From: Escherichia phage vB_EcoM_G17
Reading direction: 5' to 3' (one strand)
Length of the DNA stretch: 64,000 nucleotides
Sequence record: MK327931.1
Positions 1 to 64,000 of the stretch are shown piece after piece. The translations under genes were made by a program, and so were the position numbers. Each line of letters begins with the position of its first letter. Position 1 is the stretch's first letter. Below the pieces are notes generated by a model. The model was not told the origin of the DNA, did not search any database, and saw only the letters and a list, made by a program, of their open reading frames with translations.

Positions 1-1998
1 TGCACCATATAGACTGTTTAGAAGAATCTTACGAATCTGTTGGTTCTGTTTCCAGAAAGCACTACGTTGTTTGAAGTAATCTTTTTCTTCTTTAGGACAG
101 AAAATACGACCATCTTTTAGTACTAAACCATTTTCTACAATCAACTTAGCAACTTCATCCCATTGTCCTTTACCAATTTCTTTACGAAGTAAGTATACAG
201 GATCATTATCATGAATATTAGTTCTAAACATTGTACCAGGGGTATAGTTTGATAGTAGTGGTTCGACTTTTTCATAGCCATTAAACTCCCAACCATCAGT
301 ATACATATGTTTATAGTCAATGACCATTTTTTGCTGTGCTTTACGTTCAGAATACCATTGAGTTAGAATGTCAGGAATTACACCAGACTTAGACTTATCA
401 AAAAGTGTTCCGTTTGCACTAAGTACAATAGTACTATCTTCTGCAAAAATAATATCATATAGCTCTTTGCCCGTTGCTTTAAAAGAACTCCCATCTTCTA
501 AATCAACAATCAATGTTTCTTCTGACTTTTCATGAACCATTGTAAATTCAACAGCAGCAAATAAACCATGCCATGCCGCAGTCCAATCTGGTTCAAATGA
601 TTTAGATTTAGATTTGTTCTTCTGTTCTTGGATTTTAGCTGCAAGATACGCATCGGTGTAATCTTGACGTAATTGACCAAGAATACATTCAGTACTCATA
701 CCCAAAGTACGTAGAACAGTAGGGTAAAGAGAGTTAAAGTCAGTACACCCAAGGTCACTTACAAGTCCTAGTACTGGATCTTGTACCCATGCACCTGCTG
801 CTTTTGCACTAATTTTCTCATCTTCATCTTCACCATCTTCACCATAATATTCCATTTCTGGATCAAACTCAAGATCATCTTTAGGTGCTTTGTTAAAAAC
901 AACTTCACCACGAGTATGTGCTAAGTTGATAATAGCAGTGTCGATTAGTGCTACTGAACCCATTGTTGTGCTGATAAGTACACATTCTTTGTGTGCAAGT
1001 CGATTGTGTAGGTTGATATAGTCACATTTAGCATCAATCTTTTTAAGAAGAATACTATCCTGTTTAGAATAACGCAAGAAAGTAATGTAATCCTCTCTGT
1101 AAAGTTTATCCAATGAACCTTCATATGATACTTTATTTTCTTTAGTTACTTTTTCAGCAATATAATCTAGTTTATAAGATTGTTCAACTTGACCAGCATG
1201 TTTCTTATACAAAGCCAAATAATCAAGATGGACGCGACCTACCAGATCATATGTTTGAACAGTTTTACCAAAGTTGTCTGCTTCACGTGAATTTGGTTTT
1301 TTATTCCATAAACACCAACGAGCAGTTGTTGCTTCATTGAAGATTTTTTTAGTTCGATTGATCATATATGGAATATCAAAGAATTCACTATTCCATCCTG
1401 AAATAACATCAGAATCATCAATTAAACTAAAGAATTCCATAAACATTTCCTTTTCGTCTGTATATAAAATTACAGTACTGTTAGGATCGTTTGTTTCTTC
1501 ATTTAGTTGGCGAACAATATCTTGTGCTTCATAAATTTCCATATCAGCAGGTGGTAAAGTAAGTACATAATCCTTTCCAGTCCACGATTGATATAGAGAA
1601 ATAGCGGTTACTCGGTTAAACGGGTCTGATGGTGGAGCATAACCAAATTTCTTATGGAAATCAGTCTCGATATCGAAGAACACGATGTTCAAATCGGGTG
1701 AACCTTTTCCCATATATTCTTTAGCTAATGTTTTAAATGTAATGTTACAATCACTTTCAAAAATACGTAGACCTTCACTTTTGTGTTGCTCTACACTTTT
1801 ATTCATTTGAGCTTGAGTTTGAAACTCAAAATGTTTAGCCATTGTACCATAAACAGTTTTATGTGTTCCTTGTGGGGATTCAACATAATATTCATATACT
1901 GGATCTAATTCGCGTAGAATACGTTTACCATTCTTACGTTCAACTACATGAAGAATATCACCAGTACGTTTACGTTCCATATAAGCATCGATATACAT
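1..1998 (-). CDS. Family B DNA polymerase (T4 gp43-like), partial: N-terminal ~666 aa, 3' end lies beyond window start
   Basis: Reverse-strand translation is open from ATG at 1996-1998 to position 1; contains exonuclease motif FDIETD, polymerase motif DFNSLYPT (DxxSLYPS-like) and ends in RKILLNSLYGA (KxxxNSxYG motif B). AAGGGA Shine-Dalgarno 8 nt upstream of ATG. Not in ORF track because the stop is outside the window. Confidence 0.9.
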   Translation of the reverse strand, partial: MYIDAYMERKRTGDILHVVERKNGKRILRELDPVYEYYVESPQGTHKTVYGTMAKHFEFQTQAQMNKSVEQHKSEGLRIFESDCNITFKTLAKEYMGKGSPDLNIVFFDIETDFHKKFGYAPPSDPFNRVTAISLYQSWTGKDYVLTLPPADMEIYEAQDIVRQLNEETNDPNSTVILYTDEKEMFMEFFSLIDDSDVISGWNSEFFDIPYMINRTKKIFNEATTARWCLWNKKPNSREADNFGKTVQTYDLVGRVHLDYLALYKKHAGQVEQSYKLDYIAEKVTKENKVSYEGSLDKLYREDYITFLRYSKQDSILLKKIDAKCDYINLHNRLAHKECVLISTTMGSVALIDTAIINLAHTRGEVVFNKAPKDDLEFDPEMEYYGEDGEDEDEKISAKAAGAWVQDPVLGLVSDLGCTDFNSLYPTVLRTLGMSTECILGQLRQDYTDAYLAAKIQEQKNKSKSKSFEPDWTAAWHGLFAAVEFTMVHEKSEETLIVDLEDGSSFKATGKELYDIIFAEDSTIVLSANGTLFDKSKSGVIPDILTQWYSERKAQQKMVIDYKHMYTDGWEFNGYEKVEPLLSNYTPGTMFRTNIHDNDPVYLLRKEIGKGQWDEVAKLIVENGLVLKDGRIFCPKEEKDYFKQRSAFWKQNQQIRKILLNSLYGA

Positions 1999-2025
1999 CG
2001 TTTGTATTCCCTTACGTTTATTAAG

Positions 2026-2055
2026 TTAAAAAGAAAGCCTCCGTCATTGGAGGCT
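2026..2055 (-). terminator. Putative rho-independent terminator between small acidic gene and DNA polymerase gene
   Basis: Inverted repeat agcctcc/ggaggct (2036-2042 / 2049-2055) followed on the minus strand by a T-rich run (plus-strand aaaaagaa 2028-2035). Confidence 0.45.
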
Positions 2056-2077
2056 ATTTAATATATTTTAGTACTAA

Positions 2078-2380
2078 TTAGTAATCATCTGCTTGTGGAA
2101 GATTATTAGTAACACTAAGAATAGTTTCGATATTATCGAGTTTATTTTGTTTGTCAAAGTAATCACCTTTGTACATACGTTGTGCAGCTTGTTTGATATC
2201 AGATGCATCGATACCAAGTTCATCAGAAACACTAGAAACAAAATCAGATAAGGATGCTTTGGTATCATCAATGAAAGTTAGTTGTACAACAATGTTGTTA
2301 AGTGCATCGCCGAGACGTTTACGTTGTTCATCGTTTAGATCACGAATTTCAACTTTAACTTCTTTTTTAGATTTAGCCAT
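2078..2380 (-). CDS. Small acidic hypothetical protein (~100 aa)
   Basis: ORF track 2078..2407; the track start is TTG, the internal ATG at 2378-2380 (MAKSKKEV...) is preceded by GGAG with 9 nt spacing. Product is Asp/Glu-rich. No recognisable family. Confidence 0.55.
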   Translation of the reverse strand: MAKSKKEVKVEIRDLNDEQRKRLGDALNNIVVQLTFIDDTKASLSDFVSSVSDELGIDASDIKQAAQRMYKGDYFDKQNKLDNIETILSVTNNLPQADDY

Positions 2381-2470
2381 TTTGTATTTCTCCATGTGTG
2401 TTTTCAAAAAAATGTCACCTCACCACAATCGGTGAGATGACTTAATTGTATCACGTCTTTACGTGTTGTC

Positions 2471-2986
2471 TCATTTTTTTTCCGGTTTAACTGGAAATGA
2501 AAATGTTTTCTTGATCATGTCTGCTGGTTTGATTGAATTCAATTGCGTTACATAATCTTTCAATTTTACAAACAATACAGCTTCTTCATCAGTTGCTAAC
2601 TCAAGATCCATAGCAGTTTTTAAGTGTCCAAGTTCTTGAATTGCAATGTATTTCAAATTAGATAATTCATTTTTTAGGCGTTCAATTTTTTCTTCTTTAG
2701 TTTCAATATAGTCATGAATAGTATTTCCATCGTAAACCATACCATAAAGTTTGTTAATATCACCATCATATTCAATTTCAGAAACACTAAAACCTAAAGG
2801 TACTAGATCATAAATGTTATATGATGCTGAAACAATTAAACCATTAGTATCATACATAAATTTTGCTTTATTAATGTCAAACAATTCACGAGATTCATAC
2901 CAATCCATACCTTCATCGGACATCATATACAAAGAATTAGGATTACCACCTTCTTTTTCATACATCTTAAAATTTGTTAGTTGCAT
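2471..2986 (-). CDS. Tail fiber assembly chaperone (lambda Tfa / T4 gp38-like class)
   Basis: ORF track 2471..3028; ATG at 2984-2986 sits just after the fiber stop with TAAGGA Shine-Dalgarno overlapping that stop. Protein resembles Tfa-family chaperones in general pattern (N-terminal WY.SR.LFD, C-terminal KDYV..LN.I.P.D) and lies immediately downstream of a fiber gene. Confidence 0.55.
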   Translation of the reverse strand: MQLTNFKMYEKEGGNPNSLYMMSDEGMDWYESRELFDINKAKFMYDTNGLIVSASYNIYDLVPLGFSVSEIEYDGDINKLYGMVYDGNTIHDYIETKEEKIERLKNELSNLKYIAIQELGHLKTAMDLELATDEEAVLFVKLKDYVTQLNSIKPADMIKKTFSFPVKPEKK

Positions 2987-2996
2987 TACACATTCC

Positions 2997-4607
2997 TTAT
3001 TGTTGACGTACTGTTTCCCAGTTACCATTTATTTGCATTTGAACATAGCGATAACTAATTCGTTCTAAGTGAGTGCCTGAACTACCATTAACAGAAATCC
3101 ATACGCCATCCATAAATGCACCTTCTGGTGTATATGTCCATGAAGAATCAGGTATTTTACTTGTTTCAATACGTGCACTCAAACGAATACTTTGTACGTT
3201 ATTAGTACTAATTTGCAAAGTAACGTTGCCACTAGCATCAGCAGCAGTACCGTTAATTGAACGAACAATATTTTTACCACCAACAGTAGCTGAGTTGTTA
3301 GAAACAGTTAATGATGGAGCAGCTAACGTACCAGAAGAGTTTACAGTAACTTCTGCTCCACCGGAACGTAATCTCAATGTATTATTTGAAGAGTTATGAT
3401 ACACTGCCGCACGCTCACCACCGCTTGCGTTACGGAAATATAGAACTAATGATGTATCATTTGACTTAATTGACGCACTGTTTGCAATAGTCAATGAACC
3501 AGTCATTGTATCACCAGTTTTTAGTACATAACGAGTGTTTGCAACTTTTTCACTCAATGCGACGTTAGATTCAGCAATGTTATATAGATATGCAACGTTA
3601 AAGTGTTCCACATCAATGTTACTAATACCATGATAGTGTGGTTGGTTTCCACCAAGTGTGTTAGTGTTTCCACTAAATGAGTGAATGTGGTCTGGTGCTT
3701 CGTTAATGTTATTGATTACAGTTGGTATACCGTTATCATTACTTGAAGTTAACGCATTTAGACCACTACGGTCCATACCTTTTAGTGCTTGACTATGACC
3801 ATGACGACCAGCAGCCCCTGTGGTCCCACTAAAACTAAATGAGTGTGATGGTAATTGGGCAACACTTAATACTGTGCCGCTAATATTACCGCTACTACCA
3901 ATAACACTATCAGTTTTAGTTACACCTGATGTGGATATCCCTTTTAAGTACGCGTTTTGGTTAAGGTTTGGTACTTGTTTGGTAATTGTACCATTTTCCC
4001 CCTCCCATTGCCACCACATACCATCAGCAAAACACCAACCGTCAGACGTTTTCCACGGAGCACCTTGTGAACCGTTTCTCCCACTTTGTCCATTCGATTG
4101 TCCTGACATTTGTTCACGTATACTAGCAACAGATTGACCAGAAGTCAATGAATATTGTGTAATAGCACCAGGTTTAAGTGAAGTGTAAAGACCAGTTGGA
4201 CCAGAACCACCACTAGAAGCAGTAGGGAATACAATGTTTAAGTTTGTTCCACTAATACTTGCACTAGGAACAGTACTACTACTATAAGTTACACTTTCTA
4301 CTTTTAAATTTAGTTTTCTATTTACTTCATCAAGTGAAATTCTAATTGGTTCTAAAATGGTATCAGTATCGTATACTGCAATCCAACTAGTACCGTTATG
4401 ATACTTCAAAACTAACTCGTTTCTATCAAAGACCATTGCACCTTGTTCACCAGTTGGTAAAGTTTGTACTGGTATGATAACTGATGACGAGTTAAAACGA
4501 ATAGGTCTTGGGTTAGTTGGTGTACCACCAAGCACTATTAGTTCTAAAGATCCATTAGCACCAGTACTGGTCATTGTATCCAATGGGTTATTAAAACTTA
4601 TGCTCAT
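2997..4607 (-). CDS. Tail fiber / receptor-binding protein with His-x-His motifs
   Basis: 536-aa ORF, Ser/Thr/Gly/Asn-rich, contains PDHIHSFSG and QPHYHGISN (HxH motifs as in metal-binding fiber tips such as T4 gp37/gp12), followed by a Tfa-like gene; AAGGGA RBS. Confidence 0.7.
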   Translation of the reverse strand: MSISFNNPLDTMTSTGANGSLELIVLGGTPTNPRPIRFNSSSVIIPVQTLPTGEQGAMVFDRNELVLKYHNGTSWIAVYDTDTILEPIRISLDEVNRKLNLKVESVTYSSSTVPSASISGTNLNIVFPTASSGGSGPTGLYTSLKPGAITQYSLTSGQSVASIREQMSGQSNGQSGRNGSQGAPWKTSDGWCFADGMWWQWEGENGTITKQVPNLNQNAYLKGISTSGVTKTDSVIGSSGNISGTVLSVAQLPSHSFSFSGTTGAAGRHGHSQALKGMDRSGLNALTSSNDNGIPTVINNINEAPDHIHSFSGNTNTLGGNQPHYHGISNIDVEHFNVAYLYNIAESNVALSEKVANTRYVLKTGDTMTGSLTIANSASIKSNDTSLVLYFRNASGGERAAVYHNSSNNTLRLRSGGAEVTVNSSGTLAAPSLTVSNNSATVGGKNIVRSINGTAADASGNVTLQISTNNVQSIRLSARIETSKIPDSSWTYTPEGAFMDGVWISVNGSSGTHLERISYRYVQMQINGNWETVRQQ

Positions 4608-4647
4608 GTATAAATCCCTTTATGATTAATATATACTATATTTATTC

Positions 4648-4956
4648 CTATAGCAAGTCGTTATCCATATCATCCCATACGGAATCAATAATGTTGGCTG
4701 CTATCTTTTTAGACATTTTAAACCACTCGGTATTGGGTTGTCTAGTTGCATTCATCTGCTTAAGCCTTTTATGTATTTCTTTTTCAGCCAAACGTGCATC
4801 ATCAAAATGAACTTCATGATATACTTCAAAGTCACGAAATGGTGTAGCAGTCTGATACGTTCTTAGACGTTCTGTCATTTCTGATTTTGAAGTAAAACCA
4901 ATTTTAACATACTCAGGCCATGCAGAATTTATTATAACATAACATATCTGTGACAT
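4648..4956 (-). CDS. T5orf172 / GIY-YIG-like domain protein
   Basis: ORF track 4648..4974; probable start ATG 4954-4956 (GGAG 9 nt upstream). Motif CYVIINS...YVKIGFT...RLR matches the GIY...YIG...R pattern of the T5orf172 class. Confidence 0.55.
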   Translation of the reverse strand: MSQICYVIINSAWPEYVKIGFTSKSEMTERLRTYQTATPFRDFEVYHEVHFDDARLAEKEIHKRLKQMNATRQPNTEWFKMSKKIAANIIDSVWDDMDNDLL

Positions 4957-4995
4957 AGATTCAATCTCCATCATTAATATGGAGATATTTATCTA

Positions 4996-5346
4996 TCAAC
5001 TAATAGTGAATTTCAAACCAATATCTATTAAACGTTGAAAAGGATTATGGGGCTGAAATTCAGAAGGTTCTTGTGTAATGTTTAGTACTGGAGCGTCTGA
5101 GTGTAATTGTGACATACGTTCCCTATAATGATCTATGTATTCTTCATATAACATATCTTCAGTATGTGTGTTTAGTATATCTTCTATAAAAGAATCTAAA
5201 CTATAATCCAATCTATCATCATTATAATACAATGTTTCAGTGGCTTCATCATATCCAACTAACGTACCATAAGGAACATTTATTTCTATATTTGAGTACT
5301 GACTCTTTAAGTACTCTTCTTTGTTAAATTTGTATACAGTTAACAT
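4996..5346 (-). CDS. Hypothetical protein
   Basis: ORF track 4996..5355 (TTG); ATG at 5344-5346 with AAGGAG 9 nt upstream. No recognisable motif. Confidence 0.5.
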   Translation of the reverse strand: MLTVYKFNKEEYLKSQYSNIEINVPYGTLVGYDEATETLYYNDDRLDYSLDSFIEDILNTHTEDMLYEEYIDHYRERMSQLHSDAPVLNITQEPSEFQPHNPFQRLIDIGLKFTIS

Positions 5347-5369
5347 CCGTGTCAACTCCTTTAGATTGT

Positions 5370-6293
5370 TTACTTAAAAGTATTTACAATTTCTAAAACA
5401 CTTTCAAGATACTTAGCATCAAATGTTTCAGTAAATCCTGACGGTAACTCTTCAGTACTTACAACACCACTTTCAATGTATTTCTTTATGAACTTTTCCA
5501 ACAGTAATGGTTGATTGCCATCTTCAAAGTAGCGTTCTACAAGTACTTCATGCTCGAACTCAGAATTGCGACTTTGTTCGTTTACACGGCGTTTCATATC
5601 ACCAGTGATTCCATACTTGTACACCGTCTTGTCATTGTTAGTTAGTTTTTGAACATAGAAATATCCAGGTTTTGATGGTTGATAACCATACTCACCACAT
5701 GATGGACATCCTCTTCCTGCCATATGAGATTTGGGTATTTGTTTAAAGACACCATGTTCAGGACAAATAATATCCACATGTTCATCACTAGTCTTGTAAT
5801 CCACCAAGCTATAATCATACTTATGGTTATGGATAGGCGACACAAGTTCAATGAAACGTTCAGTACTTCTTCCACCTTTACCAGAACATATTCCACAACT
5901 AGTTTTTCCTTTTAATAATGTTGCGGCTGATACTTCCCAATCATGCACATCATTCGGATCATTATGACATGTAACGATGACTCGCCCATTACTGTCACTT
6001 TGTTTTTTGTAGATAGTTTTCTCAAATGACAATGTTGGATGGATGGTTTTAACTTTTTCAATAAACGTTTCGGTCGTGTATGCTGTGTTTTTTTGACAAA
6101 TGTTACATCCTTTTGCAGAAGGTCGGACTATTTGCATAGGAGTGATTTTGAAATAATGACAACCTTCTACACAATAAAGTTCAACCTGTTTATGAGCATT
6201 AATATATACCATTTTATCAAACAAATACACACCAGTACCATACTTTTCATTCACTGCATTAATAAATTTTTCTTCATTTGGATTCATTGTCAT
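5370..6293 (-). CDS. Cys/His-rich (zinc-ribbon-like repeats) protein with C-terminal GIY-YIG-like (T5orf172-type) motif; possible DNA-binding or nuclease-related selfish gene
   Basis: 307-aa ORF with repeated modules ending in CxxC (GCNICQ, SCGICSG, GCPSCG) and His-containing spacers, then PGYFYVQKL...YKYGITGDMKRRV near the C-terminus. Confidence 0.55.
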   Translation of the reverse strand: MTMNPNEEKFINAVNEKYGTGVYLFDKMVYINAHKQVELYCVEGCHYFKITPMQIVRPSAKGCNICQKNTAYTTETFIEKVKTIHPTLSFEKTIYKKQSDSNGRVIVTCHNDPNDVHDWEVSAATLLKGKTSCGICSGKGGRSTERFIELVSPIHNHKYDYSLVDYKTSDEHVDIICPEHGVFKQIPKSHMAGRGCPSCGEYGYQPSKPGYFYVQKLTNNDKTVYKYGITGDMKRRVNEQSRNSEFEHEVLVERYFEDGNQPLLLEKFIKKYIESGVVSTEELPSGFTETFDAKYLESVLEIVNTFK

Positions 6294-6347
6294 TTCTCTT
6301 CTTCATTTATAATGTACGCGTATTATTACACAAAAAATGTGACATGT

Positions 6348-6382
6348 CAACACAAAAAAGAAAAGGGACTCCGAAGAGTCCC
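6348..6382 (-). terminator. Rho-independent terminator downstream of major capsid gene
   Basis: Perfect 7-bp stem gggactc/gagtccc (6365-6382) with UUCG tetraloop on the minus-strand transcript, followed by T-run (plus-strand A-run 6348-6364). Confidence 0.65.
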
Positions 6383-6426
6383 TATTGTTTTTAATTTCTT
6401 GATTAAATCTTTTAAATCGATTACAA

Positions 6427-7602
6427 TTACATGAAAGTAACGTTTTTGATAGCGATTTTGCTGTAGTAGTCAGCAGCGTTACCAAGAGAAGAAGTACTAT
6501 CAGTCAATTGTACATAACCATACCTGGTAAGGAAAGTTGTGACCAATTCCCCAGTGTTAGGGTCCATTACAGTACCGGAAGCCATTAGTGGGATGTATGG
6601 GCAATAGAACACACCAGCATCAGTTTCTGCATTACCTTTATAACCAATTAGAATATCTTCTGCATCACTTGCATAAGTATCAACAAAAATACGCATAGTG
6701 CTGTTTAGAGTACCTACAAACTTAACGTTAGTTGGGGCTTCGAAAGTACCTTCAGTGGTACGTGCAAAGCTAGAAGTAGTAGCAGATTGTAGAATGGTTA
6801 GTGCAGTTGGGGAAACAACAGCCCAGTTTGCAGCACCACGCTTAGTACGACGAGCAACTTCGTTTGCTTGACGGTTAATTAGAGTTGCTAGAGCAGCGTG
6901 CTCATCACCAACGAAGGTTGCAACACCAGTAACTTTAGATTGGTCATAAGTTACAGCAGCAGCACCAGGTAGTGCACGTAGACGGCTTAGTAGCTCTTGG
7001 TCGATTTCTACGGTAACTTCTTGAGCGATTGCAGCCATTAGTTCTGCTTCAACGTCAACACCATGTTGGGATTGTGCATCTTGTGCAGATTCAACAGTCC
7101 AACGTGCAGATAGACGACGAGATTTCGCTTCAACAGTTTCACGTAGAATACGGATGTTAACGCGACGACCCATAGTACCTTCTAGTTGGCTAGTAGGAGC
7201 AGCTTGTGGGTTGCTATTATCCGCATTTAGATCACCAGAGTAAGATTTAGCGATTTTGTATGGAGAAAGCATTTCTTCACCAGCGATTACACCAGGTGCG
7301 TTATCAGCATATTGTACACGTAGGGTGTGGATCTGACCAACTGGACCAGTCATAGGTTGAACACCGATGATTTCGTTAGCAATAACGGTTGGCATTACAC
7401 GACGCATAATTGGTAGAATCACTTTGTTTAGAGTAGCGATGTTACCAGCGGTAGTTGCACCAGAAGTTGCGGATTCAGTTAGCATAACTTTACGATGGTT
7501 ATCAAGAACAGTTTCCATTACAGACTTACGAGTACCCTGTAGACCTTCAACTAGTTTCTCTTTTACTGCTACCCATTTGGATTCATTTAGTAGTTGTGAC
7601 AT
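6427..7602 (-). CDS. Major capsid protein (T4 gp23-like)
   Basis: 391-aa ORF; segments IANEIIGVQPMTGPVGQIHTLRVQY, IEAKSRRLSARWTVESAQDAQSQHGVDVEAEL and GYKGNAETDAGVFYCPYIPL align with conserved gp23 blocks; AAGGAGA RBS; TATAAATA box upstream. Confidence 0.9.
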   Translation of the reverse strand: MSQLLNESKWVAVKEKLVEGLQGTRKSVMETVLDNHRKVMLTESATSGATTAGNIATLNKVILPIMRRVMPTVIANEIIGVQPMTGPVGQIHTLRVQYADNAPGVIAGEEMLSPYKIAKSYSGDLNADNSNPQAAPTSQLEGTMGRRVNIRILRETVEAKSRRLSARWTVESAQDAQSQHGVDVEAELMAAIAQEVTVEIDQELLSRLRALPGAAAVTYDQSKVTGVATFVGDEHAALATLINRQANEVARRTKRGAANWAVVSPTALTILQSATTSSFARTTEGTFEAPTNVKFVGTLNSTMRIFVDTYASDAEDILIGYKGNAETDAGVFYCPYIPLMASGTVMDPNTGELVTTFLTRYGYVQLTDSTSSLGNAADYYSKIAIKNVTFM

Positions 7603-7647
7603 TATATATCTCCTTAAAGATGTTATATTCGTTTTTCAGTATGATAT

Positions 7648-7655
7648 TATTTATA
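7648..7655 (-). promoter_or_regulatory. T4-type late promoter box TATAAATA upstream of major capsid gene
   Basis: Plus-strand tatttata at 7648-7655 = TATAAATA on minus strand, ~45 nt upstream of the MCP ATG; a gp55-like sigma factor is encoded in the window. Confidence 0.6.
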
Positions 7656-7693
7656 GAACTGAAAAATTTGATTATTAAAATGCTTTAAAATGT

Positions 7694-8809
7694 TTATTTT
7701 TTATTGATACCTGAAAGAACATCTAGTTCTTTTAGGAATGCCATATCGTCAGCGGTCATTTCTTCGCTTTCAACAATAGCCTGACGGTTGCCAGTGATTA
7801 CTTTACCTTCTGCAAGAGTTTTCTTAGCGGAAGACTGAACTGCTTGACGAGTGGTAGCAGATTCATTTACTTTAGTACCGTTAAGTACTGACTTATGGTA
7901 CTTGCTGAAATCTTCTTTAAGCTTTTCAGTAGGTGAAGTAGCTAGAAGGGATTCCATAATTTGTTTTTGCTGTGCAGTTAGTGGTTTTACTAGTTCAGAC
8001 ATAATCGCATTACGTGCTTGTGCATCTTCCATAATACGTAGTTTGGTTTTAGCAGCTTTAACGGCATTAGCAGTTTCATGTAGTTCTTGCTTAACTTGAG
8101 CAATTTCATCTTCTTTAGATTTAATTGATTCAGTTAGGGAACGTAGCAATGAGTTTTCATTAAATTGTTTGACATTAAACTCTTGAGCAAATGCTTCAAA
8201 GATTTTACGACCAAACATATTTTGTTTTGCTTCCACTAGATCTTGTTTCAACGCATATAGATTCTTCTGAGTGGTTTCTGCAATATATTTAGCAGCACTT
8301 TCAGATGTACGTTTGATGAAGTTATTACGAGCTTCAGCAATTTGACGTGAACCTTCAGCAAGTAGTTTAACGCGAGTTTCTACTAGTTGGCGTTTTTCAG
8401 TGTGGAATTCTTTTAGCTCTTCTGCTAGGATACCGTTAGAAAAATTAACGAATTTACCCATGCATTCATGAAGATGCTTACGTTCTTTACGCATTTGTTT
8501 AACTTCTTCAGCCAAAACAGAGTTTGAAAACGCAGAGAAATTGCTTAGTGTTTTACGTAGAGTTACACGATCTTCAACGAGACGTTTTTTCTCTTCATAT
8601 ACAGCACCCATTTCTTCAGCAATGACTTGAGTAACCATCGTGTTCAAACCTTCGGTTAGTTCAGCCAAATCTTGCTGATAACGGCCTTTCATTTCTTCAC
8701 GCATCTCTGCGGCTAGTGTATTCTTTTCTTCATTCCATGCTTCCTGAATTAGCTGTTTTGCCTCATCAGAAAGAGATGATTCTTTTAGAAGCTTTTCTAA
8801 TTTAGACAT
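7694..8809 (-). CDS. Prohead scaffold / core protein (gp22-like)
   Basis: 371-aa highly charged, predicted helical/coiled-coil protein (EEMKGRYQQDLAEL..., many E/K/Q/L) located between protease and MCP genes as in T4; GGAGAG RBS. Confidence 0.65.
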   Translation of the reverse strand: MSKLEKLLKESSLSDEAKQLIQEAWNEEKNTLAAEMREEMKGRYQQDLAELTEGLNTMVTQVIAEEMGAVYEEKKRLVEDRVTLRKTLSNFSAFSNSVLAEEVKQMRKERKHLHECMGKFVNFSNGILAEELKEFHTEKRQLVETRVKLLAEGSRQIAEARNNFIKRTSESAAKYIAETTQKNLYALKQDLVEAKQNMFGRKIFEAFAQEFNVKQFNENSLLRSLTESIKSKEDEIAQVKQELHETANAVKAAKTKLRIMEDAQARNAIMSELVKPLTAQQKQIMESLLATSPTEKLKEDFSKYHKSVLNGTKVNESATTRQAVQSSAKKTLAEGKVITGNRQAIVESEEMTADDMAFLKELDVLSGINKK

Positions 8810-8856
8810 TCGTTCTCTCCTTTAAGTACTGAAATATCTGTACTTCAACATACAGA

Positions 8857-8864
8857 TATTTATA
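8857..8864 (-). promoter_or_regulatory. T4-type late promoter box TATAAATA upstream of scaffold gene
   Basis: Plus tatttata 8857-8864 = minus TATAAATA, ~48 nt upstream of ATG at 8809; overlaps a 9-bp inverted repeat (atatctgta/tacagatat, 8835-8862). Confidence 0.55.
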
Positions 8865-8875
8865 TTTTTAAAATG

Positions 8876-9499
8876 TTAACCTTTTAATTTCTTGAAAAAA
8901 TCGTATATTTCAGAATCTAAATTATTTACTTTTTTAGATTCAGTGATTTTTTTAGAACTATTACAAGGTGATCCGTACTTACTCATCAGAGATTCAAATA
9001 CCGCTGTTGGGTATGCTTCTGGAGCACTAGGTTGAGCAACAATATCAATAGTGATAATTTCAAAATCAGAAACTATTCCATTATAATCAACGTTACCGGA
9101 ACCGCGAGAACTTACACCAAGTTTTACACCAGCCTCTAGCATTTTACGGATATTCTGACCATGTGCAGTATCAAGTAGTTTGATTTCTGCCATACCATTA
9201 GCACCTTCCATCCAAACCTTAGTAATCATTGCTGCTACACGGTCTAGGTTAATAGTTAGTGTTTCTGGATGGTCACATTCAACAAGAATGCTTTCACCTT
9301 TAGCTAAACGCTGGTTCATGTTATTTACTGCCCTTGTAATTTCAGATAAAGGGTAAATTCTCTCGTTCAAATTTCGTTGGTCGGCTTGAATAGCAATACC
9401 ACGAAGATAGCAGTCACGCCCACCAAATCCATTATCACGATGTTCCAAAACAACTTTAGAATCATTGAATGAAGACCATTCACGAATCATACTACTCAT
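8876..9499 (-). CDS. Prohead core protease (T4 gp21-like)
   Basis: 207-aa ORF; pattern RNLNERIYPLSEITRAVNN...ILVECDHPE...GVSSRGSG parallels gp21 (RNKRLYPKRIL...LNHP...GVSSRGLGS); position between core proteins and scaffold; AAGGAGA RBS. Confidence 0.8.
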   Translation of the reverse strand: MSSMIREWSSFNDSKVVLEHRDNGFGGRDCYLRGIAIQADQRNLNERIYPLSEITRAVNNMNQRLAKGESILVECDHPETLTINLDRVAAMITKVWMEGANGMAEIKLLDTAHGQNIRKMLEAGVKLGVSSRGSGNVDYNGIVSDFEIITIDIVAQPSAPEAYPTAVFESLMSKYGSPCNSSKKITESKKVNNLDSEIYDFFKKLKG

Positions 9500-9519
9500 A
9501 ATGATCTCCTTTCAGATAT

Positions 9520-10368
9520 TTATTTTAGTTTAGGTTGTGCTTTGCTTAGTGGTGATTTAGAATTAGATGCAGTAGTTTTTGGTGCTTTAACATCTTTCAT
9601 TTCACCGCGAGCATTTTTACCAAGATCTAGGCTATCTTTTGGTAGAACAGATTTATCATCTAGGTCTAGTAGTGGGGCTTGGTCAGTTTTCTTAGCGAAT
9701 TTAACTGGCTCTGCTCCTGCTACTGGAGATTTAGCTTCTGGTGCTACTGGAGATTTGGAATGAGTGCCAGCTTTTTCTTTCTTATCAACTGGAGCAACTT
9801 TTTCTAGTTTGAAGGATTCACCGAATTTTTCATCGCCGAATTCAACATCAGCAAATTCGTCGTCACCGTCAACACCAACTTCTTCTTCGCTATCTTCTAC
9901 TTCTTCTTCAGAATCTAGATCAACTTCACCGTCACCGATTTCATCAAACATTTGTTGTAGGCCACGGAAAGCATCTTGGATTGATTCCCATTGGTCTTCG
10001 GAAGGAACATCAGCATCAGCTTTCACTTCAACGTCAACATCGTCTTCACCGTCACCATCTGCATCAGCAGAGAATTCAACTTCTTCTTCTGCACTTTCAT
10101 CTTCTTCACCAAGGGTGTATTCGATTTCAGCATTTAGACCTTCGTCTGGTTGTACATCAAAATCTTCGTCAAGCTTTTCTTCATCTTTGACTTTAACTTC
10201 GACTTCACAATCTTCATCGTCGTCTTCATCTTCCATGCTTTCTTCTAGTTGTTTGTTAATTTCTTGAGCTTGCTCAACGAAATACTTACGCATTTTTTTA
10301 TCAGCAATATCTTGTTCGCCATTTGCAAACGCCGCAATTGCTTCTTGTAGTAGTTTTAAATTCGCCAT
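9520..10368 (-). CDS. Acidic prohead core / internal protein (gp68-position), with basic Lys/Pro-rich C-terminal tail
   Basis: ORF track 9520..10380; ATG at 10366-10368 preceded by GGAGG (6 nt). Long Asp/Glu runs then KSPVAPEAKSPVAG...KAPKTTASNSKSPLSKAQPKLK tail. Occupies the gp67/gp68 position between portal and protease. Confidence 0.55.
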   Translation of the reverse strand: MANLKLLQEAIAAFANGEQDIADKKMRKYFVEQAQEINKQLEESMEDEDDDEDCEVEVKVKDEEKLDEDFDVQPDEGLNAEIEYTLGEEDESAEEEVEFSADADGDGEDDVDVEVKADADVPSEDQWESIQDAFRGLQQMFDEIGDGEVDLDSEEEVEDSEEEVGVDGDDEFADVEFGDEKFGESFKLEKVAPVDKKEKAGTHSKSPVAPEAKSPVAGAEPVKFAKKTDQAPLLDLDDKSVLPKDSLDLGKNARGEMKDVKAPKTTASNSKSPLSKAQPKLK

Positions 10369-10469
10369 TATATCCTCCATAGATATATTACATTCGTATA
10401 AAGTATGATATTATTTAGTACTGAATAAAATCGCCTTTTTTAAAAGCTTTAAAAAGTGCGATTTTCGGT

Positions 10470-10697
10470 TTACATTAACCCAGAACCGTCACCTGTTGGT
10501 GCAGCGGCATAAACAACTGCAACCACATTTTTGCGGCGTTGTTCTTCATGTGCTTTAAATTCACGGTACTTTCTTAAGTTGTTTAATACTTGTAATGTTA
10601 GTTTCGGTTTTCTGGAATCAGTAATTTTATATACGTTCTGATCATCTTCAGGGTCGTACATTGAATCACTGCTAGATTCAAAGATGTCCTTTAACAT
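10470..10697 (-). CDS. Small protein in gp67 position (putative prohead core protein)
   Basis: 75-aa ORF with AAGGAG RBS directly downstream of portal gene; assignment by position only. Confidence 0.4.
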   Translation of the reverse strand: MLKDIFESSSDSMYDPEDDQNVYKITDSRKPKLTLQVLNNLRKYREFKAHEEQRRKNVVAVVYAAAPTGDGSGLM

Positions 10698-10723
10698 TTG
10701 ATCTCCTTGAAATATGCATTATA

Positions 10724-10749
10724 AATGAGGGTAAAAATAAACCCTCATT
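10724..10749 (-). other. Stable hairpin downstream of portal gene (possible weak terminator or processing site)
   Basis: 9-bp inverted repeat aatgagggt/accctcatt (10724-10732 / 10741-10749); not followed by a clean T-run on the minus strand, TATAAT hexamer immediately downstream. Confidence 0.35.
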
Positions 10750-10770
10750 CTTATACATTGTTATTTATGT

Positions 10771-12510
10771 TTAAAAAGAATTGCCTAAATTATTAGGGTC
10801 GAAACCACCACTTCCACTCTGTTGCTCTTGGTATTCGGCATCAGCACTTTCCAAATTACCTTCTCCATCAATACCAAGATCCATTCCAGGATCATTTGGA
10901 GCATCAATACCAACAGACTGCAATCCTGCGGAATCTTCTTCACCACCAGAAGGTTGGGAACCATCTTGTGGATTCTCTTGTAACCACATTTGTTCATTCT
11001 TAACAATATCAGCTTTAGAAAAGCCCATTTTTTCAAGAATTGTTTGTTTTGCCATATAAGGCAAGTCATTAAGAGGAAGATATGTATTAATTAGTTTAGC
11101 ATCTAGTTCAGCTTTACGATAAGAAGCTAAGTTAATAGGTGGATTCATAATAACTTCAAAAGATGAAGTACTAATGTTATATCCATTTTTAACCATAAAT
11201 CTTTTGAATTCAGCATCAAAATGTTTTGCAACTAAACGTTGATAACGCATACATTGATTATTGAATCGCAATTCACTTGCCATAGCTTGTGTAGCACCAT
11301 CACCAAATAATGAAACACCACCATCATCTGGACCTTGTGGTAGATATGAAGCTGGTATTTGAAGACCACGAATCAATTTATTATTGAAATAACGTAAGTC
11401 ATCAATTTGTCCTAAGTTATCACCGCCTGGTAATGTTTGAACATCTGAACCACGACCTTCAGAAGTTTGTGGGAAAAAGTAGTCTTCTAAAATGCTTAAT
11501 GGATTATACGCTGCATCCATTAGTGAAGTACTTCCACCTTTGTTTGAAGGTATTCTACGCTGGTGGATTTCATTTTTAAATCTTTCAACATAAGCCATCG
11601 CTTGGTGTGCTTGCATATCACCAACATCAATTTTAAATACACGACGCTCAGGTGCACGTTGTACACGATAAATTATGATACTATCTTCCAGAAGTTCTTT
11701 TTGCTTATAGACTTTAAATACGTCCTCAAGTATACTAGTACCAAAAGGCCATACCCCATCTTGTCCTGTATTTAGTGTTAGATGAATTACGTGTTCTGCA
11801 CCAACAGGAATAACGTCTAATTGACCGTTAGTACTGAATGGGTCAGCCGTATTTCCTTGACTTGTAAAACCAGATGCACCACCAGCAGCTACTGAACCAC
11901 CACCACCCATTGTTGTTGGAATAGCTCCTGGATAAGCGGTTTTATCAAATCCTACTTGAAGGTTACTAAAAACTTTATCTTTCAAATTTAATGATACGTC
12001 ACGTATATAATAAATTACTGGTGTTTTACCAGTGGCTTCGTTAACAAATACTTGCTCAACATTTTTGGGACTTACCCAATACCAATCGAATGTTTCTGGA
12101 TCTCGAATGAAAAATTGATCACCATATTTCAGAAGACCACGCACAATTTCATACATTCGTGTTTTAAAATCATTTTGTTCAGTCCATGCATCTAAACGAT
12201 CTTCAATAGTCGTTACTTCAGTATCACCAATATCATCTTTATATTTGATTTTATATGGTAAACCAAAATCTTCAGTACTTTGAGTACAAAAGTCAGCAAT
12301 TATATTCAATGCAGTTCTAATTTCAGGATCTTGGTCCATTTGCTCATACTGACTATAACGCTCAGTACGATTTGCCAATCCATTATATACAACAGGAAGA
12401 TAGGAAGCGAAATTTGTTTTCGTTCCTGTTGATTTATTGCTATTACTGGACTGATTTGGGATGGTCGATAGTTTAGACCTTCCCACTGTCATATGTCGTT
12501 TCCAACTCAT
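10771..12510 (-). CDS. Portal vertex protein (T4 gp20-like)
   Basis: 579-aa ORF; block IIIYRVQRAPERRVFKIDVGDMQAHQAMAYVE matches gp20 block [31 protein letters not shown]; AAGGA RBS; position upstream of gp67/68/21/22/23 homologues. Confidence 0.85.
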   Translation of the reverse strand: MSWKRHMTVGRSKLSTIPNQSSNSNKSTGTKTNFASYLPVVYNGLANRTERYSQYEQMDQDPEIRTALNIIADFCTQSTEDFGLPYKIKYKDDIGDTEVTTIEDRLDAWTEQNDFKTRMYEIVRGLLKYGDQFFIRDPETFDWYWVSPKNVEQVFVNEATGKTPVIYYIRDVSLNLKDKVFSNLQVGFDKTAYPGAIPTTMGGGGSVAAGGASGFTSQGNTADPFSTNGQLDVIPVGAEHVIHLTLNTGQDGVWPFGTSILEDVFKVYKQKELLEDSIIIYRVQRAPERRVFKIDVGDMQAHQAMAYVERFKNEIHQRRIPSNKGGSTSLMDAAYNPLSILEDYFFPQTSEGRGSDVQTLPGGDNLGQIDDLRYFNNKLIRGLQIPASYLPQGPDDGGVSLFGDGATQAMASELRFNNQCMRYQRLVAKHFDAEFKRFMVKNGYNISTSSFEVIMNPPINLASYRKAELDAKLINTYLPLNDLPYMAKQTILEKMGFSKADIVKNEQMWLQENPQDGSQPSGGEEDSAGLQSVGIDAPNDPGMDLGIDGEGNLESADAEYQEQQSGSGGFDPNNLGNSF

Positions 12511-12521
12511 TATTTTCGTCC

Positions 12522-14726
12522 TTAACTGTTTCTCTCACCTTGAGTGTTTTCAGAGATAGTTCTTAGATAGTTATTTGTCTGTTGCACAGCAGATAGAGAT
12601 TGCTCATTAACATCAGCAAGTTTTTTAAGTAACTCTTTCATGTCTTCTGATATTGTGGCATTATTATTAGCATTTGCCATACTACTACCACTATTTATCA
12701 TCGCTTTCATGGACTCATAATCGTCCGGTTCAGCTTGAATTGGTAGATCATTTGGTCCCCATGCTGATTTGTCAAATGTTTTTGGAGTTATCGTTACATA
12801 TGGTGCAACATGTTCAGATTTTTCAATTCTCGCAGTAGCTCTTGGCTTATTTTCAAGACCACTACTAATAAGTTTTTCAGCAACTGATTCATCAAGGGGT
12901 TTTGGTTGTTTAAAGTTTCTACTTGAATTCCATTTTAAAAAACCATCAAATGAACTAGAAATATAATCACCAAATGAATTCATTTTTTCTTCAAAATAAT
13001 TATTAACTTTTTCTGCACCATCGGTAACAGAATTGTTTTCTACTTTTACTTTGTCGTCTGAACCACCAAACCAACCTTTAACAGAATCCCAAAGTTTACC
13101 AGGAAGATCCATTAGGTTATTCATAAAGCTATCAAATGCTTCTGAAACTTTATTATATCCACTACCAAAAATTTCAGTACCTAACCCTTCTAACCACTGC
13201 TCAAACTCACCACCAATCCTATCCAAATACGCAACTGCATCTTTCGCAATAGGAACCAAACCAAAACCATCAAGTGCTAACTCTCCGATAAATTCCCATG
13301 CACCATCAGTACGGTCTGCAATATCAGTAAGGTAATCCGCAATAGAATTTTGTGTATCTGCATACATTTTATTAAATGGTTCAGTAAATTCTTTACTAAT
13401 CCATCTATTGAATCTATCCGTGAATTGTGTTAGTTTATCTGCTGGTTGACTCTTAGGATCATTAATCGCAGCTTCCATATCAAGTAGCTGTTGGTTGAAG
13501 GTTGCTGCTGTAGTGTTTCCTAATTGTATCTGATTTAATAAATCTTGCTTTATTAGTTCTTTGTTCTTTTTAACAAATTCCAATTGTTGACGGCGAATTT
13601 CTTGTGAATCAGTAACACCACTACGTACCAAGTTCTCACCTAAATCAGCAAATTGGTTCAGTACTGGAGTCAATAAATCATCTGGTACTCCACCAATAGT
13701 TAAACGATGTGAAATTAAACGTAGAAAATCTGCACCAGCATCACCCATACTGGCAGCCGCTTCGTTAAATGCTTTTGATGTTGCAACTGCTGCTTTACTA
13801 GATAATCCAGAATAGTTTTGTAATGCGATTTGCATTGAACGTGTGTCTAATGATTTATCTAAGTTTTGTGTTTTATTTAATAGTGCATCAACTGACTCAC
13901 CCATGCTTTTACTGAACTTAGTCATGCTCATGATAAACTGTTCAGTACTTTTTGCTTGATCCATACTACGTAACATTTCTCTTCCACCAAATTGCTTTTG
14001 GAATTTAATATTACGTGCAGTTAAATCAGTTAATGTTTTTTGTGAAACACCATATAAACCTAATTGATTTTGTGCTTGTTGCACAGTACCCAATAATTTA
14101 CCAAATGTAGAAACACCATCACCATATGCACCATCTAATTGTGCAACAACGGCACTATGAGTTTGTAATGCTTCACCAAATGCATCAATACTCATCATTG
14201 ATGCACCAGCACCTTTTAATATGGAGCCGTAACCTTCAGATAGAGCGACACCAGCACTGTTTATTCTATTATAAACTTCAAGCTGTGCATTTAACACATT
14301 ATAAACTGCTAAACCAGCGTCAGCAACCAATTTGAAGGCAGATGCTGCTGCACCAACTGGACCTGGGATCATTGCTAATGAACCAGCAAATGAAGATGCA
14401 CTCATTCCTAGTGAGTTTACAACATTGCTAACGTTTGCAGACGTACTCATCATAGTTTTGCCGACATTCGATACTTCAGATGATAATGATTTAAATATTT
14501 TTCCAAATTCTTTACCATCATCAGCTTTGTTATTTGTTCGAGAGCCACGGTTTCCAGTACTTGATGAATTACTTCCATTACGTTTTCCACTTTTAGAACC
14601 GGATTTCTTTCTATCATTTTTTATATTTTCAGCCAATAACTCACGTATAGCACTCAAACTATCGTTGTTATCTTTAGTTTGATTAACCAACTGCTGGAGT
14701 AGGTAATCACTTGTATTTCCAGCCAT
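12522..14726 (-). CDS. Large virion protein, tape-measure-like or internal/ejection protein (tentative)
   Basis: 734-aa ORF; basic Ser/Gly/Asn-rich low-complexity segment, hydrophobic Ala/Gly-rich segment (SLAMIPGPVGAAASAFKLVADAGLAVYNV), long helical regions; AAGGGAA RBS. No firm homology. Confidence 0.4.
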   Translation of the reverse strand: MAGNTSDYLLQQLVNQTKDNNDSLSAIRELLAENIKNDRKKSGSKSGKRNGSNSSSTGNRGSRTNNKADDGKEFGKIFKSLSSEVSNVGKTMMSTSANVSNVVNSLGMSASSFAGSLAMIPGPVGAAASAFKLVADAGLAVYNVLNAQLEVYNRINSAGVALSEGYGSILKGAGASMMSIDAFGEALQTHSAVVAQLDGAYGDGVSTFGKLLGTVQQAQNQLGLYGVSQKTLTDLTARNIKFQKQFGGREMLRSMDQAKSTEQFIMSMTKFSKSMGESVDALLNKTQNLDKSLDTRSMQIALQNYSGLSSKAAVATSKAFNEAAASMGDAGADFLRLISHRLTIGGVPDDLLTPVLNQFADLGENLVRSGVTDSQEIRRQQLEFVKKNKELIKQDLLNQIQLGNTTAATFNQQLLDMEAAINDPKSQPADKLTQFTDRFNRWISKEFTEPFNKMYADTQNSIADYLTDIADRTDGAWEFIGELALDGFGLVPIAKDAVAYLDRIGGEFEQWLEGLGTEIFGSGYNKVSEAFDSFMNNLMDLPGKLWDSVKGWFGGSDDKVKVENNSVTDGAEKVNNYFEEKMNSFGDYISSSFDGFLKWNSSRNFKQPKPLDESVAEKLISSGLENKPRATARIEKSEHVAPYVTITPKTFDKSAWGPNDLPIQAEPDDYESMKAMINSGSSMANANNNATISEDMKELLKKLADVNEQSLSAVQQTNNYLRTISENTQGERNS

Positions 14727-14814
14727 AACATTCCCTTTTAATAGATGTATTATAGAAATATTTATGAAACTATAGAGAATATAAAAATTAGTTTAATTTA
14801 ATCTTTTTTGGTCT

Positions 14815-14822
14815 TATAAATA
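14815..14822 (+). promoter_or_regulatory. T4-type late promoter box TATAAATA
   Basis: Exact tataaata at 14815-14822, ~35 nt upstream of ATG 14857. Confidence 0.55.
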
Positions 14823-14856
14823 CTAAAACACATTTATTACATGGAGATTTAATAAA

Positions 14857-15693
14857 ATGGCTATGAATCCACTTGCTAAGTACACTAAAATTGAAGAGAT
14901 CAGTACTAAGTTAGTTACAAACGGCGTTATTCCTTATAAAGAAGGAGTTCTAGGTCCAAAAGGTGTCAAATGTGGAGTTTGTGCACGTAGTGCACGTGAT
15001 GAAATGACACTTAATACCCCCGATATGTTACTAAACGGAGATGCAGTATCCCGTGTTATTGAAAACTGTGTTCCTAATGTAATTGACGCTGATGAGTTGT
15101 ATGTAAATGACGTTGAAATGCTTCTTATTGCTATTAAAGTTGCTTCCAAAGAAGAAACATATGATATTAACGTTGTATGTCCTGAATGTGAAAAAGAAGG
15201 TCGATTTGAGCGTAATCTATCATATCTTCTTGAAACTGCACAAGCATTTGAAGAAATCCCATCAATTGATTTAGATAATGGACTCCGTTTAGAATTTAGA
15301 CCACTGACATGGAAAGAATATTCATCGTTTGCTGAACGCATGTTCAGTGAGCAGCAGAAGACTAAGTTTCTTGAAACTGCTGATATTGATAAAGATGAAA
15401 AAGTAAAAATATTTTCTGAAGTATTTGAAAACATGGCTCAACTTAACTTCGACATGATCGGTGGAGTTATTGCAAAAATTATAACACCAGATGGTGATGA
15501 AGTAGTTGAAAAAGAATTTATTAATGAATGGCTTGGACAACAATCGAAGGGAGTACTTAAACTAATTCGTGAAAAAATGGATGAAGTACTTGAAATTGGA
15601 GTATCACATAGTATGGAAGTAGAATGTGATGGATGTAATCATCAATGGGAAATTGATGGACTAAAATATGATCCTAGTCATTTTTTCGAGTAA
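14857..15693 (+). CDS. Hypothetical protein with three CxxC pairs (zinc-ribbon-like); possibly a baseplate hub assembly component
   Basis: 278-aa ORF, GGAG RBS; CxxC pairs KCGVCA, VCPECE, ECDGCN. Late promoter upstream. Functional assignment uncertain. Confidence 0.45.
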   Translation: MAMNPLAKYTKIEEISTKLVTNGVIPYKEGVLGPKGVKCGVCARSARDEMTLNTPDMLLNGDAVSRVIENCVPNVIDADELYVNDVEMLLIAIKVASKEETYDINVVCPECEKEGRFERNLSYLLETAQAFEEIPSIDLDNGLRLEFRPLTWKEYSSFAERMFSEQQKTKFLETADIDKDEKVKIFSEVFENMAQLNFDMIGGVIAKIITPDGDEVVEKEFINEWLGQQSKGVLKLIREKMDEVLEIGVSHSMEVECDGCNHQWEIDGLKYDPSHFFE

Positions 15694-15902
15694 TGCTTCT
15701 CCAGTCATCTCCTGAAGAAATACAAGAAGTACTGAAGGAGATAGAACTGAATAAGTCAGAAATCAAAAATGCACTAATGGAATGTTCTGTATATATGGAT
15801 AACATTGACTATGGAACACTCCTTAATATGCCATTAATAGATAGAGACTTATTAGTTAAGTCTTTTAATAAAAAAATTAAAAAACAAAACGAGAAGCACT
15901 AA
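15693..15902 (+). CDS. Small hypothetical protein, translationally coupled to upstream gene
   Basis: 69-aa ORF whose ATG overlaps the preceding stop (TAATG). Confidence 0.4.
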   Translation: MLLQSSPEEIQEVLKEIELNKSEIKNALMECSVYMDNIDYGTLLNMPLIDRDLLVKSFNKKIKKQNEKH

Positions 15903-16737
15903 TTTTCATATAGCCAGCACATTGTTGCTGGTTTTTTTGGTTTTAAACTACAGAATTATTTGAATTGAATTATGAAAGGATTAATTTTAATATTATTGGA
16001 TTCATCTAACTCATTTCATTCGTTAGCTGAAGAATATTCGTTACTACGTAACTCATATTCATTTAATTAAATTAATTATAAAGAACTTTAAAAGATTTAA
16101 TACTTGACGGGATTTGTTGAGGACATTTTCATCCCCCCGCAGGGGAATGAAGACAATAAAAAAGAGACAATGAAGTCTCTATTTCTTGACGCTGATGGTT
16201 TCAGCATTTATTGTATTGCGAATTTCTTAAAAATATATTAAGAACGAAAGCGGGTTGCTCTGTTTCTCTCTATCGCAGTCATGTGCAACGGTCGTCAGTC
16301 TTAATCATCCTGACACTCACCTGAAAGTCTATACAATCAAACTTCAGGCTGTTTATTAAAATCACTTAATAAACTCCCTTAGCAAATCTGGTAAGGTGCG
16401 ATCCTTATATGTCTATCGAGGAACTCTCTGTATGCTTATCGGAGTTCTTTATTGAGCCGCATTGCCGTGAGGGGTTCAAACTATGCCCACATCTAACGGG
16501 TTTCTTTTGCTCATCGCACTGTTGAACTGCTCATCTGCCATCTACATTTTCGATAGGATCAGGTTCTAATTTATATGCATTTCTGCATTCAACAGGATTG
16601 TCATTACTACAACAAACATTATAGCACAAACTTTAAAGTTGTCTCACTATTTTTATAAAAATATTCATTAAGTACTTAAAATATTGCAAATAACTAATCT
16701 ATAAATATTTTGATAACAAATAGTTTGGTGAGGAATT
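15903..16737. other. ORF-free ~0.83 kb intergenic region with multiple hairpins; candidate structured ncRNA, origin or regulatory region
   Basis: No ORF of 60 aa or more in any frame across 835 bp in an otherwise tightly packed genome; composition looks less AT-rich than flanks (by eye, not counted); hairpins at 16128-16151, 16163-16180, 16191-16205, 16320-16348; 12-nt palindrome aactttaaagtt near 16630. Confidence 0.4.
16700..16707 (+). promoter_or_regulatory. T4-type late promoter box TATAAATA upstream of endo VII-like gene
   Basis: Exact tataaata 16700-16707, ~30 nt upstream of ATG 16738. Confidence 0.55.
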
Positions 16738-17229
16738 ATGAAAAAAAGATTAAAAGATAGTAAGGATGCTGCAAACTATCGAAACGAATTACTAAAGAAA
16801 CAAAATGGAATAGATCCTATAATTAAAGAACCAATAACTAAACCAGTACTGGATCACTACCACTATGGTAACCAACATTGTAGACAAGTTCTTCAAAATG
16901 AAGTCAATGCTTGGGAAGGAAAGGTACAAAACAGCTTCAATCGATATATGAAGCACTTAACTGATAAACCATTATATGAGGTACTCAGAAATCTTGCTGA
17001 TTACTTAGAGCGTAATAACAGCATTCCTGACGATGAACAAGTTATACATCACACTGCACTAACTGTGGATGTTAATAAGTTTAAAAGGCTTCCAGCAACA
17101 CAGCAAAACGCGATTCTGGAAGGGTTAGGAGTTGTCCCTGGTAGTAACACTACTGCTCGTGTAAAGCAAGCCAGAAAGCTGATTAAGGACGGTAAATTAA
17201 ATATGGTTGATATAAAAAAAGGGAGCTAA
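16738..17229 (+). CDS. Endonuclease VII-like protein (T4 gp49 family), cysteine-less variant
   Basis: 163-aa ORF; VLDHYHY and VLQNEVNAWEGKVQNSF align to the endo VII catalytic region (HLDHDHE ... LLCNLCNAAEGQMKHKF) but the four zinc-ligand Cys positions are replaced; GGTGAGG RBS. Confidence 0.6.
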   Translation: MKKRLKDSKDAANYRNELLKKQNGIDPIIKEPITKPVLDHYHYGNQHCRQVLQNEVNAWEGKVQNSFNRYMKHLTDKPLYEVLRNLADYLERNNSIPDDEQVIHHTALTVDVNKFKRLPATQQNAILEGLGVVPGSNTTARVKQARKLIKDGKLNMVDIKKGS

Positions 17230-17247
17230 GGCTCCCTTTATCTTTAA

Positions 17248-19395
17248 TTAGAAAACATCGTCAAGGGTTGCATATTCAACAGTACTGAAACCGTCCTCTT
17301 TAACAACTTTGAGGATTTTTTCAGTCTTAGATAGTAACTCTTCTCTGTGGGAAATAGCATAAACGTTCTTACCACGTACAGCAGCCATATCTTGGAAGAT
17401 AGACCACACACGTAGAACACCACTTGAGTCAAGACCTTGGTCAATCATCTCATCAATGATAAGAATATTAATACTTTGGTATAATGACTCATATGTATCA
17501 CGGAAAGCACAAGATAATGCGATGTTTACCCTTGTACGCTCACCTCTACTAAGCTGTTTATAGTCAAAGTACTGTCCACTCTTCTCAATTTCAACACTCA
17601 AATCATTCAAAAACACAACATTATGCTCAGAACCGCACATATCGATATAGTACTGAAGTCGTGTATTCAAATATGATATATTTTGCTCAATAATACGTTT
17701 ACGGACATAAGAATCCTTGTTTAAAAGTAATTTAACCAAGAAATCTTGGTGATTTGACATTTTATCAAGATTATTATAGTCGCTATAATCAATTGGTACT
17801 AAAGAATCAGTCTTCAGGGTATTAATTTGGCTAATAAATGTGTTAGTAGTCTTCAATTCACGATCTAATTGCTGTGATAATGAATTTACAGTCATTTCTA
17901 ACTCTTTAACTTCATATTTGTTTAATGTATCTGGAACTTCCATTAGTTCATATGAGTTAAGTTCATCATATGATGACATAAGTTCATTTGCATAGATGTT
18001 TATTTGTTCTTCTTCACTCTTTCTGACCAATTCTTGAAGCTTATGTTCATGCATTTGTGCTTCTGAAAGTGTATTATAATATGTCACAGGCTTAGGTGGC
18101 ATATCAAAAATCTCAATACTATCAATTTCTTGAAGTAATGTTTCAATTTCAGAAGAAGAACTATCAATTTTAGCTTGAAGATCATTAATAGTACTTTGGA
18201 TTTTGTCTTTAATTGAAGAAGTATGTTCGTTATGTTCCAATTCAGACATACAAAGTGGACATTTGCTGTTTTCAACTGTTGATAATTTGTCAATTTCAGC
18301 ATTAATTGAACATTCATATCCTTTTAAAGCTATTTTTAGTGAGTTTAGTTTTTGTTCTTTGAAACGTTTTTGGTTATTATTCTCTTTTAGAATACCCTCT
18401 AACTGTTTCCATATCTCCAACTCATTATGATTTTCCAATTCTGCACTAATATCAATAGTTTTTAGCTTATCAATGCTTAGATTTAATGCTCTTTTAGATC
18501 TTTCAAGTTCACGGTCATATGCATCAAATTTTAAAGCCAACTCTTGTACACGGCGTTCGATTTCACCACGCTTTGCGTTATGAATAAGAGCTTTCTCTTT
18601 TATGTCCGCAGCTTCATAGAGGTCATTAAAGTCTAAAGTTTTATATATATTCAACTCTTCATTTAACTTATATACTCTATTATTTTTATCAATTTCAAAC
18701 TGGTTTGCCTGTTCTTGTAGTGCCTCAATACTTTTTTGAATACGTTCATTACTTGCAGCTACAGTTTCATTTTTGAACTTTTCTTGTTCGGCTAAACGTT
18801 TAGTATCCTTATACATCTCCTTTAGCATTTCAGCTTTTTCCGTCAACTGTGTTATTCCAAGAAGTTCTTCTATCATATCACGTTGTTTTTGTGTGGATAA
18901 AGCTAAGAAAGGTTCAACGTTAGCATTCAGTACTACAATATGTTCAAATAATAATTGAGATATACCAAGAATTTCATTCAAATCTTCTTGTGTGTCTTTC
19001 TTTTCTCCCCTTGATTCATCTTCAATTTTATTATCTTTCCCTAAAGTAACAAAATTGAAATACGTGGGACTTCTCCCACGTTCAACCAGATATTGTACAC
19101 CATCTTTTTCAAACTCTACAACTACTTCACAATTTTTTCCATTAGTTTTATTGACTAGGTTAGGAATTTTAATATCGTTACCAATACTTTTACCAAATAA
19201 TCCAAAAACTAATCCTTGAATAATAGCACTTTTCCCTACACCATTTCGACGTCCGGTACTGTCACCACCTTCAATAACTGCATCATTATTTTGACCCAGT
19301 ACTAATGAAATGTCGGAACCATTCAAGTCAATTGATTGTGGTGCATTACCAAATGAAAAGAAGTTCCTCATAGATATACGTGTAATGTTTAGCAT
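17248..19395 (-). CDS. Recombination-related exonuclease subunit, Rad50/SbcC-like (T4 gp46-like)
   Basis: 715-aa ORF; N-terminal Walker A (GRRNGVGKS), central coiled-coil with CPLC zinc-hook motif, C-terminal ABC signature/D-loop region (LSRGERTRVNIAL...LIIDE); AAGGGA RBS. Confidence 0.85.
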   Translation of the reverse strand: MLNITRISMRNFFSFGNAPQSIDLNGSDISLVLGQNNDAVIEGGDSTGRRNGVGKSAIIQGLVFGLFGKSIGNDIKIPNLVNKTNGKNCEVVVEFEKDGVQYLVERGRSPTYFNFVTLGKDNKIEDESRGEKKDTQEDLNEILGISQLLFEHIVVLNANVEPFLALSTQKQRDMIEELLGITQLTEKAEMLKEMYKDTKRLAEQEKFKNETVAASNERIQKSIEALQEQANQFEIDKNNRVYKLNEELNIYKTLDFNDLYEAADIKEKALIHNAKRGEIERRVQELALKFDAYDRELERSKRALNLSIDKLKTIDISAELENHNELEIWKQLEGILKENNNQKRFKEQKLNSLKIALKGYECSINAEIDKLSTVENSKCPLCMSELEHNEHTSSIKDKIQSTINDLQAKIDSSSSEIETLLQEIDSIEIFDMPPKPVTYYNTLSEAQMHEHKLQELVRKSEEEQINIYANELMSSYDELNSYELMEVPDTLNKYEVKELEMTVNSLSQQLDRELKTTNTFISQINTLKTDSLVPIDYSDYNNLDKMSNHQDFLVKLLLNKDSYVRKRIIEQNISYLNTRLQYYIDMCGSEHNVVFLNDLSVEIEKSGQYFDYKQLSRGERTRVNIALSCAFRDTYESLYQSINILIIDEMIDQGLDSSGVLRVWSIFQDMAAVRGKNVYAISHREELLSKTEKILKVVKEDGFSTVEYATLDDVF

Positions 19396-19403
19396 ATAGT
19401 CCC

Positions 19404-20435
19404 TTATAACGATCTGTAAATTTGGATTAGAAGATTTTTATCAAACATTGGTGAATCAATTTCCATAATTTGCTGCAAAACTATCTCATCAACTGATTCA
19501 GTACTTTCAAAACTAACACCATCTTCGATTAATTCTGAAATACTTTGCTTGCTTGTCACAACATTAAACTCTCTAATGTTATAAAGTTTAGTAAATGTAT
19601 CACGAATAAAACTAATCTCATCAGTTGTTATTGATATATCAACTTGAACTTTTGATATTGTGTTATCTTGTAGATAATAGCTTGGATCAGTCAACAATTC
19701 AGAAAGTGTGAATGTTCTATATTTTGGTGCATTATCCCATGACTTGAAAATAGGTTCTTTGCCATGTTCAAGAATCATCACACCTCTTGCATCATCCCAT
19801 GTATCGGAAAAATTATGTGGAAAACAATTACCAGTATAAACTACACGAGTTCCTTTTGAAGTTGTTTTTGACTGTCGTTTATGAAAATGTCCACTAAAAA
19901 CATACTCACATCCACCAAAAGAACCTTCTGTTTCTTTTCCATGATCAGGCATTTCTACCATCTTGTTAAGCAAGTAACCTGGTAACTCTAAGTGACCAAA
20001 AACATACTTACTTTTTAGTTGAGGTAACAACTTATATTCATCTTCAATCATAAATGGAATGAAAGTACAATCATCAAAGGTTGTAATTTCATTAATGAAT
20101 TCTATATTTTCATAAACTTGAGCCATATTGATACTTGTTATATCACGTTTGTTTTTATGATACATATCATGGTTGCCGACTAAAAAATATACTTTTTCAA
20201 AATTATCATTTAATAATTGAAGAATTTGTAAACCATAGTTTAGTGTTTGAATATTGATATTACTTCTATTATGAAAATAATCTCCCATAAAAACACAAAC
20301 TTTGATATTATTTTTTTTAGCTACATCAATCATGAATTTAATGAAGTTTAAACAATCTTCATTGTGTTGCTTGCTGTTATTCTTTAAACCTAAGTGAATA
20401 TCAGTGAATGTAATTGCTTTATCAAACAGAGCCAT
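19404..20435 (-). CDS. Recombination-related nuclease subunit, Mre11/SbcD-like (T4 gp47-like)
   Basis: ORF track 19404..20453 (TTG); probable ATG at 20433-20435. Calcineurin-like phosphoesterase motifs (TDIHLG, GDYFH, GNHD, GHLE, GHFH); adjacent to the Rad50-like gene. Confidence 0.8.
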   Translation of the reverse strand: MALFDKAITFTDIHLGLKNNSKQHNEDCLNFIKFMIDVAKKNNIKVCVFMGDYFHNRSNINIQTLNYGLQILQLLNDNFEKVYFLVGNHDMYHKNKRDITSINMAQVYENIEFINEITTFDDCTFIPFMIEDEYKLLPQLKSKYVFGHLELPGYLLNKMVEMPDHGKETEGSFGGCEYVFSGHFHKRQSKTTSKGTRVVYTGNCFPHNFSDTWDDARGVMILEHGKEPIFKSWDNAPKYRTFTLSELLTDPSYYLQDNTISKVQVDISITTDEISFIRDTFTKLYNIREFNVVTSKQSISELIEDGVSFESTESVDEIVLQQIMEIDSPMFDKNLLIQIYRSL

Positions 20436-21261
20436 CTTCATTTTTCCTTTCAATCATGTTCAATTCAATTTCAATTTGACGTGTATGTGATGGCGTAAAG
20501 CCATGCATTTCAAGTAAATCATCACGTATATTTCGAACATTTTTCTCACTATTCAATATAGAACGAAAACTATTGTTTACGAATGATGTATAGTAAGAGA
20601 AAGGATTTAGCTGAACTGCTGGTTTATCTTTTTTATAAAGAATGCTCTCTTTAAAGAGAAGTGCGTTTTTAACTAATTGTATTCTTGCATCACCCATCAT
20701 TTCATCTAAGTATGTATAGTTTCTGTAATTAGATTTATGAGAGATTTCCTCAGCAAGTTTAATGAACATCTTCCCTAGTTCATTTGTAATTTTACCATGA
20801 ACAGTACTGAATTCACCAGTTTCAAGATCTCCTTTCCAATGAGAACGACATACTTCATAGAGAATTCCTTCATTATCTACAATGTAATGCTTGAATGGTT
20901 CAAAGTTAACTCTAGTGTCGGGTGGAATATGTTCATCAGTGATAACACGAATAACAACTTCATCGATTGGAACATCAGTGATAACTAAATTATTTTCATC
21001 TGCATATTCTTTAGCTTTTTTAGCACTCATACTTTCCTTTTCACGAATACTATCAAGCATTTCATTGTTTAGTCGTTTGATTCGTGCTGCTTTGGCTTTT
21101 TCAAGTAACTCAGTAGTAATTTCTGACTCATGAAAAACAATATAATCATACATACTATATGATTTGTCTAATAACCAGCAGTATGAAATCTTACTTTTTT
21201 GTATTTCACGAAGTAAATCAGCATTATTGAGATACTTTTTACGCTTTGGCCTATTTGTCAT
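20422..21261 (-). CDS. Late-transcription sigma factor (T4 gp55-like), extended
   Basis: 279-aa ORF; KKYLNNADLLREIQKSK resembles the gp55 N-terminus, with further similarity in two later blocks; about 90 aa longer than T4 gp55; located next to gp47/gp46 homologues as in T4; GGAGAG RBS. Confidence 0.6.
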   Translation of the reverse strand: MTNRPKRKKYLNNADLLREIQKSKISYCWLLDKSYSMYDYIVFHESEITTELLEKAKAARIKRLNNEMLDSIREKESMSAKKAKEYADENNLVITDVPIDEVVIRVITDEHIPPDTRVNFEPFKHYIVDNEGILYEVCRSHWKGDLETGEFSTVHGKITNELGKMFIKLAEEISHKSNYRNYTYLDEMMGDARIQLVKNALLFKESILYKKDKPAVQLNPFSYYTSFVNNSFRSILNSEKNVRNIRDDLLEMHGFTPSHTRQIEIELNMIERKNEDGSV

Positions 21262-21349
21262 TGTATTTTACTCTCCATGTTTAAATCCAATAGGTACAAT
21301 CCTTGTACCATCAATGTTATTATAGCACCAAAAAGCATTTTGTCCCACG

Positions 21350-21357
21350 TATAAATA
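21350..21357 (+). promoter_or_regulatory. T4-type late promoter box TATAAATA
   Basis: Exact tataaata 21350-21357, ~36 nt upstream of ATG 21393. Confidence 0.55.
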
Positions 21358-21392
21358 CATCAAATGTTCCCTTATTATGGAGAATCAAAAAG

Positions 21393-22124
21393 ATGATTGA
21401 TCGTAGAATTCGATTACGACCTAAAGCCGCAGGTGCTAACTATGTATATGGTGATTTCGGGGATAGCTCCGAACCAACACTACTTTCGTTTCTGCGTCCA
21501 ACTAATGGGTTGGTTTGGACTGTAACACCAACAATTACTGAACAAAGGTCAATTCAGTATGAAACACAGTCTCCTATACATACCAACAGTAACTATAACA
21601 ACTATAAGAACACTACTAATACAGTTTTCACTATTCAGGGTGAATTTTATGCAAATACAGCAGCAGAAGCTATGTATGCGTTGGCATGTGTTCATTTTAT
21701 ACGTTCTGTTTCATTGATGGATTTTGGTAGACAAGCTGCTTCGGCTAATAACCCCGAACTCGCAATTGCGGGTGCACCACCACCAATCTTACTTCTAAGT
21801 GGATATGGTCGTTATACATATAATGATATTCCTGTTATTTTAAAATCTTATAATTTTACTTACCCAAATGATGTTTCTTATATTCAAGTTCCATTGAATA
21901 GTAGCGATAGTACTTTTAATTTATCCGACATGGATAGTAGAAAATTCTTCGAACAACTTAGAAGTACTGGATATATGAACCCACAAGATGAAGTTTGGGT
22001 TCCACAAAAAATCTCAGTTATGTTACAACTTGAAGAACAACCAACATCGGATTATATGACTAAAACGTTCAACCTCAATGCATTCAAACGTGGTGAACTA
22101 TTACGTAAAGGAGGATTCATTTAA
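21393..22124 (+). CDS. Baseplate / tail-tube associated structural protein (tentative)
   Basis: ORF track starts at 21303 but that lies upstream of the late promoter; ATG 21393 (MIDRRIRL...) has a GGAG RBS. Assignment from position in baseplate block only. Confidence 0.45.
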   Translation: MIDRRIRLRPKAAGANYVYGDFGDSSEPTLLSFLRPTNGLVWTVTPTITEQRSIQYETQSPIHTNSNYNNYKNTTNTVFTIQGEFYANTAAEAMYALACVHFIRSVSLMDFGRQAASANNPELAIAGAPPPILLLSGYGRYTYNDIPVILKSYNFTYPNDVSYIQVPLNSSDSTFNLSDMDSRKFFEQLRSTGYMNPQDEVWVPQKISVMLQLEEQPTSDYMTKTFNLNAFKRGELLRKGGFI

Positions 22125-22438
22125 TGTCCAACTATAGTCAATACTCACCTTACGCTAAGGTGAAACAAACATGGTATCTTGGGTATAATTTACCACGTGA
22201 TATTGTTCCGGCTGATACTGATGATTTTTATGAGATCCCATTGAAATATGAATATCAACCTTGGCGTTTAGCATACGAAATGTATGGTAATGAACGCTTA
22301 TATTATATTTTCGCATTGTTAAATCCAGACATACTAGGAGAAGATCCTATATATAATTTTAAAAGTGGAGTAACAATTAGAATACCAGCAAATCAAAGAG
22401 TACAGAATTATCTTAATGGTACTCGAAACATAGGCTAA
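22124..22438 (+). CDS. LysM-like baseplate protein (T4 gp53 / P2 gpX-like)
   Basis: 104-aa ORF; YEIPLKYEYQPWRLAYEMYGNERLYYIFALLNP resembles the LysM-like segment of gp53-class proteins; GGAGG RBS. Confidence 0.45.
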   Translation: MSNYSQYSPYAKVKQTWYLGYNLPRDIVPADTDDFYEIPLKYEYQPWRLAYEMYGNERLYYIFALLNPDILGEDPIYNFKSGVTIRIPANQRVQNYLNGTRNIG

Positions 22439-22449
22439 TGGAGTAACGT

Positions 22450-24699
22450 ATGGCAGATTTACGAAGTACAGTTGATAATTTTCAAAATGATATTACAAGT
22501 ATTACTGGTAAGGCTAAAACCACCACATCTAATGCACTTGATAGTTTGAAAGCTACAGCAAATACATTACAAAATGATGTAAAAACTATTACAAAAAATA
22601 ATTACAAAGCAAATGTAAGTAATGTAGTATCATTACCAAAACAAAGTGCTAGTGTTGATCAAGTTTATGAAGATCTCGATTTAAGTCAGTTTGTAATACC
22701 GTATGACAATAAATTATTGAAATATGATAACCCAACTTGGCACTTTTGTTTATTTGCCTTAGATAAAGATGATTTTAAAAACTTTTGGCTTTACCCAGAT
22801 GCAGAAGTGCAACGACATGTGATATCAGAAAGTGGTGTTACTGGCAAATATAATATCACTAGTGTACAAATGACACAAGCTGGACCTTCAACACCAGGAA
22901 TGACAACAAACTATTGTTTTAATACAGCAGTACTTAATATGTCTGAAAATAATAGTATGAGTCTATATGATGAATTAATTTCGTTAAGTAACAAACTTAG
23001 ATATCATAAATTTATGGACTTGCCATTGATCTTGGAATTAAAGTTTATTGGCTTTAATAAAAATGGAATACCTGAAATTATCCCAGAAACAACAAGACGC
23101 TGGTCAGTTAAAATTAATAGTGTTACTGCAAGTGCTTCACAAAGTGGTAGTACTATGATGTATACTATGAACTTAGTTCATAATAGAGCAGCTTTAGTTG
23201 ATAACATTGAATGGACCTTAAAAGAACCATTCAATTGTACTGCTGAAAACTTTGGTGACTTCTGCTTTGATTTAGAAGATAAATTAAATCAGATGGCTGA
23301 CCAACAATATGGTTATCTTAGATATAAATTTGGTGAATTATCCGAAGGTAAATTTTTCGAATTTAAAGTAGCACCTGATTTGCAAGATTTGTTTATAAAC
23401 TATGATTCTAAACAAATGGCAGAGGCCGGAACAACTAAAAGTGGTGCACAAGGTTCTAAAAACTTTTCATGGAACCCAAGTACTCCTATATCTCGAATTA
23501 TTGATGACGTTATTGATACATGTACTGTACAAGCCGATGATAGTACTAGTGTGCGTCAATTTGTAAACATTATACCAGTTAAACAATACGTTGGTTTTGA
23601 TAATTATCGTAATACTTCTGTGTATAAAGTAATTTTTTATATTGTTAGATTTAAAATAGGTGATATTGTTCATGAATCGGATTTACAACCTGAAAATTTC
23701 ACATTTGAGTACTTTTTTGAGAACGCAGAAAAATACGTAGATCCTAATGATCAAAAACCAAAAATAAACATGAAAACTTATAATTATCAATTTAGTGGGC
23801 TTAATAGTGAGATACTTGATTTGGATTTGAAATTTGATCAGCAATTTTTCGTAGCCACTACACGTAACCCTGGTCCGATACAAGATGTAGCGAACCATGC
23901 AGGTACACATACATCCCAAGAACTCAATATTCAAGGTGTACAATACAATAGTATACCAGACGCATGGGCAAAAACAAGTGATTTACGTGTAACTCGTGAT
24001 TTAGGAGGGATGTTAACACAAGCCCAACAACAATTGTTAACTGAAGTTGAAACTTTAGCAAAAAATCAAATGCAGGTTGGTAACGCAGAAGAACAAGACC
24101 GTTATAATAACTATCAAGTCAATGTTTTACCTCAATATATTGAAGATTATGTAACCACTTATGAAGAAAACGATGGTGGCACTGATGGTGTTGGTCACCG
24201 TTATGGTGAAGTGTTCACAATGCCAACCGAAGCAACTAACAATGAAACAACTTTATCCGCTTCGTTAAACGATAACAGCAGCACATATGAAATGGATAGA
24301 CGTAAAATACGTGACAACTATTACAATAGACCTTTTTTGTGTAAACTCGATATGCGTGTAGTAGGCGACCCGTACTGGTTAGGGTGGAGTGATTACTCTT
24401 ACTTACAATATCTAGAACAAGTAATTAATGGTGAAGATATGGAAATTAACCCAGATGATTATCATGTAGCAAATTATATAACATCTGAAGCGTATCTATT
24501 ACTAAAATTACAACCAGTAATATCAATAAATGATAACACTGGTGTTTTGGATATTAATACACCAACCACATTTAACCAAACAATTTATCGTGTTAATAAA
24601 ATTGTTCATGATTTTGGTGCAGGTGGTTCTTTTACACAACAAATTCAAGCTGCAATTGTAATTCGTGCACTCAAACGTCACGATAGTATAGTTGATTAA
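22450..24699 (+). CDS. Large baseplate structural protein (possible hub component, gp27 position)
   Basis: 749-aa ORF immediately upstream of and coupled to the gp5/gpV-like spike gene; no firm motif. Confidence 0.4.
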   Translation: MADLRSTVDNFQNDITSITGKAKTTTSNALDSLKATANTLQNDVKTITKNNYKANVSNVVSLPKQSASVDQVYEDLDLSQFVIPYDNKLLKYDNPTWHFCLFALDKDDFKNFWLYPDAEVQRHVISESGVTGKYNITSVQMTQAGPSTPGMTTNYCFNTAVLNMSENNSMSLYDELISLSNKLRYHKFMDLPLILELKFIGFNKNGIPEIIPETTRRWSVKINSVTASASQSGSTMMYTMNLVHNRAALVDNIEWTLKEPFNCTAENFGDFCFDLEDKLNQMADQQYGYLRYKFGELSEGKFFEFKVAPDLQDLFINYDSKQMAEAGTTKSGAQGSKNFSWNPSTPISRIIDDVIDTCTVQADDSTSVRQFVNIIPVKQYVGFDNYRNTSVYKVIFYIVRFKIGDIVHESDLQPENFTFEYFFENAEKYVDPNDQKPKINMKTYNYQFSGLNSEILDLDLKFDQQFFVATTRNPGPIQDVANHAGTHTSQELNIQGVQYNSIPDAWAKTSDLRVTRDLGGMLTQAQQQLLTEVETLAKNQMQVGNAEEQDRYNNYQVNVLPQYIEDYVTTYEENDGGTDGVGHRYGEVFTMPTEATNNETTLSASLNDNSSTYEMDRRKIRDNYYNRPFLCKLDMRVVGDPYWLGWSDYSYLQYLEQVINGEDMEINPDDYHVANYITSEAYLLLKLQPVISINDNTGVLDINTPTTFNQTIYRVNKIVHDFGAGGSFTQQIQAAIVIRALKRHDSIVD

Positions 24700-24712
24700 G
24701 GAATAAAATATT

Positions 24713-27376
24713 ATGGCAGATACAAGTAAAAAGTATGCACAACAGCAGTTGGGTCGTTTTGACCCATCTTATCCGCAGTTAGCAACTGTTATGGATAACA
24801 GAGATCCAACTAAATCAGGAAAACTGAAAGTTTGGATACAAGGTTCTCAAAGTGATAAAAACTCAAAAGAATCATGGATAGAAGCATCTTACATGTCTCC
24901 TTTTGCTGGTAAAACACCAGGTATTCCAAGTGCTGATGCATATGGTCAATATCCAAAAGGATACGGTTTTTGGGCAGTACCACCAGACGTAGGGTGTACA
25001 GTTGTTGTAATTTTTGCACAAGCCCGTACATTCCAAGCATATTGGATTGGTTGTGTATATGACCAGCGTATGAATACTATGGTTCCGGGTATGGCAACTG
25101 AAGTAAGTAATTATGGTGGAACTGATATGCCACTTCCTGTTACTGACTATGATCGTAACACTATCACTACCGATATGCAAGACAAATATGCTAACGTTCC
25201 AATCATCGCAGGTCTTAAAAAGCAAAACCTTTTATATGACGAAGAAGCTGGGTTGGCGAATCGTAGTAGTACTCGACAAACCACAAGTACTGTATATGGA
25301 ATGTCATCACCACGTGGAAATAGTTTCATTATTGATGATGGATATACTGAAGAGGAATTAACTGCACCCACATGGGATCAAGACCCAGATGGATATCAAG
25401 ATACGCAATTTAATAACCCAGTAAACGATACCCGTGTTGGTTCTCGTAAAAATGAAGGTGTTGTAATAAAAACACGTAGTGGTGCACAACTTCTTTTATC
25501 AGAAGCAACTGGTGATGTTCTTTTAATTAACCGTGACGGTACTGCACGTATTAAATTCACTGGTGAAGGTGATATTGACATGCATTGTGACAAGAATATC
25601 AATATTCGTGCAGGACAAGATATTAATATTACGGCTGGACGTTCATACAACATTGAAACCGGACAAGATTTCAATGCACGCGTTGGTGCAAATACTAAAT
25701 TAGATCTAATTGGTGCTCTTGATGCAAAAGTTGGTGGACAAGTGGTGGTTAATTCAGGTGCTGACCTTCGTTTAGTTACGGCTGCATCATTACGTATGCA
25801 AAGTGGTAGCAGTACTGATATTACGGCTGGTTCAAATGCTTCTATTTCTGCCGCAACATCTGCAAACCTAATTGGATCATCATCAGCAATTATTAGTGGT
25901 GGTGGTCAAACATTAACAGTTAATAGTGGTGGTAATAGCGGTACTGCTGAATTTACTGCACCAAACTTTAGAACACCATCTGCTGGTCTTAATGAACACA
26001 TTCATGATATCGCTGCATGGGTTAACGCTGAAAATCATGGTAGTTATGTTGAACCACCAAGACAAGGTGGTGGAAGTGGTTCTAGTGAATCACCAGTACA
26101 ACCACAACCAGCAAATGATGTATCACCAGAATTACCCGTAGCACAAGACACTGAAGCTGTTCAGTTTGTTAACTATACATCAGAAACTGAACAAGTTCAA
26201 TCACAAGATTTGATGACATCTGATCCTGGGATGACTGGATATAGTATTACATATGAAGGTTTACATATGTTAATGCCATGTAGCGGTACTATTCGACAAT
26301 ATGGTTACTGGGGGAAAGGTGTTCCAACACAAAGTGGAGGAAAGGCAGACCGTTCAGGTTGGGAAATACAATGTAAAGGTGATGTAGTTGCACCAGATGG
26401 TGGTGTGGTAGTAATTACTAATGGTGCTCTTTTAATACAACATAAGTCTGGATATAAATCTATTTTTTATAATATTCAATCTGATTTATTAAACAAAGAT
26501 GTTGTTCAAAAAGGTCAAGTTGTTGGAAAAGCAAATGGTGTCATACAGTTTGAAATTCGTGTTACATCAGCAAATGTTCTTGGATTCAGTGGTTCTGTTG
26601 ACCCAGGATTATTTTATGCTTCACAAACAGGAACAGGGTCTGATGCGGCGAATAAAACATTAATTGGTGGTCAAGCAACTAATCAATCTGCTCCAAAAGC
26701 AGTTGTACAACCTTCAGTTGATAGTGATGAATTGGTAGTTACAACAAAAATCAAAACGATAGGTACTGGATATTCTCAACGTGGTTCTCGTCATGTGCCT
26801 CGTAGGAGAAGAACACAGAGAAGTGGAGCTTCAACAACTCCGGTGGAGCAACCTACCTATAATATTGGAAATGTTGATAAAACTGCAATCGATTGGAAAG
26901 TTGTTCCAGGTGATGCACAATTTATTTCTGAATTAAAAGAATATGAAGGTACATTACAATACCAACAAGCAAAAGGATATTATCGTAATGGTAAATTCTG
27001 GCGTTATTTGGATAGTCGTGGGTATCCAACTATTGGTTATGGTCACTTGATTATTAGTGGTGAAAACTTTTCAGATGGAATAACTGAACAGCAAGCCAAC
27101 GATATGTTAGTTCGTGATAGTAGTAAAGCTATATATGATGCTAAATCAATTTATGCTTCATATAACATGAAAACACCTTATTTGGCTCAACAAGTACTAT
27201 GCCAAATGGTATTCCAGATGGGTAAAGGTGGGGTACTTAAATTTAAAACTATGTTGTCTGAATTAGCTAAAGGTAATTATAAACAAGCTGCTGCTCAAAT
27301 ACGTAATTCAGCTTGGTATCGCCAAACTACTCGCCGTGCTGAGTTAATGGCTCGTCGTTTAGAGGCATGTCAATAA
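24713..27376 (+). CDS. Baseplate central spike (gpV / gp5-like OB fold + beta-helix) fused to a degenerate M23/LytM-like domain and a C-terminal T4-type (GH24) lysozyme domain
   Basis: 887-aa ORF. N-terminal WIEASYMSPFAGKTPG...YGFWAVPPDVGCTVVVIFAQ matches the gpV/gp5 OB-fold consensus; residues ~280-400 are short beta-helix repeats; a mid region has M23 spacing (LLIQHKSGYKSIFYNI...KGQVVGKANGVIQFEIRV) but VIQFE replaces HLHFE; the C-terminus (EGTLQYQ...TIGYGHLI...QMVFQMGKGG...WYRQTTRRAELMARRLE) is a T4 lysozyme fold with Glu/Asp/Thr at catalytic positions. Confidence 0.75.
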   Translation: MADTSKKYAQQQLGRFDPSYPQLATVMDNRDPTKSGKLKVWIQGSQSDKNSKESWIEASYMSPFAGKTPGIPSADAYGQYPKGYGFWAVPPDVGCTVVVIFAQARTFQAYWIGCVYDQRMNTMVPGMATEVSNYGGTDMPLPVTDYDRNTITTDMQDKYANVPIIAGLKKQNLLYDEEAGLANRSSTRQTTSTVYGMSSPRGNSFIIDDGYTEEELTAPTWDQDPDGYQDTQFNNPVNDTRVGSRKNEGVVIKTRSGAQLLLSEATGDVLLINRDGTARIKFTGEGDIDMHCDKNINIRAGQDINITAGRSYNIETGQDFNARVGANTKLDLIGALDAKVGGQVVVNSGADLRLVTAASLRMQSGSSTDITAGSNASISAATSANLIGSSSAIISGGGQTLTVNSGGNSGTAEFTAPNFRTPSAGLNEHIHDIAAWVNAENHGSYVEPPRQGGGSGSSESPVQPQPANDVSPELPVAQDTEAVQFVNYTSETEQVQSQDLMTSDPGMTGYSITYEGLHMLMPCSGTIRQYGYWGKGVPTQSGGKADRSGWEIQCKGDVVAPDGGVVVITNGALLIQHKSGYKSIFYNIQSDLLNKDVVQKGQVVGKANGVIQFEIRVTSANVLGFSGSVDPGLFYASQTGTGSDAANKTLIGGQATNQSAPKAVVQPSVDSDELVVTTKIKTIGTGYSQRGSRHVPRRRRTQRSGASTTPVEQPTYNIGNVDKTAIDWKVVPGDAQFISELKEYEGTLQYQQAKGYYRNGKFWRYLDSRGYPTIGYGHLIISGENFSDGITEQQANDMLVRDSSKAIYDAKSIYASYNMKTPYLAQQVLCQMVFQMGKGGVLKFKTMLSELAKGNYKQAAAQIRNSAWYRQTTRRAELMARRLEACQ

Positions 27377-27388
27377 ATATTTTAGTAC

Positions 27389-27396
27389 TATAAATA
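27389..27396 (+). promoter_or_regulatory. T4-type late promoter box TATAAATA upstream of endolysin gene
   Basis: Exact tataaata 27389-27396, ~17 nt upstream of ATG 27413. Confidence 0.5.
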
Positions 27397-27412
27397 AAAC
27401 GAGGATATCTTT

Positions 27413-27901
27413 ATGAGTAAATGGGAAATTAAAAATACAGATGAGCAATTTTTTAAGGAAATTAAAGAATTTGAAGGAACTATTGCTTATCAGAAAAAAC
27501 TTGGTTATTTTAAAAATGATAAGTTTTGGGTATATAAAGACAGCTTAGGTCTTGATACAATTGGCTATGGTCACCTAGTTTTACCTGGTGAAAATTTCAA
27601 GAATGGTTTAACAGAAGCACAAGCTGACCAACTTCTTCTTAAAGATGCTCAAACTGCGTACAATGATGCAAAATCAATTTATGAACAATTTGGTATGACC
27701 GCACCTATACAGGTTCAACGTGTATTATGGTTGATGGTATTCCAGATGGGCAAAACCAAAGTTTTAAAATTTAAAAAAGCAATGACCGCATTAGGTAAGG
27801 CTGATTATAAAACTGCTGGTAAGGAATTGCGTGATAGTACATGGTATAAACAAACCACTTCAAGAGCGGAAAAGATGGCACGTATTGTTGAATCCGTATA
27901 A
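27413..27901 (+). CDS. e: Endolysin, T4-type lysozyme (GH24)
   Basis: 162-aa ORF; EFEGTIAY...DSLGLDTIGYGHLV...LWLMVFQMGKTKV...WYKQTTSRAEKMARIVE matches T4 lysozyme catalytic Glu/Asp/Thr and core; clearly paralogous to the C-terminal domain of the upstream spike protein; GAGGA RBS. Confidence 0.85.
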   Translation: MSKWEIKNTDEQFFKEIKEFEGTIAYQKKLGYFKNDKFWVYKDSLGLDTIGYGHLVLPGENFKNGLTEAQADQLLLKDAQTAYNDAKSIYEQFGMTAPIQVQRVLWLMVFQMGKTKVLKFKKAMTALGKADYKTAGKELRDSTWYKQTTSRAEKMARIVESV

Positions 27902-27916
27902 TAAAGGAAATAGTCA

Positions 27917-28312
27917 ATGGCAGTTGTTTTTAAAGGTTTTTCTACCCCAGTAGTGGGTAGAACTGAAACATTGTATGATAGTGAATTGGTTCGCCAAGAT
28001 TTAATGAATCATTTCAATACAAAAAAAGGCGAAAGAGCATTTGATGCTGACTATGGTTTTATTGCATGGGATTTGCTGTTTGAATTGGAAGGTTATAATA
28101 CTATCAACCTTTTGGAAGCAGATGCCCGTAGAATAATTAGCTTAGATCCACGCTTAAATCTTAAGAAATTGCAAATTTCAAGAATAGAATATGGATACCA
28201 AATGAATATTGTATTACAGTACGTAGTATTGGATACATTAGAAGAACTTACTATTGTATTCGATGCAAGAAGTAATAACAGAATGGCAACATATTCAGTA
28301 TCGTCTTTATAA
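27917..28312 (+). CDS. Baseplate wedge protein gp25-like (GPW/gp25 family)
   Basis: 131-aa ORF; GERAFDADYGFIAWDLLFE parallels T4 gp25 GSRPFDPEFGCDLSDQLFE. Confidence 0.7.
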   Translation: MAVVFKGFSTPVVGRTETLYDSELVRQDLMNHFNTKKGERAFDADYGFIAWDLLFELEGYNTINLLEADARRIISLDPRLNLKKLQISRIEYGYQMNIVLQYVVLDTLEELTIVFDARSNNRMATYSVSSL

Positions 28313-28316
28313 TTAC

Positions 28317-28345
28317 AAAAGCACTCTTCGGAGTGCTTTTCTTTT
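28317..28345 (+). terminator. Rho-independent terminator after gp25-like gene
   Basis: Stem agcactc/gagtgct with UUCG tetraloop (28320-28337) followed by ttttcttttt. Confidence 0.65.
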
Positions 28346-28413
28346 TGAATAAATATTTCTATATATAATTCCCAGTACTGAACTAGTACTTTACTGATTT
28401 AAAGGAATAAATT

Positions 28414-31400
28414 ATGTCACAACAAAAAAGGCAATCAAATTTATACGCTGGTGAGGATTGGACTCAAGTATATGAAAGTTTTTATAAAATCAATCTTACA
28501 GCTTATGACTTCGATACTATCCGTCAGAGTATGATTGATTATCTACGTGCAACTTACCCAGACTCATTCAACGACTGGATCGAAAACGACCAGTTTATTT
28601 TTATTTTAGATACGATTTCTATGCTAGGGCAGAACTTGGCATTTCGTATGGATTTGAACACACGTGAAAACTTTTTAGATACTGCAACTCGTCGTGCATC
28701 AGTACTAAAACTAGCTAAAATGATTTCTTACTCACCACGCCGCTCATATCCAGGTCGTGCAGTTGCTAAATTAACCGAAATTAAAACAAACCAAGATGTT
28801 CGTAATAGTTTTAATGAATCATTAAAAGATAAAATCATTCGTTGGAATGACCCGATGGATGCTAACTGGTATGAAAACTTCATTCTAGTAATGAACAGTT
28901 CATTTGTCAGTACTAACCAATTTGGTAATCCAGTCAAGCGTATTGATGTTAATGGTGTCTCTCGTCAACTATATCGAATGAACACCATCCCAATGACAGC
29001 ACCCAGTATTCCATTTATTGCAACTGTCAATGGTGAATCTATGACATTTGAAGTAGTGAATCCTGATATTACGTCTGTTGGTGTTGAAGAACGACATCCA
29101 GAACCACAAGAGCAAAAATATATTGTTTATCAAAATGATGGTAATGGATTTAGTTCACCAAATACTGGTTTTTTTGTATATTTCGTACAAGGTACATTGA
29201 CATATCAAGATTATCAATATGCTATCCGTGAAGAGAACCGTATACAAGATATTAACGTTGATAATATCAACGAAACTGATGTATGGGTTCAAGAAATAAA
29301 TGAAGATGGTATTGTTCGTACCAAATGGACAAAAGTTCCATCAATGGAAAGTATTGCATATAACACTGTTAATCGTCAATTAAAAACAATTTTTGCTGTT
29401 ACTACTCGTGATAAAGATCAAATAACAATTAAGTATCCAGACTCAAGAAGTGGTGTTGTTCCCCGTGGGACGTTCCGCGTATGGTATCGTGTTAGTAATG
29501 GTAAAACATATAACATTAAAACTTCTGAAATTCAAAACAAAAGCGTAAAATATACATATCGTACAAAAACACAGTCAAGTTATGAATCTAGTACATTGGA
29601 TATACGTTTTTCATTACAATATGAGTCCGACCGTGCACAAAGTGCAGAGACTATTGAGCAGATTAAAGCACGTGCACCACAAATGTACTATACACAAAAC
29701 CGTTTTGTCAATGGTGAAGATTATAATATTGCACCACTTAGTTTAGGCAATACTGTACTTAAATCTAAAGCTATTAATAGAATTTATAGTGGACAATCAA
29801 GATTTATTGATATTAATGATCCTACTGGTAAGTATCAAAATACCGATGTTTTTAGTGATGATGGTGCATTATATCAAGAAAACACACAATTTAATAGATC
29901 ATTATTGCTACCAACTACAAAAACAAATGCTAGTATTGTTATTGACAATATTCAACCATTGATTGGTGAAAATGCGGTAATACAACGTTACCAAGCGTTT
30001 CCATCAAATACAATTGGTATTGAAATACAACAAGCATGGACTCCGGTATACAATTCAAATTATACAACTAACACATATGGTAGAATTTTGGGTTCATCTG
30101 GTACAGTTTATGGTTCATATCAGGTTGGTACTCTAATTAAATTTTCTAATTCTGGAACTACTATATGGGCTAGTGTAGTTAGTGTATTGGATAATGGATT
30201 TTATGTACTGAGTACATCGGTTCCAAGTGGAATGCAAGCCATAGAGTACATTTTACCATATAGAACTAGATTTAACTCGGTTGAAGTTCAAGCAATTTCT
30301 GCTATGCTAGATAAAAAAACTGATTTTGTTATTGTACATGACAAAGAAACGACATCATGGGTTCCTATTGAAGTAAGTACCAATGATGATACTATTGTAT
30401 ATAATGGTAATGAAGTTTTAATTATAATTAATGTAAAATATACAGCAGAAACTTGGGAATTTGATGCTAACGGTATTGAATATATTTTTGTGGGTGGAGA
30501 AAAAGTAAGATTTTACTTTGTATCATCTAAAAAAATTACTGATATTAGTACTGGTACAGTTCAAAGTGATAAGATTGAAATTTTATCATCTAACACTACT
30601 AGTAGTAGTAATTCAGGATTGACAAGTAATATAGATTTTCAAATTTATGACACAATTCAACAAGAGAATGGCTATCTAGATGGTTCTCGTGTTATTGTTA
30701 CATCTAGGAAAGTAGATAGTAATGGTATACCATTGGAACCAAACCAATTTAAAGAAATTGTTCCTACTTGGACTGGAACCGATGCATTAAAATATGGTGG
30801 TATTTTGGTATTTCAGGAAAATAGTGATTTCACTATATCAGTACTGTCGTTACCAAATGATACCTTCACACTTCTTGATTCATCGTGGTCTTATACAATG
30901 GAACAAGCCTTGGCAGAGCCGAATGCATATAAAAGAACTGAATTTGTTAGAAATAACGCAATTCGTTCAACCACATTGAGTGGATTATATAGTAAAGGTT
31001 CTGGATTTTTAGTTGGTTTTAACTATGATGGTAAATATTATTTTATTGAACAAACAGTTGGTAACAACAATGATCGTTTAGGACAGCTAATTAGTAATTT
31101 AACTTATTCCGATGATACTGGCACTGTTAGTCCTGAATTGGCTTTTTATCGTGCAATTAATAACATGGGAACTAATGCTGACGAGAATCAGAAGCTAGAT
31201 TATTATGGATACAAAGATGTTACTTCACAGTACACTGTTAAAACTAATGCACGTACTAGTATAGACTTCCATTGGAAACACTATGCACCTGACGACAATC
31301 GCATTGATCCTAGTAGAACAAACTTAATTGATATGTATGTATTAACCAATTCATATAAAACTGAAGTTGACGTTTGGTTGAAAAATAATGCTGTTGGTAG

Positions 31401-31875
31401 TATTCCTAAACCACCTACATCGGTTGAATTGAAAGATATGTTCAAAGATGTTGAACAAAAAATAGTCATTAGTGATAGTATTATTTGGCATAGTGCTGAG
31501 TACTTACCTTTATTTGGCAACAGTGCTGCTGAAGATTACAAAGCTGATTTTAAAGTAGTGAAATTACCAAACAGCACAATGAGTGACGATGAAATTCGTC
31601 AAAATGTTATAGCATTAACTAATGAATACTTCAATGTTGACAACTGGGATTTCGGTGAAAGTTTCTATTATACTGATTTGTGTACTTACATACACTCACA
31701 GTTAGGTAGACATATTAGTACCATTGTTATAGTTGCACAAAATCCAAATTCAAAATTTGGCTCTCTATTTGAAATCCCTTCACGTTCAGACCAAATATTT
31801 TTGAGTACTGCATCTGTTGAAAATGTTCAAATTGTTAACTCACTAGCTAAAAGTAATATTAATATCGGTTCTTAA
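28414..31875 (+). CDS. Baseplate wedge protein gp6-like (baseplate J family), extended
   Basis: 1153-aa ORF; the N-terminal region (DFDTIRQSMIDYL...ILDTISMLGQNLAFRMDLNTRENFLDTATRRASVLKLAKMISYSPRRSYP) follows the gp6 / baseplate J N-terminal pattern; AAGGAA RBS. Confidence 0.7.
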   Translation: MSQQKRQSNLYAGEDWTQVYESFYKINLTAYDFDTIRQSMIDYLRATYPDSFNDWIENDQFIFILDTISMLGQNLAFRMDLNTRENFLDTATRRASVLKLAKMISYSPRRSYPGRAVAKLTEIKTNQDVRNSFNESLKDKIIRWNDPMDANWYENFILVMNSSFVSTNQFGNPVKRIDVNGVSRQLYRMNTIPMTAPSIPFIATVNGESMTFEVVNPDITSVGVEERHPEPQEQKYIVYQNDGNGFSSPNTGFFVYFVQGTLTYQDYQYAIREENRIQDINVDNINETDVWVQEINEDGIVRTKWTKVPSMESIAYNTVNRQLKTIFAVTTRDKDQITIKYPDSRSGVVPRGTFRVWYRVSNGKTYNIKTSEIQNKSVKYTYRTKTQSSYESSTLDIRFSLQYESDRAQSAETIEQIKARAPQMYYTQNRFVNGEDYNIAPLSLGNTVLKSKAINRIYSGQSRFIDINDPTGKYQNTDVFSDDGALYQENTQFNRSLLLPTTKTNASIVIDNIQPLIGENAVIQRYQAFPSNTIGIEIQQAWTPVYNSNYTTNTYGRILGSSGTVYGSYQVGTLIKFSNSGTTIWASVVSVLDNGFYVLSTSVPSGMQAIEYILPYRTRFNSVEVQAISAMLDKKTDFVIVHDKETTSWVPIEVSTNDDTIVYNGNEVLIIINVKYTAETWEFDANGIEYIFVGGEKVRFYFVSSKKITDISTGTVQSDKIEILSSNTTSSSNSGLTSNIDFQIYDTIQQENGYLDGSRVIVTSRKVDSNGIPLEPNQFKEIVPTWTGTDALKYGGILVFQENSDFTISVLSLPNDTFTLLDSSWSYTMEQALAEPNAYKRTEFVRNNAIRSTTLSGLYSKGSGFLVGFNYDGKYYFIEQTVGNNNDRLGQLISNLTYSDDTGTVSPELAFYRAINNMGTNADENQKLDYYGYKDVTSQYTVKTNARTSIDFHWKHYAPDDNRIDPSRTNLIDMYVLTNSYKTEVDVWLKNNAVGSIPKPPTSVELKDMFKDVEQKIVISDSIIWHSAEYLPLFGNSAAEDYKADFKVVKLPNSTMSDDEIRQNVIALTNEYFNVDNWDFGESFYYTDLCTYIHSQLGRHISTIVIVAQNPNSKFGSLFEIPSRSDQIFLSTASVENVQIVNSLAKSNINIGS

Positions 31876-31881
31876 TATAAC

Positions 31882-31906
31882 GGGCGTTCTTCGGAACGCC
31901 TTTTTT
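31882..31906 (+). terminator. Rho-independent terminator after gp6-like gene
   Basis: Stem ggcgttc/gaacgcc with UUCG loop (31883-31900) followed by tttttt. Confidence 0.65.
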
Positions 31907-31924
31907 ATATCATAAATAAATCAA

Positions 31925-34900
31925 ATGAATGAACGAATTATATGGAGTCCAAAAATGACTAATAATTTTAAGTTTCAACCTACACAGATGGCTGAAGCAG
32001 TACAGAAGAAGCTTTTTATTAAAAGATTGCCTGAGTGGATGCAAGGCTTAGAAGATATTCAAAAAGTCAGTGATGATGTTATTCAACAATGGTTTAATCC
32101 GGCTGAAAACGAATTAGTTGACGGCTATATTGGTGATATGGGTTCTCCTGCCGCTGCTGGTAATATCTTCTTACATGAAAGTACTGTAGCACGTCAACTT
32201 TATCAGTTGTCCACTGCTTACGTCTCAAAAAATGATGATTCGACAATTCGTTCAATTCAATTTTATGATGATCTAGTTGGATACATGAATCATTATGGAG
32301 CACTAACCGATAATGAAAGCCGTTTGTTCAACGGTAAGTTTTATGCATGGACTCCAGCTATTAACCCAAATAAAATGAACAATTTTAGCTCATATCTTTG
32401 GGATACTAAAAACTCTTATAATATTACTTCACCTGATTACATTGTAATGGAACGTGGAGCACTTAATGGTAATACATGGTCACTACAAAACTTTTGGTAT
32501 ACTTTAGGTGAAACATTAGAAGATGGCTCAATATTAACTGAAGAATTAATGCAAGATTCACGTTTTATTCGTGCACGTGCACCAATTATTGAATATAATA
32601 AAAATATTGAGCTAATTAACTACGGTACAAAATTCCGTGGAACTGTTGATCTGTTCTCTGATATTATTAAACCTGAAGATATCGTTCAAAAAGATATTAA
32701 TAGTGGTATACGTATTGATGGTATTATTCCGCAAGATGGAATGCGTATTCTATTCACCAGTATTGGTAACAATGGTGAAAACAATAGAATTTATAATGTA
32801 TATGTGAAAAAAATGCAAGATGGTACTCGTGTTTATGGTTTAGCACTAGATCCAGAAGAAGAAACCGAATCACGCCCAAGTGGTGAACCTCAAGATGGTG
32901 ATGTTGTTCTAATCACTAAAGGTAATGAGTATGGTAATAGTTCTATGTACTGGAATGGATCTTTGTGGGTTCGTGCACAATCAAAAACTAGTGTTAACGT
33001 ATTCCCTAAATTCCAACTTTATGATCGTAATGGTATCAAACTTGACAACAGTACTACATATCCATCAAGTAACTTTAAAGGTTCAGAGTTGTTTGGTTTT
33101 AAAATAAATTACAACTATGCAACTGATAGTGTATATGGATATAACATTGAACTTGGTGATTATAATTATTACATTTATGAAAACTTTTTACAATCCCAAC
33201 GTTATACCTATGACCATCTTGGAAAAGAAGTTGAAATTGATGGTTTATACTATTATAACATTATTGATGAAAATAATGAAATGAATCTTCAAACCGATTG
33301 GGTTCGTTCAGAAGAGTACTCTAAACAATTTGTAAAACAAACTCCACAAGTCCAACGTACTGATATGTATCGTGTATTCAGTACTGTTTATGATATGGAA
33401 GTTTTTAAAGAACCAGTTGATGGTATGTATGCATATGTTATTGAAGTTGATAGAACATATCAGTACTATAAAGCTGACCGTGAAACTTATCTAGATTGGC
33501 ATCCAATTACTGGTGATGGTGTTCAGATTGTAAAATATGACCATACATTCGAATTGGCACAAAAAGTTTTAGATAATGATTCTGATATTATTGAAGTTGT
33601 GGTTGATGGTGTTGATGTGTCCAAATATACCAAAAATGTTTCAAAAGGTCAAGTACAAAGCATCACTCTAGATAGTACTGTAGAATTGGATGAAGATTCT
33701 GTTATTCAAATTAGAACTTATAGCAGTACTGTAACTCCTAATAAAGAATTAGGTGCATATGAAGTTCCAATCAACCTACAAAATAACCCATATAATTCTA
33801 ATATTATATACATTAACCAAGGTGACTACACTTTACATTTTCAGGATATTATTCAAAAGAACATTACACGTGGTTCTTCTGATGATTTCAATGACTATGA
33901 AGAACGTTTGGCTAAAGGATTGGTTAATAATGGCGTAGGTACTAAAATTATCCAAAATGAAGCATCTATGCTTCCATTGATGGCACATACTGCAAATGAA
34001 GATATTGATTTGTTTGAAGCAACTATGTTTATGCAATCTGAATATTTTAGATTCATTAATAAATTTAATACACAAATGCTTCGTATGTATGATGAAAATC
34101 CATCAGACTTTTTACAAAATAGTGCTGCAAACATTGTTGATGCAATTTTAACTACTATTAATATGGGACGTGATAGTTCATTCCCATTCTATTATGATAA
34201 TGTTGGAAGTACTTCTGGATTCATTCGTGCATTTATACCACCAACACCACAGTTCTTAGGTATTCTTCAAGCATATGTACCAGAAAAAGCGACATTCCTC
34301 ACTGCTGGTAGTAAACCAAGCTGTTATAACATCAGTCATACTGGTATTATTTCCAAAGCATACCGTGTTATCAATGGTGTTGATAAAATGGATGATGTTG
34401 TATATGAATTAGAAAATAGAATTTTTAATAGTATTGATAATAAATTCAAAGATGTTGATTACGTACCAGTATTGAATAGTGATGACCTTTTCCCTACACC
34501 ATATTTCACTAAAACTGAATATAGTGCTGAAGAGAAACAAACATTATTACTACGTGGATACATTAACTTCACCGCAACTAATGGTATCAGTAATAGTACA
34601 CATGATTATGATCCTAACAATTGGAGAACTTGGAACTATACTGGCACTTATTATGTAGTTAATGGTCAAAGTACTGAAATTCCTGCACGTGGTTCATGGC
34701 GTGCCATTTACACTGACCAATATGGTACATATCGCCCAGCTACCCATCCGTGGGAAATGTTTGGCTTTACACAACGTCCAACTTGGTGGAACCAAGAATA
34801 CGAACCAACGGCTGTTCAAGTTGGTGAACGTGATAGTGATGTTGTATATGTATATGAAGCACTTGTTATGAATGAGCAAGGTGATTTAGTTCCTAGTGGT

Positions 34901-37900
34901 CTTTGGGATATTGACGGAACTATTGGAGATAGCAGTACTGGAACTATTTTATTTGGTGATCGTCGTGGTCAATATGACAAATATAAAAGATTTGGTGTAC
35001 AGCCATTCAAAATTACAAAAACTGGAAATAAAACATCTTCTGGTATTGATATTTGTGTGGTTGAATATATTGCACCTGAAATTTTAGGTTTAGTGTCTGG
35101 ATCTTTAAATCATAGAGCAGAACCTTGGACATATGGTGATATGGGTGACATGGAATTTACATACATGAACACTACATTGTTTGCATATGACCAAATGATG
35201 CTTTTGTATAAAGCTAAACCAGCACAATTTGCTAACTATTTCTGGGATACCCGCAACGATAACTTAAAAGAAGTATTCACTGATGGTTCACAATTCCTTT
35301 ATGGTGATACACGTAAGCGTATTAATTTTGATAAAAATACAGTAGTTCATGGTGAAAATAGCACAAGAACAATTGGTTATCAAATGTTTGTAAGTGACCA
35401 TTTGATGTATCAAAATAAAAATATTACCACCAAGTATGGGGATGTAGTTCGTTCTTCTTATATAAATGTTGGTCATAAAATTGGAGGATTTACTAAAGCA
35501 GATCAGCTAACATTCAATGCTAAATCTTTCGGTCTTATTTCACAAGAAAACCAAACCATTGGTCTTGTTCGTTCTAATAATATCCGTGATGAGCAAATGA
35601 GTGCGATCAAAATTACTTGGAATGGTAGTGCATATCAGATTGATGGATATGATCTAGTTGGTGCTAAATTTAAATATAAACTTCCAGTAAAAAATGGTAG
35701 AAAAGTAACTCTTAAATTGGAAAACCGTAATGTTGTTCATTATAATGAATGGAAGTCTGAAGCTTCAATTGAATATGGTAAAGTTTTCAATAGTTACCAA
35801 GAAGTTTATACTTTTATTTGTGGATATGGTGAATATCTTAAAGAACATGGTTGGATTTTTGAAGATGTAAATGATAGTGGTGCTCAACAAGATTGGAACA
35901 CTATTGCTAAAGATTTCGTGATCTGGAGTCAGAATTCTCTAGTAACTGGTGAATTTATTTCTTGTACCCCAAGTGCTGCAAACGCTAAATTTGGGGCAGA
36001 CTTTGGTTCAGTACAATCTATTACGCAAAATAATGGTGGTGTATGGTCATTACTTGATGATAATAACCAAGGTATTCGCCAATATGAAATTGAAACTTCT
36101 CGTATTGGAAATATCTTCACTGTTAGAACTTTAGAATCTAATAAACGCATTGCATTGATTCGTTTAAGTTTGTGTTCATATGAACATGCTGTTATTTTTG
36201 ATGATAAAACTATTTTTGGTGATTACATTTATCAGCCAACATATGGTTCTATTCAAGAACTAATTAAAATGTATGGATATATTACTGGTTCATGGACTGG
36301 TCGCCTACAAGCTCCTGGATTTATTATCTTGGAAGCTGGAACACTACCATCATTTGAAAAATTAGTGTCGGATTTCCAACATTATTATGATAGTGAAACT
36401 CCAGTAAGTGATGTACAATTACAAGAGTTGTCAAACCATTTGATTGGTTATCAATCTCGTGATTATCTACAGCGTATGATTAGTAGTGATGTTAGTCGTG
36501 TTGATTTCTATAAAGGATTCATTCACGATAAAGGTACTAACCAAGTTTTAGAACGTGTACTTCGTGTTTCTAAATCATATGACACTGATGAATATAAAGC
36601 ATTACAAGAATGGGCATTTAAAATTGGTACATATGGTAATATTGATGGTAAGAAAAACCTTCAATTTAAACTAATCAATGACCAATTTAAACAACAACCT
36701 CAAATGGTTTCTTTTGATGTAAATGCAACTTCAAATGGTAATGGTAATCATATTGTATACTTCGGTGAGCAAGGTAAAGATCCTCGTTGGATTACACGTC
36801 CAAATGGTAAGTTCTCATTCCCAATGCGTAGTGGAAGAAGTGAAAACATCCAACTTCCAGATATTGGTCCAGTAACATTGGATGAAGTATCGTACACAAC
36901 AAAAGATTTCAGTACTGCATATAATGACCGCATAACTTATACTAATGGTAAAGGTGAAAATCCTGAATCTGTGTGGATGTTTAAAGACGGTAATGGTTTG
37001 TGGAACATTTTTGAATTGGTTGATACTAATGTACAAATGGTTTCTATAACACCTATTGAAAATACCGATGTGTATGCTGAACAATTTTGTAAAGTAACTT
37101 TAACTGATAATGTACCACTTGAAGATGGTGATTATTATTATTTTGTTGATGAAACTAACTTTATGCCAGATACTTTAACAGTAGAAAGTCAATATTATAC
37201 TGCTGGTTCTGATCCTAAAGTTATGGTAGTTCCATTTGACACTTCTATTGATATTGAATTTACTGATCCAGATACACGTCCACGTTTGTATCGTTATGTA
37301 TCACGTTTTGCCAGTACTGATGATCGTCAAGCTTACATTGACAAGAAATATAGTTTTAAAGCACCACAAAGTACTTTATTTGATCGTCCAACGACATATG
37401 ATGAACGTACTAACATTACTGAGCTATATCTAAACGTTTATGACCCAATTAATGGTGTTATTCCAGGTGCGGCTATGCAAAACGTAACATATACTTCACC
37501 AGTTGATCCTGCACAGTATAATAGTAATGGAGAGTTAATCCAGGCTTGGGGTGCTGATAAAGTTGGTCAAGTATGGTGGAACACTAGCACTGCATTTTAT
37601 TTGGATTATACTCGTGCAATTTATGACGCAGACGGTAATGTTGATATTGATGCAACCAATGAATACAAACGTTACAACTGGGGCCGTTTGTTACCACATA
37701 GTACCATTGATGTGTTAGAGTGGGTTTGTTCACCAGTTGAGCCATATAACTGGGACAAATACTGTAAAGATGTTGCTAAGAAAAACAAAAATAATACTAT
37801 GTATCTACCAAGTGGAACTGCACTTGAAGATAATTATAGTACATTTTTGGAATATGATAGTTCAACTGATAGTTATGTAACAAAATACTATTTCTGGGTA

Positions 37901-40900
37901 CGTGATACAATTTATGTACCACCACTACATACCAGAACGAAATCATGTACTGACATTGCTCGTATTATTAAAGATCCAACACAGCTAAACATTCCTTGGT
38001 TCGCTCCAATAAATGAAAACTCGTTTATTCTTAGTAATATGCAATTTAAAGTGAATGATGATACCAGTATTTTAACTGTTTCTTATTACATGGATAGTAC
38101 TGAAGTTGTTAAACATGACCAGTATCAACTATGTAAAGAAGGTGACAGCTATAACTTTAACCCACTAATTTGGGATTCAATGTGGAACTCACTAATTGGT
38201 CAAGAAACAACTGAATCAGGTTCTGTGATTAATTTATTATATCCAGATGTTGATAACGGTTTAGGATCAAACAAAACTTGGTTCCAAAATGTTATAGAAG
38301 CTCGTAGAAACTTTGTAGAAAGTGCTAATAATTATTATAGGTCACAAAACATAACCACTAATAGTGTTGTTATGGAAGATGTGTTTAATGTTAAAACCAC
38401 TGAAGTTAACCCTAATGAAGTTTCTTTCCGTGTGTTGTCTTACAATAATGAATTAGTTATTGCAGTTGAAAGTGATAAATTTAAAGAAAATGACGCTGTT
38501 ATTTTAAGTACTAGTGGATATCTACCAAATCCATTAACTTCTAGTGCTGTTTATTTTATTCACTTCGACGAAAATGGATATATTCAGTTAATGAATAGTC
38601 CAGCAAACGCGGGTAGTGTTGTTACTATAACGTTAGAAAACAAAGGTGAGGGACAACATAAAATGATTAAACAATCTGATTATGTTGAATCACTAGGAAC
38701 CTCATTAGACATGACTCAGTACTGGTCATATGCTGATTGGTATGATGTTGGATATGATAGTAACACGACTTATACTCAAGAGTCAAGCTTAGAAGATGCT
38801 AATACTAAAAACTACCAAGTTGGCGATATTATCAGAGTTACCGATAGTGAAAACATTTGGACATTGTATATTAAATCACAATCACGCGATTCAATTTATT
38901 GGAAAGCGATTGGTCGTGAAAACAGTACAGTTGAACTCAATGATATGCTTTACGCAGATTATAGTGTTCATAATGATAATGGTTCACTAAGCAATCGTGA
39001 AATCAACGTTCGTAAAGCACTAGCTTTACTCAAAAATTCTTTCGATTTACATCAAAGCGAAATTGTTTTTGATATGGTCAAATATGTACATGTTGAACAA
39101 AGTGTTGTGGATTGGGTATTTAAAACATCATATATCTATATTGTTGGTTTGGAACAATCATTAGTTCAAAACTATTCAAACGATAATTTGATTAATCAAA
39201 TTGTTGAATATTTTGAAGAAGTTAAACCTTATAGAACTAAAATTCGTTCACAAATAGAGCAAAAGACATCTGATGATGATTTAATAAAAGGTCTATGTAA
39301 TGATTTAGATCCTAATGGATATATTTTCGTTGATGGTTCTTGGATCAAAACTGAAAAAGATATTTGGGATTATGAGTACGCTCAATTTAATGAAATTACC
39401 CAAAAATGGGAACAGGTAGGTTCACTACCAAGTGATTTCGTTACACCAAATAGAAGATTCCAAGAAATTGATATTATTATGCATTATGATAATATTCAGT
39501 GTAAACCAAATGAAGATTTGGCAAGCATAAATGAATTAGTAAGTGTTAATAACAAATATCAATCCAATGAAAAGGATGCTGTTAGTAACTATGAATTACA
39601 ACGTTATATATATTCTTTCCCAGAATATAGTGAAGAAACTTTCGATCTTCTTATTGCTTATCAAATGCAAATCTACTATCCAGAATTGGATGTAACACTA
39701 GGAACAGCATATGGCGTTAACCAGTGGTATAAAGACCATGCGGAAGATTTAGAAGCAACTGATGAATTCACTGCTACATTGGAACGTGTTTATAAAGAAT
39801 CAACGCATAACGATATGTTTACTGACCTTAGACAATATGTTCAGTATAACACATTGGCAAACCGTTTGAAACTTTATAAAGATATAAGTGATGAGAAAAT
39901 TCACGATGAAGTTGGATGTGGATTTAGTGGACTTACTTATAATGACAATCCTAGTACTAGACTTCCATTAGGCTTTTCTTCTAGTAATGATTATAACTAT
40001 GGATATTTTGAAATAAGCAGTGAATTGTATCAAAAATACATTTCATTAATTAAAGATAAAAATCCTGACGCATCAGACTATGAAGTAAAAGTTAAACTTG
40101 AAGTTGAGTATGGTGTATATGTTTATCGTTATGATGAAGTAGGTGGTGATACCCGTTTCTATACTGATGCTATTCACGTATTAGCAGGTATGAGAGGGTT
40201 ATTCGACAAAGACGCTACTGATAAGTACGAAAAAGCTGAAGAGATTCTTAGTAAGACCCCAATTGATATCTATGCAATTACAATGATTCCACGAAAATAT
40301 GTTTACTTAAATGTTAACGGTGTATATCAAAGTATACCTGATGAACAAAGTATTGATGATTTCATGGAAGATTATTTTATCACAAATGGTGAAATGGTTG
40401 AACTAGCTGAAATAAATCTTGATGATTTACCACTAGATCAAAATAATCCAATGTATTCTGATTATCAATATATACTTGATAGTATTACTGAAGCTAAGTA
40501 CTTCAATGATATGAATGCATTTGATAACCTAGCATTGGAATCTCAAACTTCTTCAATAAAATGGGAAGTTAAAGATGATGAAGTTGATCCTTATATTGTG
40601 GATATATCTGACATAAACCCTTCTGGGCGTGATGTAGGTCAAATTAGATTTACAGTTGATGGATATGGGTTTGACAATGTATCTCTTGTACAATTACGTG
40701 ATAACAGCAGATATCAAACTGAAGGTATGGCAATTATCAATCCATATAAACATACAGAAGCAATTGTAAGTATTCCTTCATATGCTAAGATTGAAAATGA
40801 TATTAATAAAACAACATCGAAGTTTGATGAAAAATATTTCTATCGTGTGAGATCTATTAATAGCTTAACTGAAGCAGAAATAGTTGACAATGACCTATCT

Positions 40901-41926
40901 GATGGTGATAAGGTGATGATTTTCACTCCTGATGGTGAAGATTTTGTGAGATATCAAAATCACACATGGGAAACAATCTTGCGTGTATCTAACATCAAAA
41001 ACAATACAACTCCGATCCTATTCACTGTAAGAAATACAGGTAAGGAAACGATTGAATTGATTGATGAGAGTACTGGTGCAGTTCTCCGTTATGATAACAT
41101 CACTCTTGCACAACAAAATGAGCCAGTACAGCCTCTAGCATTGAACATTGTTCGTGTTAGAACATTTGCTGACCCTGAATTTGTCAAGAATGGTATTAAA
41201 TTGTATGAACAAAATAGAAATTACACCATTGATGTAATTAATTATGATGTTTTCTACGATACTACTTTAAATGGTGGTAAGTACAATGACGGAATAACAC
41301 CAGATGACGTTGACGTTTGGATAATCTCTAATGAAATATTTGATGTTGATGGAATTACTATCGATAACGGTTATAACTTACCAATTACGGGTGCGGGAGT
41401 TCTTAGTGAATTGGCAAGAACTAAAATGACTGATAGTTTAGAAATCAACGTTATCGAATATGATTCAAGTGTTATTCAACCGTTTAGAAATAATGAAGGG
41501 ATATGGGTTTATGGATTCCCAATGGTTGACGGTATGTATATCGGTGTTGTTGGTGGTACTGTTACTAACATCACAACCATTAGTGAAGAAAATACAACCT
41601 ATGTTTCTCAACCTAAATCAATAAGTCCTTATAGTATTAGAAATAATGTTTTATCCGGTTCAGCCGCAAACATGAATGATATTATATCGATTGGATATGA
41701 AAAAGTTGAAGTTAGAAATGCAAATAATTTACTCCGTGGTGTAATGTATAGTGCAGAACATGATTTTAAACTTAATACTACATATTCTTTCAATGGAATT
41801 AATTTAGGTAATTATGATATGTTAAAACGTTACACACAAAATAGTTACACTATAGATCTTTCAGTATACACTGATAGTCTACAAGTTAGTGGTAATGATA
41901 TTAAAAATATATTATTAGTTAAGTAA
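31925..41926 (+). CDS. Giant virion structural protein (3333 aa by ORF track; gp7 position, baseplate wedge or fiber-like)
   Basis: Uninterrupted 10-kb ORF directly downstream of the gp6-like gene. Alternative start ATG 31955 has a GGAG RBS; a near-consensus CATAAATA late box lies at 31911-31918. Asn/Tyr/Thr/Asp-rich, no recognisable catalytic motifs. Confidence 0.7.
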   Translation: MNERIIWSPKMTNNFKFQPTQMAEAVQKKLFIKRLPEWMQGLEDIQKVSDDVIQQWFNPAENELVDGYIGDMGSPAAAGNIFLHESTVARQLYQLSTAYVSKNDDSTIRSIQFYDDLVGYMNHYGALTDNESRLFNGKFYAWTPAINPNKMNNFSSYLWDTKNSYNITSPDYIVMERGALNGNTWSLQNFWYTLGETLEDGSILTEELMQDSRFIRARAPIIEYNKNIELINYGTKFRGTVDLFSDIIKPEDIVQKDINSGIRIDGIIPQDGMRILFTSIGNNGENNRIYNVYVKKMQDGTRVYGLALDPEEETESRPSGEPQDGDVVLITKGNEYGNSSMYWNGSLWVRAQSKTSVNVFPKFQLYDRNGIKLDNSTTYPSSNFKGSELFGFKINYNYATDSVYGYNIELGDYNYYIYENFLQSQRYTYDHLGKEVEIDGLYYYNIIDENNEMNLQTDWVRSEEYSKQFVKQTPQVQRTDMYRVFSTVYDMEVFKEPVDGMYAYVIEVDRTYQYYKADRETYLDWHPITGDGVQIVKYDHTFELAQKVLDNDSDIIEVVVDGVDVSKYTKNVSKGQVQSITLDSTVELDEDSVIQIRTYSSTVTPNKELGAYEVPINLQNNPYNSNIIYINQGDYTLHFQDIIQKNITRGSSDDFNDYEERLAKGLVNNGVGTKIIQNEASMLPLMAHTANEDIDLFEATMFMQSEYFRFINKFNTQMLRMYDENPSDFLQNSAANIVDAILTTINMGRDSSFPFYYDNVGSTSGFIRAFIPPTPQFLGILQAYVPEKATFLTAGSKPSCYNISHTGIISKAYRVINGVDKMDDVVYELENRIFNSIDNKFKDVDYVPVLNSDDLFPTPYFTKTEYSAEEKQTLLLRGYINFTATNGISNSTHDYDPNNWRTWNYTGTYYVVNGQSTEIPARGSWRAIYTDQYGTYRPATHPWEMFGFTQRPTWWNQEYEPTAVQVGERDSDVVYVYEALVMNEQGDLVPSGLWDIDGTIGDSSTGTILFGDRRGQYDKYKRFGVQPFKITKTGNKTSSGIDICVVEYIAPEILGLVSGSLNHRAEPWTYGDMGDMEFTYMNTTLFAYDQMMLLYKAKPAQFANYFWDTRNDNLKEVFTDGSQFLYGDTRKRINFDKNTVVHGENSTRTIGYQMFVSDHLMYQNKNITTKYGDVVRSSYINVGHKIGGFTKADQLTFNAKSFGLISQENQTIGLVRSNNIRDEQMSAIKITWNGSAYQIDGYDLVGAKFKYKLPVKNGRKVTLKLENRNVVHYNEWKSEASIEYGKVFNSYQEVYTFICGYGEYLKEHGWIFEDVNDSGAQQDWNTIAKDFVIWSQNSLVTGEFISCTPSAANAKFGADFGSVQSITQNNGGVWSLLDDNNQGIRQYEIETSRIGNIFTVRTLESNKRIALIRLSLCSYEHAVIFDDKTIFGDYIYQPTYGSIQELIKMYGYITGSWTGRLQAPGFIILEAGTLPSFEKLVSDFQHYYDSETPVSDVQLQELSNHLIGYQSRDYLQRMISSDVSRVDFYKGFIHDKGTNQVLERVLRVSKSYDTDEYKALQEWAFKIGTYGNIDGKKNLQFKLINDQFKQQPQMVSFDVNATSNGNGNHIVYFGEQGKDPRWITRPNGKFSFPMRSGRSENIQLPDIGPVTLDEVSYTTKDFSTAYNDRITYTNGKGENPESVWMFKDGNGLWNIFELVDTNVQMVSITPIENTDVYAEQFCKVTLTDNVPLEDGDYYYFVDETNFMPDTLTVESQYYTAGSDPKVMVVPFDTSIDIEFTDPDTRPRLYRYVSRFASTDDRQAYIDKKYSFKAPQSTLFDRPTTYDERTNITELYLNVYDPINGVIPGAAMQNVTYTSPVDPAQYNSNGELIQAWGADKVGQVWWNTSTAFYLDYTRAIYDADGNVDIDATNEYKRYNWGRLLPHSTIDVLEWVCSPVEPYNWDKYCKDVAKKNKNNTMYLPSGTALEDNYSTFLEYDSSTDSYVTKYYFWVRDTIYVPPLHTRTKSCTDIARIIKDPTQLNIPWFAPINENSFILSNMQFKVNDDTSILTVSYYMDSTEVVKHDQYQLCKEGDSYNFNPLIWDSMWNSLIGQETTESGSVINLLYPDVDNGLGSNKTWFQNVIEARRNFVESANNYYRSQNITTNSVVMEDVFNVKTTEVNPNEVSFRVLSYNNELVIAVESDKFKENDAVILSTSGYLPNPLTSSAVYFIHFDENGYIQLMNSPANAGSVVTITLENKGEGQHKMIKQSDYVESLGTSLDMTQYWSYADWYDVGYDSNTTYTQESSLEDANTKNYQVGDIIRVTDSENIWTLYIKSQSRDSIYWKAIGRENSTVELNDMLYADYSVHNDNGSLSNREINVRKALALLKNSFDLHQSEIVFDMVKYVHVEQSVVDWVFKTSYIYIVGLEQSLVQNYSNDNLINQIVEYFEEVKPYRTKIRSQIEQKTSDDDLIKGLCNDLDPNGYIFVDGSWIKTEKDIWDYEYAQFNEITQKWEQVGSLPSDFVTPNRRFQEIDIIMHYDNIQCKPNEDLASINELVSVNNKYQSNEKDAVSNYELQRYIYSFPEYSEETFDLLIAYQMQIYYPELDVTLGTAYGVNQWYKDHAEDLEATDEFTATLERVYKESTHNDMFTDLRQYVQYNTLANRLKLYKDISDEKIHDEVGCGFSGLTYNDNPSTRLPLGFSSSNDYNYGYFEISSELYQKYISLIKDKNPDASDYEVKVKLEVEYGVYVYRYDEVGGDTRFYTDAIHVLAGMRGLFDKDATDKYEKAEEILSKTPIDIYAITMIPRKYVYLNVNGVYQSIPDEQSIDDFMEDYFITNGEMVELAEINLDDLPLDQNNPMYSDYQYILDSITEAKYFNDMNAFDNLALESQTSSIKWEVKDDEVDPYIVDISDINPSGRDVGQIRFTVDGYGFDNVSLVQLRDNSRYQTEGMAIINPYKHTEAIVSIPSYAKIENDINKTTSKFDEKYFYRVRSINSLTEAEIVDNDLSDGDKVMIFTPDGEDFVRYQNHTWETILRVSNIKNNTTPILFTVRNTGKETIELIDESTGAVLRYDNITLAQQNEPVQPLALNIVRVRTFADPEFVKNGIKLYEQNRNYTIDVINYDVFYDTTLNGGKYNDGITPDDVDVWIISNEIFDVDGITIDNGYNLPITGAGVLSELARTKMTDSLEINVIEYDSSVIQPFRNNEGIWVYGFPMVDGMYIGVVGGTVTNITTISEENTTYVSQPKSISPYSIRNNVLSGSAANMNDIISIGYEKVEVRNANNLLRGVMYSAEHDFKLNTTYSFNGINLGNYDMLKRYTQNSYTIDLSVYTDSLQVSGNDIKNILLVK

Positions 41927-41928
41927 TA

Positions 41929-41966
41929 AAAAAAGGAGAGCATTATGCTCTCCTTTTCTTTTTTTA
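41929..41966. terminator. Bidirectional rho-independent terminator between convergent giant ORF and ClpA-like gene
   Basis: A-run, 8-bp stem ggagagca/tgctctcc (41935-41953), then T-run; works on both strands. Confidence 0.65.
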
Positions 41967-44252
41967 TACTAGTGCTTTATCTACAGCTTTGGTACGTTTC
42001 GGCTTAATATCGATTTTACCATCAATAACATCAAATGTAATGTTACCACCATTCACAAGTGAACCACACAACATTTCTTTAGCTAGTGGTACACGAATGT
42101 TTTGTTCAATGGTACGTTTCATTGGACGTGCACCCATACCAACTTTTACCCCATTTTTCGCAAGCCATTCACGTGCAGCTTTTGTCAATGTAACTTTAAC
42201 ATTACGGTCTTTGACTTGTTCATTCAAACCACCCATGAACTTATCAATGATGCTGTCAATAGCTTCACTGCTTAGGTCTTTAAACGTAACGATACTATCA
42301 ATACGGTTAATAAACTCTGGTGGCAAGAATGCTTTAATTGCCTTGTCCTGTGCAGTGTCACTACCGCTCATACCAATGCTACGCTTTGTTGAATCAGCCG
42401 CACCAAGGTTTGTAGTCATAATAACAGTTACGTTATTAAAATATACAGTTTTACCTTGAGAACCAGTCAGACGACCTTCATCCAAAACCTGTAGGAAGGT
42501 TAGTAGTACTTTACGATCTGCTTTTTCAATTTCATCAAGTAACAGTACTGCATTAGGGAACTGCTCAATTTTATCCAACAGTAAACCGTTACCAGAATCA
42601 TGACCAACATAACCTGGAGGTGAACCAATTAGTTTAGAAACAGTATGTTCTTGAGAAAATTCTGACATATCAAAGCGAATGAGTTCCGCACCAGTTGCGT
42701 CTGCTAATGCTTTGGTAATTTCTGTTTTACCAGTACCAGATGGTCCAACAAACATAAATGCACCCTGAACACTAGATTTGTCACGCAGTCCTGCACGAGC
42801 TACCATCACGTTATCAACTAATTTTTGAATAGCTTCCTCTTGACCGTATACACGTGAGCGTAGTGCATCTGGTAGATTACGCATACGATCACTTTCAGTA
42901 CATGCAACCACGTTGATATCCAAATTGGCAATACCAGCAACAACTTCTTGAATCAAATTGGCAGTAATAAGCTTACTATTGTTGTCACGTGAACGAACTT
43001 TAGCCGCAGCAGCATCCATTAGATCAATTGCTTTATCTGGGAAGTGCTTATTCTTCAGGAATTTATCACTGAGAGAAATTACAGCATCCATTGCATCAGA
43101 TGTGAACTCAACATTATGGAATTTTTCATACGTTGGTTTCAAACCATTAACAATTGCACGAGTTTCATCAATTGTCGGCTCAACTACGTCAATTTTCATA
43201 AAACGACGAGTTAATGCACTATCTTTCTCGATATTTTTACGATATTCATCATATGTTGTTGCACCAATTACACGAATCTCACCACGTGAAAGTGCTGGCT
43301 TAAGCATATTGCTCATGTCCATAGAACCATTACTTGCGGAACCAGCCCCAACCATAATATGAATTTCATCAATGAAAACAATAGTATTTTCACGTTTCTT
43401 TAGTTCTTTTAGCAAATTGTCGATGCGTTCTTCAAATTCACCACGATACTTAGTACCAGCAGTCAATGCACCAACATTTAGTGAAAGAATTTCAACGTCT
43501 TTTAGGTGTTCAGGTACGTTACCATCAGCAATAGCTTGTGCAAGCCCGTCGATGATTTGTGTTTTACCTACACCAGCTTCACCAGTGAGAATAGCATTCT
43601 TTTTGGTTTTGCGAGCAAGAGTCTCAATCAATGCAGACAATTCTTTCTGGCGACCAATCATAGGATCTAGTTTGCCTTCTTTTGCAAGAGCAGTTAGATT
43701 CGTTGTATAGTCTTCCAAACCTTTTTGTTTAGATGATTGCTGCTGTTGGGCCACTTTTTTATCTCCAATCGGTTCGTCATTAATACTTTGTAAGTTGATA
43801 CCCTTATCAAGTGACTCAACGTGTTTCTGTAATGCACGTGCAGCTTCAGTACAGCTAACACCTTCTTCTTTTAACGCAGCTTCTAGTGCTGTGTTAGGGA
43901 AAGACAGACATTCGAATAGAACAAAATATGCATCAATCGAAAAATCATCACTTTTTAGTTGTTCAATAACTGATTTTTTAGAAAGCTCATGTACAACGCG
44001 ATTCACTAGAAGTGAAGTGCGATTCGCGTCTTCATCTTTAACACTTTTTGGTGCATGTGGAACTGTTGTATTTTTAAGATAGTTCATTAGGCGGTTGTGC
44101 AGTTTGTCTGCATCAATGTTCATATCTTCAAATACGTTCTTGATGCTATCAATAGTCAGTACTGTGGCACTTACGTGGTCAATAGTCAAGAATGTATGAC
44201 CTAGAGATGTTGCCAGTTCGTCGCTTTTTTTGAACAATTGAGTAAGATTCAT
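41964..44252 (-). CDS. clpA: ClpA-like AAA+ unfoldase (two AAA+ modules, N-domain present)
   Basis: ORF track 41964..44273 (GTG); probable ATG 44250-44252 with AGGAGA RBS. Extended collinear similarity to ClpA across both nucleotide-binding domains: [22 protein letters not shown], Walker [17 protein letters not shown], second Walker [19 protein letters not shown], and SIGM at the ClpP-docking IGL/IGF loop position. No ClpB-type middle coiled-coil. Confidence 0.85.
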
Positions 44253-44362
44253 GTATTCTCCTATGTGATTCACGTCACTCTAATTAATAAACATTATATC
44301 ACATTCTTACGGTTTGTCTACAAGGTAAATAAAGATATACCCGATTTATTTTGGAGACAATC

Positions 44363-45856
44363 ATGACATATAGAATGTGGAAAAAAGGTAGAACCAATGA
44401 TTACAAGTTCATTGATTCTGCCATTGCTGAACAATACAACATTGGTGGAGTTGACATGTGGCTTTATGCATATGTCGGTCCAAAACAAGTTGCTGACAAC
44501 ACTGACTTATCCTATGGAGGTGATTATACATCTTCAGGATCAGTTGTGTCAAGTATTGGCGATTTAATTTTTGGTGACACACCAAACAGAAACTACAACC
44601 TTGAAGCTATCACACTTAGTTGTGTCTATCAAGTTCAAGAAGCAACTCCAGACTTGAAAATCCCAGGATTGTTCTTTAATTTCAACACTATGGACATCAC
44701 AATCCATTATAATACAATGATGCAGCGTTTAGGTAGAAAAATCATGCCAGGGGATGTGATAGAACTACCAAATTTACGTGATTTTGATGTATTTGGTAAA
44801 GATACAGGTCTAAACCGCTTCTATGTCGTCCAAGATGCATTTCGTACATCTGAGGGATACTCGGTTACGTGGCAACATCACATTTATAAACTTAGAGTTA
44901 AACCGCTAACCGACTCACCTGAGTACTCCGATTTACTCGGTAACAATAATTATCCTGATAATCCAGATGACCCTAATAATGGTAATGGAAATACCGATGA
45001 TGGTTCGTCGGAAAACAGTAACTATGGCAATGAAATGGATATCATGAACCGTATCATCATGCAAGCTGATGATGAAGTACCCTATATTCATTATACAAAC
45101 GAACATTTGTATGATGATCGACCTGATACAGTAGATTTATCAAAATATATGCTTAACGGTTATGATTTTCCAGAAGAACCTGCCGATGGAATGTATTTTT
45201 TGAAAAAAACATACCCAGTACTCAAAGAGTTTGTTAATGATACATGGATTTCTGTGGAAGTCAAGCGTGGAACCATCTTTCCCAGAAAACCAATGGATGG
45301 TGACTTCTTCTTTAAAGAAAATGACGCAGATGTGACAGGTTATACGTTGTATCAATATGATAAAAGTGCTAAAAAATGGTTAAATTGTGATGTAGAATAT
45401 ACTACCAGTGATGTTCCACCAGAAGATGTGGAAGATTTTTGTATTTTTTATAAAGAACCACACATTTATCAGTATAATGATGACAAGTGGGGGGAACCAA
45501 AGGTAACTTATGTCAATGAACCATTCACGTCCAATTGTGTATATGGTAATATTGATTCGCAACAAGATTATCGTCCTAAAATTCCACCAGCACGAGGTAC
45601 AGTCCCTGAAGGAAATATGTTCCCAACTGATGCAGTAGATGGTGACTATTTCTATCGCACCGATTATACTCCAGTTACGTTATGGGAATTCAATGCAACT
45701 AAGAATTCATGGGTTATTTTTGATTATGGTGGAAGAAAACCGTGGGAAGGTGCAGACTTAGCACTTACACAGTTTGTAAATAGTGATAACAAAGTTCCAT
45801 TACATGACGCAGTTAAACCTAATACTGTTTATCGCATACATAAGGACACAGAATGA
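44363..45856 (+). CDS. Neck protein (gp13/gp14-like, tentative)
   Basis: ORF track 44351..45856 (TTG); ATG 44363 has a GGAG RBS. Assignment from position directly upstream of the gp15-like gene; Asn/Asp/Gly-rich low-complexity insert in the middle. Confidence 0.45.
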   Translation: MTYRMWKKGRTNDYKFIDSAIAEQYNIGGVDMWLYAYVGPKQVADNTDLSYGGDYTSSGSVVSSIGDLIFGDTPNRNYNLEAITLSCVYQVQEATPDLKIPGLFFNFNTMDITIHYNTMMQRLGRKIMPGDVIELPNLRDFDVFGKDTGLNRFYVVQDAFRTSEGYSVTWQHHIYKLRVKPLTDSPEYSDLLGNNNYPDNPDDPNNGNGNTDDGSSENSNYGNEMDIMNRIIMQADDEVPYIHYTNEHLYDDRPDTVDLSKYMLNGYDFPEEPADGMYFLKKTYPVLKEFVNDTWISVEVKRGTIFPRKPMDGDFFFKENDADVTGYTLYQYDKSAKKWLNCDVEYTTSDVPPEDVEDFCIFYKEPHIYQYNDDKWGEPKVTYVNEPFTSNCVYGNIDSQQDYRPKIPPARGTVPEGNMFPTDAVDGDYFYRTDYTPVTLWEFNATKNSWVIFDYGGRKPWEGADLALTQFVNSDNKVPLHDAVKPNTVYRIHKDTE

Positions 45857-47196
45857 AAATAGATTATTATTATGACGGTCAATTTCGCAGAGTACTGAAA
45901 CATCTTATCAGAGTTTTTGGTGAATTTCAAGTACAAAATGGTATTGATGCTAATGGAAACCCAAAATACAAAAAGGTTCCATGTCGCTATGCCGATATTT
46001 CAAGAATGGCAGCAGCAATTATAAATGGGAATAGTGAAAATGTTCTCCCATCAGCACCTATAATGACCATAAGTGTTAATCAACTAAAGTTGGATCGTAA
46101 AAATATTCGTTCTAATGCCAACGAAACTATAGTAATGGGGTCTAACAAGTCCCCTGCTATTAATGAGTACACAAAAGATCTTGACACACAATACAAAATT
46201 GTAAGACATAACCCAGTACCTTGGACTTTTACGTTTGATTTGAATATTTGGGTAACTCAAACTCAAACTAAAATGGAATTATTCGAACAAATCTCAACTT
46301 TGTTTGCACCTAGTATACAACTTCAATTATCTGATAACCCGTTAGATTGGACATCGCTTAGTGATGTTGAACTAATAGATTGTCAGTTTTCTACTCGTGG
46401 TTTTCCACAAGGAACTGACCCAGATTTGGATATAATGGTTTTAACATTTGAAACGACAATATGGTTTTCTTTACCAGCTATTGTTGAAAAACCAAAATTA
46501 ATCCAACAGATTACTACAAATATTAAAGGTGCTCGTGACGAATTTGATTTTGAAATGGGAAATTATTCAGATATAATAACAGATGTTTTTACACCCAAGA
46601 ATTTATGCATTAAAGTTGAAGAAATTACTAATTCCAAGTATAATTTACCTGATACATACCAACTTACCTTGGTTAGCCAATCGCTATCTGCGGTTTCTCC
46701 CAACGGTGGAATATATTCATGGGAAAAATATCTTAAATATCTAGAACCAAATTTTGATGACAAAAAAGTAGGGATTAAATTTCAACAATCTATTGAAGAA
46801 GACAACCCACTAAAAGGTCATATAGCGTCGTATGGTGAAAATGAAGATGCCAACAAAATTATAGTACAGCTTGATAATACCAATTATACTGTTGATTACA
46901 CTATACATGGGTTTGTGCAGAAAGATTCAGTACTTTCAAGTGCATTACCTGAACAATATTATGTAAATAACAGTATACATAACATCATTTATAAAGAAAC
47001 CGAAATCCCATCAAATTATTTGTTTAAAATTACAAATGACGGTGCACAATTAATTGATCCATCTACTGTACGAAATTACATTTATAATAAAGAAGACAAT
47101 GGTTATTATAGATATAATGACAAATTTAAATGGCATAAAAGTATCATGCCTGTGTATCGTCAGGGATATTGGAAAATAACTTTCACTGACAAATAA
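45853..47196 (+). CDS. Tail sheath stabilizer / tail completion protein (T4 gp15-like)
   Basis: 447-aa ORF; N-terminus YYYDGQFRRVLKHLIRVFGEFQVQ...YKKVPCRYADISRM parallels gp15 YFYNSSFRRYATLMGDLFSNIQIKR...FIRVPITYASKEHFM; start overlaps upstream stop. Confidence 0.65.
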   Translation: MKIDYYYDGQFRRVLKHLIRVFGEFQVQNGIDANGNPKYKKVPCRYADISRMAAAIINGNSENVLPSAPIMTISVNQLKLDRKNIRSNANETIVMGSNKSPAINEYTKDLDTQYKIVRHNPVPWTFTFDLNIWVTQTQTKMELFEQISTLFAPSIQLQLSDNPLDWTSLSDVELIDCQFSTRGFPQGTDPDLDIMVLTFETTIWFSLPAIVEKPKLIQQITTNIKGARDEFDFEMGNYSDIITDVFTPKNLCIKVEEITNSKYNLPDTYQLTLVSQSLSAVSPNGGIYSWEKYLKYLEPNFDDKKVGIKFQQSIEEDNPLKGHIASYGENEDANKIIVQLDNTNYTVDYTIHGFVQKDSVLSSALPEQYYVNNSIHNIIYKETEIPSNYLFKITNDGAQLIDPSTVRNYIYNKEDNGYYRYNDKFKWHKSIMPVYRQGYWKITFTDK

Positions 47197-47209
47197 AGGA
47201 GGTGTTGTT

Positions 47210-47674
47210 ATGAATGAAGCGGTTGGTGCTATATTTTTATCAAAAAGTACTGGACATATGATGTTAAACTTGCGTTCTGAAAGAAGTACCTATTCTAACA
47301 ACTGGGCATTTGTTGGTGGAAAGCTTGAACATAACGAAACACCACTACAAGGTCTGATGCGAGAAATTAAAGAAGAGTTGGGCAACTCAATACCTAACAT
47401 TATTGATATTATACCGTTTGATGTATTTTGTACAAAAAATGGTAAATTTAAATATTATTCATTTGTTATTGTAGTTGAGAATGAATTTGTACCAACTTTA
47501 AATCATGAAAGCTCTGGTTATGCTTGGGTTAGAATTGGTTCTTGGCCTAAACCATTACACCCTGGTGCTAAAAATACTTTACTTAACACAAACTTAATGA
47601 AAGATTTTTACTCACTATGGGAAAGTATACGTGAAGGTACACAGTTTGTCAACAGTTTACCATATAGATATTAA
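47210..47674 (+). CDS. Nudix hydrolase
   Basis: 154-aa ORF with Nudix box GGKLEHNETPLQGLMREIKEELG (Gx5Ex7REUxEExGU); AAGGAGG RBS. Confidence 0.8.
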   Translation: MNEAVGAIFLSKSTGHMMLNLRSERSTYSNNWAFVGGKLEHNETPLQGLMREIKEELGNSIPNIIDIIPFDVFCTKNGKFKYYSFVIVVENEFVPTLNHESSGYAWVRIGSWPKPLHPGAKNTLLNTNLMKDFYSLWESIREGTQFVNSLPYRY

Positions 47675-47706
47675 AACAAAAAGGAGCCGTGTGGCTCCTT
47701 TTTTTA
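47675..47706. terminator. Bidirectional rho-independent terminator
   Basis: A-run, stem ggagcc/ggctcc (47683-47698), T-run 47699-47706; between convergent genes. Confidence 0.65.
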
Positions 47707-48804
47707 TACTCCAATAATCGGAATACCTGTAATATTTAACAACACGGATGCTTGTAGTTTAACGGATTCACCAGCAGTTAGATTACTAATACTACCATCA
47801 ACTCGAAAACCTAAATTTTTATTTGAGTTTAGAGAATTGATAACCCAATTTTCATAATCAGCTTTAGATGTTCCATTAGGATTTGGGATAGATGGATCTA
47901 CACCATTAATAACAATATTTACGTCCCAGTTTGGGCGACTACTGGTAATAACATCTTTAATGGATTCTAATTGTGTAATCCTACGTGGGTCTGGCATTTG
48001 ACTTGCCCCCACCGAACCAGGAACAAAAGTTCCTTGATTATCTACATAAAATTGCCCTTTTATAAAAAAGGTTTTGGAATTGTATGGAAGAGAAACTATC
48101 TCACCAGAAGAATCATTTACTTCTCTAATCATAATTTTTAATTCATAGAAATAGTTGCTACCAAATTCAAAGACACCTGTACCATTAGTTAATGTTGTCC
48201 AGTTATTTGTATCTACTTGTGAAGTACCACCTAAGTTAAAATACGCAATCGGTTTAGTACTATTACTTTGTGTGAACTCTATATATTTTTTACCATTATC
48301 ATAGTTAATATCTAATAATGATGAATACTCTTTGTTTTCTGGTCTAGATGTTTGAATTTCACGCCATTCTTTGTTTTTCATTAACACACGAAGAGAATCA
48401 CCGTTACTAGTTAATACCATACGACCCATAACACTATTTTCACCATCAGGTACTGTGTTAAAAACAGTAATCATAGGGATAGACGCCCATTCAGCTTCAC
48501 TTACCATATCAGCAGGTTGTCTAGCATTATCAACTAATGATATCAATAACTCACCAGTACTACCAGTGTTTCTATACCAAAGTTGACCATTGACGTTGCC
48601 ACGTGGTGCAGATGCTGAACTGAAATTTTCAACTAAATGTAAAAAGTTTTCATTCCATGCTTGACCGTAACTTACTTTATTTCTACCAACTAAATTTAAC
48701 GGAACTGGGTTACTTCCGGGCTGGTTTGGTCCTAAAATAACATTATTTGGAATGGTAGCATAAACACTACCATTACTTCTATAAATTGTATAATTAACAC
48801 TCAT
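47704..48804 (-). CDS. Virion structural protein (baseplate/fiber-associated, tentative)
   Basis: 366-aa ORF, Asn/Ser/Gly/Thr-rich, in a block of three co-directional structural-looking genes. Confidence 0.45.
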   Translation of the reverse strand: MSVNYTIYRSNGSVYATIPNNVILGPNQPGSNPVPLNLVGRNKVSYGQAWNENFLHLVENFSSASAPRGNVNGQLWYRNTGSTGELLISLVDNARQPADMVSEAEWASIPMITVFNTVPDGENSVMGRMVLTSNGDSLRVLMKNKEWREIQTSRPENKEYSSLLDINYDNGKKYIEFTQSNSTKPIAYFNLGGTSQVDTNNWTTLTNGTGVFEFGSNYFYELKIMIREVNDSSGEIVSLPYNSKTFFIKGQFYVDNQGTFVPGSVGASQMPDPRRITQLESIKDVITSSRPNWDVNIVINGVDPSIPNPNGTSKADYENWVINSLNSNKNLGFRVDGSISNLTAGESVKLQASVLLNITGIPIIGV

Positions 48805-48816
48805 TATATGTCCCCA

Positions 48817-49425
48817 TTATTGTAATTGTACACGAACTGTGTATTTAATTTGTAAGACACGGTTTGCACTTTTCTCAACTGGGTGAAAAATGATATGGGT
48901 TAAAGGAATACCACTATCGCCATCCGTGTATAATCCCAATTCATCAAACACATAAGTTCCATCCATGCTTGTCCCTGAGCTTACACCTTGGTCGGATGGT
49001 TCACCTAACCCTAGAGTACAAATACATACAATATCAGTATAGGACTGTCCTGGTATATGTACAGTTGTAATATTATTGTATTGTGAATCAATACCTGCCG
49101 TAATTCGTGGGTTGATTTTTTTCAAATATGTTTGTGAATACAAACCACCAAATGATGTAACACGTGGTTTTTTATAAGTAACACGACCAGTACTTAAAAC
49201 TACTGTACCACCATTACCAAAACGCATCTCGCTAATAGAACCAATAGGAATACCAGTACTGTCTTGATTATATGCTAACGCATTAGCAATGGCAGTACTC
49301 ATATTTTCAGGGTGAATAGCGTTAGATTTATCTAAAACGATTTTTTGATTTGATGGATCAGTAACGTCAGTAATTAGGACATGACCTTTAACAAATAGTT
49401 TTGGTTGTTCTGTTTCTAATTTCAT
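48817..49425 (-). CDS. Hypothetical virion protein
   Basis: 202-aa ORF with AAGGA RBS; no motif recognised. Confidence 0.45.
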   Translation of the reverse strand: MKLETEQPKLFVKGHVLITDVTDPSNQKIVLDKSNAIHPENMSTAIANALAYNQDSTGIPIGSISEMRFGNGGTVVLSTGRVTYKKPRVTSFGGLYSQTYLKKINPRITAGIDSQYNNITTVHIPGQSYTDIVCICTLGLGEPSDQGVSSGTSMDGTYVFDELGLYTDGDSGIPLTHIIFHPVEKSANRVLQIKYTVRVQLQ

Positions 49426-49434
49426 TTCTAATCC

Positions 49435-49932
49435 TTAGTAGTTAATTAAAATTTGTTCTAACTTCCCAGCTAAACTTTTTTGGACATCTGATGGATACTT
49501 ACTAATATAATCACGGTCTATACCAACTTTAAGGTAAGTAAAATTACCAGTTACTGTTTCAGCAAATGTTCCGGTAGTTCCTTGTTGTCTAATTAAATCC
49601 CCACCATTTGGATTTAAAATAACCATATCAGTAAATTCAAGATAATAATTACAACTTTCAGTGAATTTAATTGGAAACCAATCATCATCAGTAGGATTAC
49701 TAGCTAATGTAGCTAATACATAAATTCTACCAATAAAATTACGTAGTGTAAATGAAATAGTATGTAAACCTGTAGTACAGCCATAGTAGCCACCACTTGC
49801 GAGTGGTAACGTTTGTTCATTCCAGTGATAATCCAAGTTAGCTGGATACCAGCTATCAGATTCAGGAAAATCTTGCCATGAACCATCTTTTGTTTTTCTT
49901 CTGAAGAGAAAGTCTTTTGATCTTAATGCCAT
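49435..49932 (-). CDS. Hypothetical protein
   Basis: 165-aa ORF, first of a three-gene minus-strand block. Confidence 0.45.
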   Translation of the reverse strand: MALRSKDFLFRRKTKDGSWQDFPESDSWYPANLDYHWNEQTLPLASGGYYGCTTGLHTISFTLRNFIGRIYVLATLASNPTDDDWFPIKFTESCNYYLEFTDMVILNPNGGDLIRQQGTTGTFAETVTGNFTYLKVGIDRDYISKYPSDVQKSLAGKLEQILINY

Positions 49933-50042
49933 TGTTTAAGCCCTTTTAGTAGTGAACTTTCATTTATTTATTAATGATAACGAAATGTATTTTGTACTGA
50001 TAAATATTGGTATATGACATTAACTCATACAAGGGAAATATT

Positions 50043-51158
50043 ATGACAATTTCATTTAATGGTTCATGTAATAACTCCGGCATCAAAAGTCTAGTTATTA
50101 ATGGTGCTGGGCATTTAATTGTAACCTATGCAGATAACACAATTCAAGATTTAGGTCTTGTTGTAGGACAGAATGGCGAGAATGGTAAAAACTTTTATCC
50201 TAATGAGATTGGTTTTGAAATTCCTTCCGAACAATTTAAAGTTGGTGAACCACTTGGGTGGTGCTACTTAAGCTTGGCTAACAATACCAGTACTCTATAC
50301 TTTAAATCAAATGATGCACAAGATCCGACAAGTACATGGATTAGTGTTGAGTTTGGTAAAGGTGATACGGGTGAAGCGGGTAAGCCGTTCCACATTGATA
50401 GTGCTGGAACTACTTTCCCAACAACTGGTCTTTTTAATAACTATACATTTTATAATACTCAAGATGGTAAACTTTATTTCTATCAAAGTGTAACTGCTAC
50501 TTGGAGTGATGGTATACCTTTCCGTGGTGAACAAGGTCCGCGTGGTCGTTTCCATATTGATAGCAGTGGTGATCAATTTCCAAGTATTGAAAATCTTCCA
50601 GTTGATTATTGTTTTTATAACAACACTGATGGAAAACTATATTATGTTGATGAAGTAACTACAACTACCCCTCCTTCAAAAGAGTGGAGTGATGGTATTC
50701 TATTCCGTGGTAAAGAAGGTCAGCAAGGTATTCAAGGTATACAAGGCGAACCAGGTGCACCAGGTAAAGATACAATTTCTATTAGAAATACCATAGATAG
50801 CTCATGGACTAACGCACTATTAGTTATTGGTACATGTCCTGCTGGATATGTAGTTTCTAATATTGATGTAAACGTTATACAACCTTATTCTCTTCCAGTA
50901 ACTGATATGTTTGTACGTTTTGGTGGTGAAGCACAAGAAGATATTGGCGGGACGGTAATTGCACCAACTTCCTACTTTGATATCAATCGTCAGATGCGTT
51001 TTATTGTTAATGAAACTAATCATGCAGCATCCGATGATGATGAAATTATTTCATGTGTATTCAACGATTCTGTTAACAACAGTCCTTATGGAAAAATGGA
51101 AATTATTTGTACTCTTTCATGGCAAGCTCCTATCCAACCGATTCAAGATAATATTTAA
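50043..51158 (+). CDS. Fiber-like protein with short collagen-like Gly-X-Y runs and an internal ~50-aa duplication
   Basis: ORF track 50007..51158 starts at TTG; ATG 50043 has an AAGGGA RBS. Contains GEQGPRGRF and GKEGQQGIQGIQGEPGAPGKD; repeated unit HIDSxG..FP...YxFYNxxDGKLYxx...WSDGIxFRG occurs twice. Confidence 0.6.
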   Translation: MTISFNGSCNNSGIKSLVINGAGHLIVTYADNTIQDLGLVVGQNGENGKNFYPNEIGFEIPSEQFKVGEPLGWCYLSLANNTSTLYFKSNDAQDPTSTWISVEFGKGDTGEAGKPFHIDSAGTTFPTTGLFNNYTFYNTQDGKLYFYQSVTATWSDGIPFRGEQGPRGRFHIDSSGDQFPSIENLPVDYCFYNNTDGKLYYVDEVTTTTPPSKEWSDGILFRGKEGQQGIQGIQGEPGAPGKDTISIRNTIDSSWTNALLVIGTCPAGYVVSNIDVNVIQPYSLPVTDMFVRFGGEAQEDIGGTVIAPTSYFDINRQMRFIVNETNHAASDDDEIISCVFNDSVNNSPYGKMEIICTLSWQAPIQPIQDNI

Positions 51159-51172
51159 GGGAGGATGTCATA

Positions 51173-53314
51173 ATGGCAGTATTTTCTAATTTTGAAGGAA
51201 CTATGCAGCCCAAATTCATATTGGGGAAAAAAGGTGCTTCAATAAATTTTATCAATGATTCAGTTTCTATAAAAGATTATCTAGGAGAACAGTTCCTACC
51301 ACTGAAGGTAGGAACTTCATCTGACCCTAATTCAGCAGTTAACGTAAAATATCTTGAAGATAACCCTAATGCATTATTTGGTGTTGTACCCCCTACCGAT
51401 GATGTAGGAAAGAACAATAATACGTATTTTCAAATTGATGAAGATGGTATTGTTGATATTTTTGCAAAAAGTAATGGTACATGGGTAAAATCATTATACA
51501 TTAATAAAAAAGTTCTATCCAGTAAAAATGGTGGCGATTTCATCGGACTTATTACTGGAGGTACAGTTCAACAGGCCCAGTTTTATATAACACCAGAAGA
51601 ATTTGGTGCTAAAGGTGATGGCGAAACTGATGACACTGCTGCTGTAAATTTATGTGCTGCTTATGCTAAAGAAAATAAAATCCAAATTCAGGCTGGTGGT
51701 AATTACCGTATCAAAACTGCAATATACCTAGAAGATGTAACTTGGTTTGGGGGAACTATTACTGGTAACGGTGGTACTATGGTATCTGTTATTAATTCCC
51801 AAATACAATTTGCAACACTTACTGGATGTTATTTAAAATTCTTCGGTGGCGATGGTAAGTTTTATTTTAATAAATTTATAAACATCACAAGTACTGCTGC
51901 ATTTTTAATGCAAGGTATGACACAACCAGGAACAATAGATTTTTGCTTTAATGAAATGACCCAATGTAAGTATGGTGTTCTTCAACAAGGTACTGGTGAG
52001 AAAATGAAGGTTGGTAGATATTCATATAACCATATTCATGATATCTATGGTGATGCAATTGAACTAAACGTAATTAACTCACATTATCCTGATGGTTTTG
52101 TGATTGAAGGAAACGTAATTGAAAACGTTGATGGTTCTAACGCTCCAATCCCACTTTCAAACTGGGGCATTGGTATTGGCGTTGCTGGTTCTGGTCCTTA
52201 TGGTTTAGATGCACCAGATACACAATATGTCAGAAACTTTGTTATTAAAAATAACAGACTATATAATGTTAGACAATGTATACACGTTGAATTAGGAATG
52301 GACTTTAAAATACTTAATAATGAAGTTTATCCATCATCTTTAGTTTCTGTTGGTACTGGATTAACCACTGCTGGTGTTATAACTTATGGTTCGAAAGAAT
52401 TCATTATTGATGGGTTGACTGGTCATTTGCTTAATGATCCTTCTATCACAAATAGAATGGTTTCAATAAACTGGGGTGTAACTTCTGGTCGTTTTGCTGG
52501 ACCACCTAGAAACTTTAAAATTTCTAATCTCTATATTCCAGAGTCTTCTATACTTGTTTATACTTCCGGTTCTGATAATTGGTTAAATAATACAGAATTG
52601 AGCAATATCACTTGTTCTAAAATCCTTTGGCGTGGTTTGCCATCATCATCTAAATTTAGTGATATTAGAACTAAAGAATTAGATGTAATTGGTCAACACC
52701 TCTCTACCGAAGGCGAAGGTGGTGGTATCTATACTCGCTCTAAATATACTTATACTAATTGGACTAACTGTGTTGTTCAAGATGATTGTAATGTTTCAAA
52801 ATATAGTTTTTCTAAAATGTATGTAGACAGAATAGACCAATCATCTAATAACTTTAAAGTTACAACTGCAATCGATGGTACAGGTCACCGTGGCCCAGTA
52901 CTGATACCTGTAGTTGAGCAATATTATATTCCATACGATACTTTTCCTGGGGGACGCTATTTCTCTGAAGGCACGATTATTCATAAACAATCGGGTGGAA
53001 AATATATTGTAACTGTTGGTGGTTCTTTTTTCGGAAAATATGACACAATTAGACAAACGGTAGCAGGACAAACATACATAGAAGCATTGGGTGTGTCATG
53101 GGGTGAAAACCAATATGCAAAAGCTGCTGGTACTGAGATCATTATATCCGGTGCTGGTGAAAATGGTGGTGATTTGAGAACGTATATAACTCGTGCAGTG
53201 TATGTTGTAAACAACGTATATAGAATTGATATTGCAGATCCTATCATAACAGCAACTGCCGCTGGTGCAGCATTAAAAGCTGCCCAACCCGTAACTTACA
53301 TAACCCTACCATAA
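51173..53314 (+). CDS. Tail spike with pectate-lyase-like right-handed beta-helix (putative polysaccharide depolymerase)
   Basis: 713-aa ORF; ITPEEFGAKGDGETDDTAAVNLCAAY is the hallmark N-terminal motif of pectate-lyase-superfamily tailspikes; N-terminal ~100 aa (MAVFSNFEGTM..FILGKKGA) are shared with the next gene. Confidence 0.7.
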   Translation: MAVFSNFEGTMQPKFILGKKGASINFINDSVSIKDYLGEQFLPLKVGTSSDPNSAVNVKYLEDNPNALFGVVPPTDDVGKNNNTYFQIDEDGIVDIFAKSNGTWVKSLYINKKVLSSKNGGDFIGLITGGTVQQAQFYITPEEFGAKGDGETDDTAAVNLCAAYAKENKIQIQAGGNYRIKTAIYLEDVTWFGGTITGNGGTMVSVINSQIQFATLTGCYLKFFGGDGKFYFNKFINITSTAAFLMQGMTQPGTIDFCFNEMTQCKYGVLQQGTGEKMKVGRYSYNHIHDIYGDAIELNVINSHYPDGFVIEGNVIENVDGSNAPIPLSNWGIGIGVAGSGPYGLDAPDTQYVRNFVIKNNRLYNVRQCIHVELGMDFKILNNEVYPSSLVSVGTGLTTAGVITYGSKEFIIDGLTGHLLNDPSITNRMVSINWGVTSGRFAGPPRNFKISNLYIPESSILVYTSGSDNWLNNTELSNITCSKILWRGLPSSSKFSDIRTKELDVIGQHLSTEGEGGGIYTRSKYTYTNWTNCVVQDDCNVSKYSFSKMYVDRIDQSSNNFKVTTAIDGTGHRGPVLIPVVEQYYIPYDTFPGGRYFSEGTIIHKQSGGKYIVTVGGSFFGKYDTIRQTVAGQTYIEALGVSWGENQYAKAAGTEIIISGAGENGGDLRTYITRAVYVVNNVYRIDIADPIITATAAGAALKAAQPVTYITLP

Positions 53315-53330
53315 AGGAGATTATATTAAA

Positions 53331-54227
53331 ATGGCAGTTTTTTCTAATTTAGAAGGAACCATGAAGAAGTCCTTCATTCTTGGGAAGAATGGTGCACAGA
53401 TTACCACAAATGGTAGTGTTGTGCAAATTCAAAACTACTCAGGAACACAACTTCTTCCAATTTCAGCAGGTGAACCAACTGCAAACACACACTTGGTTAC
53501 ATTGGGATATTTAAACGCACACAGTGGTGGTGGTAGTTCTGGTATCTTACGTGGAACAACAGCACCATCCGATTCGATCGGTCTAGATGGTGACGTTTAC
53601 TTTTTGGTTGATAGTACTAATGTTCTTCAAATTTATATTAAAGATCTTGGTATTTGGAAACCATTTAAAGGTAGCTCACCTGGGACTGATAGCTCATATG
53701 TAACTACTGAAATAGTTCCTGTTTCTGCATTTACATTAGTGCCAGATACTACTGATCATTATACTTACACACTACCAGAATCAGTTCATGGTAGAGGTTC
53801 TGATATTATGATCCAACTACAAGGTGACCCAGGTAATGTTGCATTGGAATCAGTATTCCAAACCACAGTAACAGTTAGTGGTATTGGGGATATAACAATT
53901 GATGTGATTGGTCAAATCACAGATTATGCAAGTGTTAAAGTAAACATTATAGGAGCAACAACAATGACAGTACCTTATAGTAAATTGGTAAACCAAGCAG
54001 ATTGGGTTTCTAGTGATGGTGATTTTACAATCACTATTCCTGCATCTGAACACAATCAAACACCAGATAATTTGTATATTTCAATTTATGCAAATAAAAC
54101 ACCTGGGAGTGTTTCGTCATCTCCATTTGAATTGGTAGTGACTGATACACAAATTAGTAGTACTGGTGATGTAATCTTCACTTCTGATATTTCTTTCAGT
54201 GGTAAGATTGTCATCTCTGGTAAGTAA
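53331..54227 (+). CDS. Tail fiber/spike protein sharing the N-terminal anchor module with the upstream spike
   Basis: 298-aa ORF; N-terminus MAVFSNLEGTMKKSFILGKNGA and DGDVYFLVDSTNVLQIYIKDLGIWK parallel MAVFSNFEGTMQPKFILGKKGA and DEDGIVDIFAKSNGTWVK of the 51173 gene; C-terminal part unrelated. Confidence 0.6.
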   Translation: MAVFSNLEGTMKKSFILGKNGAQITTNGSVVQIQNYSGTQLLPISAGEPTANTHLVTLGYLNAHSGGGSSGILRGTTAPSDSIGLDGDVYFLVDSTNVLQIYIKDLGIWKPFKGSSPGTDSSYVTTEIVPVSAFTLVPDTTDHYTYTLPESVHGRGSDIMIQLQGDPGNVALESVFQTTVTVSGIGDITIDVIGQITDYASVKVNIIGATTMTVPYSKLVNQADWVSSDGDFTITIPASEHNQTPDNLYISIYANKTPGSVSSSPFELVVTDTQISSTGDVIFTSDISFSGKIVISGK

Positions 54228-54236
54228 AAAAAATTA

Positions 54237-54268
54237 ACCAGACTTGTTCTAAATAAGTCTGGTTTTTA
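54237..54268 (+). terminator. Rho-independent terminator
   Basis: 9-bp stem accagactt/aagtctggt (54237-54263) followed by ttttt. Confidence 0.6.
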
Positions 54269-54365
54269 TTATATTTGCTTTTGTCAAATAACATATTAAT
54301 TGTTGGATAACAGCATAATAAAACTAAATATATACATATTAACAAGGTTATAATGGAGGGTATAA

Positions 54366-57300
54366 ATGTACTCAATAAAAACTGACTTAGATATTACTGG
54401 TGCTGGTACGGTTGGTAAGGATCTTTTAGTCAAAGGAAATGCTGTTTTCAACAATAACCTAACTGTAAATGGTACTGTAACTTTTGCAAATGCAACTTTT
54501 ACTGCCATTGAATCATCAACTGCCAACATTACATCTACTTTAGATGTAGGTGGCAAAGCAACACTTTCTGGTGGTCTTGGTGTTGAGGGTAATACTACAA
54601 TCGGTAGTGCAGTTGTCGGGTCTGATACAGCAACAATTAATTCAAACGCTACCTTTAACGGTACTGTATCAGTTGGTTCTGATTTTACACAAACTGCTGG
54701 TACAACCACTCTACAAGCAACTAAAGTTAAAAACTTAGAAGTTGCTGAAACAACAGCATTTAAAGGTAATATTACTGCTGATGTTGGGACTACTGCTGCA
54801 TTTGATAAAATTACTGCTAATACCGCAGAAATTACTAATGTAAGTACAACAGATATTAGTAGTACTGGTACTGCTACATTTAACGATGTGACAATTAGTG
54901 GTACACTTGGTGGTGAGTTTAATCTATCTGACTTAAATGCAGTAACATTGAACGTTACTGGTGCATCTAACCAACAAGGTGCAGTAACTTTCGGTGCTAA
55001 CGTAACTGGTATTAACAGTACTGCTACTTTTAAAGACATTCGTATTGGTTCTAACTCTGAATCACAAACCTTCAGATTAAGCTTCCCTTACACTGCTCCT
55101 GGTAAACGCCCAACTGTTATTCTACAAAACGAAATTCAGTCCGAGCTAATGTCACCTGCAAACTTGACAGTATTGACCTCTGCTTCTTTTGGTAATGCGT
55201 CATTATCTTCTTATGGTATTACTGGTAATGGTCTAAACAAATTAGATTATCTAACAGTTTCTGGTAACAATACACAATCACCAGACACACCACTATTAGA
55301 AGTTCAAAAAGGAAAAACTAAAGTTGCTGACTTTGAAGTAACCGGAACTGCAACTATTCCAAATATCGAAAGTACTGGTACTGCTAATTTTAATAACATT
55401 AATGTTTCTGGTCTTCTTGGTGGAACGTTCCAACTAGACGATATTAATGCAGTATCTTTGAACGTTACTGGTGTAACTTCATTAGTTGGTGGTGTTACTC
55501 TTGGTTCTAATATTACTGGTTATAACAGTACTGCATCCTTTAAAGCTATCAGCTTAGGTCAAAATAGTCAAGATGCGGCAGTGAAACTAGGTTTTGGATA
55601 TACTGCACCAGGTCAACGCCCAACAGTTATTCTACCTAACGAAGTTCAATCAGAAGTCGTTTCTCCTTCTACATTGAACGTTCTTAAAACAGCAACTTTC
55701 GGTAACGCTTCTCTTTCCACTTATGGTATTACTGGTAACGGTCTAAACAAACTAGATTACCTAACTATTACTGGTAACGAAACACAAGCTCCAGGTACAC
55801 CATTCCTACAAGTTGGTGGTAAAGCAATTCTTAATGATGTTGAATTTACTGGAACAGTAACTGGACTAACTGTTGATGTTAGTGGGCAGGATCTAACACC
55901 TAATTCTGTTGTCGCGGCAGCAAATATTAAAGGTGCAACACTTGAAAGTACTGGTAACACTACCGTGGGTGCTAAACTAACTGTTACTGGTGATATTGCT
56001 GGTACAACTGCAACTCTTTCTGGTGCATTATCCGCTGGTTCAGTAAGTTCTGGTTCTATTACTGGTACAACTTCTGTATCTGCACCAACAATTAGTGCAT
56101 CTACTGAAGTAACGGCCCCTACTATCACTGCGAGTGGAACTGTAAGTGGGCAAACAATTAACGGTACTAATATTAGTGCAACAACTCTGACTGCACCAAC
56201 TATTAGTGGTAATACTAACTTTACAGAAAATGTTGATATTACTGGTAGCTTAACTGTTGGTTCTCTAGACTTGAGCACTACCGATATTAATGCTAAATCA
56301 ATCACTACTACTGCTGGTGCAACTATTGGTGGTGATTTAGTAGTTCAAGGCTCTTTTGATTTATCAGCAGCCGACCTTAATGTTAAATCATTAACTACTT
56401 CTGGTATTGTTAAAAGTAATGATCTTGTTAATGCTAACGTACTTCCAGTACTTAATAGTACTACCATAACGGCAACTACTGTTAATGCTGATGATATAAC
56501 TGTTACCGGATCTGCTAATTTGGGTACAATTTACTCAAGCTCATCTGTTCTAGTTGGGTCAACTTTAACTGTAACTGGTGAAACTACAACTGCATCGTTG
56601 GTTACCCCAACCATTTCAAATGCAAGTGGTGTCACTATTTCCAATAATACAAATGTAACTGGTGACCTAACTGTTACTGGTGCAGTTATTCCAGGCTCTA
56701 TCGATCTAGCAACAACTGATGTTAATGCTAAATCCATTACTACTACTGCTGGTGCAACTATTGGTGGTAACCTAACTGTTAATGGTACAGTAGATCTTAC
56801 TACGGCTGATGTTACTGTCAAATCTTTAACTAGTACTGGTGCAATTGTTAGTAATGAATCCACAATTAGTAGTGTTCTACCTAAACTTCAAAGTACTGAT
56901 GCAACTATTGCAACCCTTGGTTCAACAACTGCAAATATTACTAATTTGAATGTTACTGGTGCATCTACCGTAGCTGACGTAACTTCTTCAGGTAAAGTTA
57001 AAGCAGTTTCTGTAGAAACCCCAACAATTAGTAACGTTGATGGTGTATCTATTTCCAATAATACATCTATTACTGGTGACCTAACAGTTTCTGGTACAGT
57101 AACACCAGGTGCAATTGATTTGAGCACAACTGATGTAAGTGCAAAATCCATTACTACTACCGCTGGAGCAAATATTGGTGGAGATCTTGTTGTTTCTGGT
57201 ACAGTTGATTTAAGTGGTGCTGATGTATCTGTTAAATCTCTAACAAGTACTGGTATTATTACAGTTAGTAGTGCAGAAGGTATCAACGTTCTACCTAAAG

Positions 57301-59891
57301 TTCAAAGTACTGAAGTTACAGTGTCTGCTCTAAATGCAACAAATGCAGTAGTTTCTGGTGATGTTTCAGCAGCAACAGCTTCAATCTCAGGTGCAATTAC
57401 TGGTGGGTCAGCAACACTATCTGGTGTTGGAACTGCTCTAAATGTAACTAATAACGCAACTGTTGGTGGTGTACTTACTGTTGGTTCTATTACTTCAGCG
57501 GCAGAAAATGTATCCATTACTAAAAATACCGCGATTACTGGTAATTTAGCAGTATCTGGAACACTAACTGCGGGTGTTATTGATCTTAGCACAACTGATG
57601 TGTCTGTGAAGACATTAACTTCTCTAGGTGATGCAACCGTTCAAGGTAACTTAACTGTTGATGGTACTATTAACCTAAGTTCTGCAAACATCGTCGGTGT
57701 AACACTAGAAAGTACTGGCTCCACTACCGTAGGTACTGATTTGATACTAACTACTGGTAACATTACAGGTAGTCCATCTATTTCTGGTAACTTAGGTGTA
57801 ACTGGCACTACAACTTTAACTGGTGCAACAACAGTTTCAAATACATTGAATACTGCTGGTAAACTAACAGTTAATGCTGGTGGAATTCAGGTTGTTGCTG
57901 GTGGTATACAAGTTGATTCTGGAACTATTACTGCTTCTAGTGCTAATATTTCTGGTAGCTCAACACTTAATAGTGCTACTGTAACCACTACACTAGGTGT
58001 TACTGGTGCAGCAAGTATGAATGGTGGTTTAACTGCTTCTACATTGGATGTAACAGGTGATAGTACAGTACAAAAACTAACTGTTAAGGGTGTATTTGTT
58101 CCTGAAGGTGGTTTGGACTTATCCGGTGCTGATCTTAGTGTGAATAGCGTAACTGCGGCAACCACATTAAGTGTTACTGGTGCTAGTACTCTAACTGGTG
58201 GTGTTTCCACTTCAACTGTTACTGCATCCGGTAAGGTAACCGCACAAGAACTAAGTACTGGTACATTGGATGTAACCACAAATGGAACTGTTGGTGGAAC
58301 TTTAGGTGTAACTGGTAAAGCAACTGTTGGATCACTAGATTCAGGTGCAATCTCTGCAACATCTGGTACATTTAGTACTACACTAGATGTGACTGGTGCA
58401 GCGACCTTTGGTAATAATGTTAACATTACTGGTACATTAACCCCAGGTGCATTGGATTTAGCTAGTACTGATGTAGTTGCTAACAGTCTTTCTGTAGCTA
58501 CAACTCTACATTCAGATGGCAACGCAACAATTGGTGGCACATTAGGCGTAACTGGTGCAGTATCTGCTCCATCAATCGCTCTTAATGGTGAAGGTGCTGC
58601 GTTAGCAGTTACTAATAACGCAACAATTGGTGGTACATTAGGTGTAACTGGTGCTACAACTTTAGGTTCTCTAACAACCTCTGGTGCAGTTAAAACTGGT
58701 GCTGATGTTATTATCGGTACTAAAATTGGCGATCAACCAGAGACAGTTCAGATTTTCCCTAATACTTACATTGCTGGCTCCTTGCGTGTAGATGGTGGTA
58801 TCAACGCTGATATTGACGTTAGTGGTCAAACAATTGAACCTTATGCAGTTGTTGCGGCGGACACTATTAGTGCAGCGGGTAATATTACTTCTGGTGCAGA
58901 GTTGATTTCCAAATCAGCAACTATTGGTGATGTTGGTTCACAAAACAACAACTTAACAATCAATGGTAACGTAGTTAACAACGGTAACTTTACAGTAACT
59001 GGTCTACTTAACGCAACACTAAACCAAGCAAACTCTGACGTGGCTGTTAAATCATTAACTGCAACCAACAGTGTTGCTGCTGGTACTAGTATTACCGCAG
59101 GTACAAGTATTACTGCAACTGGTCTACTAAAAGGGAACACCCTTGAAGTAACTACTACTGGTTCATTTGGTGGTGCAGTAACAATGTCAAGTGGTGCTAA
59201 CATTACTGGAACCGTTGGAATTACTTCTGGTAACCTAACTGTTGGTGGTGATATTTCTGCAACAGGTACTGCAACCCTAGCAGCAACTTCAGTAACTACC
59301 ATTACTACTTCTGGTGCAGCAACACTTGCTAGTGCATCTGTTACTGGAGCAGCAACAATCGGTGGTACTTTAACTGTTACTGGTTTAATGACTGCAAATG
59401 GTAGTGTTGTTTTAGGTGACGCTGCTGCTGATACATTAACTGTCAATGCAACATCTTCTTTCAAAGAAAATGCAGTATTTGATAAAGATGTAACTGTAAC
59501 TGGTCAATTAACAACTACTAATGCTGACCTAACTACTACAACAGTAACTACTAAAAAATATGATGTTATTCCTAATCAAGTAACTTCTTCTGTTATCGCA
59601 CCAACTGGTACTTGGACCCCAGACGGTACTAGCAACGTATACTTTATCACTCTAGATCAAGATACCACTCTAGCACCAATCACTGGTCTAATCGGTGGTG
59701 GTAAAGCATCTTCAGTATACATTTATGTGAAACAAGATGCAACAGGTAATAGAAACTTTACTACTGATGGTACTTATGCGGTTGTTGATGGCACACTGAA
59801 CAAAACTGCAAACTCTGTAACTATCTACCAAGTCATTTATGACGGTGTGAGTCCAGTAACAGATATGTTTATTGCACAACGTACTGCTTAA
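54366..59891 (+). CDS. Giant repetitive fiber/adhesin-like protein (1841 aa)
   Basis: Single 5.5-kb ORF with GGAGGG RBS; almost entirely Thr/Gly/Ser/Val/Ala/Asn short beta-strand repeats with several long internal tandem duplications (e.g. the ~145-aa unit YTAPGKRPTVILQNEIQSE.../YTAPGQRPTVILPNEVQSE..., and the ~115-aa unit containing DLxTTDVxAKSITTTAGAxIGG three times). Confidence 0.75.
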   Translation: MYSIKTDLDITGAGTVGKDLLVKGNAVFNNNLTVNGTVTFANATFTAIESSTANITSTLDVGGKATLSGGLGVEGNTTIGSAVVGSDTATINSNATFNGTVSVGSDFTQTAGTTTLQATKVKNLEVAETTAFKGNITADVGTTAAFDKITANTAEITNVSTTDISSTGTATFNDVTISGTLGGEFNLSDLNAVTLNVTGASNQQGAVTFGANVTGINSTATFKDIRIGSNSESQTFRLSFPYTAPGKRPTVILQNEIQSELMSPANLTVLTSASFGNASLSSYGITGNGLNKLDYLTVSGNNTQSPDTPLLEVQKGKTKVADFEVTGTATIPNIESTGTANFNNINVSGLLGGTFQLDDINAVSLNVTGVTSLVGGVTLGSNITGYNSTASFKAISLGQNSQDAAVKLGFGYTAPGQRPTVILPNEVQSEVVSPSTLNVLKTATFGNASLSTYGITGNGLNKLDYLTITGNETQAPGTPFLQVGGKAILNDVEFTGTVTGLTVDVSGQDLTPNSVVAAANIKGATLESTGNTTVGAKLTVTGDIAGTTATLSGALSAGSVSSGSITGTTSVSAPTISASTEVTAPTITASGTVSGQTINGTNISATTLTAPTISGNTNFTENVDITGSLTVGSLDLSTTDINAKSITTTAGATIGGDLVVQGSFDLSAADLNVKSLTTSGIVKSNDLVNANVLPVLNSTTITATTVNADDITVTGSANLGTIYSSSSVLVGSTLTVTGETTTASLVTPTISNASGVTISNNTNVTGDLTVTGAVIPGSIDLATTDVNAKSITTTAGATIGGNLTVNGTVDLTTADVTVKSLTSTGAIVSNESTISSVLPKLQSTDATIATLGSTTANITNLNVTGASTVADVTSSGKVKAVSVETPTISNVDGVSISNNTSITGDLTVSGTVTPGAIDLSTTDVSAKSITTTAGANIGGDLVVSGTVDLSGADVSVKSLTSTGIITVSSAEGINVLPKVQSTEVTVSALNATNAVVSGDVSAATASISGAITGGSATLSGVGTALNVTNNATVGGVLTVGSITSAAENVSITKNTAITGNLAVSGTLTAGVIDLSTTDVSVKTLTSLGDATVQGNLTVDGTINLSSANIVGVTLESTGSTTVGTDLILTTGNITGSPSISGNLGVTGTTTLTGATTVSNTLNTAGKLTVNAGGIQVVAGGIQVDSGTITASSANISGSSTLNSATVTTTLGVTGAASMNGGLTASTLDVTGDSTVQKLTVKGVFVPEGGLDLSGADLSVNSVTAATTLSVTGASTLTGGVSTSTVTASGKVTAQELSTGTLDVTTNGTVGGTLGVTGKATVGSLDSGAISATSGTFSTTLDVTGAATFGNNVNITGTLTPGALDLASTDVVANSLSVATTLHSDGNATIGGTLGVTGAVSAPSIALNGEGAALAVTNNATIGGTLGVTGATTLGSLTTSGAVKTGADVIIGTKIGDQPETVQIFPNTYIAGSLRVDGGINADIDVSGQTIEPYAVVAADTISAAGNITSGAELISKSATIGDVGSQNNNLTINGNVVNNGNFTVTGLLNATLNQANSDVAVKSLTATNSVAAGTSITAGTSITATGLLKGNTLEVTTTGSFGGAVTMSSGANITGTVGITSGNLTVGGDISATGTATLAATSVTTITTSGAATLASASVTGAATIGGTLTVTGLMTANGSVVLGDAAADTLTVNATSSFKENAVFDKDVTVTGQLTTTNADLTTTTVTTKKYDVIPNQVTSSVIAPTGTWTPDGTSNVYFITLDQDTTLAPITGLIGGGKASSVYIYVKQDATGNRNFTTDGTYAVVDGTLNKTANSVTIYQVIYDGVSPVTDMFIAQRTA

Positions 59892-59955
59892 TAATTATAA
59901 TAATAAAGGTGTCACTCATTTTGGGTGACACCATCATAACAAGTGAGGTAGTTAT

Positions 59956-60735
59956 ATGTTCACATATGTGAAAGGAAATTCAAAAGAAAATTATGAATTG
60001 GGAAACATTATTTCCAATCCAATTGGTGTAAAAGGACTTAAAGAACGTCCTGGTGCAACACCAGAAGATCCACAAACCTATCGTTATCTTTATAGTGATA
60101 TTAGAACTCTTTATGGTATTTCAAGTAAAGATGGTTCCCCAGTAGAACCTAATGATGCTGTTAGAAAAGAAGAAGGTTTTTGGTGGTTAGTGTATAAAAA
60201 TGTTGGAAATGTTAATGCTATTGAACAACCGTTGGAGTTTATTAAATTAAAAGATGAAAATCAACCTATTGTTGAATTTTTAGAAGACGCTACCGAAGAA
60301 TATAAAGCACTAACTGTTCTTAAAACATATCATTATATTGATATGCCAATAGCAGATGTTAAAGTTGATTTAAAAGCAAGAACTATATCAGAACGTACAA
60401 ATCGTATGAATTCTGGTTATATGTTCAATGGTCATCGTTACAGTACTGATATGTCTGGTCGTCAAATGCTTCTTAATTACTATACACAAGTCACTTCAGG
60501 TTCTGAAAGTGTTTCTATTTTTCTTGATGACGCAATTGTAAAATTATCTGCTACTGAAATGACACAACTATACACTGGAGCCTTTGCTATGATTGAGCAA
60601 TTGTTTACAGAATGTGACAATCAGTGTGCAGCAATTGATGCAGTTGATGATTTAGATCCTGATGCAATTTATAAGGCACAACAAGCTGCAACTTGGGTAT
60701 ATGAAGGTGTTGATATTCCTGAACGTATACGTTAA
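59956..60735 (+). CDS. Hypothetical protein (possibly fiber-associated)
   Basis: 259-aa ORF directly downstream of the giant fiber gene; no motif recognised. Confidence 0.45.
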   Translation: MFTYVKGNSKENYELGNIISNPIGVKGLKERPGATPEDPQTYRYLYSDIRTLYGISSKDGSPVEPNDAVRKEEGFWWLVYKNVGNVNAIEQPLEFIKLKDENQPIVEFLEDATEEYKALTVLKTYHYIDMPIADVKVDLKARTISERTNRMNSGYMFNGHRYSTDMSGRQMLLNYYTQVTSGSESVSIFLDDAIVKLSATEMTQLYTGAFAMIEQLFTECDNQCAAIDAVDDLDPDAIYKAQQAATWVYEGVDIPERIR

Positions 60736-60741
60736 TTTTTT

Positions 60742-60772
60742 AAGGTCAAGCCTATGCTTGGCCTTTTCTTTT
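60742..60772 (+). terminator. Rho-independent terminator
   Basis: 9-bp stem aggtcaagc/gcttggcct (one G-U pair) followed by ttttctttt. Confidence 0.55.
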
Positions 60773-60819
60773 AACTAAAATAAATACATCATATAAATCT
60801 ATTCTGAGGAAATATTTAA

Positions 60820-62784
60820 ATGAGTATAAATCGAATTAGAGGTGATGGTGGTGTAATTATTGATAGTAAATCTTTTTTAGAGTTACCGAAAGCACCATCA
60901 AAAGAAACCGCTGATGTAATAAGATCAGGGATGATTAGATACAATAAGGAATGGAAATCATTTGAAGGTGTTCTGGATTTTGAAGATGGTACTATGGCAT
61001 ATCGCCGCTTTGCAAACTTAGATGCAAATGGTAAACTTCTTACTTCCCAATTACCAGATTCAGTAACTAGTGGTTTACAGTTTGTTGGTACATACAATCC
61101 TATCCCAGATGATATTGATCCACCTTTAGCACAAACACCACTACCAGCACCAGCAGCATCACTAAATGGTGATTATTATGTTGTTCGTGGTATTATGGAT
61201 GCCGCACAAGCCCATTATGAAGCAAATAATCCACAAACAAGTCCTGTTACATTTACACCTACAAATCCAACTGGACAAGGTAATTGGATTGAAATTTTAT
61301 ATTATGTTGACTCTAATCCAAATATATCTGGTGCTAAACTAGTAACATACGCTTTCGCTAGAATTATTCCTGCATCTATTCCTAGTACTGGTCATGATGG
61401 TCTTAAAAATTTAGCAACAGATGCTGACTTAACCAAACCATTTGCTTCAGGTGTTCCAATGAACCAAACCGCACTATCAGATGGTGATTGGATTATTATA
61501 ACTGAAGATAAAAACATACGTCTACGCCAGTCAAGAACAAGCATTTCCGCTGCTTCAGTATTATATGACAATACTGTAATGATTGCAAATCATCGTCAAT
61601 TTAGGACAAACGCAGGGACCGTTCAAACATCCATAGATAACGTTGTGATTGAGTGTTTACGTAGAACTGGTGATTCCATGTATAATGATGGAACAAGCGG
61701 CTCAGGGCGTTTTGGTGTGGTCTATGGTAGTGCAGCAGCACCAGCATTGACATTTAATAACAATCCATTTGATCCAACCAATAACCCAGGTAATGATCCT
61801 GCAAAATGGTCAGACGCTAATACTGGTATGTTTCATCCAGCAGATGATGCAATTGGTTTCAGTACTGCTGGAACTGAACGTATTAGAATTAATAATTCAA
61901 CATTAACATTATACCAAACAACTTCAACCCCAGCATCAACCCCAGTACTAAGATTTGATAATGCAACCAATACTAATGTTGGACTAAGTGCTAGTAGTAA
62001 TATTATTTCATTTAGTTCAATGAATAAAGTACAAGTTGAATTTAAAAATGGTGAAAGTGCGTTTCATGGTAATATTGTGGTTGATGGTACAAGTACATTG
62101 ACTGGTGATACATCAGCTAGTAATATCACTGCTAGTGGTAATTTGAACATTCAAGGTAATACTACATTAGGCGATGCTGCATCTGATACAATTACAGTTA
62201 ATGGAGTTAGTACGTTTACAGCAAACACTAATTTCAATGGAACAACTAATAAATTTAAAAATATAAATCTATTAGCTAATGGTATAATTACATTAGAAAG
62301 TACTACTAATCAAAGTACAATCCAATTAGTTAGTTCTGATTTAAAACTATCAATGGGTAATTATGCTGATGTAAGTATCTATGATAATGGAACTATAAGA
62401 ACACGTTTTAATAGATATGGTATCCAATTACCAGTACTAGCTACTATTGATAACTCTGTTGGCGTTGATGGTATGATTGCATACTCCAATACCGAGCGTA
62501 CTTCAATGCAAAAAGTTCAAGGTCAATGGGTTCCAATTGGTTCAGGTTCAGTGAGAACCGATGCTTTTACAATTTCATCTTGGGTATTAAGTGGTAACTA
62601 CTACACCCTTACTGTAACAGCCTCAAACATCGTCACAGCAGAGATACAGGAACAGGTTAGTCCTGGTGTCTATACTCGTGTTGAGGTCGATAGCGTTACG
62701 TTTAACGGCACTAACGTAGTGTTTAGTATACCTTCAACTCCTGATGTACGTTTCGACGGAAGAACATTGGTAACAATTAGATAA
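60820..62784 (+). CDS. Tail fiber protein
   Basis: 654-aa ORF with GAGGAAA RBS; C-terminal half contains Thr/Gly/Asn beta-strand repeats similar to those of the 1841-aa protein (NIVVDGTSTLTGDTSASNITASGNLNIQGNTTLGDAASDTITVNG). Confidence 0.6.
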   Translation: MSINRIRGDGGVIIDSKSFLELPKAPSKETADVIRSGMIRYNKEWKSFEGVLDFEDGTMAYRRFANLDANGKLLTSQLPDSVTSGLQFVGTYNPIPDDIDPPLAQTPLPAPAASLNGDYYVVRGIMDAAQAHYEANNPQTSPVTFTPTNPTGQGNWIEILYYVDSNPNISGAKLVTYAFARIIPASIPSTGHDGLKNLATDADLTKPFASGVPMNQTALSDGDWIIITEDKNIRLRQSRTSISAASVLYDNTVMIANHRQFRTNAGTVQTSIDNVVIECLRRTGDSMYNDGTSGSGRFGVVYGSAAAPALTFNNNPFDPTNNPGNDPAKWSDANTGMFHPADDAIGFSTAGTERIRINNSTLTLYQTTSTPASTPVLRFDNATNTNVGLSASSNIISFSSMNKVQVEFKNGESAFHGNIVVDGTSTLTGDTSASNITASGNLNIQGNTTLGDAASDTITVNGVSTFTANTNFNGTTNKFKNINLLANGIITLESTTNQSTIQLVSSDLKLSMGNYADVSIYDNGTIRTRFNRYGIQLPVLATIDNSVGVDGMIAYSNTERTSMQKVQGQWVPIGSGSVRTDAFTISSWVLSGNYYTLTVTASNIVTAEIQEQVSPGVYTRVEVDSVTFNGTNVVFSIPSTPDVRFDGRTLVTIR

Positions 62785-62785
62785 T

Positions 62786-62817
62786 AAAAAAGGGAGAACT
62801 GATGTTCTCCCTTTTCG
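62786..62817. terminator. Bidirectional rho-independent terminator between fiber gene and thymidylate synthase gene
   Basis: A-run, 8-bp stem gggagaac/gttctccc (62792-62811), T-run. Confidence 0.65.
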
Positions 62818-62818
62818 T

Positions 62819-63748
62819 TTATACAGCCATAGGTGCTTTAATTGTTGGCATTGGGTTGTAATTCACTAATTTAAAAGAATCCATAGTGAAATCTTCAATA
62901 TTAGTAATTGTAGGATCAAGCCACAATTCAGGTAATTCACGAGGTTTTCGCTGTAGTTGTTCTTTTACTTGTTCAACGTGGTTTTTATAAATGTGACAAT
63001 CACCACCATTCCAAATAAATTCACCAACATCTAAACCAGTAATTTGTGCAATCATATGAGTTAGTAGTGAGTAACTACTGATATTAAATGGAACTCCTAA
63101 AAATAGATCAGCGGAGCGTTGATGCAGAATACAGCTTAGTTTTCCTTGCACTACACAAAATTGCACAAAGCTATGACAAGGTGGTAACGTCATATCATCA
63201 AGCTCACCAACGTTCCATGCACTTAGAATGTGGCGACGGCCATATGGATCGGACTTTATACCTTTGATTAGTTCTTGTAATTGGTCAGTTGTACGTTTCA
63301 TAACAACACCATGTGAACCAGTATAATCGATAACTTTGTATCCTTTATCTTTTAATTCTTGAATTTCTTCAGTACTGGAACTAAATTTATAATCTTCCCA
63401 TTCACGCCATTGCTTACCATACACTGGACCTAACTCACCATCAGTATAACCAAGAGCAACGCCTTGATTTAGGTAATTATCTGTCCAAATAGTTTTCTTT
63501 TCTGTATCACGAGTTCCATGCAAAATTTCACAAAGGCGACGCTCATCATGGGAACCTTCAATAAACCATAGTAATTCTGAAGTCATTGCTTTCCAAGCTA
63601 GACGTTTTGTCGTCACTGCTGGGAAACCATCTTTAAGGTCAAAACGCATTTGTTGACCGATAAGTTTGATTGTTCCAACACCAGTACGGTCAACGCTTTC
63701 TACGCCTTCATCTAGAATTTTTTGATATAGTTCTTGTAGTTGTTTCAT
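62819..63748 (-). CDS. td: Thymidylate synthase (ThyA/Td type), uninterrupted
   Basis: 309-aa ORF with hallmark blocks GPVYGKQWR, RRHILSAWNVGELDDMTLPPCHSFVQF (catalytic Cys), SCILHQRSADLFLGVPFNISSYSLLTHMIAQ, and C-terminal IKAPMAV. Confidence 0.95.
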   Translation of the reverse strand: MKQLQELYQKILDEGVESVDRTGVGTIKLIGQQMRFDLKDGFPAVTTKRLAWKAMTSELLWFIEGSHDERRLCEILHGTRDTEKKTIWTDNYLNQGVALGYTDGELGPVYGKQWREWEDYKFSSSTEEIQELKDKGYKVIDYTGSHGVVMKRTTDQLQELIKGIKSDPYGRRHILSAWNVGELDDMTLPPCHSFVQFCVVQGKLSCILHQRSADLFLGVPFNISSYSLLTHMIAQITGLDVGEFIWNGGDCHIYKNHVEQVKEQLQRKPRELPELWLDPTITNIEDFTMDSFKLVNYNPMPTIKAPMAV

Positions 63749-64000
63749 TATTCTTCCTTGAAAAATGTAATAAAATGTTCCATATGTTTTTCGGTGGCAT
63801 TGCGTGAACCAATACCAGTCCAGTTACCATGTGGTGCTGGAACGACGAATGTTTGTGTGAACTCTTTCAGTACTGTATCGAAATAAAATACTGAACGTGA
63901 ATTCATATCATAACAATAAATTTCAGGATTTTCAACTGAATCCATATACATCTGTACTGCCCATGCAGTACCACCACTTACCTTAGTTGGTGATGTGATA
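63748..64000 (-). CDS. Probable dihydrofolate reductase, C-terminal fragment (5' end beyond window)
   Basis: Minus-strand frame is open from the window edge to the stop at 63748-63750; the stop overlaps the td start (TAATG). Gly-Gly followed by a hydrophobic/aromatic stretch is loosely DHFR-like, and frd-td adjacency matches T4; sequence evidence alone is weak. Confidence 0.35.
   Translation of the reverse strand, partial: ITSPTKVSGGTAWAVQMYMDSVENPEIYCYDMNSRSVFYFDTVLKEFTQTFVVPAPHGNWTGIGSRNATEKHMEHFITFFKEE

Follow-up and report, generated by a model that had tools for sequence, protein, structure and literature searches.

What is the product of a single 10-kb gene located in the baseplate gene block of a jumbo phage, at the place where phage T4 encodes its wedge protein gp7? 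The question is raised by the stretch of DNA analysed here (the window, 64 kb long), in which positions 31925-41926 (+) correspond to one unbroken reading frame of 3333 codons followed by a stop codon at 41924-41926. Given the base composition of this region, in which a stop is expected every ~12 codons, the chance of finding 3333 codons devoid of any stop is ~1e-121. The other five frames of the same 10-kb stretch contain 163-607 stops, and the GC content at the three codon positions of the ORF is 45/33/20%. Therefore, the ORF is a real coding sequence, as claimed by the initial annotation.

The 10-kb stretch is 100% identical to that of the Escherichia phages vB_EcoM_CRJP21, Sharanji and SP27 and displays 99.9% identity with those of PBECO4 and phAPEC6 and 99.2% with that of 121Q (gp582). 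The source is a jumbo myophage belonging to the genus Asteriusvirus. The sequence upstream of the first in-frame ATG (31925) does not include any Shine-Dalgarno sequence, and this codon is probably not used. The ATG at 31955, already preferred in the initial annotation, is preceded by a GGAG; the CDS of CRJP21 in GenBank begins at the equivalent of this position; the alignment with PHROG 10938, which begins at residue 11 of the long form, fits the same start; and a database protein of 3323 aa is identical over 100% coverage. Therefore, translation probably starts at 31955 and the product most likely has 3323 aa. The gene and its signals are:

31882..31906 (+): intrinsic terminator ending the gp6-like gene (8-bp G+C-rich stem, TTCG loop, T-run)
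31911..31918 (+): T4-type late promoter motif CATAAATA (YATAAATA-type site)
31944-31947 (+): Shine-Dalgarno GGAG, 7 nt 5' of the ATG at 31955
31955..41926 (+): CDS of the giant virion protein (3323 aa, 381.86 kDa, pI 4.6)
41931..41957 (+): strong terminator hairpin (12-bp stem) between the giant gene and a convergent Clp-like gene

The YATAAATA motif is found at 9 sites in the 64-kb window, against 18.8 expected, and all 9 are intergenic and oriented towards the downstream gene. Furthermore, the window carries a gene encoding a gp55-type late sigma factor (20422-21261; PHROG 234, E 8e-18). The placement and orientation of these sites, combined with the encoded late sigma factor, make credible the near-consensus late box that had been pointed out at 31911-31918. 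The giant gene is a late transcription unit of its own, with its own promoter and terminators. As a terminator separates it from the gp6-like gene and as it has its own promoter, it is not translationally coupled to the gp6-like gene in this phage.

According to sequence comparisons, the giant protein is a member of the Rak2-like 'largest ORF' virion structural protein family, PHROG 10938, which it matches over its full length (E = 0, 5793 bits, residues 11-3330 versus profile positions 1-3324). Its orthologues include phAPEC6 gp245, 121Q gp582, the PBECO4 protein, CBB_236, GAP32_230, the RaK2 and K64-1 homologues and PA5oct gp355, with 99-100% identity within Asteriusvirus and 28-69% in the other named Rak2-like orthologues. 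Presence in virions, for which mass spectrometry had been suggested, is already published for three of them. PA5oct gp355 (11,574-nt gene) is marked ESI-MS/MS positive; for phAPEC6 gp245, a 'hypothetical protein' of 381.88 kDa whose mass matches that of the giant protein, purified virions yielded 17 unique peptides (PMC7247149); and CBB_236 (10,023-nt gene) was found in virions with 21 peptides (PMC5259590). These orthologues thus belong to the same family, occupy the same place after a gp6-like gene and are found in virions by MS; nothing essential differs. In the literature consulted, the protein appears as no more than a 'hypothetical/virion structural protein' or 'the largest ORF' and is given no function, the authors of the CBB paper using the gene merely to align genomes (PMC5259590). 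The existence of the gene, its size, its conservation and the presence of its product in virions are already public knowledge. What is added here is the case for the gp7 slot made from synteny across the family, together with the negative outcome of explicit tests for homology to gp7, a map of the domains and of the conservation of the giant protein, and the delineation of the family itself.

The genes that precede the giant gene in the window encode the following proteins:

21393-22124: 243-aa protein, a small neighbour
22124..22438 (+): gp53-like wedge protein (Pfam Phage_gp53)
22450-24699: 749-aa virion protein, between the gp53-like and hub genes
24713..27376 (+): gp5-like hub/spike protein (OB fold, DUF2345, lysozyme domain)
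between the hub and gp25-like genes: free-standing lysozyme
27917..28312 (+): gp25-like wedge protein (GPW_gp25)
28414..31875 (+): gp6-like baseplate wedge protein, 1153 aa (PHROG 219/10646 'baseplate wedge subunit'; PHROG 219 E 1e-20)

The order gp53-like, 749-aa protein, gp5-like hub, lysozyme, gp25-like, gp6-like, giant can be compared with the order 53-5-...-6-7-8 of T4. It places the giant gene directly after the gp6-like gene, in the place of T4 gene 7, in agreement with the initial annotation. The gp6-like protein, which is the presumed partner of the giant protein, displays a weak N-terminal BLASTP match to T4 gp6, and its PA5oct homologue displays a weak match to Pfam Gp6-like_1st.

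The core order gp25, gp6-like, giant is also found in CBB, in PA5oct and in two metagenomic relatives. In PA5oct (~28% identity), the giant has 3857 aa; a gp25-like gene and the gene of a 1319-aa wedge protein precede it, in this order, and genes encoding a 201-aa protein and a fibre protein come next. In the loci of the two metagenomic giants (3508 and 5638 aa; ~25-27% identity), genes for a hub, a GPW_gp25 protein and a DUF8360 protein of ~1100 aa lie, in this order, ahead of the giant gene, whose start abuts the stop of the DUF8360 gene in both of them; a gene for a ~200-aa protein and then one for a Collar-domain fibre come after it. The DUF8360 protein encoded upstream of a distant giant is a clear homologue of the gp6-like protein of the window (35% identity, E 3e-160). 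The arrangement of these relatives is the canonical contractile-tail order gp25, gp6, gp7, fibre. In every lineage examined, the giant gene immediately follows the gp6-like gene, and no conserved gene other than the giant gene is found between the gp6-like and fibre genes of the lineages compared. In the window itself, no relationship could be detected between the 497-aa protein encoded downstream (44363-45856) and the Collar-domain fibre of distant relatives, encoded after the giant gene.

The paper describing CBB reports gp53, gp25, gp6 and a gp5-domain hub and mentions no homologue of gp7, gp8, gp10, gp11 or gp12 (PMC5259590), which would leave the gp7 slot otherwise empty. The positional evidence for this slot is strong and independent of homology. 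Globally, we consider with moderate confidence that the gp7 (third wedge) slot is filled by the giant protein, vastly enlarged and of novel fold, and that it builds the periphery of the baseplate. Like T4 gp7 (the baseplate wedge initiator, 1032 aa), it is a late virion protein whose gene lies right after gene 6 in a module of the 53-5-6-7 type. However, it is 3.2 times longer, carries none of the Pfam domains of gp7, obtains an hhalign probability below 1% and gave no significant fold match for the parts modelled.

Indeed, homology searches yielded little beyond the family itself. When the whole protein and fragments of its N-terminal part were scanned against Pfam, NCBIfam and PHROG, only its own PHROG came back; no Pfam family was found in the whole protein at E <= 0.01 nor in the N-terminal fragments at E <= 10. 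PF21428, PF21456 and PF21427, which are carried by relatives of T4 gp7, are absent from the hmmscan results, as are the other Pfam families of BW3 type (third wedge subunit). With hhalign, the profile of the giant family reached a probability of 0.15% against T4 gp7 and of 0.6% against an alignment of 17 gp7 members, and the comparison with the gp6-like neighbour was null. Searches of PDB sequences gave nothing meaningful with the single sequence and nothing with the full-length family profile. Foldseek comparison of a model of aa 1-1200 with the PDB gave nothing below E 0.09; the lists of fold matches have a tail-protein flavour, all below significance, and T4 gp7 itself does not appear in them. 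The match to the N-terminal fragment of CBA120 TSP4 (7rfv), for which attachment domains like those of T4 gp10 are reported, is weak (~85-97 aligned residues, 16-22% identity, below conventional significance). Since no homology to gp7 is found, it is gene position that carries the gp7 assignment. The initial proposal of a gp7-type wedge protein is partly supported. For the gp8, gp10 or fibre-like domains that were to be looked for, neither Pfam nor PHROG nor the PDB yielded a match to gp8, gp9, gp10, gp11 or gp12. Likewise, the Pfam scan did not detect any intein/Hint or protease domain, the former having also been proposed for scrutiny, and an intein-containing protein or polyprotein precursor was rejected on this ground.

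Conservation and structure prediction divide the giant protein into the following regions:

31955..32203 (+): N-terminal helical segment, aa 1-83, sequence-conserved (pLDDT 27-56), a candidate partner-binding 'core bundle' segment
32204..39304 (+): multi-domain scaffold, aa 84-2450, conserved family-wide
36932..37384 (+): main insertion hot spot, aa 1660-1810, with an FG-GAP repeat in the extra sequence present here in P0093
39047..39343 (+): strongly conserved motif block, aa 2365-2463, at the end of the scaffold (pLDDT 24-44)
39305..41923 (+): C-terminal region, aa 2451-3323, several separate domains, faster-evolving

The AlphaFold2 model of aa 1-1200, obtained from a 22-row alignment, is compact as a single chain (pLDDT 83.2, pTM 0.78), confidence being low only at residues 1-83 and in the C-terminal 25 residues. 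Residues 1-83 are conserved (L25, P26, F47, G57, Y58, G60 and R80 among others) yet unplaced by AlphaFold, which is the behaviour expected of a segment that would fold only with partner chains. This is an indirect hint of the heterotrimeric core bundle with two gp6 chains that characterises third wedge subunits. In the C-terminal model (pTM 0.32), what look like separate domains are connected by linkers of low confidence, and both models, which cover aa 1-1200 and aa 2124 onwards, consist of mixed alpha/beta globular domains. Self-BLAST did not reveal any internal sequence repeat. As the sequence is non-repetitive and the model of aa 1-1200 compact, this part at least does not look fibrous. 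The top conserved motif of the C-terminal half, VDWVFKTSY...EVKPYRTKIR (aa ~2385-2431), is included in the segment of pLDDT 24-44, and the aa 2365-2463 block may be a second inter-subunit contact.

Weakly conserved stretches, or extra residues in relatives, are found near aa 149, 450-590, 950-1040, 1660-1810 and 2150-2250. In distant members, CBM_5_12 and FG-GAP modules are located in additional sequence inside the conserved region or past it, and a third member has a recorded Laminin_G_3 domain; the location of these modules suggests that the corresponding sites are surface-exposed. The last ~870 residues (aa 2451-3323) can be aligned essentially only within the enterobacterial Rak2-like group, in which they display 41-58% identity versus 64-77% over most of the conserved region. 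A tblastn search with these C-terminal 873 aa found 72 phage records; in each phage genome the match is confined to a single place, the end of the giant gene, with the exception of one short partial match in a Vibrio phage.

The family is large. An exhaustive phmmer search with aa 1-1200 as query against 1.84 billion cluster representatives matched 999 of them, 587 at E <= 1e-30. Among the 150 matches listed out of 999, nearly all are 2000-6281 aa long and the few shorter ones have 207-1720 aa. A word-indexed search found 199 homologues, all of those among the matches listed having 2779-5638 aa. This defines a family of ~1000 clusters of near-uniformly giant proteins (lengths being taken from the 150 listed) that lacks a structural template; the giant protein constitutes a good target for cryo-EM, the baseplate map now available being at 25 A. 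The initial annotation had asked whether the ORF is split in related phages. No set of split versions is evident among the listed relatives, but the ORF is split in a few records (SD-1_S14, K64-1 RefSeq and CMSTMSU), and in the one examined this results from frameshifting deletions of 13 bp and 11 bp in a sequence otherwise 99.6% identical. Splitting thus appears confined to some poor assemblies. Conversely, an assembly artefact was rejected as the origin of the long ORF, most of which is intact, in one piece, in 34 of the 57 matching records.

The main rival of the gp7-slot reading also regards the giant protein as a structural component of the baseplate or tail, but as an extra peripheral protein or the hub of a fibre network, the true third wedge subunit being an unrecognised small protein such as the 243-aa or 749-aa neighbour. 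This is rather unlikely given that the giant gene directly follows the gp6-like gene in all lineages examined, to the point of abutting it in distant members, and that no other conserved gene precedes the fibre genes. The other alternative of the initial annotation, a fusion of formerly separate baseplate and fibre proteins (gp7, gp8, gp10 and fibre), would account for a size roughly equal to the sum of the T4 peripheral wedge proteins, for the separate domains of the C-terminal model and for the weak match to the CBA120 TSP4 fragment. It is nevertheless disfavoured, and we hold it to be improbable: matches to gp8-gp12 are lacking in Pfam, PHROG and the PDB, the 150 listed relatives are nearly all giant and do not include any evident split set, the C-terminal 873 aa are found only at the end of the giant gene bar the partial Vibrio phage match, and internal repeats are absent.

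Other readings dissociate the protein from the baseplate wedge. The N4 virion RNA polymerase, a 3500-aa ejected virion protein, provides a model for an internal or ejected protein that would be encoded in the tail module by chance. Giant size, association with virions and the lack of a recognisable structural fold would all suit such a protein. However, no polymerase or other enzymatic domain was found, the place inside the baseplate operon is strictly conserved, and CBM_5_12, FG-GAP and Laminin_G, which are usually extracellular carbohydrate- or ligand-binding modules, suggest an exposed position in the distant members that carry them; an ejected protein is thus very improbable. A large gene in a tail module could also encode a tape measure protein or a trimeric tail fibre, but this is hardly credible, and both were rejected. 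Indeed, the models are mixed alpha/beta and globular rather than an all-helical rod and the gene lies after the gp6-like and other wedge genes, not before the hub, which does not fit a tape measure; a trimeric fibre is opposed by the lack of sequence repeats and of fibre domains in Pfam and PHROG and by the compactness of aa 1-1200 as a single chain.

Under the gp7-slot reading, the giant protein would be a late-expressed virion component that fills the third wedge-subunit slot of a contractile-tail baseplate. Its N-terminal ~85 residues, which would not fold by themselves, would assemble with the helical domains at the N-terminus of the gp6-like protein into the wedge core, beside gp25 and gp53. 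The other ~3200 residues would constitute the periphery of the baseplate, with one polypeptide per wedge, including a conserved scaffold of ~2400 residues and a faster-evolving distal part of ~870 residues that would face or carry the fibres or face the host surface. Movement of the periphery induced by receptor binding would be transmitted to the wedge core and then to gp25 and the sheath, as in T4. These phages, which are studied for therapy, have elaborate branched fibres; the giant protein would then be both the platform for these fibres and the route by which receptor binding triggers contraction.

In other systems, the third wedge slot is that of P2 gpI, Mu gp48 and TssG of the T6SS. P1 BplA and the gp7-like part of Alg12/Afp12/Pvc12 hold the same slot in simple baseplates and contractile injection systems (CIS). 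These simple subunits have a few hundred residues (477 aa for the BplA chain), in contrast to the 3323 of the giant protein, and the similarity with them is not significant. [quoted passage not shown] Provided that the giant protein does occupy this slot, the baseplate of Rak2-like jumbo phages is enlarged through a 3- to 6-fold increase in the size of one wedge subunit relative to T4 gp7. This would concern Asteriusvirus, Alcyoneusvirus, Mimasvirus, Eneladusvirus, PA5oct, Atu_ph07 and hundreds of metagenomic lineages.

By contrast, phiKZ-like phages add many separate proteins. In phiKZ and Goslar (Chimalliviridae), the periphery includes spokes made of gp32/gp139 dimers together with gp220/gp27 (bioRxiv 10.64898/2026.04.21.720040), a role that one 382-kDa chain appears to take here. 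More tentatively, one may envisage a single-chain 'mega-wedge', in which one chain of 3000-6000 residues, made of folds without PDB counterpart, would replace the whole multi-protein periphery of T4 (gp7 to gp11) or of phiKZ; this is possible rather than probable. In lineages that carry lectin-like modules (CBM5/12, FG-GAP, Laminin_G), such a mega-wedge could also be a host-adhesion platform. The CBB baseplate was measured at ~36 x 15 nm (PMC5259590). Six copies of the giant protein per virion would amount to ~2.3 MDa, which, by a rough volume estimate, fits this baseplate.

The octamer YATAAATA is under-represented in the window, occurring 9 times where 18.8 copies would be expected. All nine sites are intergenic, each of them pointing at the gene located downstream. 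These sites, which look like a genuine set of T4-type late promoters, are listed here together with the late sigma factor gene encoded by the same stretch.

7648-7655, minus strand, YATAAATA site
8857-8864, minus strand, YATAAATA site
10762-10769, minus strand, YATAAATA site
14759-14766, minus strand, YATAAATA site
14815-14822, plus strand, YATAAATA site
16700-16707, plus strand, YATAAATA site
20422-21261, minus strand, gp55-type late sigma factor gene
21350-21357, plus strand, YATAAATA site
27389-27396, plus strand, YATAAATA site
31911-31918, plus strand, YATAAATA site

The giant gene is directly followed by a convergent gene encoding a Clp-like protein.

41964-44273, minus strand, ClpB/ClpA-like double AAA+ protein (769 aa)
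44320-44293, minus strand, sigma-70 promoter-like site in the intergenic region upstream of the Clp-like gene

This promoter-like site is near-consensus (11/12 matches) and includes the extended TG. The same convergent arrangement is found in the related jumbo phage CBB, where the Clp-like gp235 gene adjoins the giant orthologue gp236; gp235 does not appear in the part of the list of CBB virion proteins identified by mass spectrometry that was covered here. The Clp-like protein, a chaperone-like ATPase, may aid the folding or assembly of the 382-kDa giant protein.

Within the C-terminal half of the giant protein, the best-conserved motif, VDWVFKTSY...EVKPYRTKIR, is near-invariant throughout the family. 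The segment that holds it (aa 2365-2463, window 39047-39343) has an AlphaFold pLDDT of 24-44 and may correspond to a partner-dependent contact. Distant members of the family also carry CBM_5_12, FG-GAP and Laminin_G_3 modules (P0074, aa 1276-1306; P0093, aa 2743-2791 and 3789-3817; giant gene of locus L006, 10001-26917). Those of P0074 and P0093 fall either inside the conserved region or within the C-terminal part, which is variable. The modules suggest surface exposure and possible glycan binding.

The giant ORF is broken into 3-13 CDSs in SD-1_S14 (OR699183.1), the K64-1 RefSeq record (NC_027399) and CMSTMSU (MH494197). SD-1_S14 is near-identical to the window except for deletions of 13 bp after position 33666 and 11 bp after position 37677, which cause the split. 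The split ORFs probably reflect assembly errors or defective genomes. Furthermore, in vB_EcoM_CRJP21 (OQ708376.1, 156344-190345), several GenBank product names mismatch what the genes encode and seem to belong elsewhere in the genome's gene set: 'nuclease subunit' is given for the gp5-like hub, 'RNA polymerase sigma factor' labels the lysozyme, and the name 'virion protein and lysozyme murein' is attached to the Clp-like ATPase.

Two adjacent genes of the window encode proteins with lysozyme domains.

24713-27376, gp5-like hub carrying a Phage_lysozyme domain in its C-terminal part
27413-27901, separate lysozyme (162 aa) with its own TATAAATA motif

Judging from its tailspike-like N-terminus and its match to a 'colanic acid degradation' PHROG, the 713-aa protein encoded at 51173-53314 is likely a depolymerase. 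A MutT/NUDIX hydrolase gene (47210-47674) also lies amid the tail and baseplate genes. Seven stretches of the 1841-aa tail fibre protein (54366-59891) match one fibre PHROG; this protein is therefore internally repetitive, whereas the giant is not.

Follow-up and report, generated by a model that had tools for sequence, protein, structure and literature searches.

The locus and its neighbours

The stretch analysed here (the window), 64,000 nucleotides of the record MK327931.1 of Escherichia phage vB_EcoM_G17, shows 100% identity to Escherichia phage Sharanji (OR545507.1), a 350-kb Rak2-like jumbo phage of the genus Asteriusvirus. On its minus strand lies a gene for a ClpA-like AAA+ protein (Table 1), whose ORF, counted from an upstream GTG, runs from 41964 to 44273 (769 codons); translation likely starts at the ATG at 44252, giving a product of 762 residues in agreement with all public annotations. 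The gene is already known: the annotations of Sharanji, 121Q, SP27, phAPEC6 and other phages call it clpA or "ClpA-like". Its equivalents are Sharanji clpA, 121Q gp581 and phAPEC6 gp246c. An earlier note on this DNA, made from the letters alone, had described the ORF, its convergence with a 3,333-aa ORF and a strong ribosome-binding site; all of these were located, and the AGGAG of the ribosome-binding site is invariant in UE-S1, ph0011 and Ecwhy_1. The convergent 3,333-aa protein is without any domain in a Pfam search. The two genes are separated by an intergenic gap of 37 bp, inside which lies a terminator hairpin with a 12-bp stem and an A-run and a T-run on its flanks; the stem GGAGAGC/GCTCTCC is unchanged in four Asteriusvirus genomes and in RaK2, the loop is variable, and the UE-S1 record annotates the same hairpin as a terminator. 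Rfam and tRNA scans of the 64-kb window gave no matches.

Table 1. Positions of the genes and sequence features (window coordinates, unless marked as those of the record).
Feature	Position	Strand	Details
ClpA-like AAA+ unfoldase CDS	41964..44252	minus	762 aa + stop; ORF and translation
Ribosome-binding site AGGAG	44258..44262	minus	5 nt before ATG 44252; read from sequence
Predicted sigma-70-type promoter, extended -10	44293..44320	minus	TAGACA-16 nt-(TG)-TATAAT; promoter scan, 11/12 matches
N-terminal domain, aa 1-148	43809..44252	minus	Divergent, eight-helix, Clp_N-type
D1 AAA+ module, about aa 186-445	42918..43697	minus	Pfam AAA + AAA_lid_9
D1 motifs	43560-43583 (Walker A)	minus	Walker A GEAGVGKT; pore loop KYR; Walker B FIDEIH
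D2 AAA+ module, about aa 446-740	42033..42917	minus	Pfam AAA_2 + ClpB_D2-small
D2 motifs	42723-42746 (Walker A)	minus	Walker A GPSGTGKT; pore loop GYVG; sensor-2 GARPM
I626-G627-M628 tripeptide	42369..42377	minus	Counterpart of E. coli ClpA IGL; alignment
Bidirectional intrinsic terminator hairpin	41931..41957	.	Between ClpA-like and 3,333-aa genes; terminator scan
Convergent 3,333-aa virion protein gene	31925..41926	plus	ORF; phAPEC6 gp245, 382 kDa
T4 gp21-type prohead protease (Peptidase_S77)	8876..9499	minus	Pfam PF03420, 74.6 bits; annotated prohead core protein protease gp358
ClpP gp496	record 304750-305445		Ser-His-Asp triad and axial loops
ClpS-like gp293	record 135529-136074		181 aa; ClpS-fold core

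The GC content of the ClpA-like gene is 38.4% and its GC3 25.4%, as compared to 35.4 ± 3.1% and 20.8 ± 3.0% in 20 long ORFs of the window; there is no break in composition, as had been noted, the gene (38-39% GC) lying slightly above its flanks (about 32%). Twenty independent phage genomes, originating from several continents, share the locus at 99% identity or more, and it is syntenic in RaK2 and XbC2, where it likewise converges with a giant gene (about 3,330 aa); this bears out the view of a resident phage gene rather than contamination. Between Asteriusvirus species protein identity exceeds DNA identity (95.7% vs 88.7%; 92.8% vs 82.7%), and identity within the protein family declines without a gap from 93% to 53%, its members often lying on ~350-kb contigs, while the next relatives are at 45%.

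The promoter calls made here are consensus matches only. That of the ClpA-like gene is kept in UE-S1, ph0011 and Ecwhy_1, where the -35 element is a perfect TTGACA; the region is nearly invariant among Asteriusvirus species, and TGATATAAT is likewise present upstream of the RaK2 gene. Strong sigma-70-type sites number 111 genome-wide, compared with 17-28 in shuffles, and 100 of them are on the minus strand; the 64-kb structural window holds five, one of which is the ClpA-like promoter. The gene does lie inside a block of structural genes, as the earlier note had it, yet it is encoded on the other strand and has a predicted sigma-70-type promoter and a terminator of its own.

Family and domain architecture of the ClpA-like protein

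Pfam recognizes AAA (D1), AAA_lid_9, AAA_2 (D2) and ClpB_D2-small in the 762-residue protein; the top NCBIfam model is that of ClpA (TIGR02639; 754.7 bits, E 9.5e-227), matched in a single stretch over residues 3-740, the PHROG is phrog_4871 (1036 bits, full length), and among solved structures E. coli ClpA is the best match in sequence (1ksf; 2.3e-180). The alignment to E. coli ClpA is single and collinear (17-741 vs 20-734, with lengths of 762 vs 758 aa), whereas the ClpB and ClpC matches break into two stretches; the structural model reaches a TM of 0.89 against the ClpA chain of E. coli ClpAP complexes. Both AAA+ modules carry Walker A/B, pore-loop (KYR in D1, GYVG in D2) and sensor-2 motifs, and these ATPase and pore motifs hardly vary among 114 homologues of the phage clade, GARPM being found in 114/114 and the D2 Walker A/B in 112/114. 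The domain order (N-domain, D1, D2, without the coiled-coil M-domain) is common to E. coli ClpA and the phage protein, unlike ClpB and ClpC; although ClpB/Hsp104 and ClpC share the class-I double-ring Hsp100 layout, with D1/D2 about 42-44% identical among the structural matches, an assignment to ClpB, ClpC or ClpV was rejected because no M-domain is present and the matches are split and lower-scoring. ClpB, moreover, is without a ClpP-docking-type loop, whereas the phage protein has one. Judged from its sequence, the product is a full-length ClpA-class double-ring AAA+ unfoldase with complete ATPase and pore motifs, as had been proposed, no other AAA+ family fitting better.

The similarity to bacterial ClpA is uneven along the chain. 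Over the full length 43% of the residues are identical to the E. coli protein; D1 reaches 51% and D2 47%, whereas the N-domain has only 21%. The equivalog cut-offs are missed both for TIGR02639 (754.7 against 993.15 bits) and for NF008263 (655.1 against 1350); the near-bacterial similarity claimed by the earlier note is overstated as regards the N-domain, and on these scores the protein is placed in a divergent ClpA-class lineage outside the NCBI-defined equivalogs. In the N-domain Pfam finds one Clp_N repeat (24.5 bits, cut-off 20.7) and the AlphaFold model has eight helices, from residue 3 to residue 148; identity in this domain is 43-73% inside the phage clade. Among the PADLOC anti-phage defence families, D2 showed only generic AAA+ similarity to PDC-M37B and DolB, and nothing was matched by the phage ClpP or the ClpS-like protein described below.

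ClpP, the ClpS-like protein and the docking loop

A local tblastn confirmed that no ClpP gene is present in the window, but the phage genome encodes one elsewhere (gp496), contrary to the picture of a lone unfoldase. The protein scores 141 bits with Pfam CLP_protease and 155 bits with NCBIfam ClpP (cut-off 249, not reached), is 35% identical to E. coli ClpP and carries at its C-terminus an extension of some 22 aa specific to the clade; its catalytic triad, oxyanion residues and N-terminal axial loop (counterparts of S97, H122, D171, G68 and M98, and of P4-E8/E14-R15) are kept in six phages. A further gene, for gp293, encodes a ClpS-like protein that was missed by tblastn when a fragment of E. 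coli ClpS served as query, and was marginal in a single-sequence phmmer search of the PDB (E 0.17); its recognition required a profile of the family together with a structural model. Pfam ClpS scores 24.7 bits (cut-off 23), the family profile matches E. coli ClpS at 3.6e-8, and the model, with a core pLDDT of about 90, has ClpS structures as all of its top 36 PDB matches (TM 0.88-0.92, rmsd 1.1-1.2 Å). Compared to the 106 residues of E. coli ClpS, gp293 has 181, with extra conserved N- and C-terminal regions. In the N-degron pocket, where E. coli N34, D35, T38, M40 and H66 were compared (for the roles of the pocket residues see PMC7966870), D35 and T38 are retained, while the changes N34D, D36P, M40A (the gatekeeper) and H66N are nearly invariant in the phage family; this altered pocket may confer a changed substrate specificity.

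The genes for gp496 and gp293 each lie about 85 kb from the ClpA-like gene, one per side; in comparison with E. coli ClpAPS, the Clp genes are here dispersed over the phage genome, at about 135, 218 and 305 kb, and form no operon. All three have predicted near-consensus sigma-70-type promoters (TGGACA-16-TG-TATAAT for ClpP; TTGACA-17-TATAAT for an infC-ClpS-like pair), unlike the flanking virion genes. On the timing of the Clp genes, the main text on PA5oct gives nothing at gene level.

The three genes occur in the same genera: at an identity of at least 60%, ClpA was found in 70 phage records and ClpP in 69, the ClpS-like protein in 71, and both ClpA and ClpP were retrieved from 5/5 other phages for which both genes were fetched. 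The Rak2-like relatives 121Q (gp581), RaK2 (ORF069), GAP32, CBB and fHe-Yen9-04 have proteins of the same family (phrog_4871; 60-99.9% identity) and share the convergent neighbour and the ClpP and ClpS-like genes, with no substantive difference; indeed, ClpA has been described as conserved in most Rak2-like phages (Attai et al. 2018), and ClpA, ClpP and ClpS have been listed among jumbo-phage genes (Iyer et al. 2021, PMC7824862). Two other jumbo phages, Pseudomonas phage PA5oct and Agrobacterium phage Atu_ph07, likewise encode ClpA and ClpP; in both a DnaJ gene adjoins the ClpA gene, and Atu_ph07 additionally encodes ClpS, ClpX and ClpB. The PA5oct ClpA is 42% identical to that of Sharanji and carries the tripeptide IGF, and its ClpP resembles that of E. 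coli (50%) more than that of Sharanji (33%); a tblastn for ClpS-like homologues returned none from PA5oct-type (Pseudomonas) phages. Experimental papers on phage-encoded ClpP, ClpA or ClpS were not found in the searchable literature.

The earlier note was also right in reading SIGM at the position of the ClpP-docking loop: in the alignment, which likewise contains the KYR and GYVG pore loops, it falls exactly on the SIGL of E. coli ClpA, and in the model the IGM lies within a flexible loop of low pLDDT (624-630). The third position, Met, is outside the classical F/L of [LIV]-G-[FL]. Among the 114 homologues of the clade, IGM, MGM, IGV, LGM, IGA, LGL, VGF and others occur, so that the tripeptide is far more variable than the catalytic motifs; in the lineages with IGA, IGG, MSM or MNM, ClpP docking could be weak or lost, to judge by these residues. 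On the other side of the interface, 12 residues of E. coli ClpP contact the IGL loop (bioRxiv 10.1101/820209); at these positions Sharanji ClpP has two identical residues, six conservative changes and four non-conservative ones (A52S, Y60T, F82S and L114G). The remodelled pocket is without aromatic residues that are important in E. coli, and for this reason docking cannot be assumed. The tripeptide (IGM/IGV/LGM/VGM/MGM) and residues 60 (T/V/S) and 82 (S/Y/N) of ClpP also vary between the phage genera; the covariation of loop and pocket is suggestive, coming from six paired sequences, too few for statistics. As far as these residue comparisons go, the docking interface has diverged from that of E. 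coli on both sides, and differs among sub-clades.

Possible roles of the phage Clp proteins

The ClpA-like protein is probably the unfoldase subunit of a ClpA-ClpP(-ClpS-like) protease that the phage itself encodes and would express apart from the virion genes. A degradation machine of the phage itself, rather than a borrowed host ClpP, is favoured because both a ClpP and a ClpS-like adaptor are encoded in the same genome; we infer the linkage of the three proteins from their co-occurrence and from the comparison of interface residues. The IGM loops of a ClpA-like hexamer would dock on a tetradecamer of the phage ClpP and feed it unfolded substrates, which the ClpS-like protein, bound to the divergent N-domain, would select or redirect; driven by sigma-70-type promoters read by the host RNA polymerase, the machine would be a non-virion, intracellular enzyme degrading particular host or phage proteins during infection. 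A more far-reaching version of this proposal is put forward only tentatively, namely that Rak2-like jumbo phages possess a complete, private ClpA-ClpP-ClpS machine insulated from host ClpAPS: loop and pocket would have diverged together, leaving phage ClpA able to pair with phage ClpP alone, the adaptor (gatekeeper Met to Ala, His66 to Asn, extra conserved domains) would serve another class of substrates, and the phage, using host-type promoters and independently of the virion genes, would direct a degradation programme of its own at host or phage proteins, for instance defence or regulatory factors.

What is added here is the frame of a three-gene phage-encoded Clp system in place of a lone unfoldase, together with a docking interface and an adaptor pocket unlike those of the host. 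If the three proteins do form a dedicated protease, they would offer a tractable example of a virus that supplies regulated proteolysis machinery of its own, the substrates of which could show which host or phage proteins need to be removed for the development of a 350-kb phage; an orthogonal ClpAP pair, if there is one, would be useful for targeted protein degradation in E. coli.

The two functions offered in the earlier note, recruitment of host ClpP and a ClpP-independent chaperone, had been prompted by the absence of clpP from the window; with gp496 and the ClpS-fold gp293 encoded in the genome they no longer stand as framed, and both are less likely than a pairing with the phage's own ClpP. 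E. coli ClpA has a ClpP-independent chaperone activity on RepA, and a comparable chaperone or unfoldase that folds, assembles or remodels the adjacent giant virion proteins would fit the convergence kept in RaK2 and XbC2, the DnaJ gene beside ClpA in PA5oct and Atu_ph07 and the degenerate tripeptide of some clade members; a role in translocation or virion assembly has in fact been suggested (Iyer et al. 2021, PMC7824862). This adjacency weighs little, however, since the whole module is syntenic, and the gene runs opposite to the structural genes under its own predicted host-type promoter and terminator; the docking-type loop is retained here, and ClpP and the ClpS-like adaptor have the same clade-wide distribution. 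The virions themselves also argue against it: the products of both flanking genes, gp245 (with 17 peptides) and gp248, were detected in phAPEC6 virions, but gp246c is not among the 62 virion proteins of the mass spectrometry table, so that the ClpA-like protein was rejected as a virion component. Taken together, we regard the chaperone reading as unlikely.

A hybrid protease, in which the phage ClpA-like protein would work on host ClpP and deliver substrates of the phage's choice, is likewise improbable. Host ClpP is abundant when infection occurs, the hydrophobic-Gly-hydrophobic tripeptide IGM stands exactly at the IGL position and the loop-bearing D2 is 47% identical to that of E. coli ClpA; against this, the phage has its own ClpP, found clade-wide. 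The hosts of these phages are all Enterobacterales, whose ClpP is highly conserved, pocket included, and yet the tripeptide varies among phages of close hosts. Minor changes of a tripeptide can also be crippling, as in ClpX, where I268L or F270L alone severely weakens ClpP binding (PMC7112951).

It is very improbable that the protein is a decoy or competitor, titrating host ClpP, ClpS or ClpA substrates and thereby shutting down host ClpAP proteolysis. Phages do inhibit host proteases, an example being T4 PinA against Lon, and the N-domain is strongly diverged from that of host ClpA, but in a passive decoy one would not expect Walker A/B, pore-loop, arginine-finger-region and sensor-2 motifs that are essentially invariant in the 114 homologues, nor a protein identity above DNA identity between Asteriusvirus species. 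A chimeric contig holding host or bacterial DNA, or a recently captured gene without an adapted role, can be dismissed as next to impossible: a GC content a little above the flanks is all that speaks for it, while GC and GC3 are within about 1-1.5 sd of the other window genes, the locus recurs in 20 phage genomes, the lineage is discrete (continuous from 93% to 53%, then 45%) and identity to E. coli ClpA is only 43%.

As to the phage ClpP, an assignment of gp496 as head-maturation protease was rejected on scores (51 bits, against 155 for ClpP in NCBIfam), and since a separate S77 prohead protease is encoded in the window, ClpP is not required for head maturation. The PHROG label "head maturation protease" carried by gp496 stems from the broad family phrog_94. 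The phAPEC6 virion table has no Clp entry, ClpP included; ClpP was nevertheless reported from virion mass spectrometry of CBB (one peptide) and is flagged "ESI-MS/MS" in PA5oct, which hints at a virion-related role of ClpP in some relatives.

The ClpA-like gene and its lineage

In the earlier note the ClpA-like gene, which encodes an AAA+ unfoldase, was framed as that of a lone unfoldase, since the window showed no ClpP; the absence is correct within those 64 kb, but the rest of the genome encodes both a ClpP (gp496) and a ClpS-like protein (gp293). The assignment to the ClpA class stands; in view of these two genes the options of host-ClpP recruitment and ClpP-independent chaperoning have to be revised. 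We consider it fairly probable that the protein serves as the unfolding subunit of a ClpA-ClpP protease that the phage itself encodes, with a ClpS-fold adaptor.

By megablast the window is 100% identical to positions 175631-239630 of Escherichia phage Sharanji (OR545507.1; genome of 350,079 bp), an Asteriusvirus from the 121Q/PBECO4 group of Rak2-like jumbo myoviruses, and the ClpA-like locus is at least 99% identical in 19 further genomes; this recurrence, together with a composition ordinary for the phage, supports the earlier view of a resident phage gene. At the level of annotation the gene is not new: most of these genomes label it clpA, 'ClpA-like protein' or 'ATP-dependent protease', its product matches phrog_4871 over its full length (1036 bits), Attai et al. 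2018 describe ClpA as conserved in the majority of Rak2-like phages, and ClpA and ClpX have been listed among possible jumbo-phage translocases or assembly factors (Iyer et al. 2021, PMC7824862); a literature search found no experimental study of the gene. Identity among the homologues, which are often encoded on ~350-kb contigs, declines without a gap from 93% to 53% and then falls to 45%; judged by these values, they form a separate lineage of phage proteins.

Both the reading frame and its convergence with the 3,333-aa ORF of the giant virion protein, as first described, are real. Translation probably starts at ATG 44252 rather than at the upstream GTG, since this codon lies 5 nt after an AGGAG and yields the 762-aa product of every public annotation. 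The hairpin between the two genes fits a candidate bidirectional terminator, because its stem is invariant while its loop varies in four Asteriusvirus genomes and RaK2. The giant protein (382 kDa) is represented by 17 peptides in phAPEC6 virions and matches no Pfam domain at E<=0.001; in RaK2 and XbC2 an ORF of ~3,330 aa lies beside the ClpA-like gene in the same convergent arrangement.

Features of the ClpA-like locus and of related genes (W, window; S, Sharanji record)
Feature	Position	Strand	Remark
ClpA-like ORF	W 41964-44273	-	upstream GTG probably not the start
Giant-protein ORF, 3,333 aa	W 31925-41926	+	convergent with ClpA-like gene
Perfect 12-bp hairpin, A-run and T-run on its flanks	W 41931-41957		in 37-bp gap between convergent genes
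Predicted sigma-70-type promoter, ClpA-like gene, TAGACA-16-TG-TATAAT	W 44320-44293		directly upstream
Predicted promoter, ClpP gene, TGGACA-16-TG-TATAAT			directly upstream
Predicted promoter, infC (then ClpS-like gene), TTGACA-17-TATAAT			perfect match
Perfect consensus promoter, TTGACA-18-TATAAT	W 44523-44552	-	antisense, inside 5' part of plus-strand structural gene (start ~44363)
Weak terminator-like hairpin	W 44390-44419	-	~100 nt downstream of preceding promoter
ClpS-like gp293, annotated Clp adaptor	S 135529-136074 (locus L005 37529-38074)	-	
ClpP gp496	S 304750-305445 (locus L008 17750-18445)	-	Pfam/NCBIfam
T4 gp21-type S77 prohead protease	W 8876-9499		separate from gp496

ClpA proved to be the best-matching family, rather than another AAA+ family: the best NCBIfam matches are ClpA models, aligned in a single stretch over residues 3-740 with a score (754.7) below the curated equivalog cut-off of 993, and the best solved relative by sequence is E. 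coli ClpA (2.3e-180); alignments to ClpB and ClpC are broken in two because the protein has no M-domain. Pfam finds one Clp_N repeat at the N-terminus, followed by AAA (D1), AAA_lid_9, AAA_2 (D2) and ClpB_D2-small; sequence identity with E. coli ClpA reaches 51% in D1 and 47% in D2, with 43% over the whole protein, and drops to 21% for the N-domain. The AlphaFold model (pLDDT 76) comprises an N-domain of eight helices and a pair of AAA+ modules, along with a disordered linker; its confidence is low precisely in the pore loops and in the IGM loop (residues 624-630), and it superposes on E. coli ClpA chains of ClpAP complexes with a TM of 0.89. Across 114 phage-clade homologues there is hardly any change in the Walker A/B, pore-loop and sensor-2 motifs and, between Asteriusvirus species, protein identity exceeds DNA identity; purifying selection thus maintains the enzyme as an active ATPase.

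The phage ClpP and the ClpS-like adaptor

By its profile scores gp496 is a ClpP (Pfam CLP_protease, 141 bits; NCBIfam ClpP model, 155 bits), with the Ser-His-Asp triad, the oxyanion residues and the N-terminal axial loop present and kept in six phages. Some RefSeq records call it 'head maturation protease', a label shared with the broad PHROG family that it matches; this role was rejected, the corresponding 'head maturation protease, ClpP-related' NCBIfam model scoring only 51 bits and a separate prohead protease being present. Rak2-clade ClpPs have in common a ~22 aa C-terminal tail (G.RN..G.Y.VKRRGG...WV), lacking in E. coli and PA5oct ClpP, which begins directly after the C-terminal strand lining the docking pocket.

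As a single sequence gp293 matches ClpS marginally (Pfam 24.7 bits, cut-off 23; PDB E 0.17), and a 14-member family profile reaches E. coli ClpS at 3.6e-8, with the top ten all ClpS. Its predicted fold is that of ClpS, the model core (pLDDT ~90) having ClpS as its first 36 structure matches at an rmsd of 1.1-1.2 A, M53A mutants of Caulobacter ClpS among the fold matches. Compared with E. coli ClpS, the family retains D35 and T38 and carries N34D, D36P, M40A and H66N, nearly invariant within it; the Met gatekeeper is a specificity determinant of ClpS, replaced by Arg in Arabidopsis ClpS1 (PMC7966870), and a ClpS fold need not imply the reading of classical N-degrons. At 181 aa, against 106 in E. 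coli, gp293 has additional conserved N-terminal (~63 aa) and C-terminal (~40 aa) regions, modelled with low confidence; the former (invariant SVYY.AG..IT.Y) and the C-terminal helix (LE.LIR.D.P.D) seem more conserved than parts of the ClpS core. An infC (IF-3) homologue ends 13 nt upstream of the gp293 start codon.

Among 50,697 phage records (threshold of at least 60% identity for ClpA-like and ClpP), 70 match the ClpA-like protein, 69 ClpP and 71 the ClpS-like protein, with Escherichia, Klebsiella, Salmonella, Erwinia, Yersinia, Pectobacterium, Xanthomonas, Serratia and Cronobacter as genera common to all three; ClpA and ClpP were both recovered from RaK2, fHe-Yen9-04, pEa_SNUABM_50, XbC2 and PA5oct. 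The three genes are dispersed in the genome and form no operon. Sharanji also encodes two GroES-like co-chaperonins, gp283 (125018-125344) and gp344 (172768-173067), and in PA5oct, as in Atu_ph07, a DnaJ gene (gp187 in PA5oct) lies directly upstream of ClpA; these genes suggest a broader phage-encoded protein-quality-control set.

The docking interface

In E. coli the ClpA loop I617-G618-L619-I620 contacts ClpP pocket residues A52, L48, F49 and F82, and the adjacent protomer adds L23, Y60, Y62, I90, M92, F112, L114 and L189 (bioRxiv 10.1101/820209); in ClpX, I268L or F270L severely weakens ClpP binding, according to a 2019 study as cited in PMC7112951. The Sharanji pocket keeps only Y62 and M92 identical, with six conservative and four non-conservative changes (A52S, Y60T, F82S, L114G). 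Alignment confirmed IGM at the tripeptide position of the Sharanji ClpA-like protein, its counterparts being IGV in RaK2, LGM in fHe-Yen9-04, VGM in pEa50, MGM in XbC2 and IGF in PA5oct; over the 114 homologues the tripeptide, with IGA, IGG and MSM among its forms, varies far more than the catalytic motifs do.

ClpP is highly conserved among the enterobacterial hosts; since the loop varies among phages of related hosts and the phage pocket varies too, the pattern would fit a pairing with the ClpP of the phage itself better, six paired sequences being the basis of this comparison, which is not a statistical result. A ClpAPS variant private to the phage, insulated from the host's and altered in its recognition of substrates, is proposed tentatively. 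Chaperoning independent of ClpP appears unlikely for a protein whose genome encodes a ClpP; the degenerate tripeptides of some lineages speak against universal ClpP docking. Recruitment of host ClpP through the IGM loop is likewise unlikely, given the same loop variation opposite conserved host peptidases.

Transcription and neighbouring regions

Sigma-70-type sites with at least 11/12 matches number 111 in the Sharanji genome against 17-28 in shuffles (~4-5-fold), 100 of them on the minus strand; only five fall in the 64-kb structural window, two of these upstream of the ClpA-like gene. Asteriusvirus species that differ by 11-17% in their DNA across the locus show almost no variation in the 110-bp divergent intergenic region, and TGATATAAT is kept upstream of the RaK2 gene. 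The relative PA5oct relies on host RNA polymerase (PMC7318152); Sharanji has an RpoD-like sigma factor of its own (gp182). Mass spectrometry of phAPEC6 virions detected the giant protein (gp245) and gp248; the ClpA-like protein (gp246c) is absent and no Clp protein is listed. ClpP gave a weak virion signal, namely one peptide in CBB and an 'ESI-MS/MS' note in PA5oct. From consensus matches only, we infer that the ClpA-like protein would act as an enzyme outside the virion and that host RNA polymerase would transcribe its gene apart from the flanking structural genes. The antisense promoter and its hairpin could give a short antisense RNA or serve as a second ClpA promoter; its TTGACA is invariant in four Asteriusvirus genomes, which could be explained by coding constraint on the other strand.

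Elsewhere in the window, ~835 bp between gp364 and gp365 (15903-16737) carry no annotated gene in the Sharanji record, and Rfam and tRNA scans gave no match there. In 121Q an HNH endonuclease, gp584 (locus L001 6646-7410; 'protein associated with group I intron'), lies between the gp25-like and gp6-like baseplate genes; the Sharanji counterpart of this site spans only ~100 bp (window 28312-28414), and the two phages are polymorphic here for the presence of a homing-type endonuclease gene.

Follow-up and report, generated by a model that had tools for sequence, protein, structure and literature searches.

We identified, in the 64,000-nt window analysed here, a predicted colanidase that shares a homologous N-terminal module with the product of the adjacent gene. 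Both lie in the host-recognition block of a jumbo Escherichia coli phage of the 121Q/Sharanji type, which has been sequenced and annotated before. These are known genes of a known kind, and the block is a sound, ordinary case of modular phage receptor-binding genes.

Organisation of the host-recognition block

The source phage is an Asteriusvirus jumbo phage, and positions 51173-62784 are 100% identical to Sharanji and 121Q (gp573-gp569) and align in one piece with no indels across ten near-identical genomes. In the 121Q numbering used below, the full block of this jumbo myophage comprises gp574-gp569 and follows baseplate genes. The four open reading frames named in the original prediction lie exactly where it placed them (51173-53314, 713 aa; 53331-54227, 298 aa; 54366-59891, 1841 aa; 60820-62784, 654 aa); a 259-aa frame at 59956-60735 was missing from it. 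Three terminator-like hairpins split the block into three units, and the gap around the second of these holds an extra fibre gene in the relatives ELP-22 and UB.

50043-51158, + strand: gp574 homologue, 371 aa, tail protein (PHROG 13565 'tail protein', E 2.8e-220)
51173-51457, + strand: N-terminal module of the predicted colanidase (gp573), residues 1-95; similarity with the 298-aa protein extends to about residue 105
51458-53314, + strand: body of the predicted colanidase, residues 96-713, right-handed beta-helix tailspike domain (PDB 6E0V, phi92 gp150, E 1.8e-235)
53331-54227, + strand: gp572 homologue, 298 aa, module (53331-53666) and two beta-sandwich domains
54236-54264, + strand: intrinsic-terminator-like hairpin closing unit 1 (gp574-gp573-gp572); RNA fold -15.6 kcal/mol, z -5.7
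54366-59891, + strand: long tail fibre (gp571), 1841 aa (PHROG 4549 'tail fiber protein')
59956-60735, + strand: gp570 homologue, 259 aa, DUF4376 domain (Pfam PF14301, 34.5 bits against a cut-off of 25)
60742-60765, + strand: terminator-like hairpin closing the fibre-chaperone unit; -14 kcal/mol, z -3.7
60820-62784, + strand: gp569 homologue, 654 aa, N-terminal two-thirds conserved, C-terminus variable
62787-62816, no strand assigned: hairpin with flanking A and T runs, in the gap separating gp569 from the convergent thymidylate synthase gene; -19 kcal/mol, z -6.2

Several proteins of receptor-binding type are thus grouped in one block, two of them with one homologous N-terminal module and different distal parts, as had been proposed. 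The suggestion of a branched apparatus was not supported, as neither a T4 gp10-like nor any other known branching domain was found in the block proteins by Pfam, PDB sequence or fold searches.

A predicted colanidase and its shared N-terminal module

The body of the 713-aa protein is 57% identical to phi92 gp150 over 617 aa, belongs to PHROG 6117 'colanic acid degradation', and shows a partial match to WcaM together with a precomputed Pfam assignment (PF27800 WcaM). The motif FGAKGDGETDDT was confirmed at residues 144-155 (51602-51637). For phi92 gp150 (PDB 6E0V/6E0W), hydrolysis of the beta-1,4 linkage between glucose and fucose in colanic acid has been reported (quoted in PMC13450770). The protein had been described as a pectate-lyase-type depolymerase; this fits its pectate-lyase-like fold but not its predicted activity, since the family is that of a colanidase, a glycoside hydrolase acting on colanic acid, rather than a lyase. 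Likewise, of the proposed capsule or exopolysaccharide receptor there remains membership of a family with a proven exopolysaccharide-degrading member, but colanic acid is more aptly regarded as an obstacle than as an established receptor.

The two enzymes share the beta-helix body and C-terminal part, the GDG(x)TDDT cap motif and a match to the WcaM-like family. They differ in their N-termini, which are unrelated: homology begins only at residue 96 of the 713-aa protein and residue 189 of gp150, placing 95 aa against 188 aa upstream of the swap point. Their virions also differ, phi92 (Justusliebigvirus) being a 148-kb myophage and the source phage a 350-kb jumbo phage. We found the colanidase body in 255 phage records from many genera. 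The gene itself was found in Asteriusvirus only, where it separates two genes that are neighbours elsewhere, and we read it from this distribution as an Asteriusvirus-specific insertion.

The N-terminus shared by the 713-aa and 298-aa proteins is a module of about 105 aa, with 37.6% identity over 109 aa (BLASTP with composition adjustment, E 2e-19), indicating at the sequence level homology and not the low-complexity coincidence weighed in the original prediction. Over the first 73 nt, of which 8 nt precede the ATG, the two genes are 75% identical in DNA. A six-frame search of the window with a module profile matched these two genes and no others, and tblastn searches placed the module at two sites per Asteriusvirus genome and in one copy in CBB, GAP32, fENko-Kae01, RaK2 and others. 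The two proteins had been described as spikes with a common anchor. The module is indeed common to both, but in an AlphaFold model the gp572 homologue consists of this module plus two small beta-sandwich domains and does not look spike-like. It is encoded by a clade-wide gene, present in a single copy per genome in related jumbo phages.

The long fibre and its neighbours

Five amino acids (T, G, S, V and A) account for 62% of the residues of the 1841-aa fibre, whose orthologues are virion proteins in phAPEC6 (gp256, 180 kDa), CBB (CBB_226) and fENko-Kae01 (ENKO_255c). Self-comparison of the gene defined three families of repeat units, listed here with the C-terminal domain.

54828-55847, + strand: repeat A, 2 units of about 170 aa (residues 155-324, 325-494), 59% amino acid and 66% DNA identity
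56199-57935, + strand: repeat B, 3-4 units of about 138-145 aa (residues 612-756, 757-894, 895-1032, about 1050-1190)
58002-58679, + strand: repeat C, 2 units of about 113 aa (residues 1213-1325, 1326-1438), 43% amino acid identity
59334-59879, + strand: C-terminal domain, residues 1657-1838, probable distal tip, aligned with residues 612-792 of the phiTE fibre protein

The gene had been thought to consist of long tandem repeats at the DNA level. The repeats are real, but they are old and diverged, with units 55-67% identical in DNA globally and 73-80% identical in the best ungapped stretches. Repeat B units share 45-65% amino acid identity in local alignments, the longest exact direct repeat in the gene is 30 nt (at 56304 and 56739, within repeat B), and Tandem Repeats Finder reported no long-period tandem array. 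Length variation is visible between close relatives, whose fibres differ by whole units (2129 aa in JP4 and 1959 aa in UB): JP4 has a third repeat A unit, an insert of exactly 170 aa, and both UB and JP4 have a third repeat C unit (+112 aa) that is 88% identical to its neighbour. The repeats of the source phage are, however, too diverged for an obvious hotspot, and the near-identical genomes compared do not vary, the gene measuring 5526 nt in three annotations (121Q, SHEFM2K and ELP-22) and ten genomes aligning across it without gaps. The C-terminal domain is 99-100% conserved among the source phage, JP4 and UB.

The fibre matches the 'putative tail fiber protein' of the Certrevirus phiTE (PDB 9CUY chain g, E 4.4e-30) through homologous shaft segments and C-terminal domain. 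It is 2.3 times longer than the 793-aa phiTE chain through its internal repeats, and the first 170 or so residues of that chain have no similarity to it, the alignments starting at chain residue 205. Predictions give the long tail fibre of phiTE the form of an extended trimeric beta-helix, anchored by an N-terminal helical bundle (modelled residues 14-171).

The 1841-aa protein might instead be the hair-like 'whisker' of about 120 nm seen on the tail and head of phAPEC6, CBB and fEgEco12, and not a long tail fibre of the baseplate, an assignment that we regard as doubtful but worth weighing. The lengths agree with it. Scaling from the predicted 51.2 nm of the phiTE long tail fibre, which we infer to be the 793-aa chain although the phiTE paper does not state this, would make the 1841-aa protein about 119 nm long and CBB_226 about 100 nm, against 119 +/- 10 nm for the hairs and only 28.6 nm for the short baseplate fibres seen by electron microscopy in CBB. 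All three phages with reported hairs have the fibre gene, RaK2 has none at this locus and no homologue of CBB_226, and the CBB authors, who left the hairs unassigned to a gene, described whiskers as unknown from any other Rak2-like phage. However, GAP32 has an orthologue and no reported hairs, and the same authors expected GAP32 to lack the hair genes. In addition, the phAPEC6 hairs attach in three sheath rings and to the capsid, whereas the fibre gene lies in a baseplate and fibre block, and fENko-Kae01 has the gene with no mention of hairs in its paper.

We retain the long tail fibre, which may contact the flagellum, a link drawn from relatedness. FENko-Kae01 depends on flagella and has, according to its authors, one long tail fibre gene, ENKO_255c, which is orthologous to the 1841-aa fibre (34% identical); phiTE is flagellotropic; and a cited suggestion for SHEFM2K is that flagellar structures are its potential receptors.

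The gene directly downstream of the fibre gene encodes the DUF4376 protein. In the Alteromonas phages V22 (gp27) and A5 (gp9) such proteins serve as chaperones or 'caps' of the fibre (PMC10579305), and in Campylobacter phages (F341_034) they are putative chaperones; these likewise carry DUF4376 in the C-terminal half and are encoded directly 3' of a fibre gene. By this analogy the gp570 homologue would be a tail-fibre chaperone. In contrast to these cases, purified particles of CBB (68.5% coverage) and fENko-Kae01 contain gp570 orthologues in abundance, so the protein may stay on the fibre and not act just transiently.

The gp569 homologue is probably a second receptor-binding protein or short fibre, with a short fibre-like repeat region (about residues 411-475), a C-terminal beta-sandwich and weak, local similarity to the 1841-aa fibre. 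Its 114 homologues range from 491 to 1101 aa, some covering only 52-75% of the query; RaK2 ORF060 matches residues 1-339 and 527-653, and the CBB orthologue (CBB_224) is a virion protein. In its AlphaFold2 model (pLDDT 70), the best Foldseek match was the T4 gp34 C-terminus, which was not significant (E 0.014).

Proposed attachment of the colanidase and adsorption apparatus

The colanidase, 298-, 259- and 654-aa proteins are not in the phAPEC6 virion protein table, so the colanidase is only a putative virion component. It could alternatively be a soluble enzyme, freed at lysis to strip slime off neighbouring cells, with its module a relic of duplication. The phAPEC6 virion list, which includes its neighbours gp253 and gp256, would agree with this, as would the 121Q annotation, in which gp572, gp570 and gp569 are labelled structural proteins and gp573 is not, and depolymerases of other phages have been suggested to act in soluble form (PMC6872550). 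JP4 is viable with an in-frame deletion that removes the entire beta-helix (residues 152-659), so the colanidase is dispensable on some hosts; this loss also suits a soluble enzyme, yet the module and the final 54 aa remain in frame in JP4. We consider a soluble enzyme unlikely given that the module is 100% identical over 114 aa in 16 genomes among the matches listed, and that diverged Asteriusviruses keep it at 67-78% identity, beside bodies at 84-89%. Moreover, the same N-terminal element occurs on other tailspike-type proteins elsewhere, and the phi92 record and structural study both count gp150 as a tailspike.

A virion-attached colanidase is favoured by the distribution of the first 65 or so residues of the module. 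This element heads two different beta-helix tailspikes (34-50% identity) on one 120-kb phage contig, one with a Peptidase_S74 chaperone domain, and also BNR-propeller proteins of 1200-1370 aa in other phage contigs. Its presence on unrelated distal domains supports a portable attachment module, and thus a putative anchor. The other half, about residues 66-110, matches a very widespread fibre motif of about 40 aa that occurs in hundreds of proteins and is uninformative on docking. That the shared N-terminus is instead an oligomerisation or folding cap, with attachment through other parts or none, is very improbable, as it sits at the extreme N-terminus, exchange occurs exactly at the module-body junction, and stand-alone versions of 111-115 aa are kept at the same locus in RaK2 (a 115-aa ORF) and metagenomic contigs, features that typify N-terminal anchors and 'conserved peptides' of other multi-RBP phages (PMC6872550).

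The best candidate for a socket would be the gp574-like protein, encoded directly 5' of both module-bearing genes and kept in the related jumbo phages examined. Read from the 121Q start codon, an ATG, it is 371 aa long (the frame opens at a TTG at 50007), has two collagen-like G-X-Y stretches with a Pfam Collagen match below threshold, and is 57-69% identical to CBB_228, ENKO_257c and RaK2 ORF062. Orthologues were detected by mass spectrometry in virions of CBB, phAPEC6 (gp253) and fENko-Kae01.

The same gene order beside thymidylate synthase is found in CBB, GAP32 (Mimasvirus) and fENko-Kae01 (CBB_228-224, ENKO_257c-252c), with gp574, gp572, gp571, gp570 and gp569 orthologues 30-60% identical, and CBB_224-228 and ENKO_254c-257c were detected in virions by mass spectrometry. 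These otherwise syntenic blocks differ in having one module copy, no colanidase and shorter fibres (1553 and 1560 aa). In the related Alcyoneusvirus group (RaK2, phiK64-1), many tail fibre proteins, mostly depolymerases, are documented in one adsorption apparatus (PMC10253068). At the same locus RaK2 has homologues of gp574 (ORF062), the module (ORF061) and the N-terminal half of gp569 (ORF060), but its nine to ten fibre/depolymerase proteins (gp098, gp526-534) are different genes, and the source block showed neither the CBA120-like head domain nor the XD domain described in RaK2 fibres. Anchor-branch systems (CBA120 TSP1-4, G7C gp63.1/gp66, KP32-type; Latka et al. 2019, PMC6872550) similarly bring together several receptor-binding proteins whose N-terminal sequences are conserved within a group and whose distal enzymatic domains can be exchanged, but are defined by the T4 gp10-like branching domain.

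Taken together, we consider the following model likely. The lineage would have duplicated the module and fused one copy to a horizontally acquired colanidase body. The first 65 or so residues would act as a plug by which gp573 and gp572, each as a trimer, sit on one type of socket close to the baseplate, for which the gp574-like protein is proposed. The long fibre, a trimeric beta-helical structure of about 100-120 nm folded with the DUF4376 protein as its chaperone, would make the first, reversible contact, possibly with the flagellum, and the 654-aa protein would serve as a second receptor-binding protein. Mucoid, phage-resistant E. coli overproduce the colanic-acid slime that would be the target of the colanidase, and its clearance may allow the tail to reach the outer membrane.

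Identity and organisation of the tail-fibre block

The segment 51173-62784 of the window was 100% identical to Sharanji over its full length and identical to 121Q except for one base of length, and eight further Asteriusvirus genomes matched it at 98.3-99.9% identity. In 121Q, whose gene numbers we use, gp573 (713 aa) is annotated as "colanic acid degradation", gp571 (1841 aa) as "tail fiber protein" and gp569 (654 aa) as "structural protein", with gp572 (298 aa) between the first two and gp570 (259 aa) between the last two; these genes are flanked upstream by gp574 ("tail protein") and downstream by thymidylate synthase, and SHEFM2K is annotated in the same way. The segment thus corresponds to the tail-fibre genes of a jumbo phage already published and annotated, and the ORF positions given by the original prediction were borne out. 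By orthology and synteny it is a tail block of the RaK2/CBB/121Q type, with gp574, gp572, the long fibre, a DUF4376 protein and gp569 beside thymidylate synthase.

Three terminator-like hairpins, whose stability far exceeds that of shuffled controls, split the block into gp574-colanidase-gp572, fibre-chaperone and gp569, and the accessory genes of relatives are inserted at the gaps between these three units. We additionally identified, in some Asteriusviruses, an extra fibre gene with repeats of ~41 aa between the chaperone and gp569 genes, its insertion point corresponding to window 60736-60819. It encodes 578 aa in ELP-22 (retrieved segment L006, 11119-12855) and 455 aa in UB (L010, 12970-14337), a difference of 123 aa, or about three repeat units.

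Upstream of the block, the window contains baseplate genes for a gp5-like hub with lysozyme, a gp25-like protein and a T4 gp15-like sheath stabiliser, as well as a 1153-aa protein of a size that fits the 131-kDa "baseplate wedge" of phAPEC6. These are directly followed by a very large ORF:

31925-41926, plus strand: ORF of 3333 aa immediately downstream of the baseplate genes; its homologues occur in virions (phAPEC6 gp245, 382 kDa; CBB_236)

We found no Pfam family in the 3333-aa protein and, as for gp574, the DUF4376 protein and gp569, no meaningful match in PDB sequence searches. It is possibly a giant component of the baseplate or of a fibre network, and is a candidate docking platform. 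Separately, mass spectrometry of purified virions from two related phages detected homologues of the thymidylate synthase (window 62819-63748, minus strand), namely phAPEC6 gp259c and fENko-Kae01 ENKO_251, which is unexpected for a metabolic enzyme.

At the downstream end of the block, gp569 has 114 relatives, several of which have only its first 52-75% in common, the rest being replaced, with total lengths of 491-1101 aa. RaK2 ORF060 matches residues 1-339 and 527-653. The structural model of gp569 was mediocre (pLDDT 70) and gave no significant structural match. The protein has a short fibre-like stretch in common with the long fibre, and CBB_224 is a virion protein. "Further fiber", as gp569 had been called, is a reasonable if putative label.

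A shared N-terminal module and a proposed portable plug

The N-termini of gp573 and gp572 are homologous (BLASTP E 2e-19, 37.6% identity over 109 residues), and the similarity of the two genes reaches 8 nt upstream of the start codon. A profile of this module of ~105 aa, run against the six-frame translation of the window, matched only these two genes, and tblastn placed the module at two sites per Asteriusvirus genome. The shared anchor sequence that had been predicted is therefore borne out at the level of homology; low-complexity coincidence, which the original prediction had itself named as the alternative, does not hold, being excluded by the BLASTP score and the module-profile search.

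The module profile, run through an exhaustive HMMER search (which was needed to find fusions), resolved the module into two parts; a word-indexed protein search with the same profile had returned just nine short proteins. Positions of about 66-110 correspond to a generic fibre motif of ~40 aa, of which hundreds of long proteins contain many copies. Positions 1-68, the putative plug, occur only at the extreme N-terminus, on proteins with differing distal parts. These include a 780-aa beta-helix with a Peptidase_S74 chaperone domain, a 705-aa beta-helix, and BNR-propeller proteins of 1204-1366 aa with CBM5/12. The genes for the 780-aa and 705-aa proteins lie 6 kb from each other on a single phage contig of 120 kb, and over their first 62-66 residues the proteins are 34-50% identical to the two proteins of the window. 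A portable attachment plug would be expected to occur in this way, at the N-termini of proteins with varied distal domains, and this is the chief support for reading the shared N-terminus as an attachment module. The Pfam family PF27114 ("Phage_tail_beta"), which is precomputed for two plug carriers and not reported for the colanidase or the 298-aa protein of the window, could not be linked to the plug.

On the 120-kb metagenomic contig (L014, 8001-18343), the two plug tailspikes are separated by proteins of 902, 199 and 919 aa that lack the plug, an arrangement suggestive of a multi-spike cluster on a phage contig far short of jumbo genome size.

The block accordingly contains two proteins of receptor-binding type that begin with a conserved anchor or peptide and differ in their distal domains, and the plug is found on other distal domains elsewhere. 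Anchor-branch systems of the CBA120, G7C and KP32 type likewise combine a conserved N-terminus with differing distal domains; the T4 gp10-like branching domain that they possess was not found in gp574-gp569 by Pfam, PHROGs, PDB sequence and profile or fold searches, which a very remote domain could escape. Nor was any other known adaptor found in the block by Pfam, PHROGs and PDB sequence and profile searches. Thus, of the "branched or multi-spike" apparatus originally proposed, the comparative data support the modular anchor, and the branching domain was not recovered.

The 298-aa protein gave an AlphaFold2 model of pLDDT 81.8 with weak fold matches, and no meaningful match in PDB sequence searches, whether used singly or in a profile of 44 sequences; hits in BFVD were orthologues and weak matches to collagen-like or fibre proteins. 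Pfam hits that stayed below threshold (Bactofilin, Collagen, Hema_HEFG, RodZ_C, End_N_terminal and DUF722) were set aside as noise or compositional.

Outside the Asteriusviruses, tblastn with residues 1-114 detected one module copy per genome in RaK2, K64-1, CBB, GAP32, Serratia BF, Yersinia fHe-Yen9, Salmonella Munch and 7t3, Xanthomonas XaC1, Erwinia phages and fENko-Kae01. The syntenic block of CBB and fENko-Kae01 (gp574, gp572, fibre, DUF4376 protein, gp569, thymidylate synthase) lacks the colanidase, and in RaK2 the module forms a stand-alone 115-aa ORF between the homologues of gp574 and gp569. For the 298-aa protein we found 73 relatives along its full length, almost uniform in size; together with the single copy in other jumbo phages, this identifies its gene as the ancestral bearer of the module. 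Judged from these sequence comparisons, the colanidase gene is an Asteriusvirus insertion, and we infer that it arose by duplication of the module, which was then joined to an acquired body.

Stand-alone modules of 111-115 aa were seen in RaK2 (ORF061w; L003, 6001-6348) and in several metagenomic contigs (retrieved proteins P0188, P0194 and P0195), and may be truncated placeholders for the socket.

gp573, a colanidase by homology

Beyond its N-terminal module, which is separate from the body, residues 96-712 of gp573 matched phi92 gp150 (PDB 6E0V/6E0W; E 1.8e-235, 57% identity over 617 aa), so that homology to a characterised colanidase extends along the whole beta-helix body. The protein also has a full-length match to PHROG 6117 (E 3e-264) and partial matches to Pfam WcaM, and the predicted depolymerase motif FGAKGDGETDDT was found in it at residues 144-155. 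The N-terminal part of phi92 gp150 is unrelated and comprises 188 residues, against 95 in gp573. Myophages, podophages and jumbo phages are all represented among the 255 phage records in which we identified the colanidase body; it is thus a widely exchanged colanidase module of pectate-lyase-like fold.

Phi92 gp150 is reported to be a colanic-acid-degrading enzyme that cleaves the beta-1,4 glucose-fucose linkage by hydrolysis, and among the proteins compared here colanic acid hydrolysis is known for it only (PMC13450770). By homology, gp573 is predicted to be a hydrolase. Of its earlier description as a "pectate-lyase-type depolymerase", the fold and the homology to the gp150 colanidase stand; a lyase mechanism was rejected, as the nearest characterised homologue is reported as a hydrolase.

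The protein may be incorporated in the virion through its N-terminal module; it does not appear in the phAPEC6 virion protein list. The deposited phAPEC6 record (MK817115; L013, 1501-13111) has no CDS for the colanidase, 298-aa, 259-aa and 654-aa genes, the DNA being 99.6% identical, and a gap in its locus tags (gp254, 255, 257 and 258) suggests that those CDSs were dropped on submission.

The JP4 colanidase gene (L009, 10674-11279, corresponding to window 51173-53314) has undergone an in-frame loss of residues 152-659, with GDGE and GAGE microhomologies at the deletion ends, and still encodes the N-terminal module together with the C-terminal 54 residues. In vB_Ec-M-J (360 and 351 aa; L005, 7001-9143) and JNE01 (141 and 588 aa; L007, 1501-3643) the annotation splits the colanidase into two ORFs, indicating either frameshifts or sequencing errors.

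The long fibre, its repeats and its putative chaperone

The 1841-aa protein, rich in T, G, S, V and A, matches PHROG 4549 and contains three repeat families: A (about 170 aa, two copies), B (about 138-145 aa, three to four copies) and C (about 113 aa, two copies). The units are 55-67% identical globally at the DNA level, with a longest exact direct repeat of 30 nt, and Tandem Repeats Finder reported only short arrays in the block, with no long-period repeat. The "long tandem repeats at DNA level" originally described are therefore present as families of diverged, not near-identical, units, and are old.

In ten near-identical genomes the whole block formed a single uninterrupted alignment, and total lengths differed by no more than two bases; the fibre gene was 5526 nt long in each of the three annotated records compared (121Q, SHEFM2K and ELP-22). 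Copy number did differ between close relatives: the fibres of JP4 and UB are 91-100% identical to the 1841-aa fibre in 100-residue windows, and UB (1959 aa) carries a third C unit (+112 aa, 88% identical to its neighbour), while JP4 (2129 aa) carries a third A unit, with exactly 170 aa inserted and 86% identity to its neighbour, plus a third C unit (+112 aa). The 1959- and 2129-aa versions adjoin colanidase genes of identical protein sequence. More distant Asteriusviruses have fibre genes of 1628 and 2120 aa (JNE01) and of 1049, 582 and 1988 aa (vB_Ec-M-J) at the locus. The whole-unit differences in JP4 and UB indicate that the proposed recombination hotspot holds on an evolutionary scale; the diverged repeats of this genome lend it no support as an ongoing process.

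Residues 380-606 and 1657-1838 matched the 793-aa "putative tail fiber protein" of phiTE (PDB 9CUY chain g; E 4.4e-30), giving a homologous shaft and C-terminal domain that includes the C-terminal 180 residues. The phiTE N-terminal helical-bundle region was not found, the alignments leaving the initial ~200 residues of the phiTE chain uncovered, and the 1841-aa fibre opens directly with beta-rich repeats. PhiTE is flagellotropic, and the published description of its long tail fibre is of a trimer with an extended beta-helix and a predicted length of 512 A. We infer, where the paper does not state it, that the 793-aa chain is this fibre; on that assumption, simple scaling gives ~100-120 nm for 1841 aa. 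Orthologues of the fibre are virion proteins in phAPEC6, CBB and fENko-Kae01.

Directly downstream of the fibre gene, after a 64-nt gap with no terminator within it, gp570 carries DUF4376 (PF14301; 34.5 bits, above the Pfam cut-off of 25, and also precomputed). DUF4376 marks fibre chaperones or "caps" in Alteromonas phages V22 and A5, and the need of such a protein for fibre folding or function has been shown for V22 only (PMC10579305). DUF4376 proteins are also putative chaperones in Campylobacter phages. Orthologues of gp570 are abundant in the virions of CBB and fENko-Kae01, and gp570 is a putative chaperone of the long fibre.

Adsorption of fENko-Kae01 requires the flagellum, and the gene that its authors describe as its single long tail fibre gene is the orthologue of the 1841-aa fibre gene. 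These flagellum-dependent and flagellotropic phages with homologous fibres make the flagellum a plausible candidate for the first receptor. We regard as possible, though rather doubtful, a fuller scheme in which the fibre would be both the hair-like ~120-nm "whisker" of the phAPEC6, CBB and fEgEco12 type and a flagellum-binding organelle, with the colanidase and the 298-aa protein competing via the plug for one baseplate socket. If this scheme is true, virions would carry mixed, swappable distal domains.

The original observation is real, and the modular-anchor reading, as a prediction, is supported by the comparative data. The genes, families and type of architecture were already known (PMC6872550, PMC10253068). 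The general picture of modular phage adsorption organs is unchanged, and the value of these results is practical. They provide domain limits for engineering or swapping the receptor-binding parts of jumbo coliphages (plug, residues 1-65; junction, residue 95/96), and explain the block differences between otherwise near-identical Asteriusviruses by colanidase deletion, fibre repeat number and extra fibre genes. They also put forward one specific candidate for two questions that published work on these phages leaves open, namely which protein makes up the tail "whiskers" and which one binds flagella.
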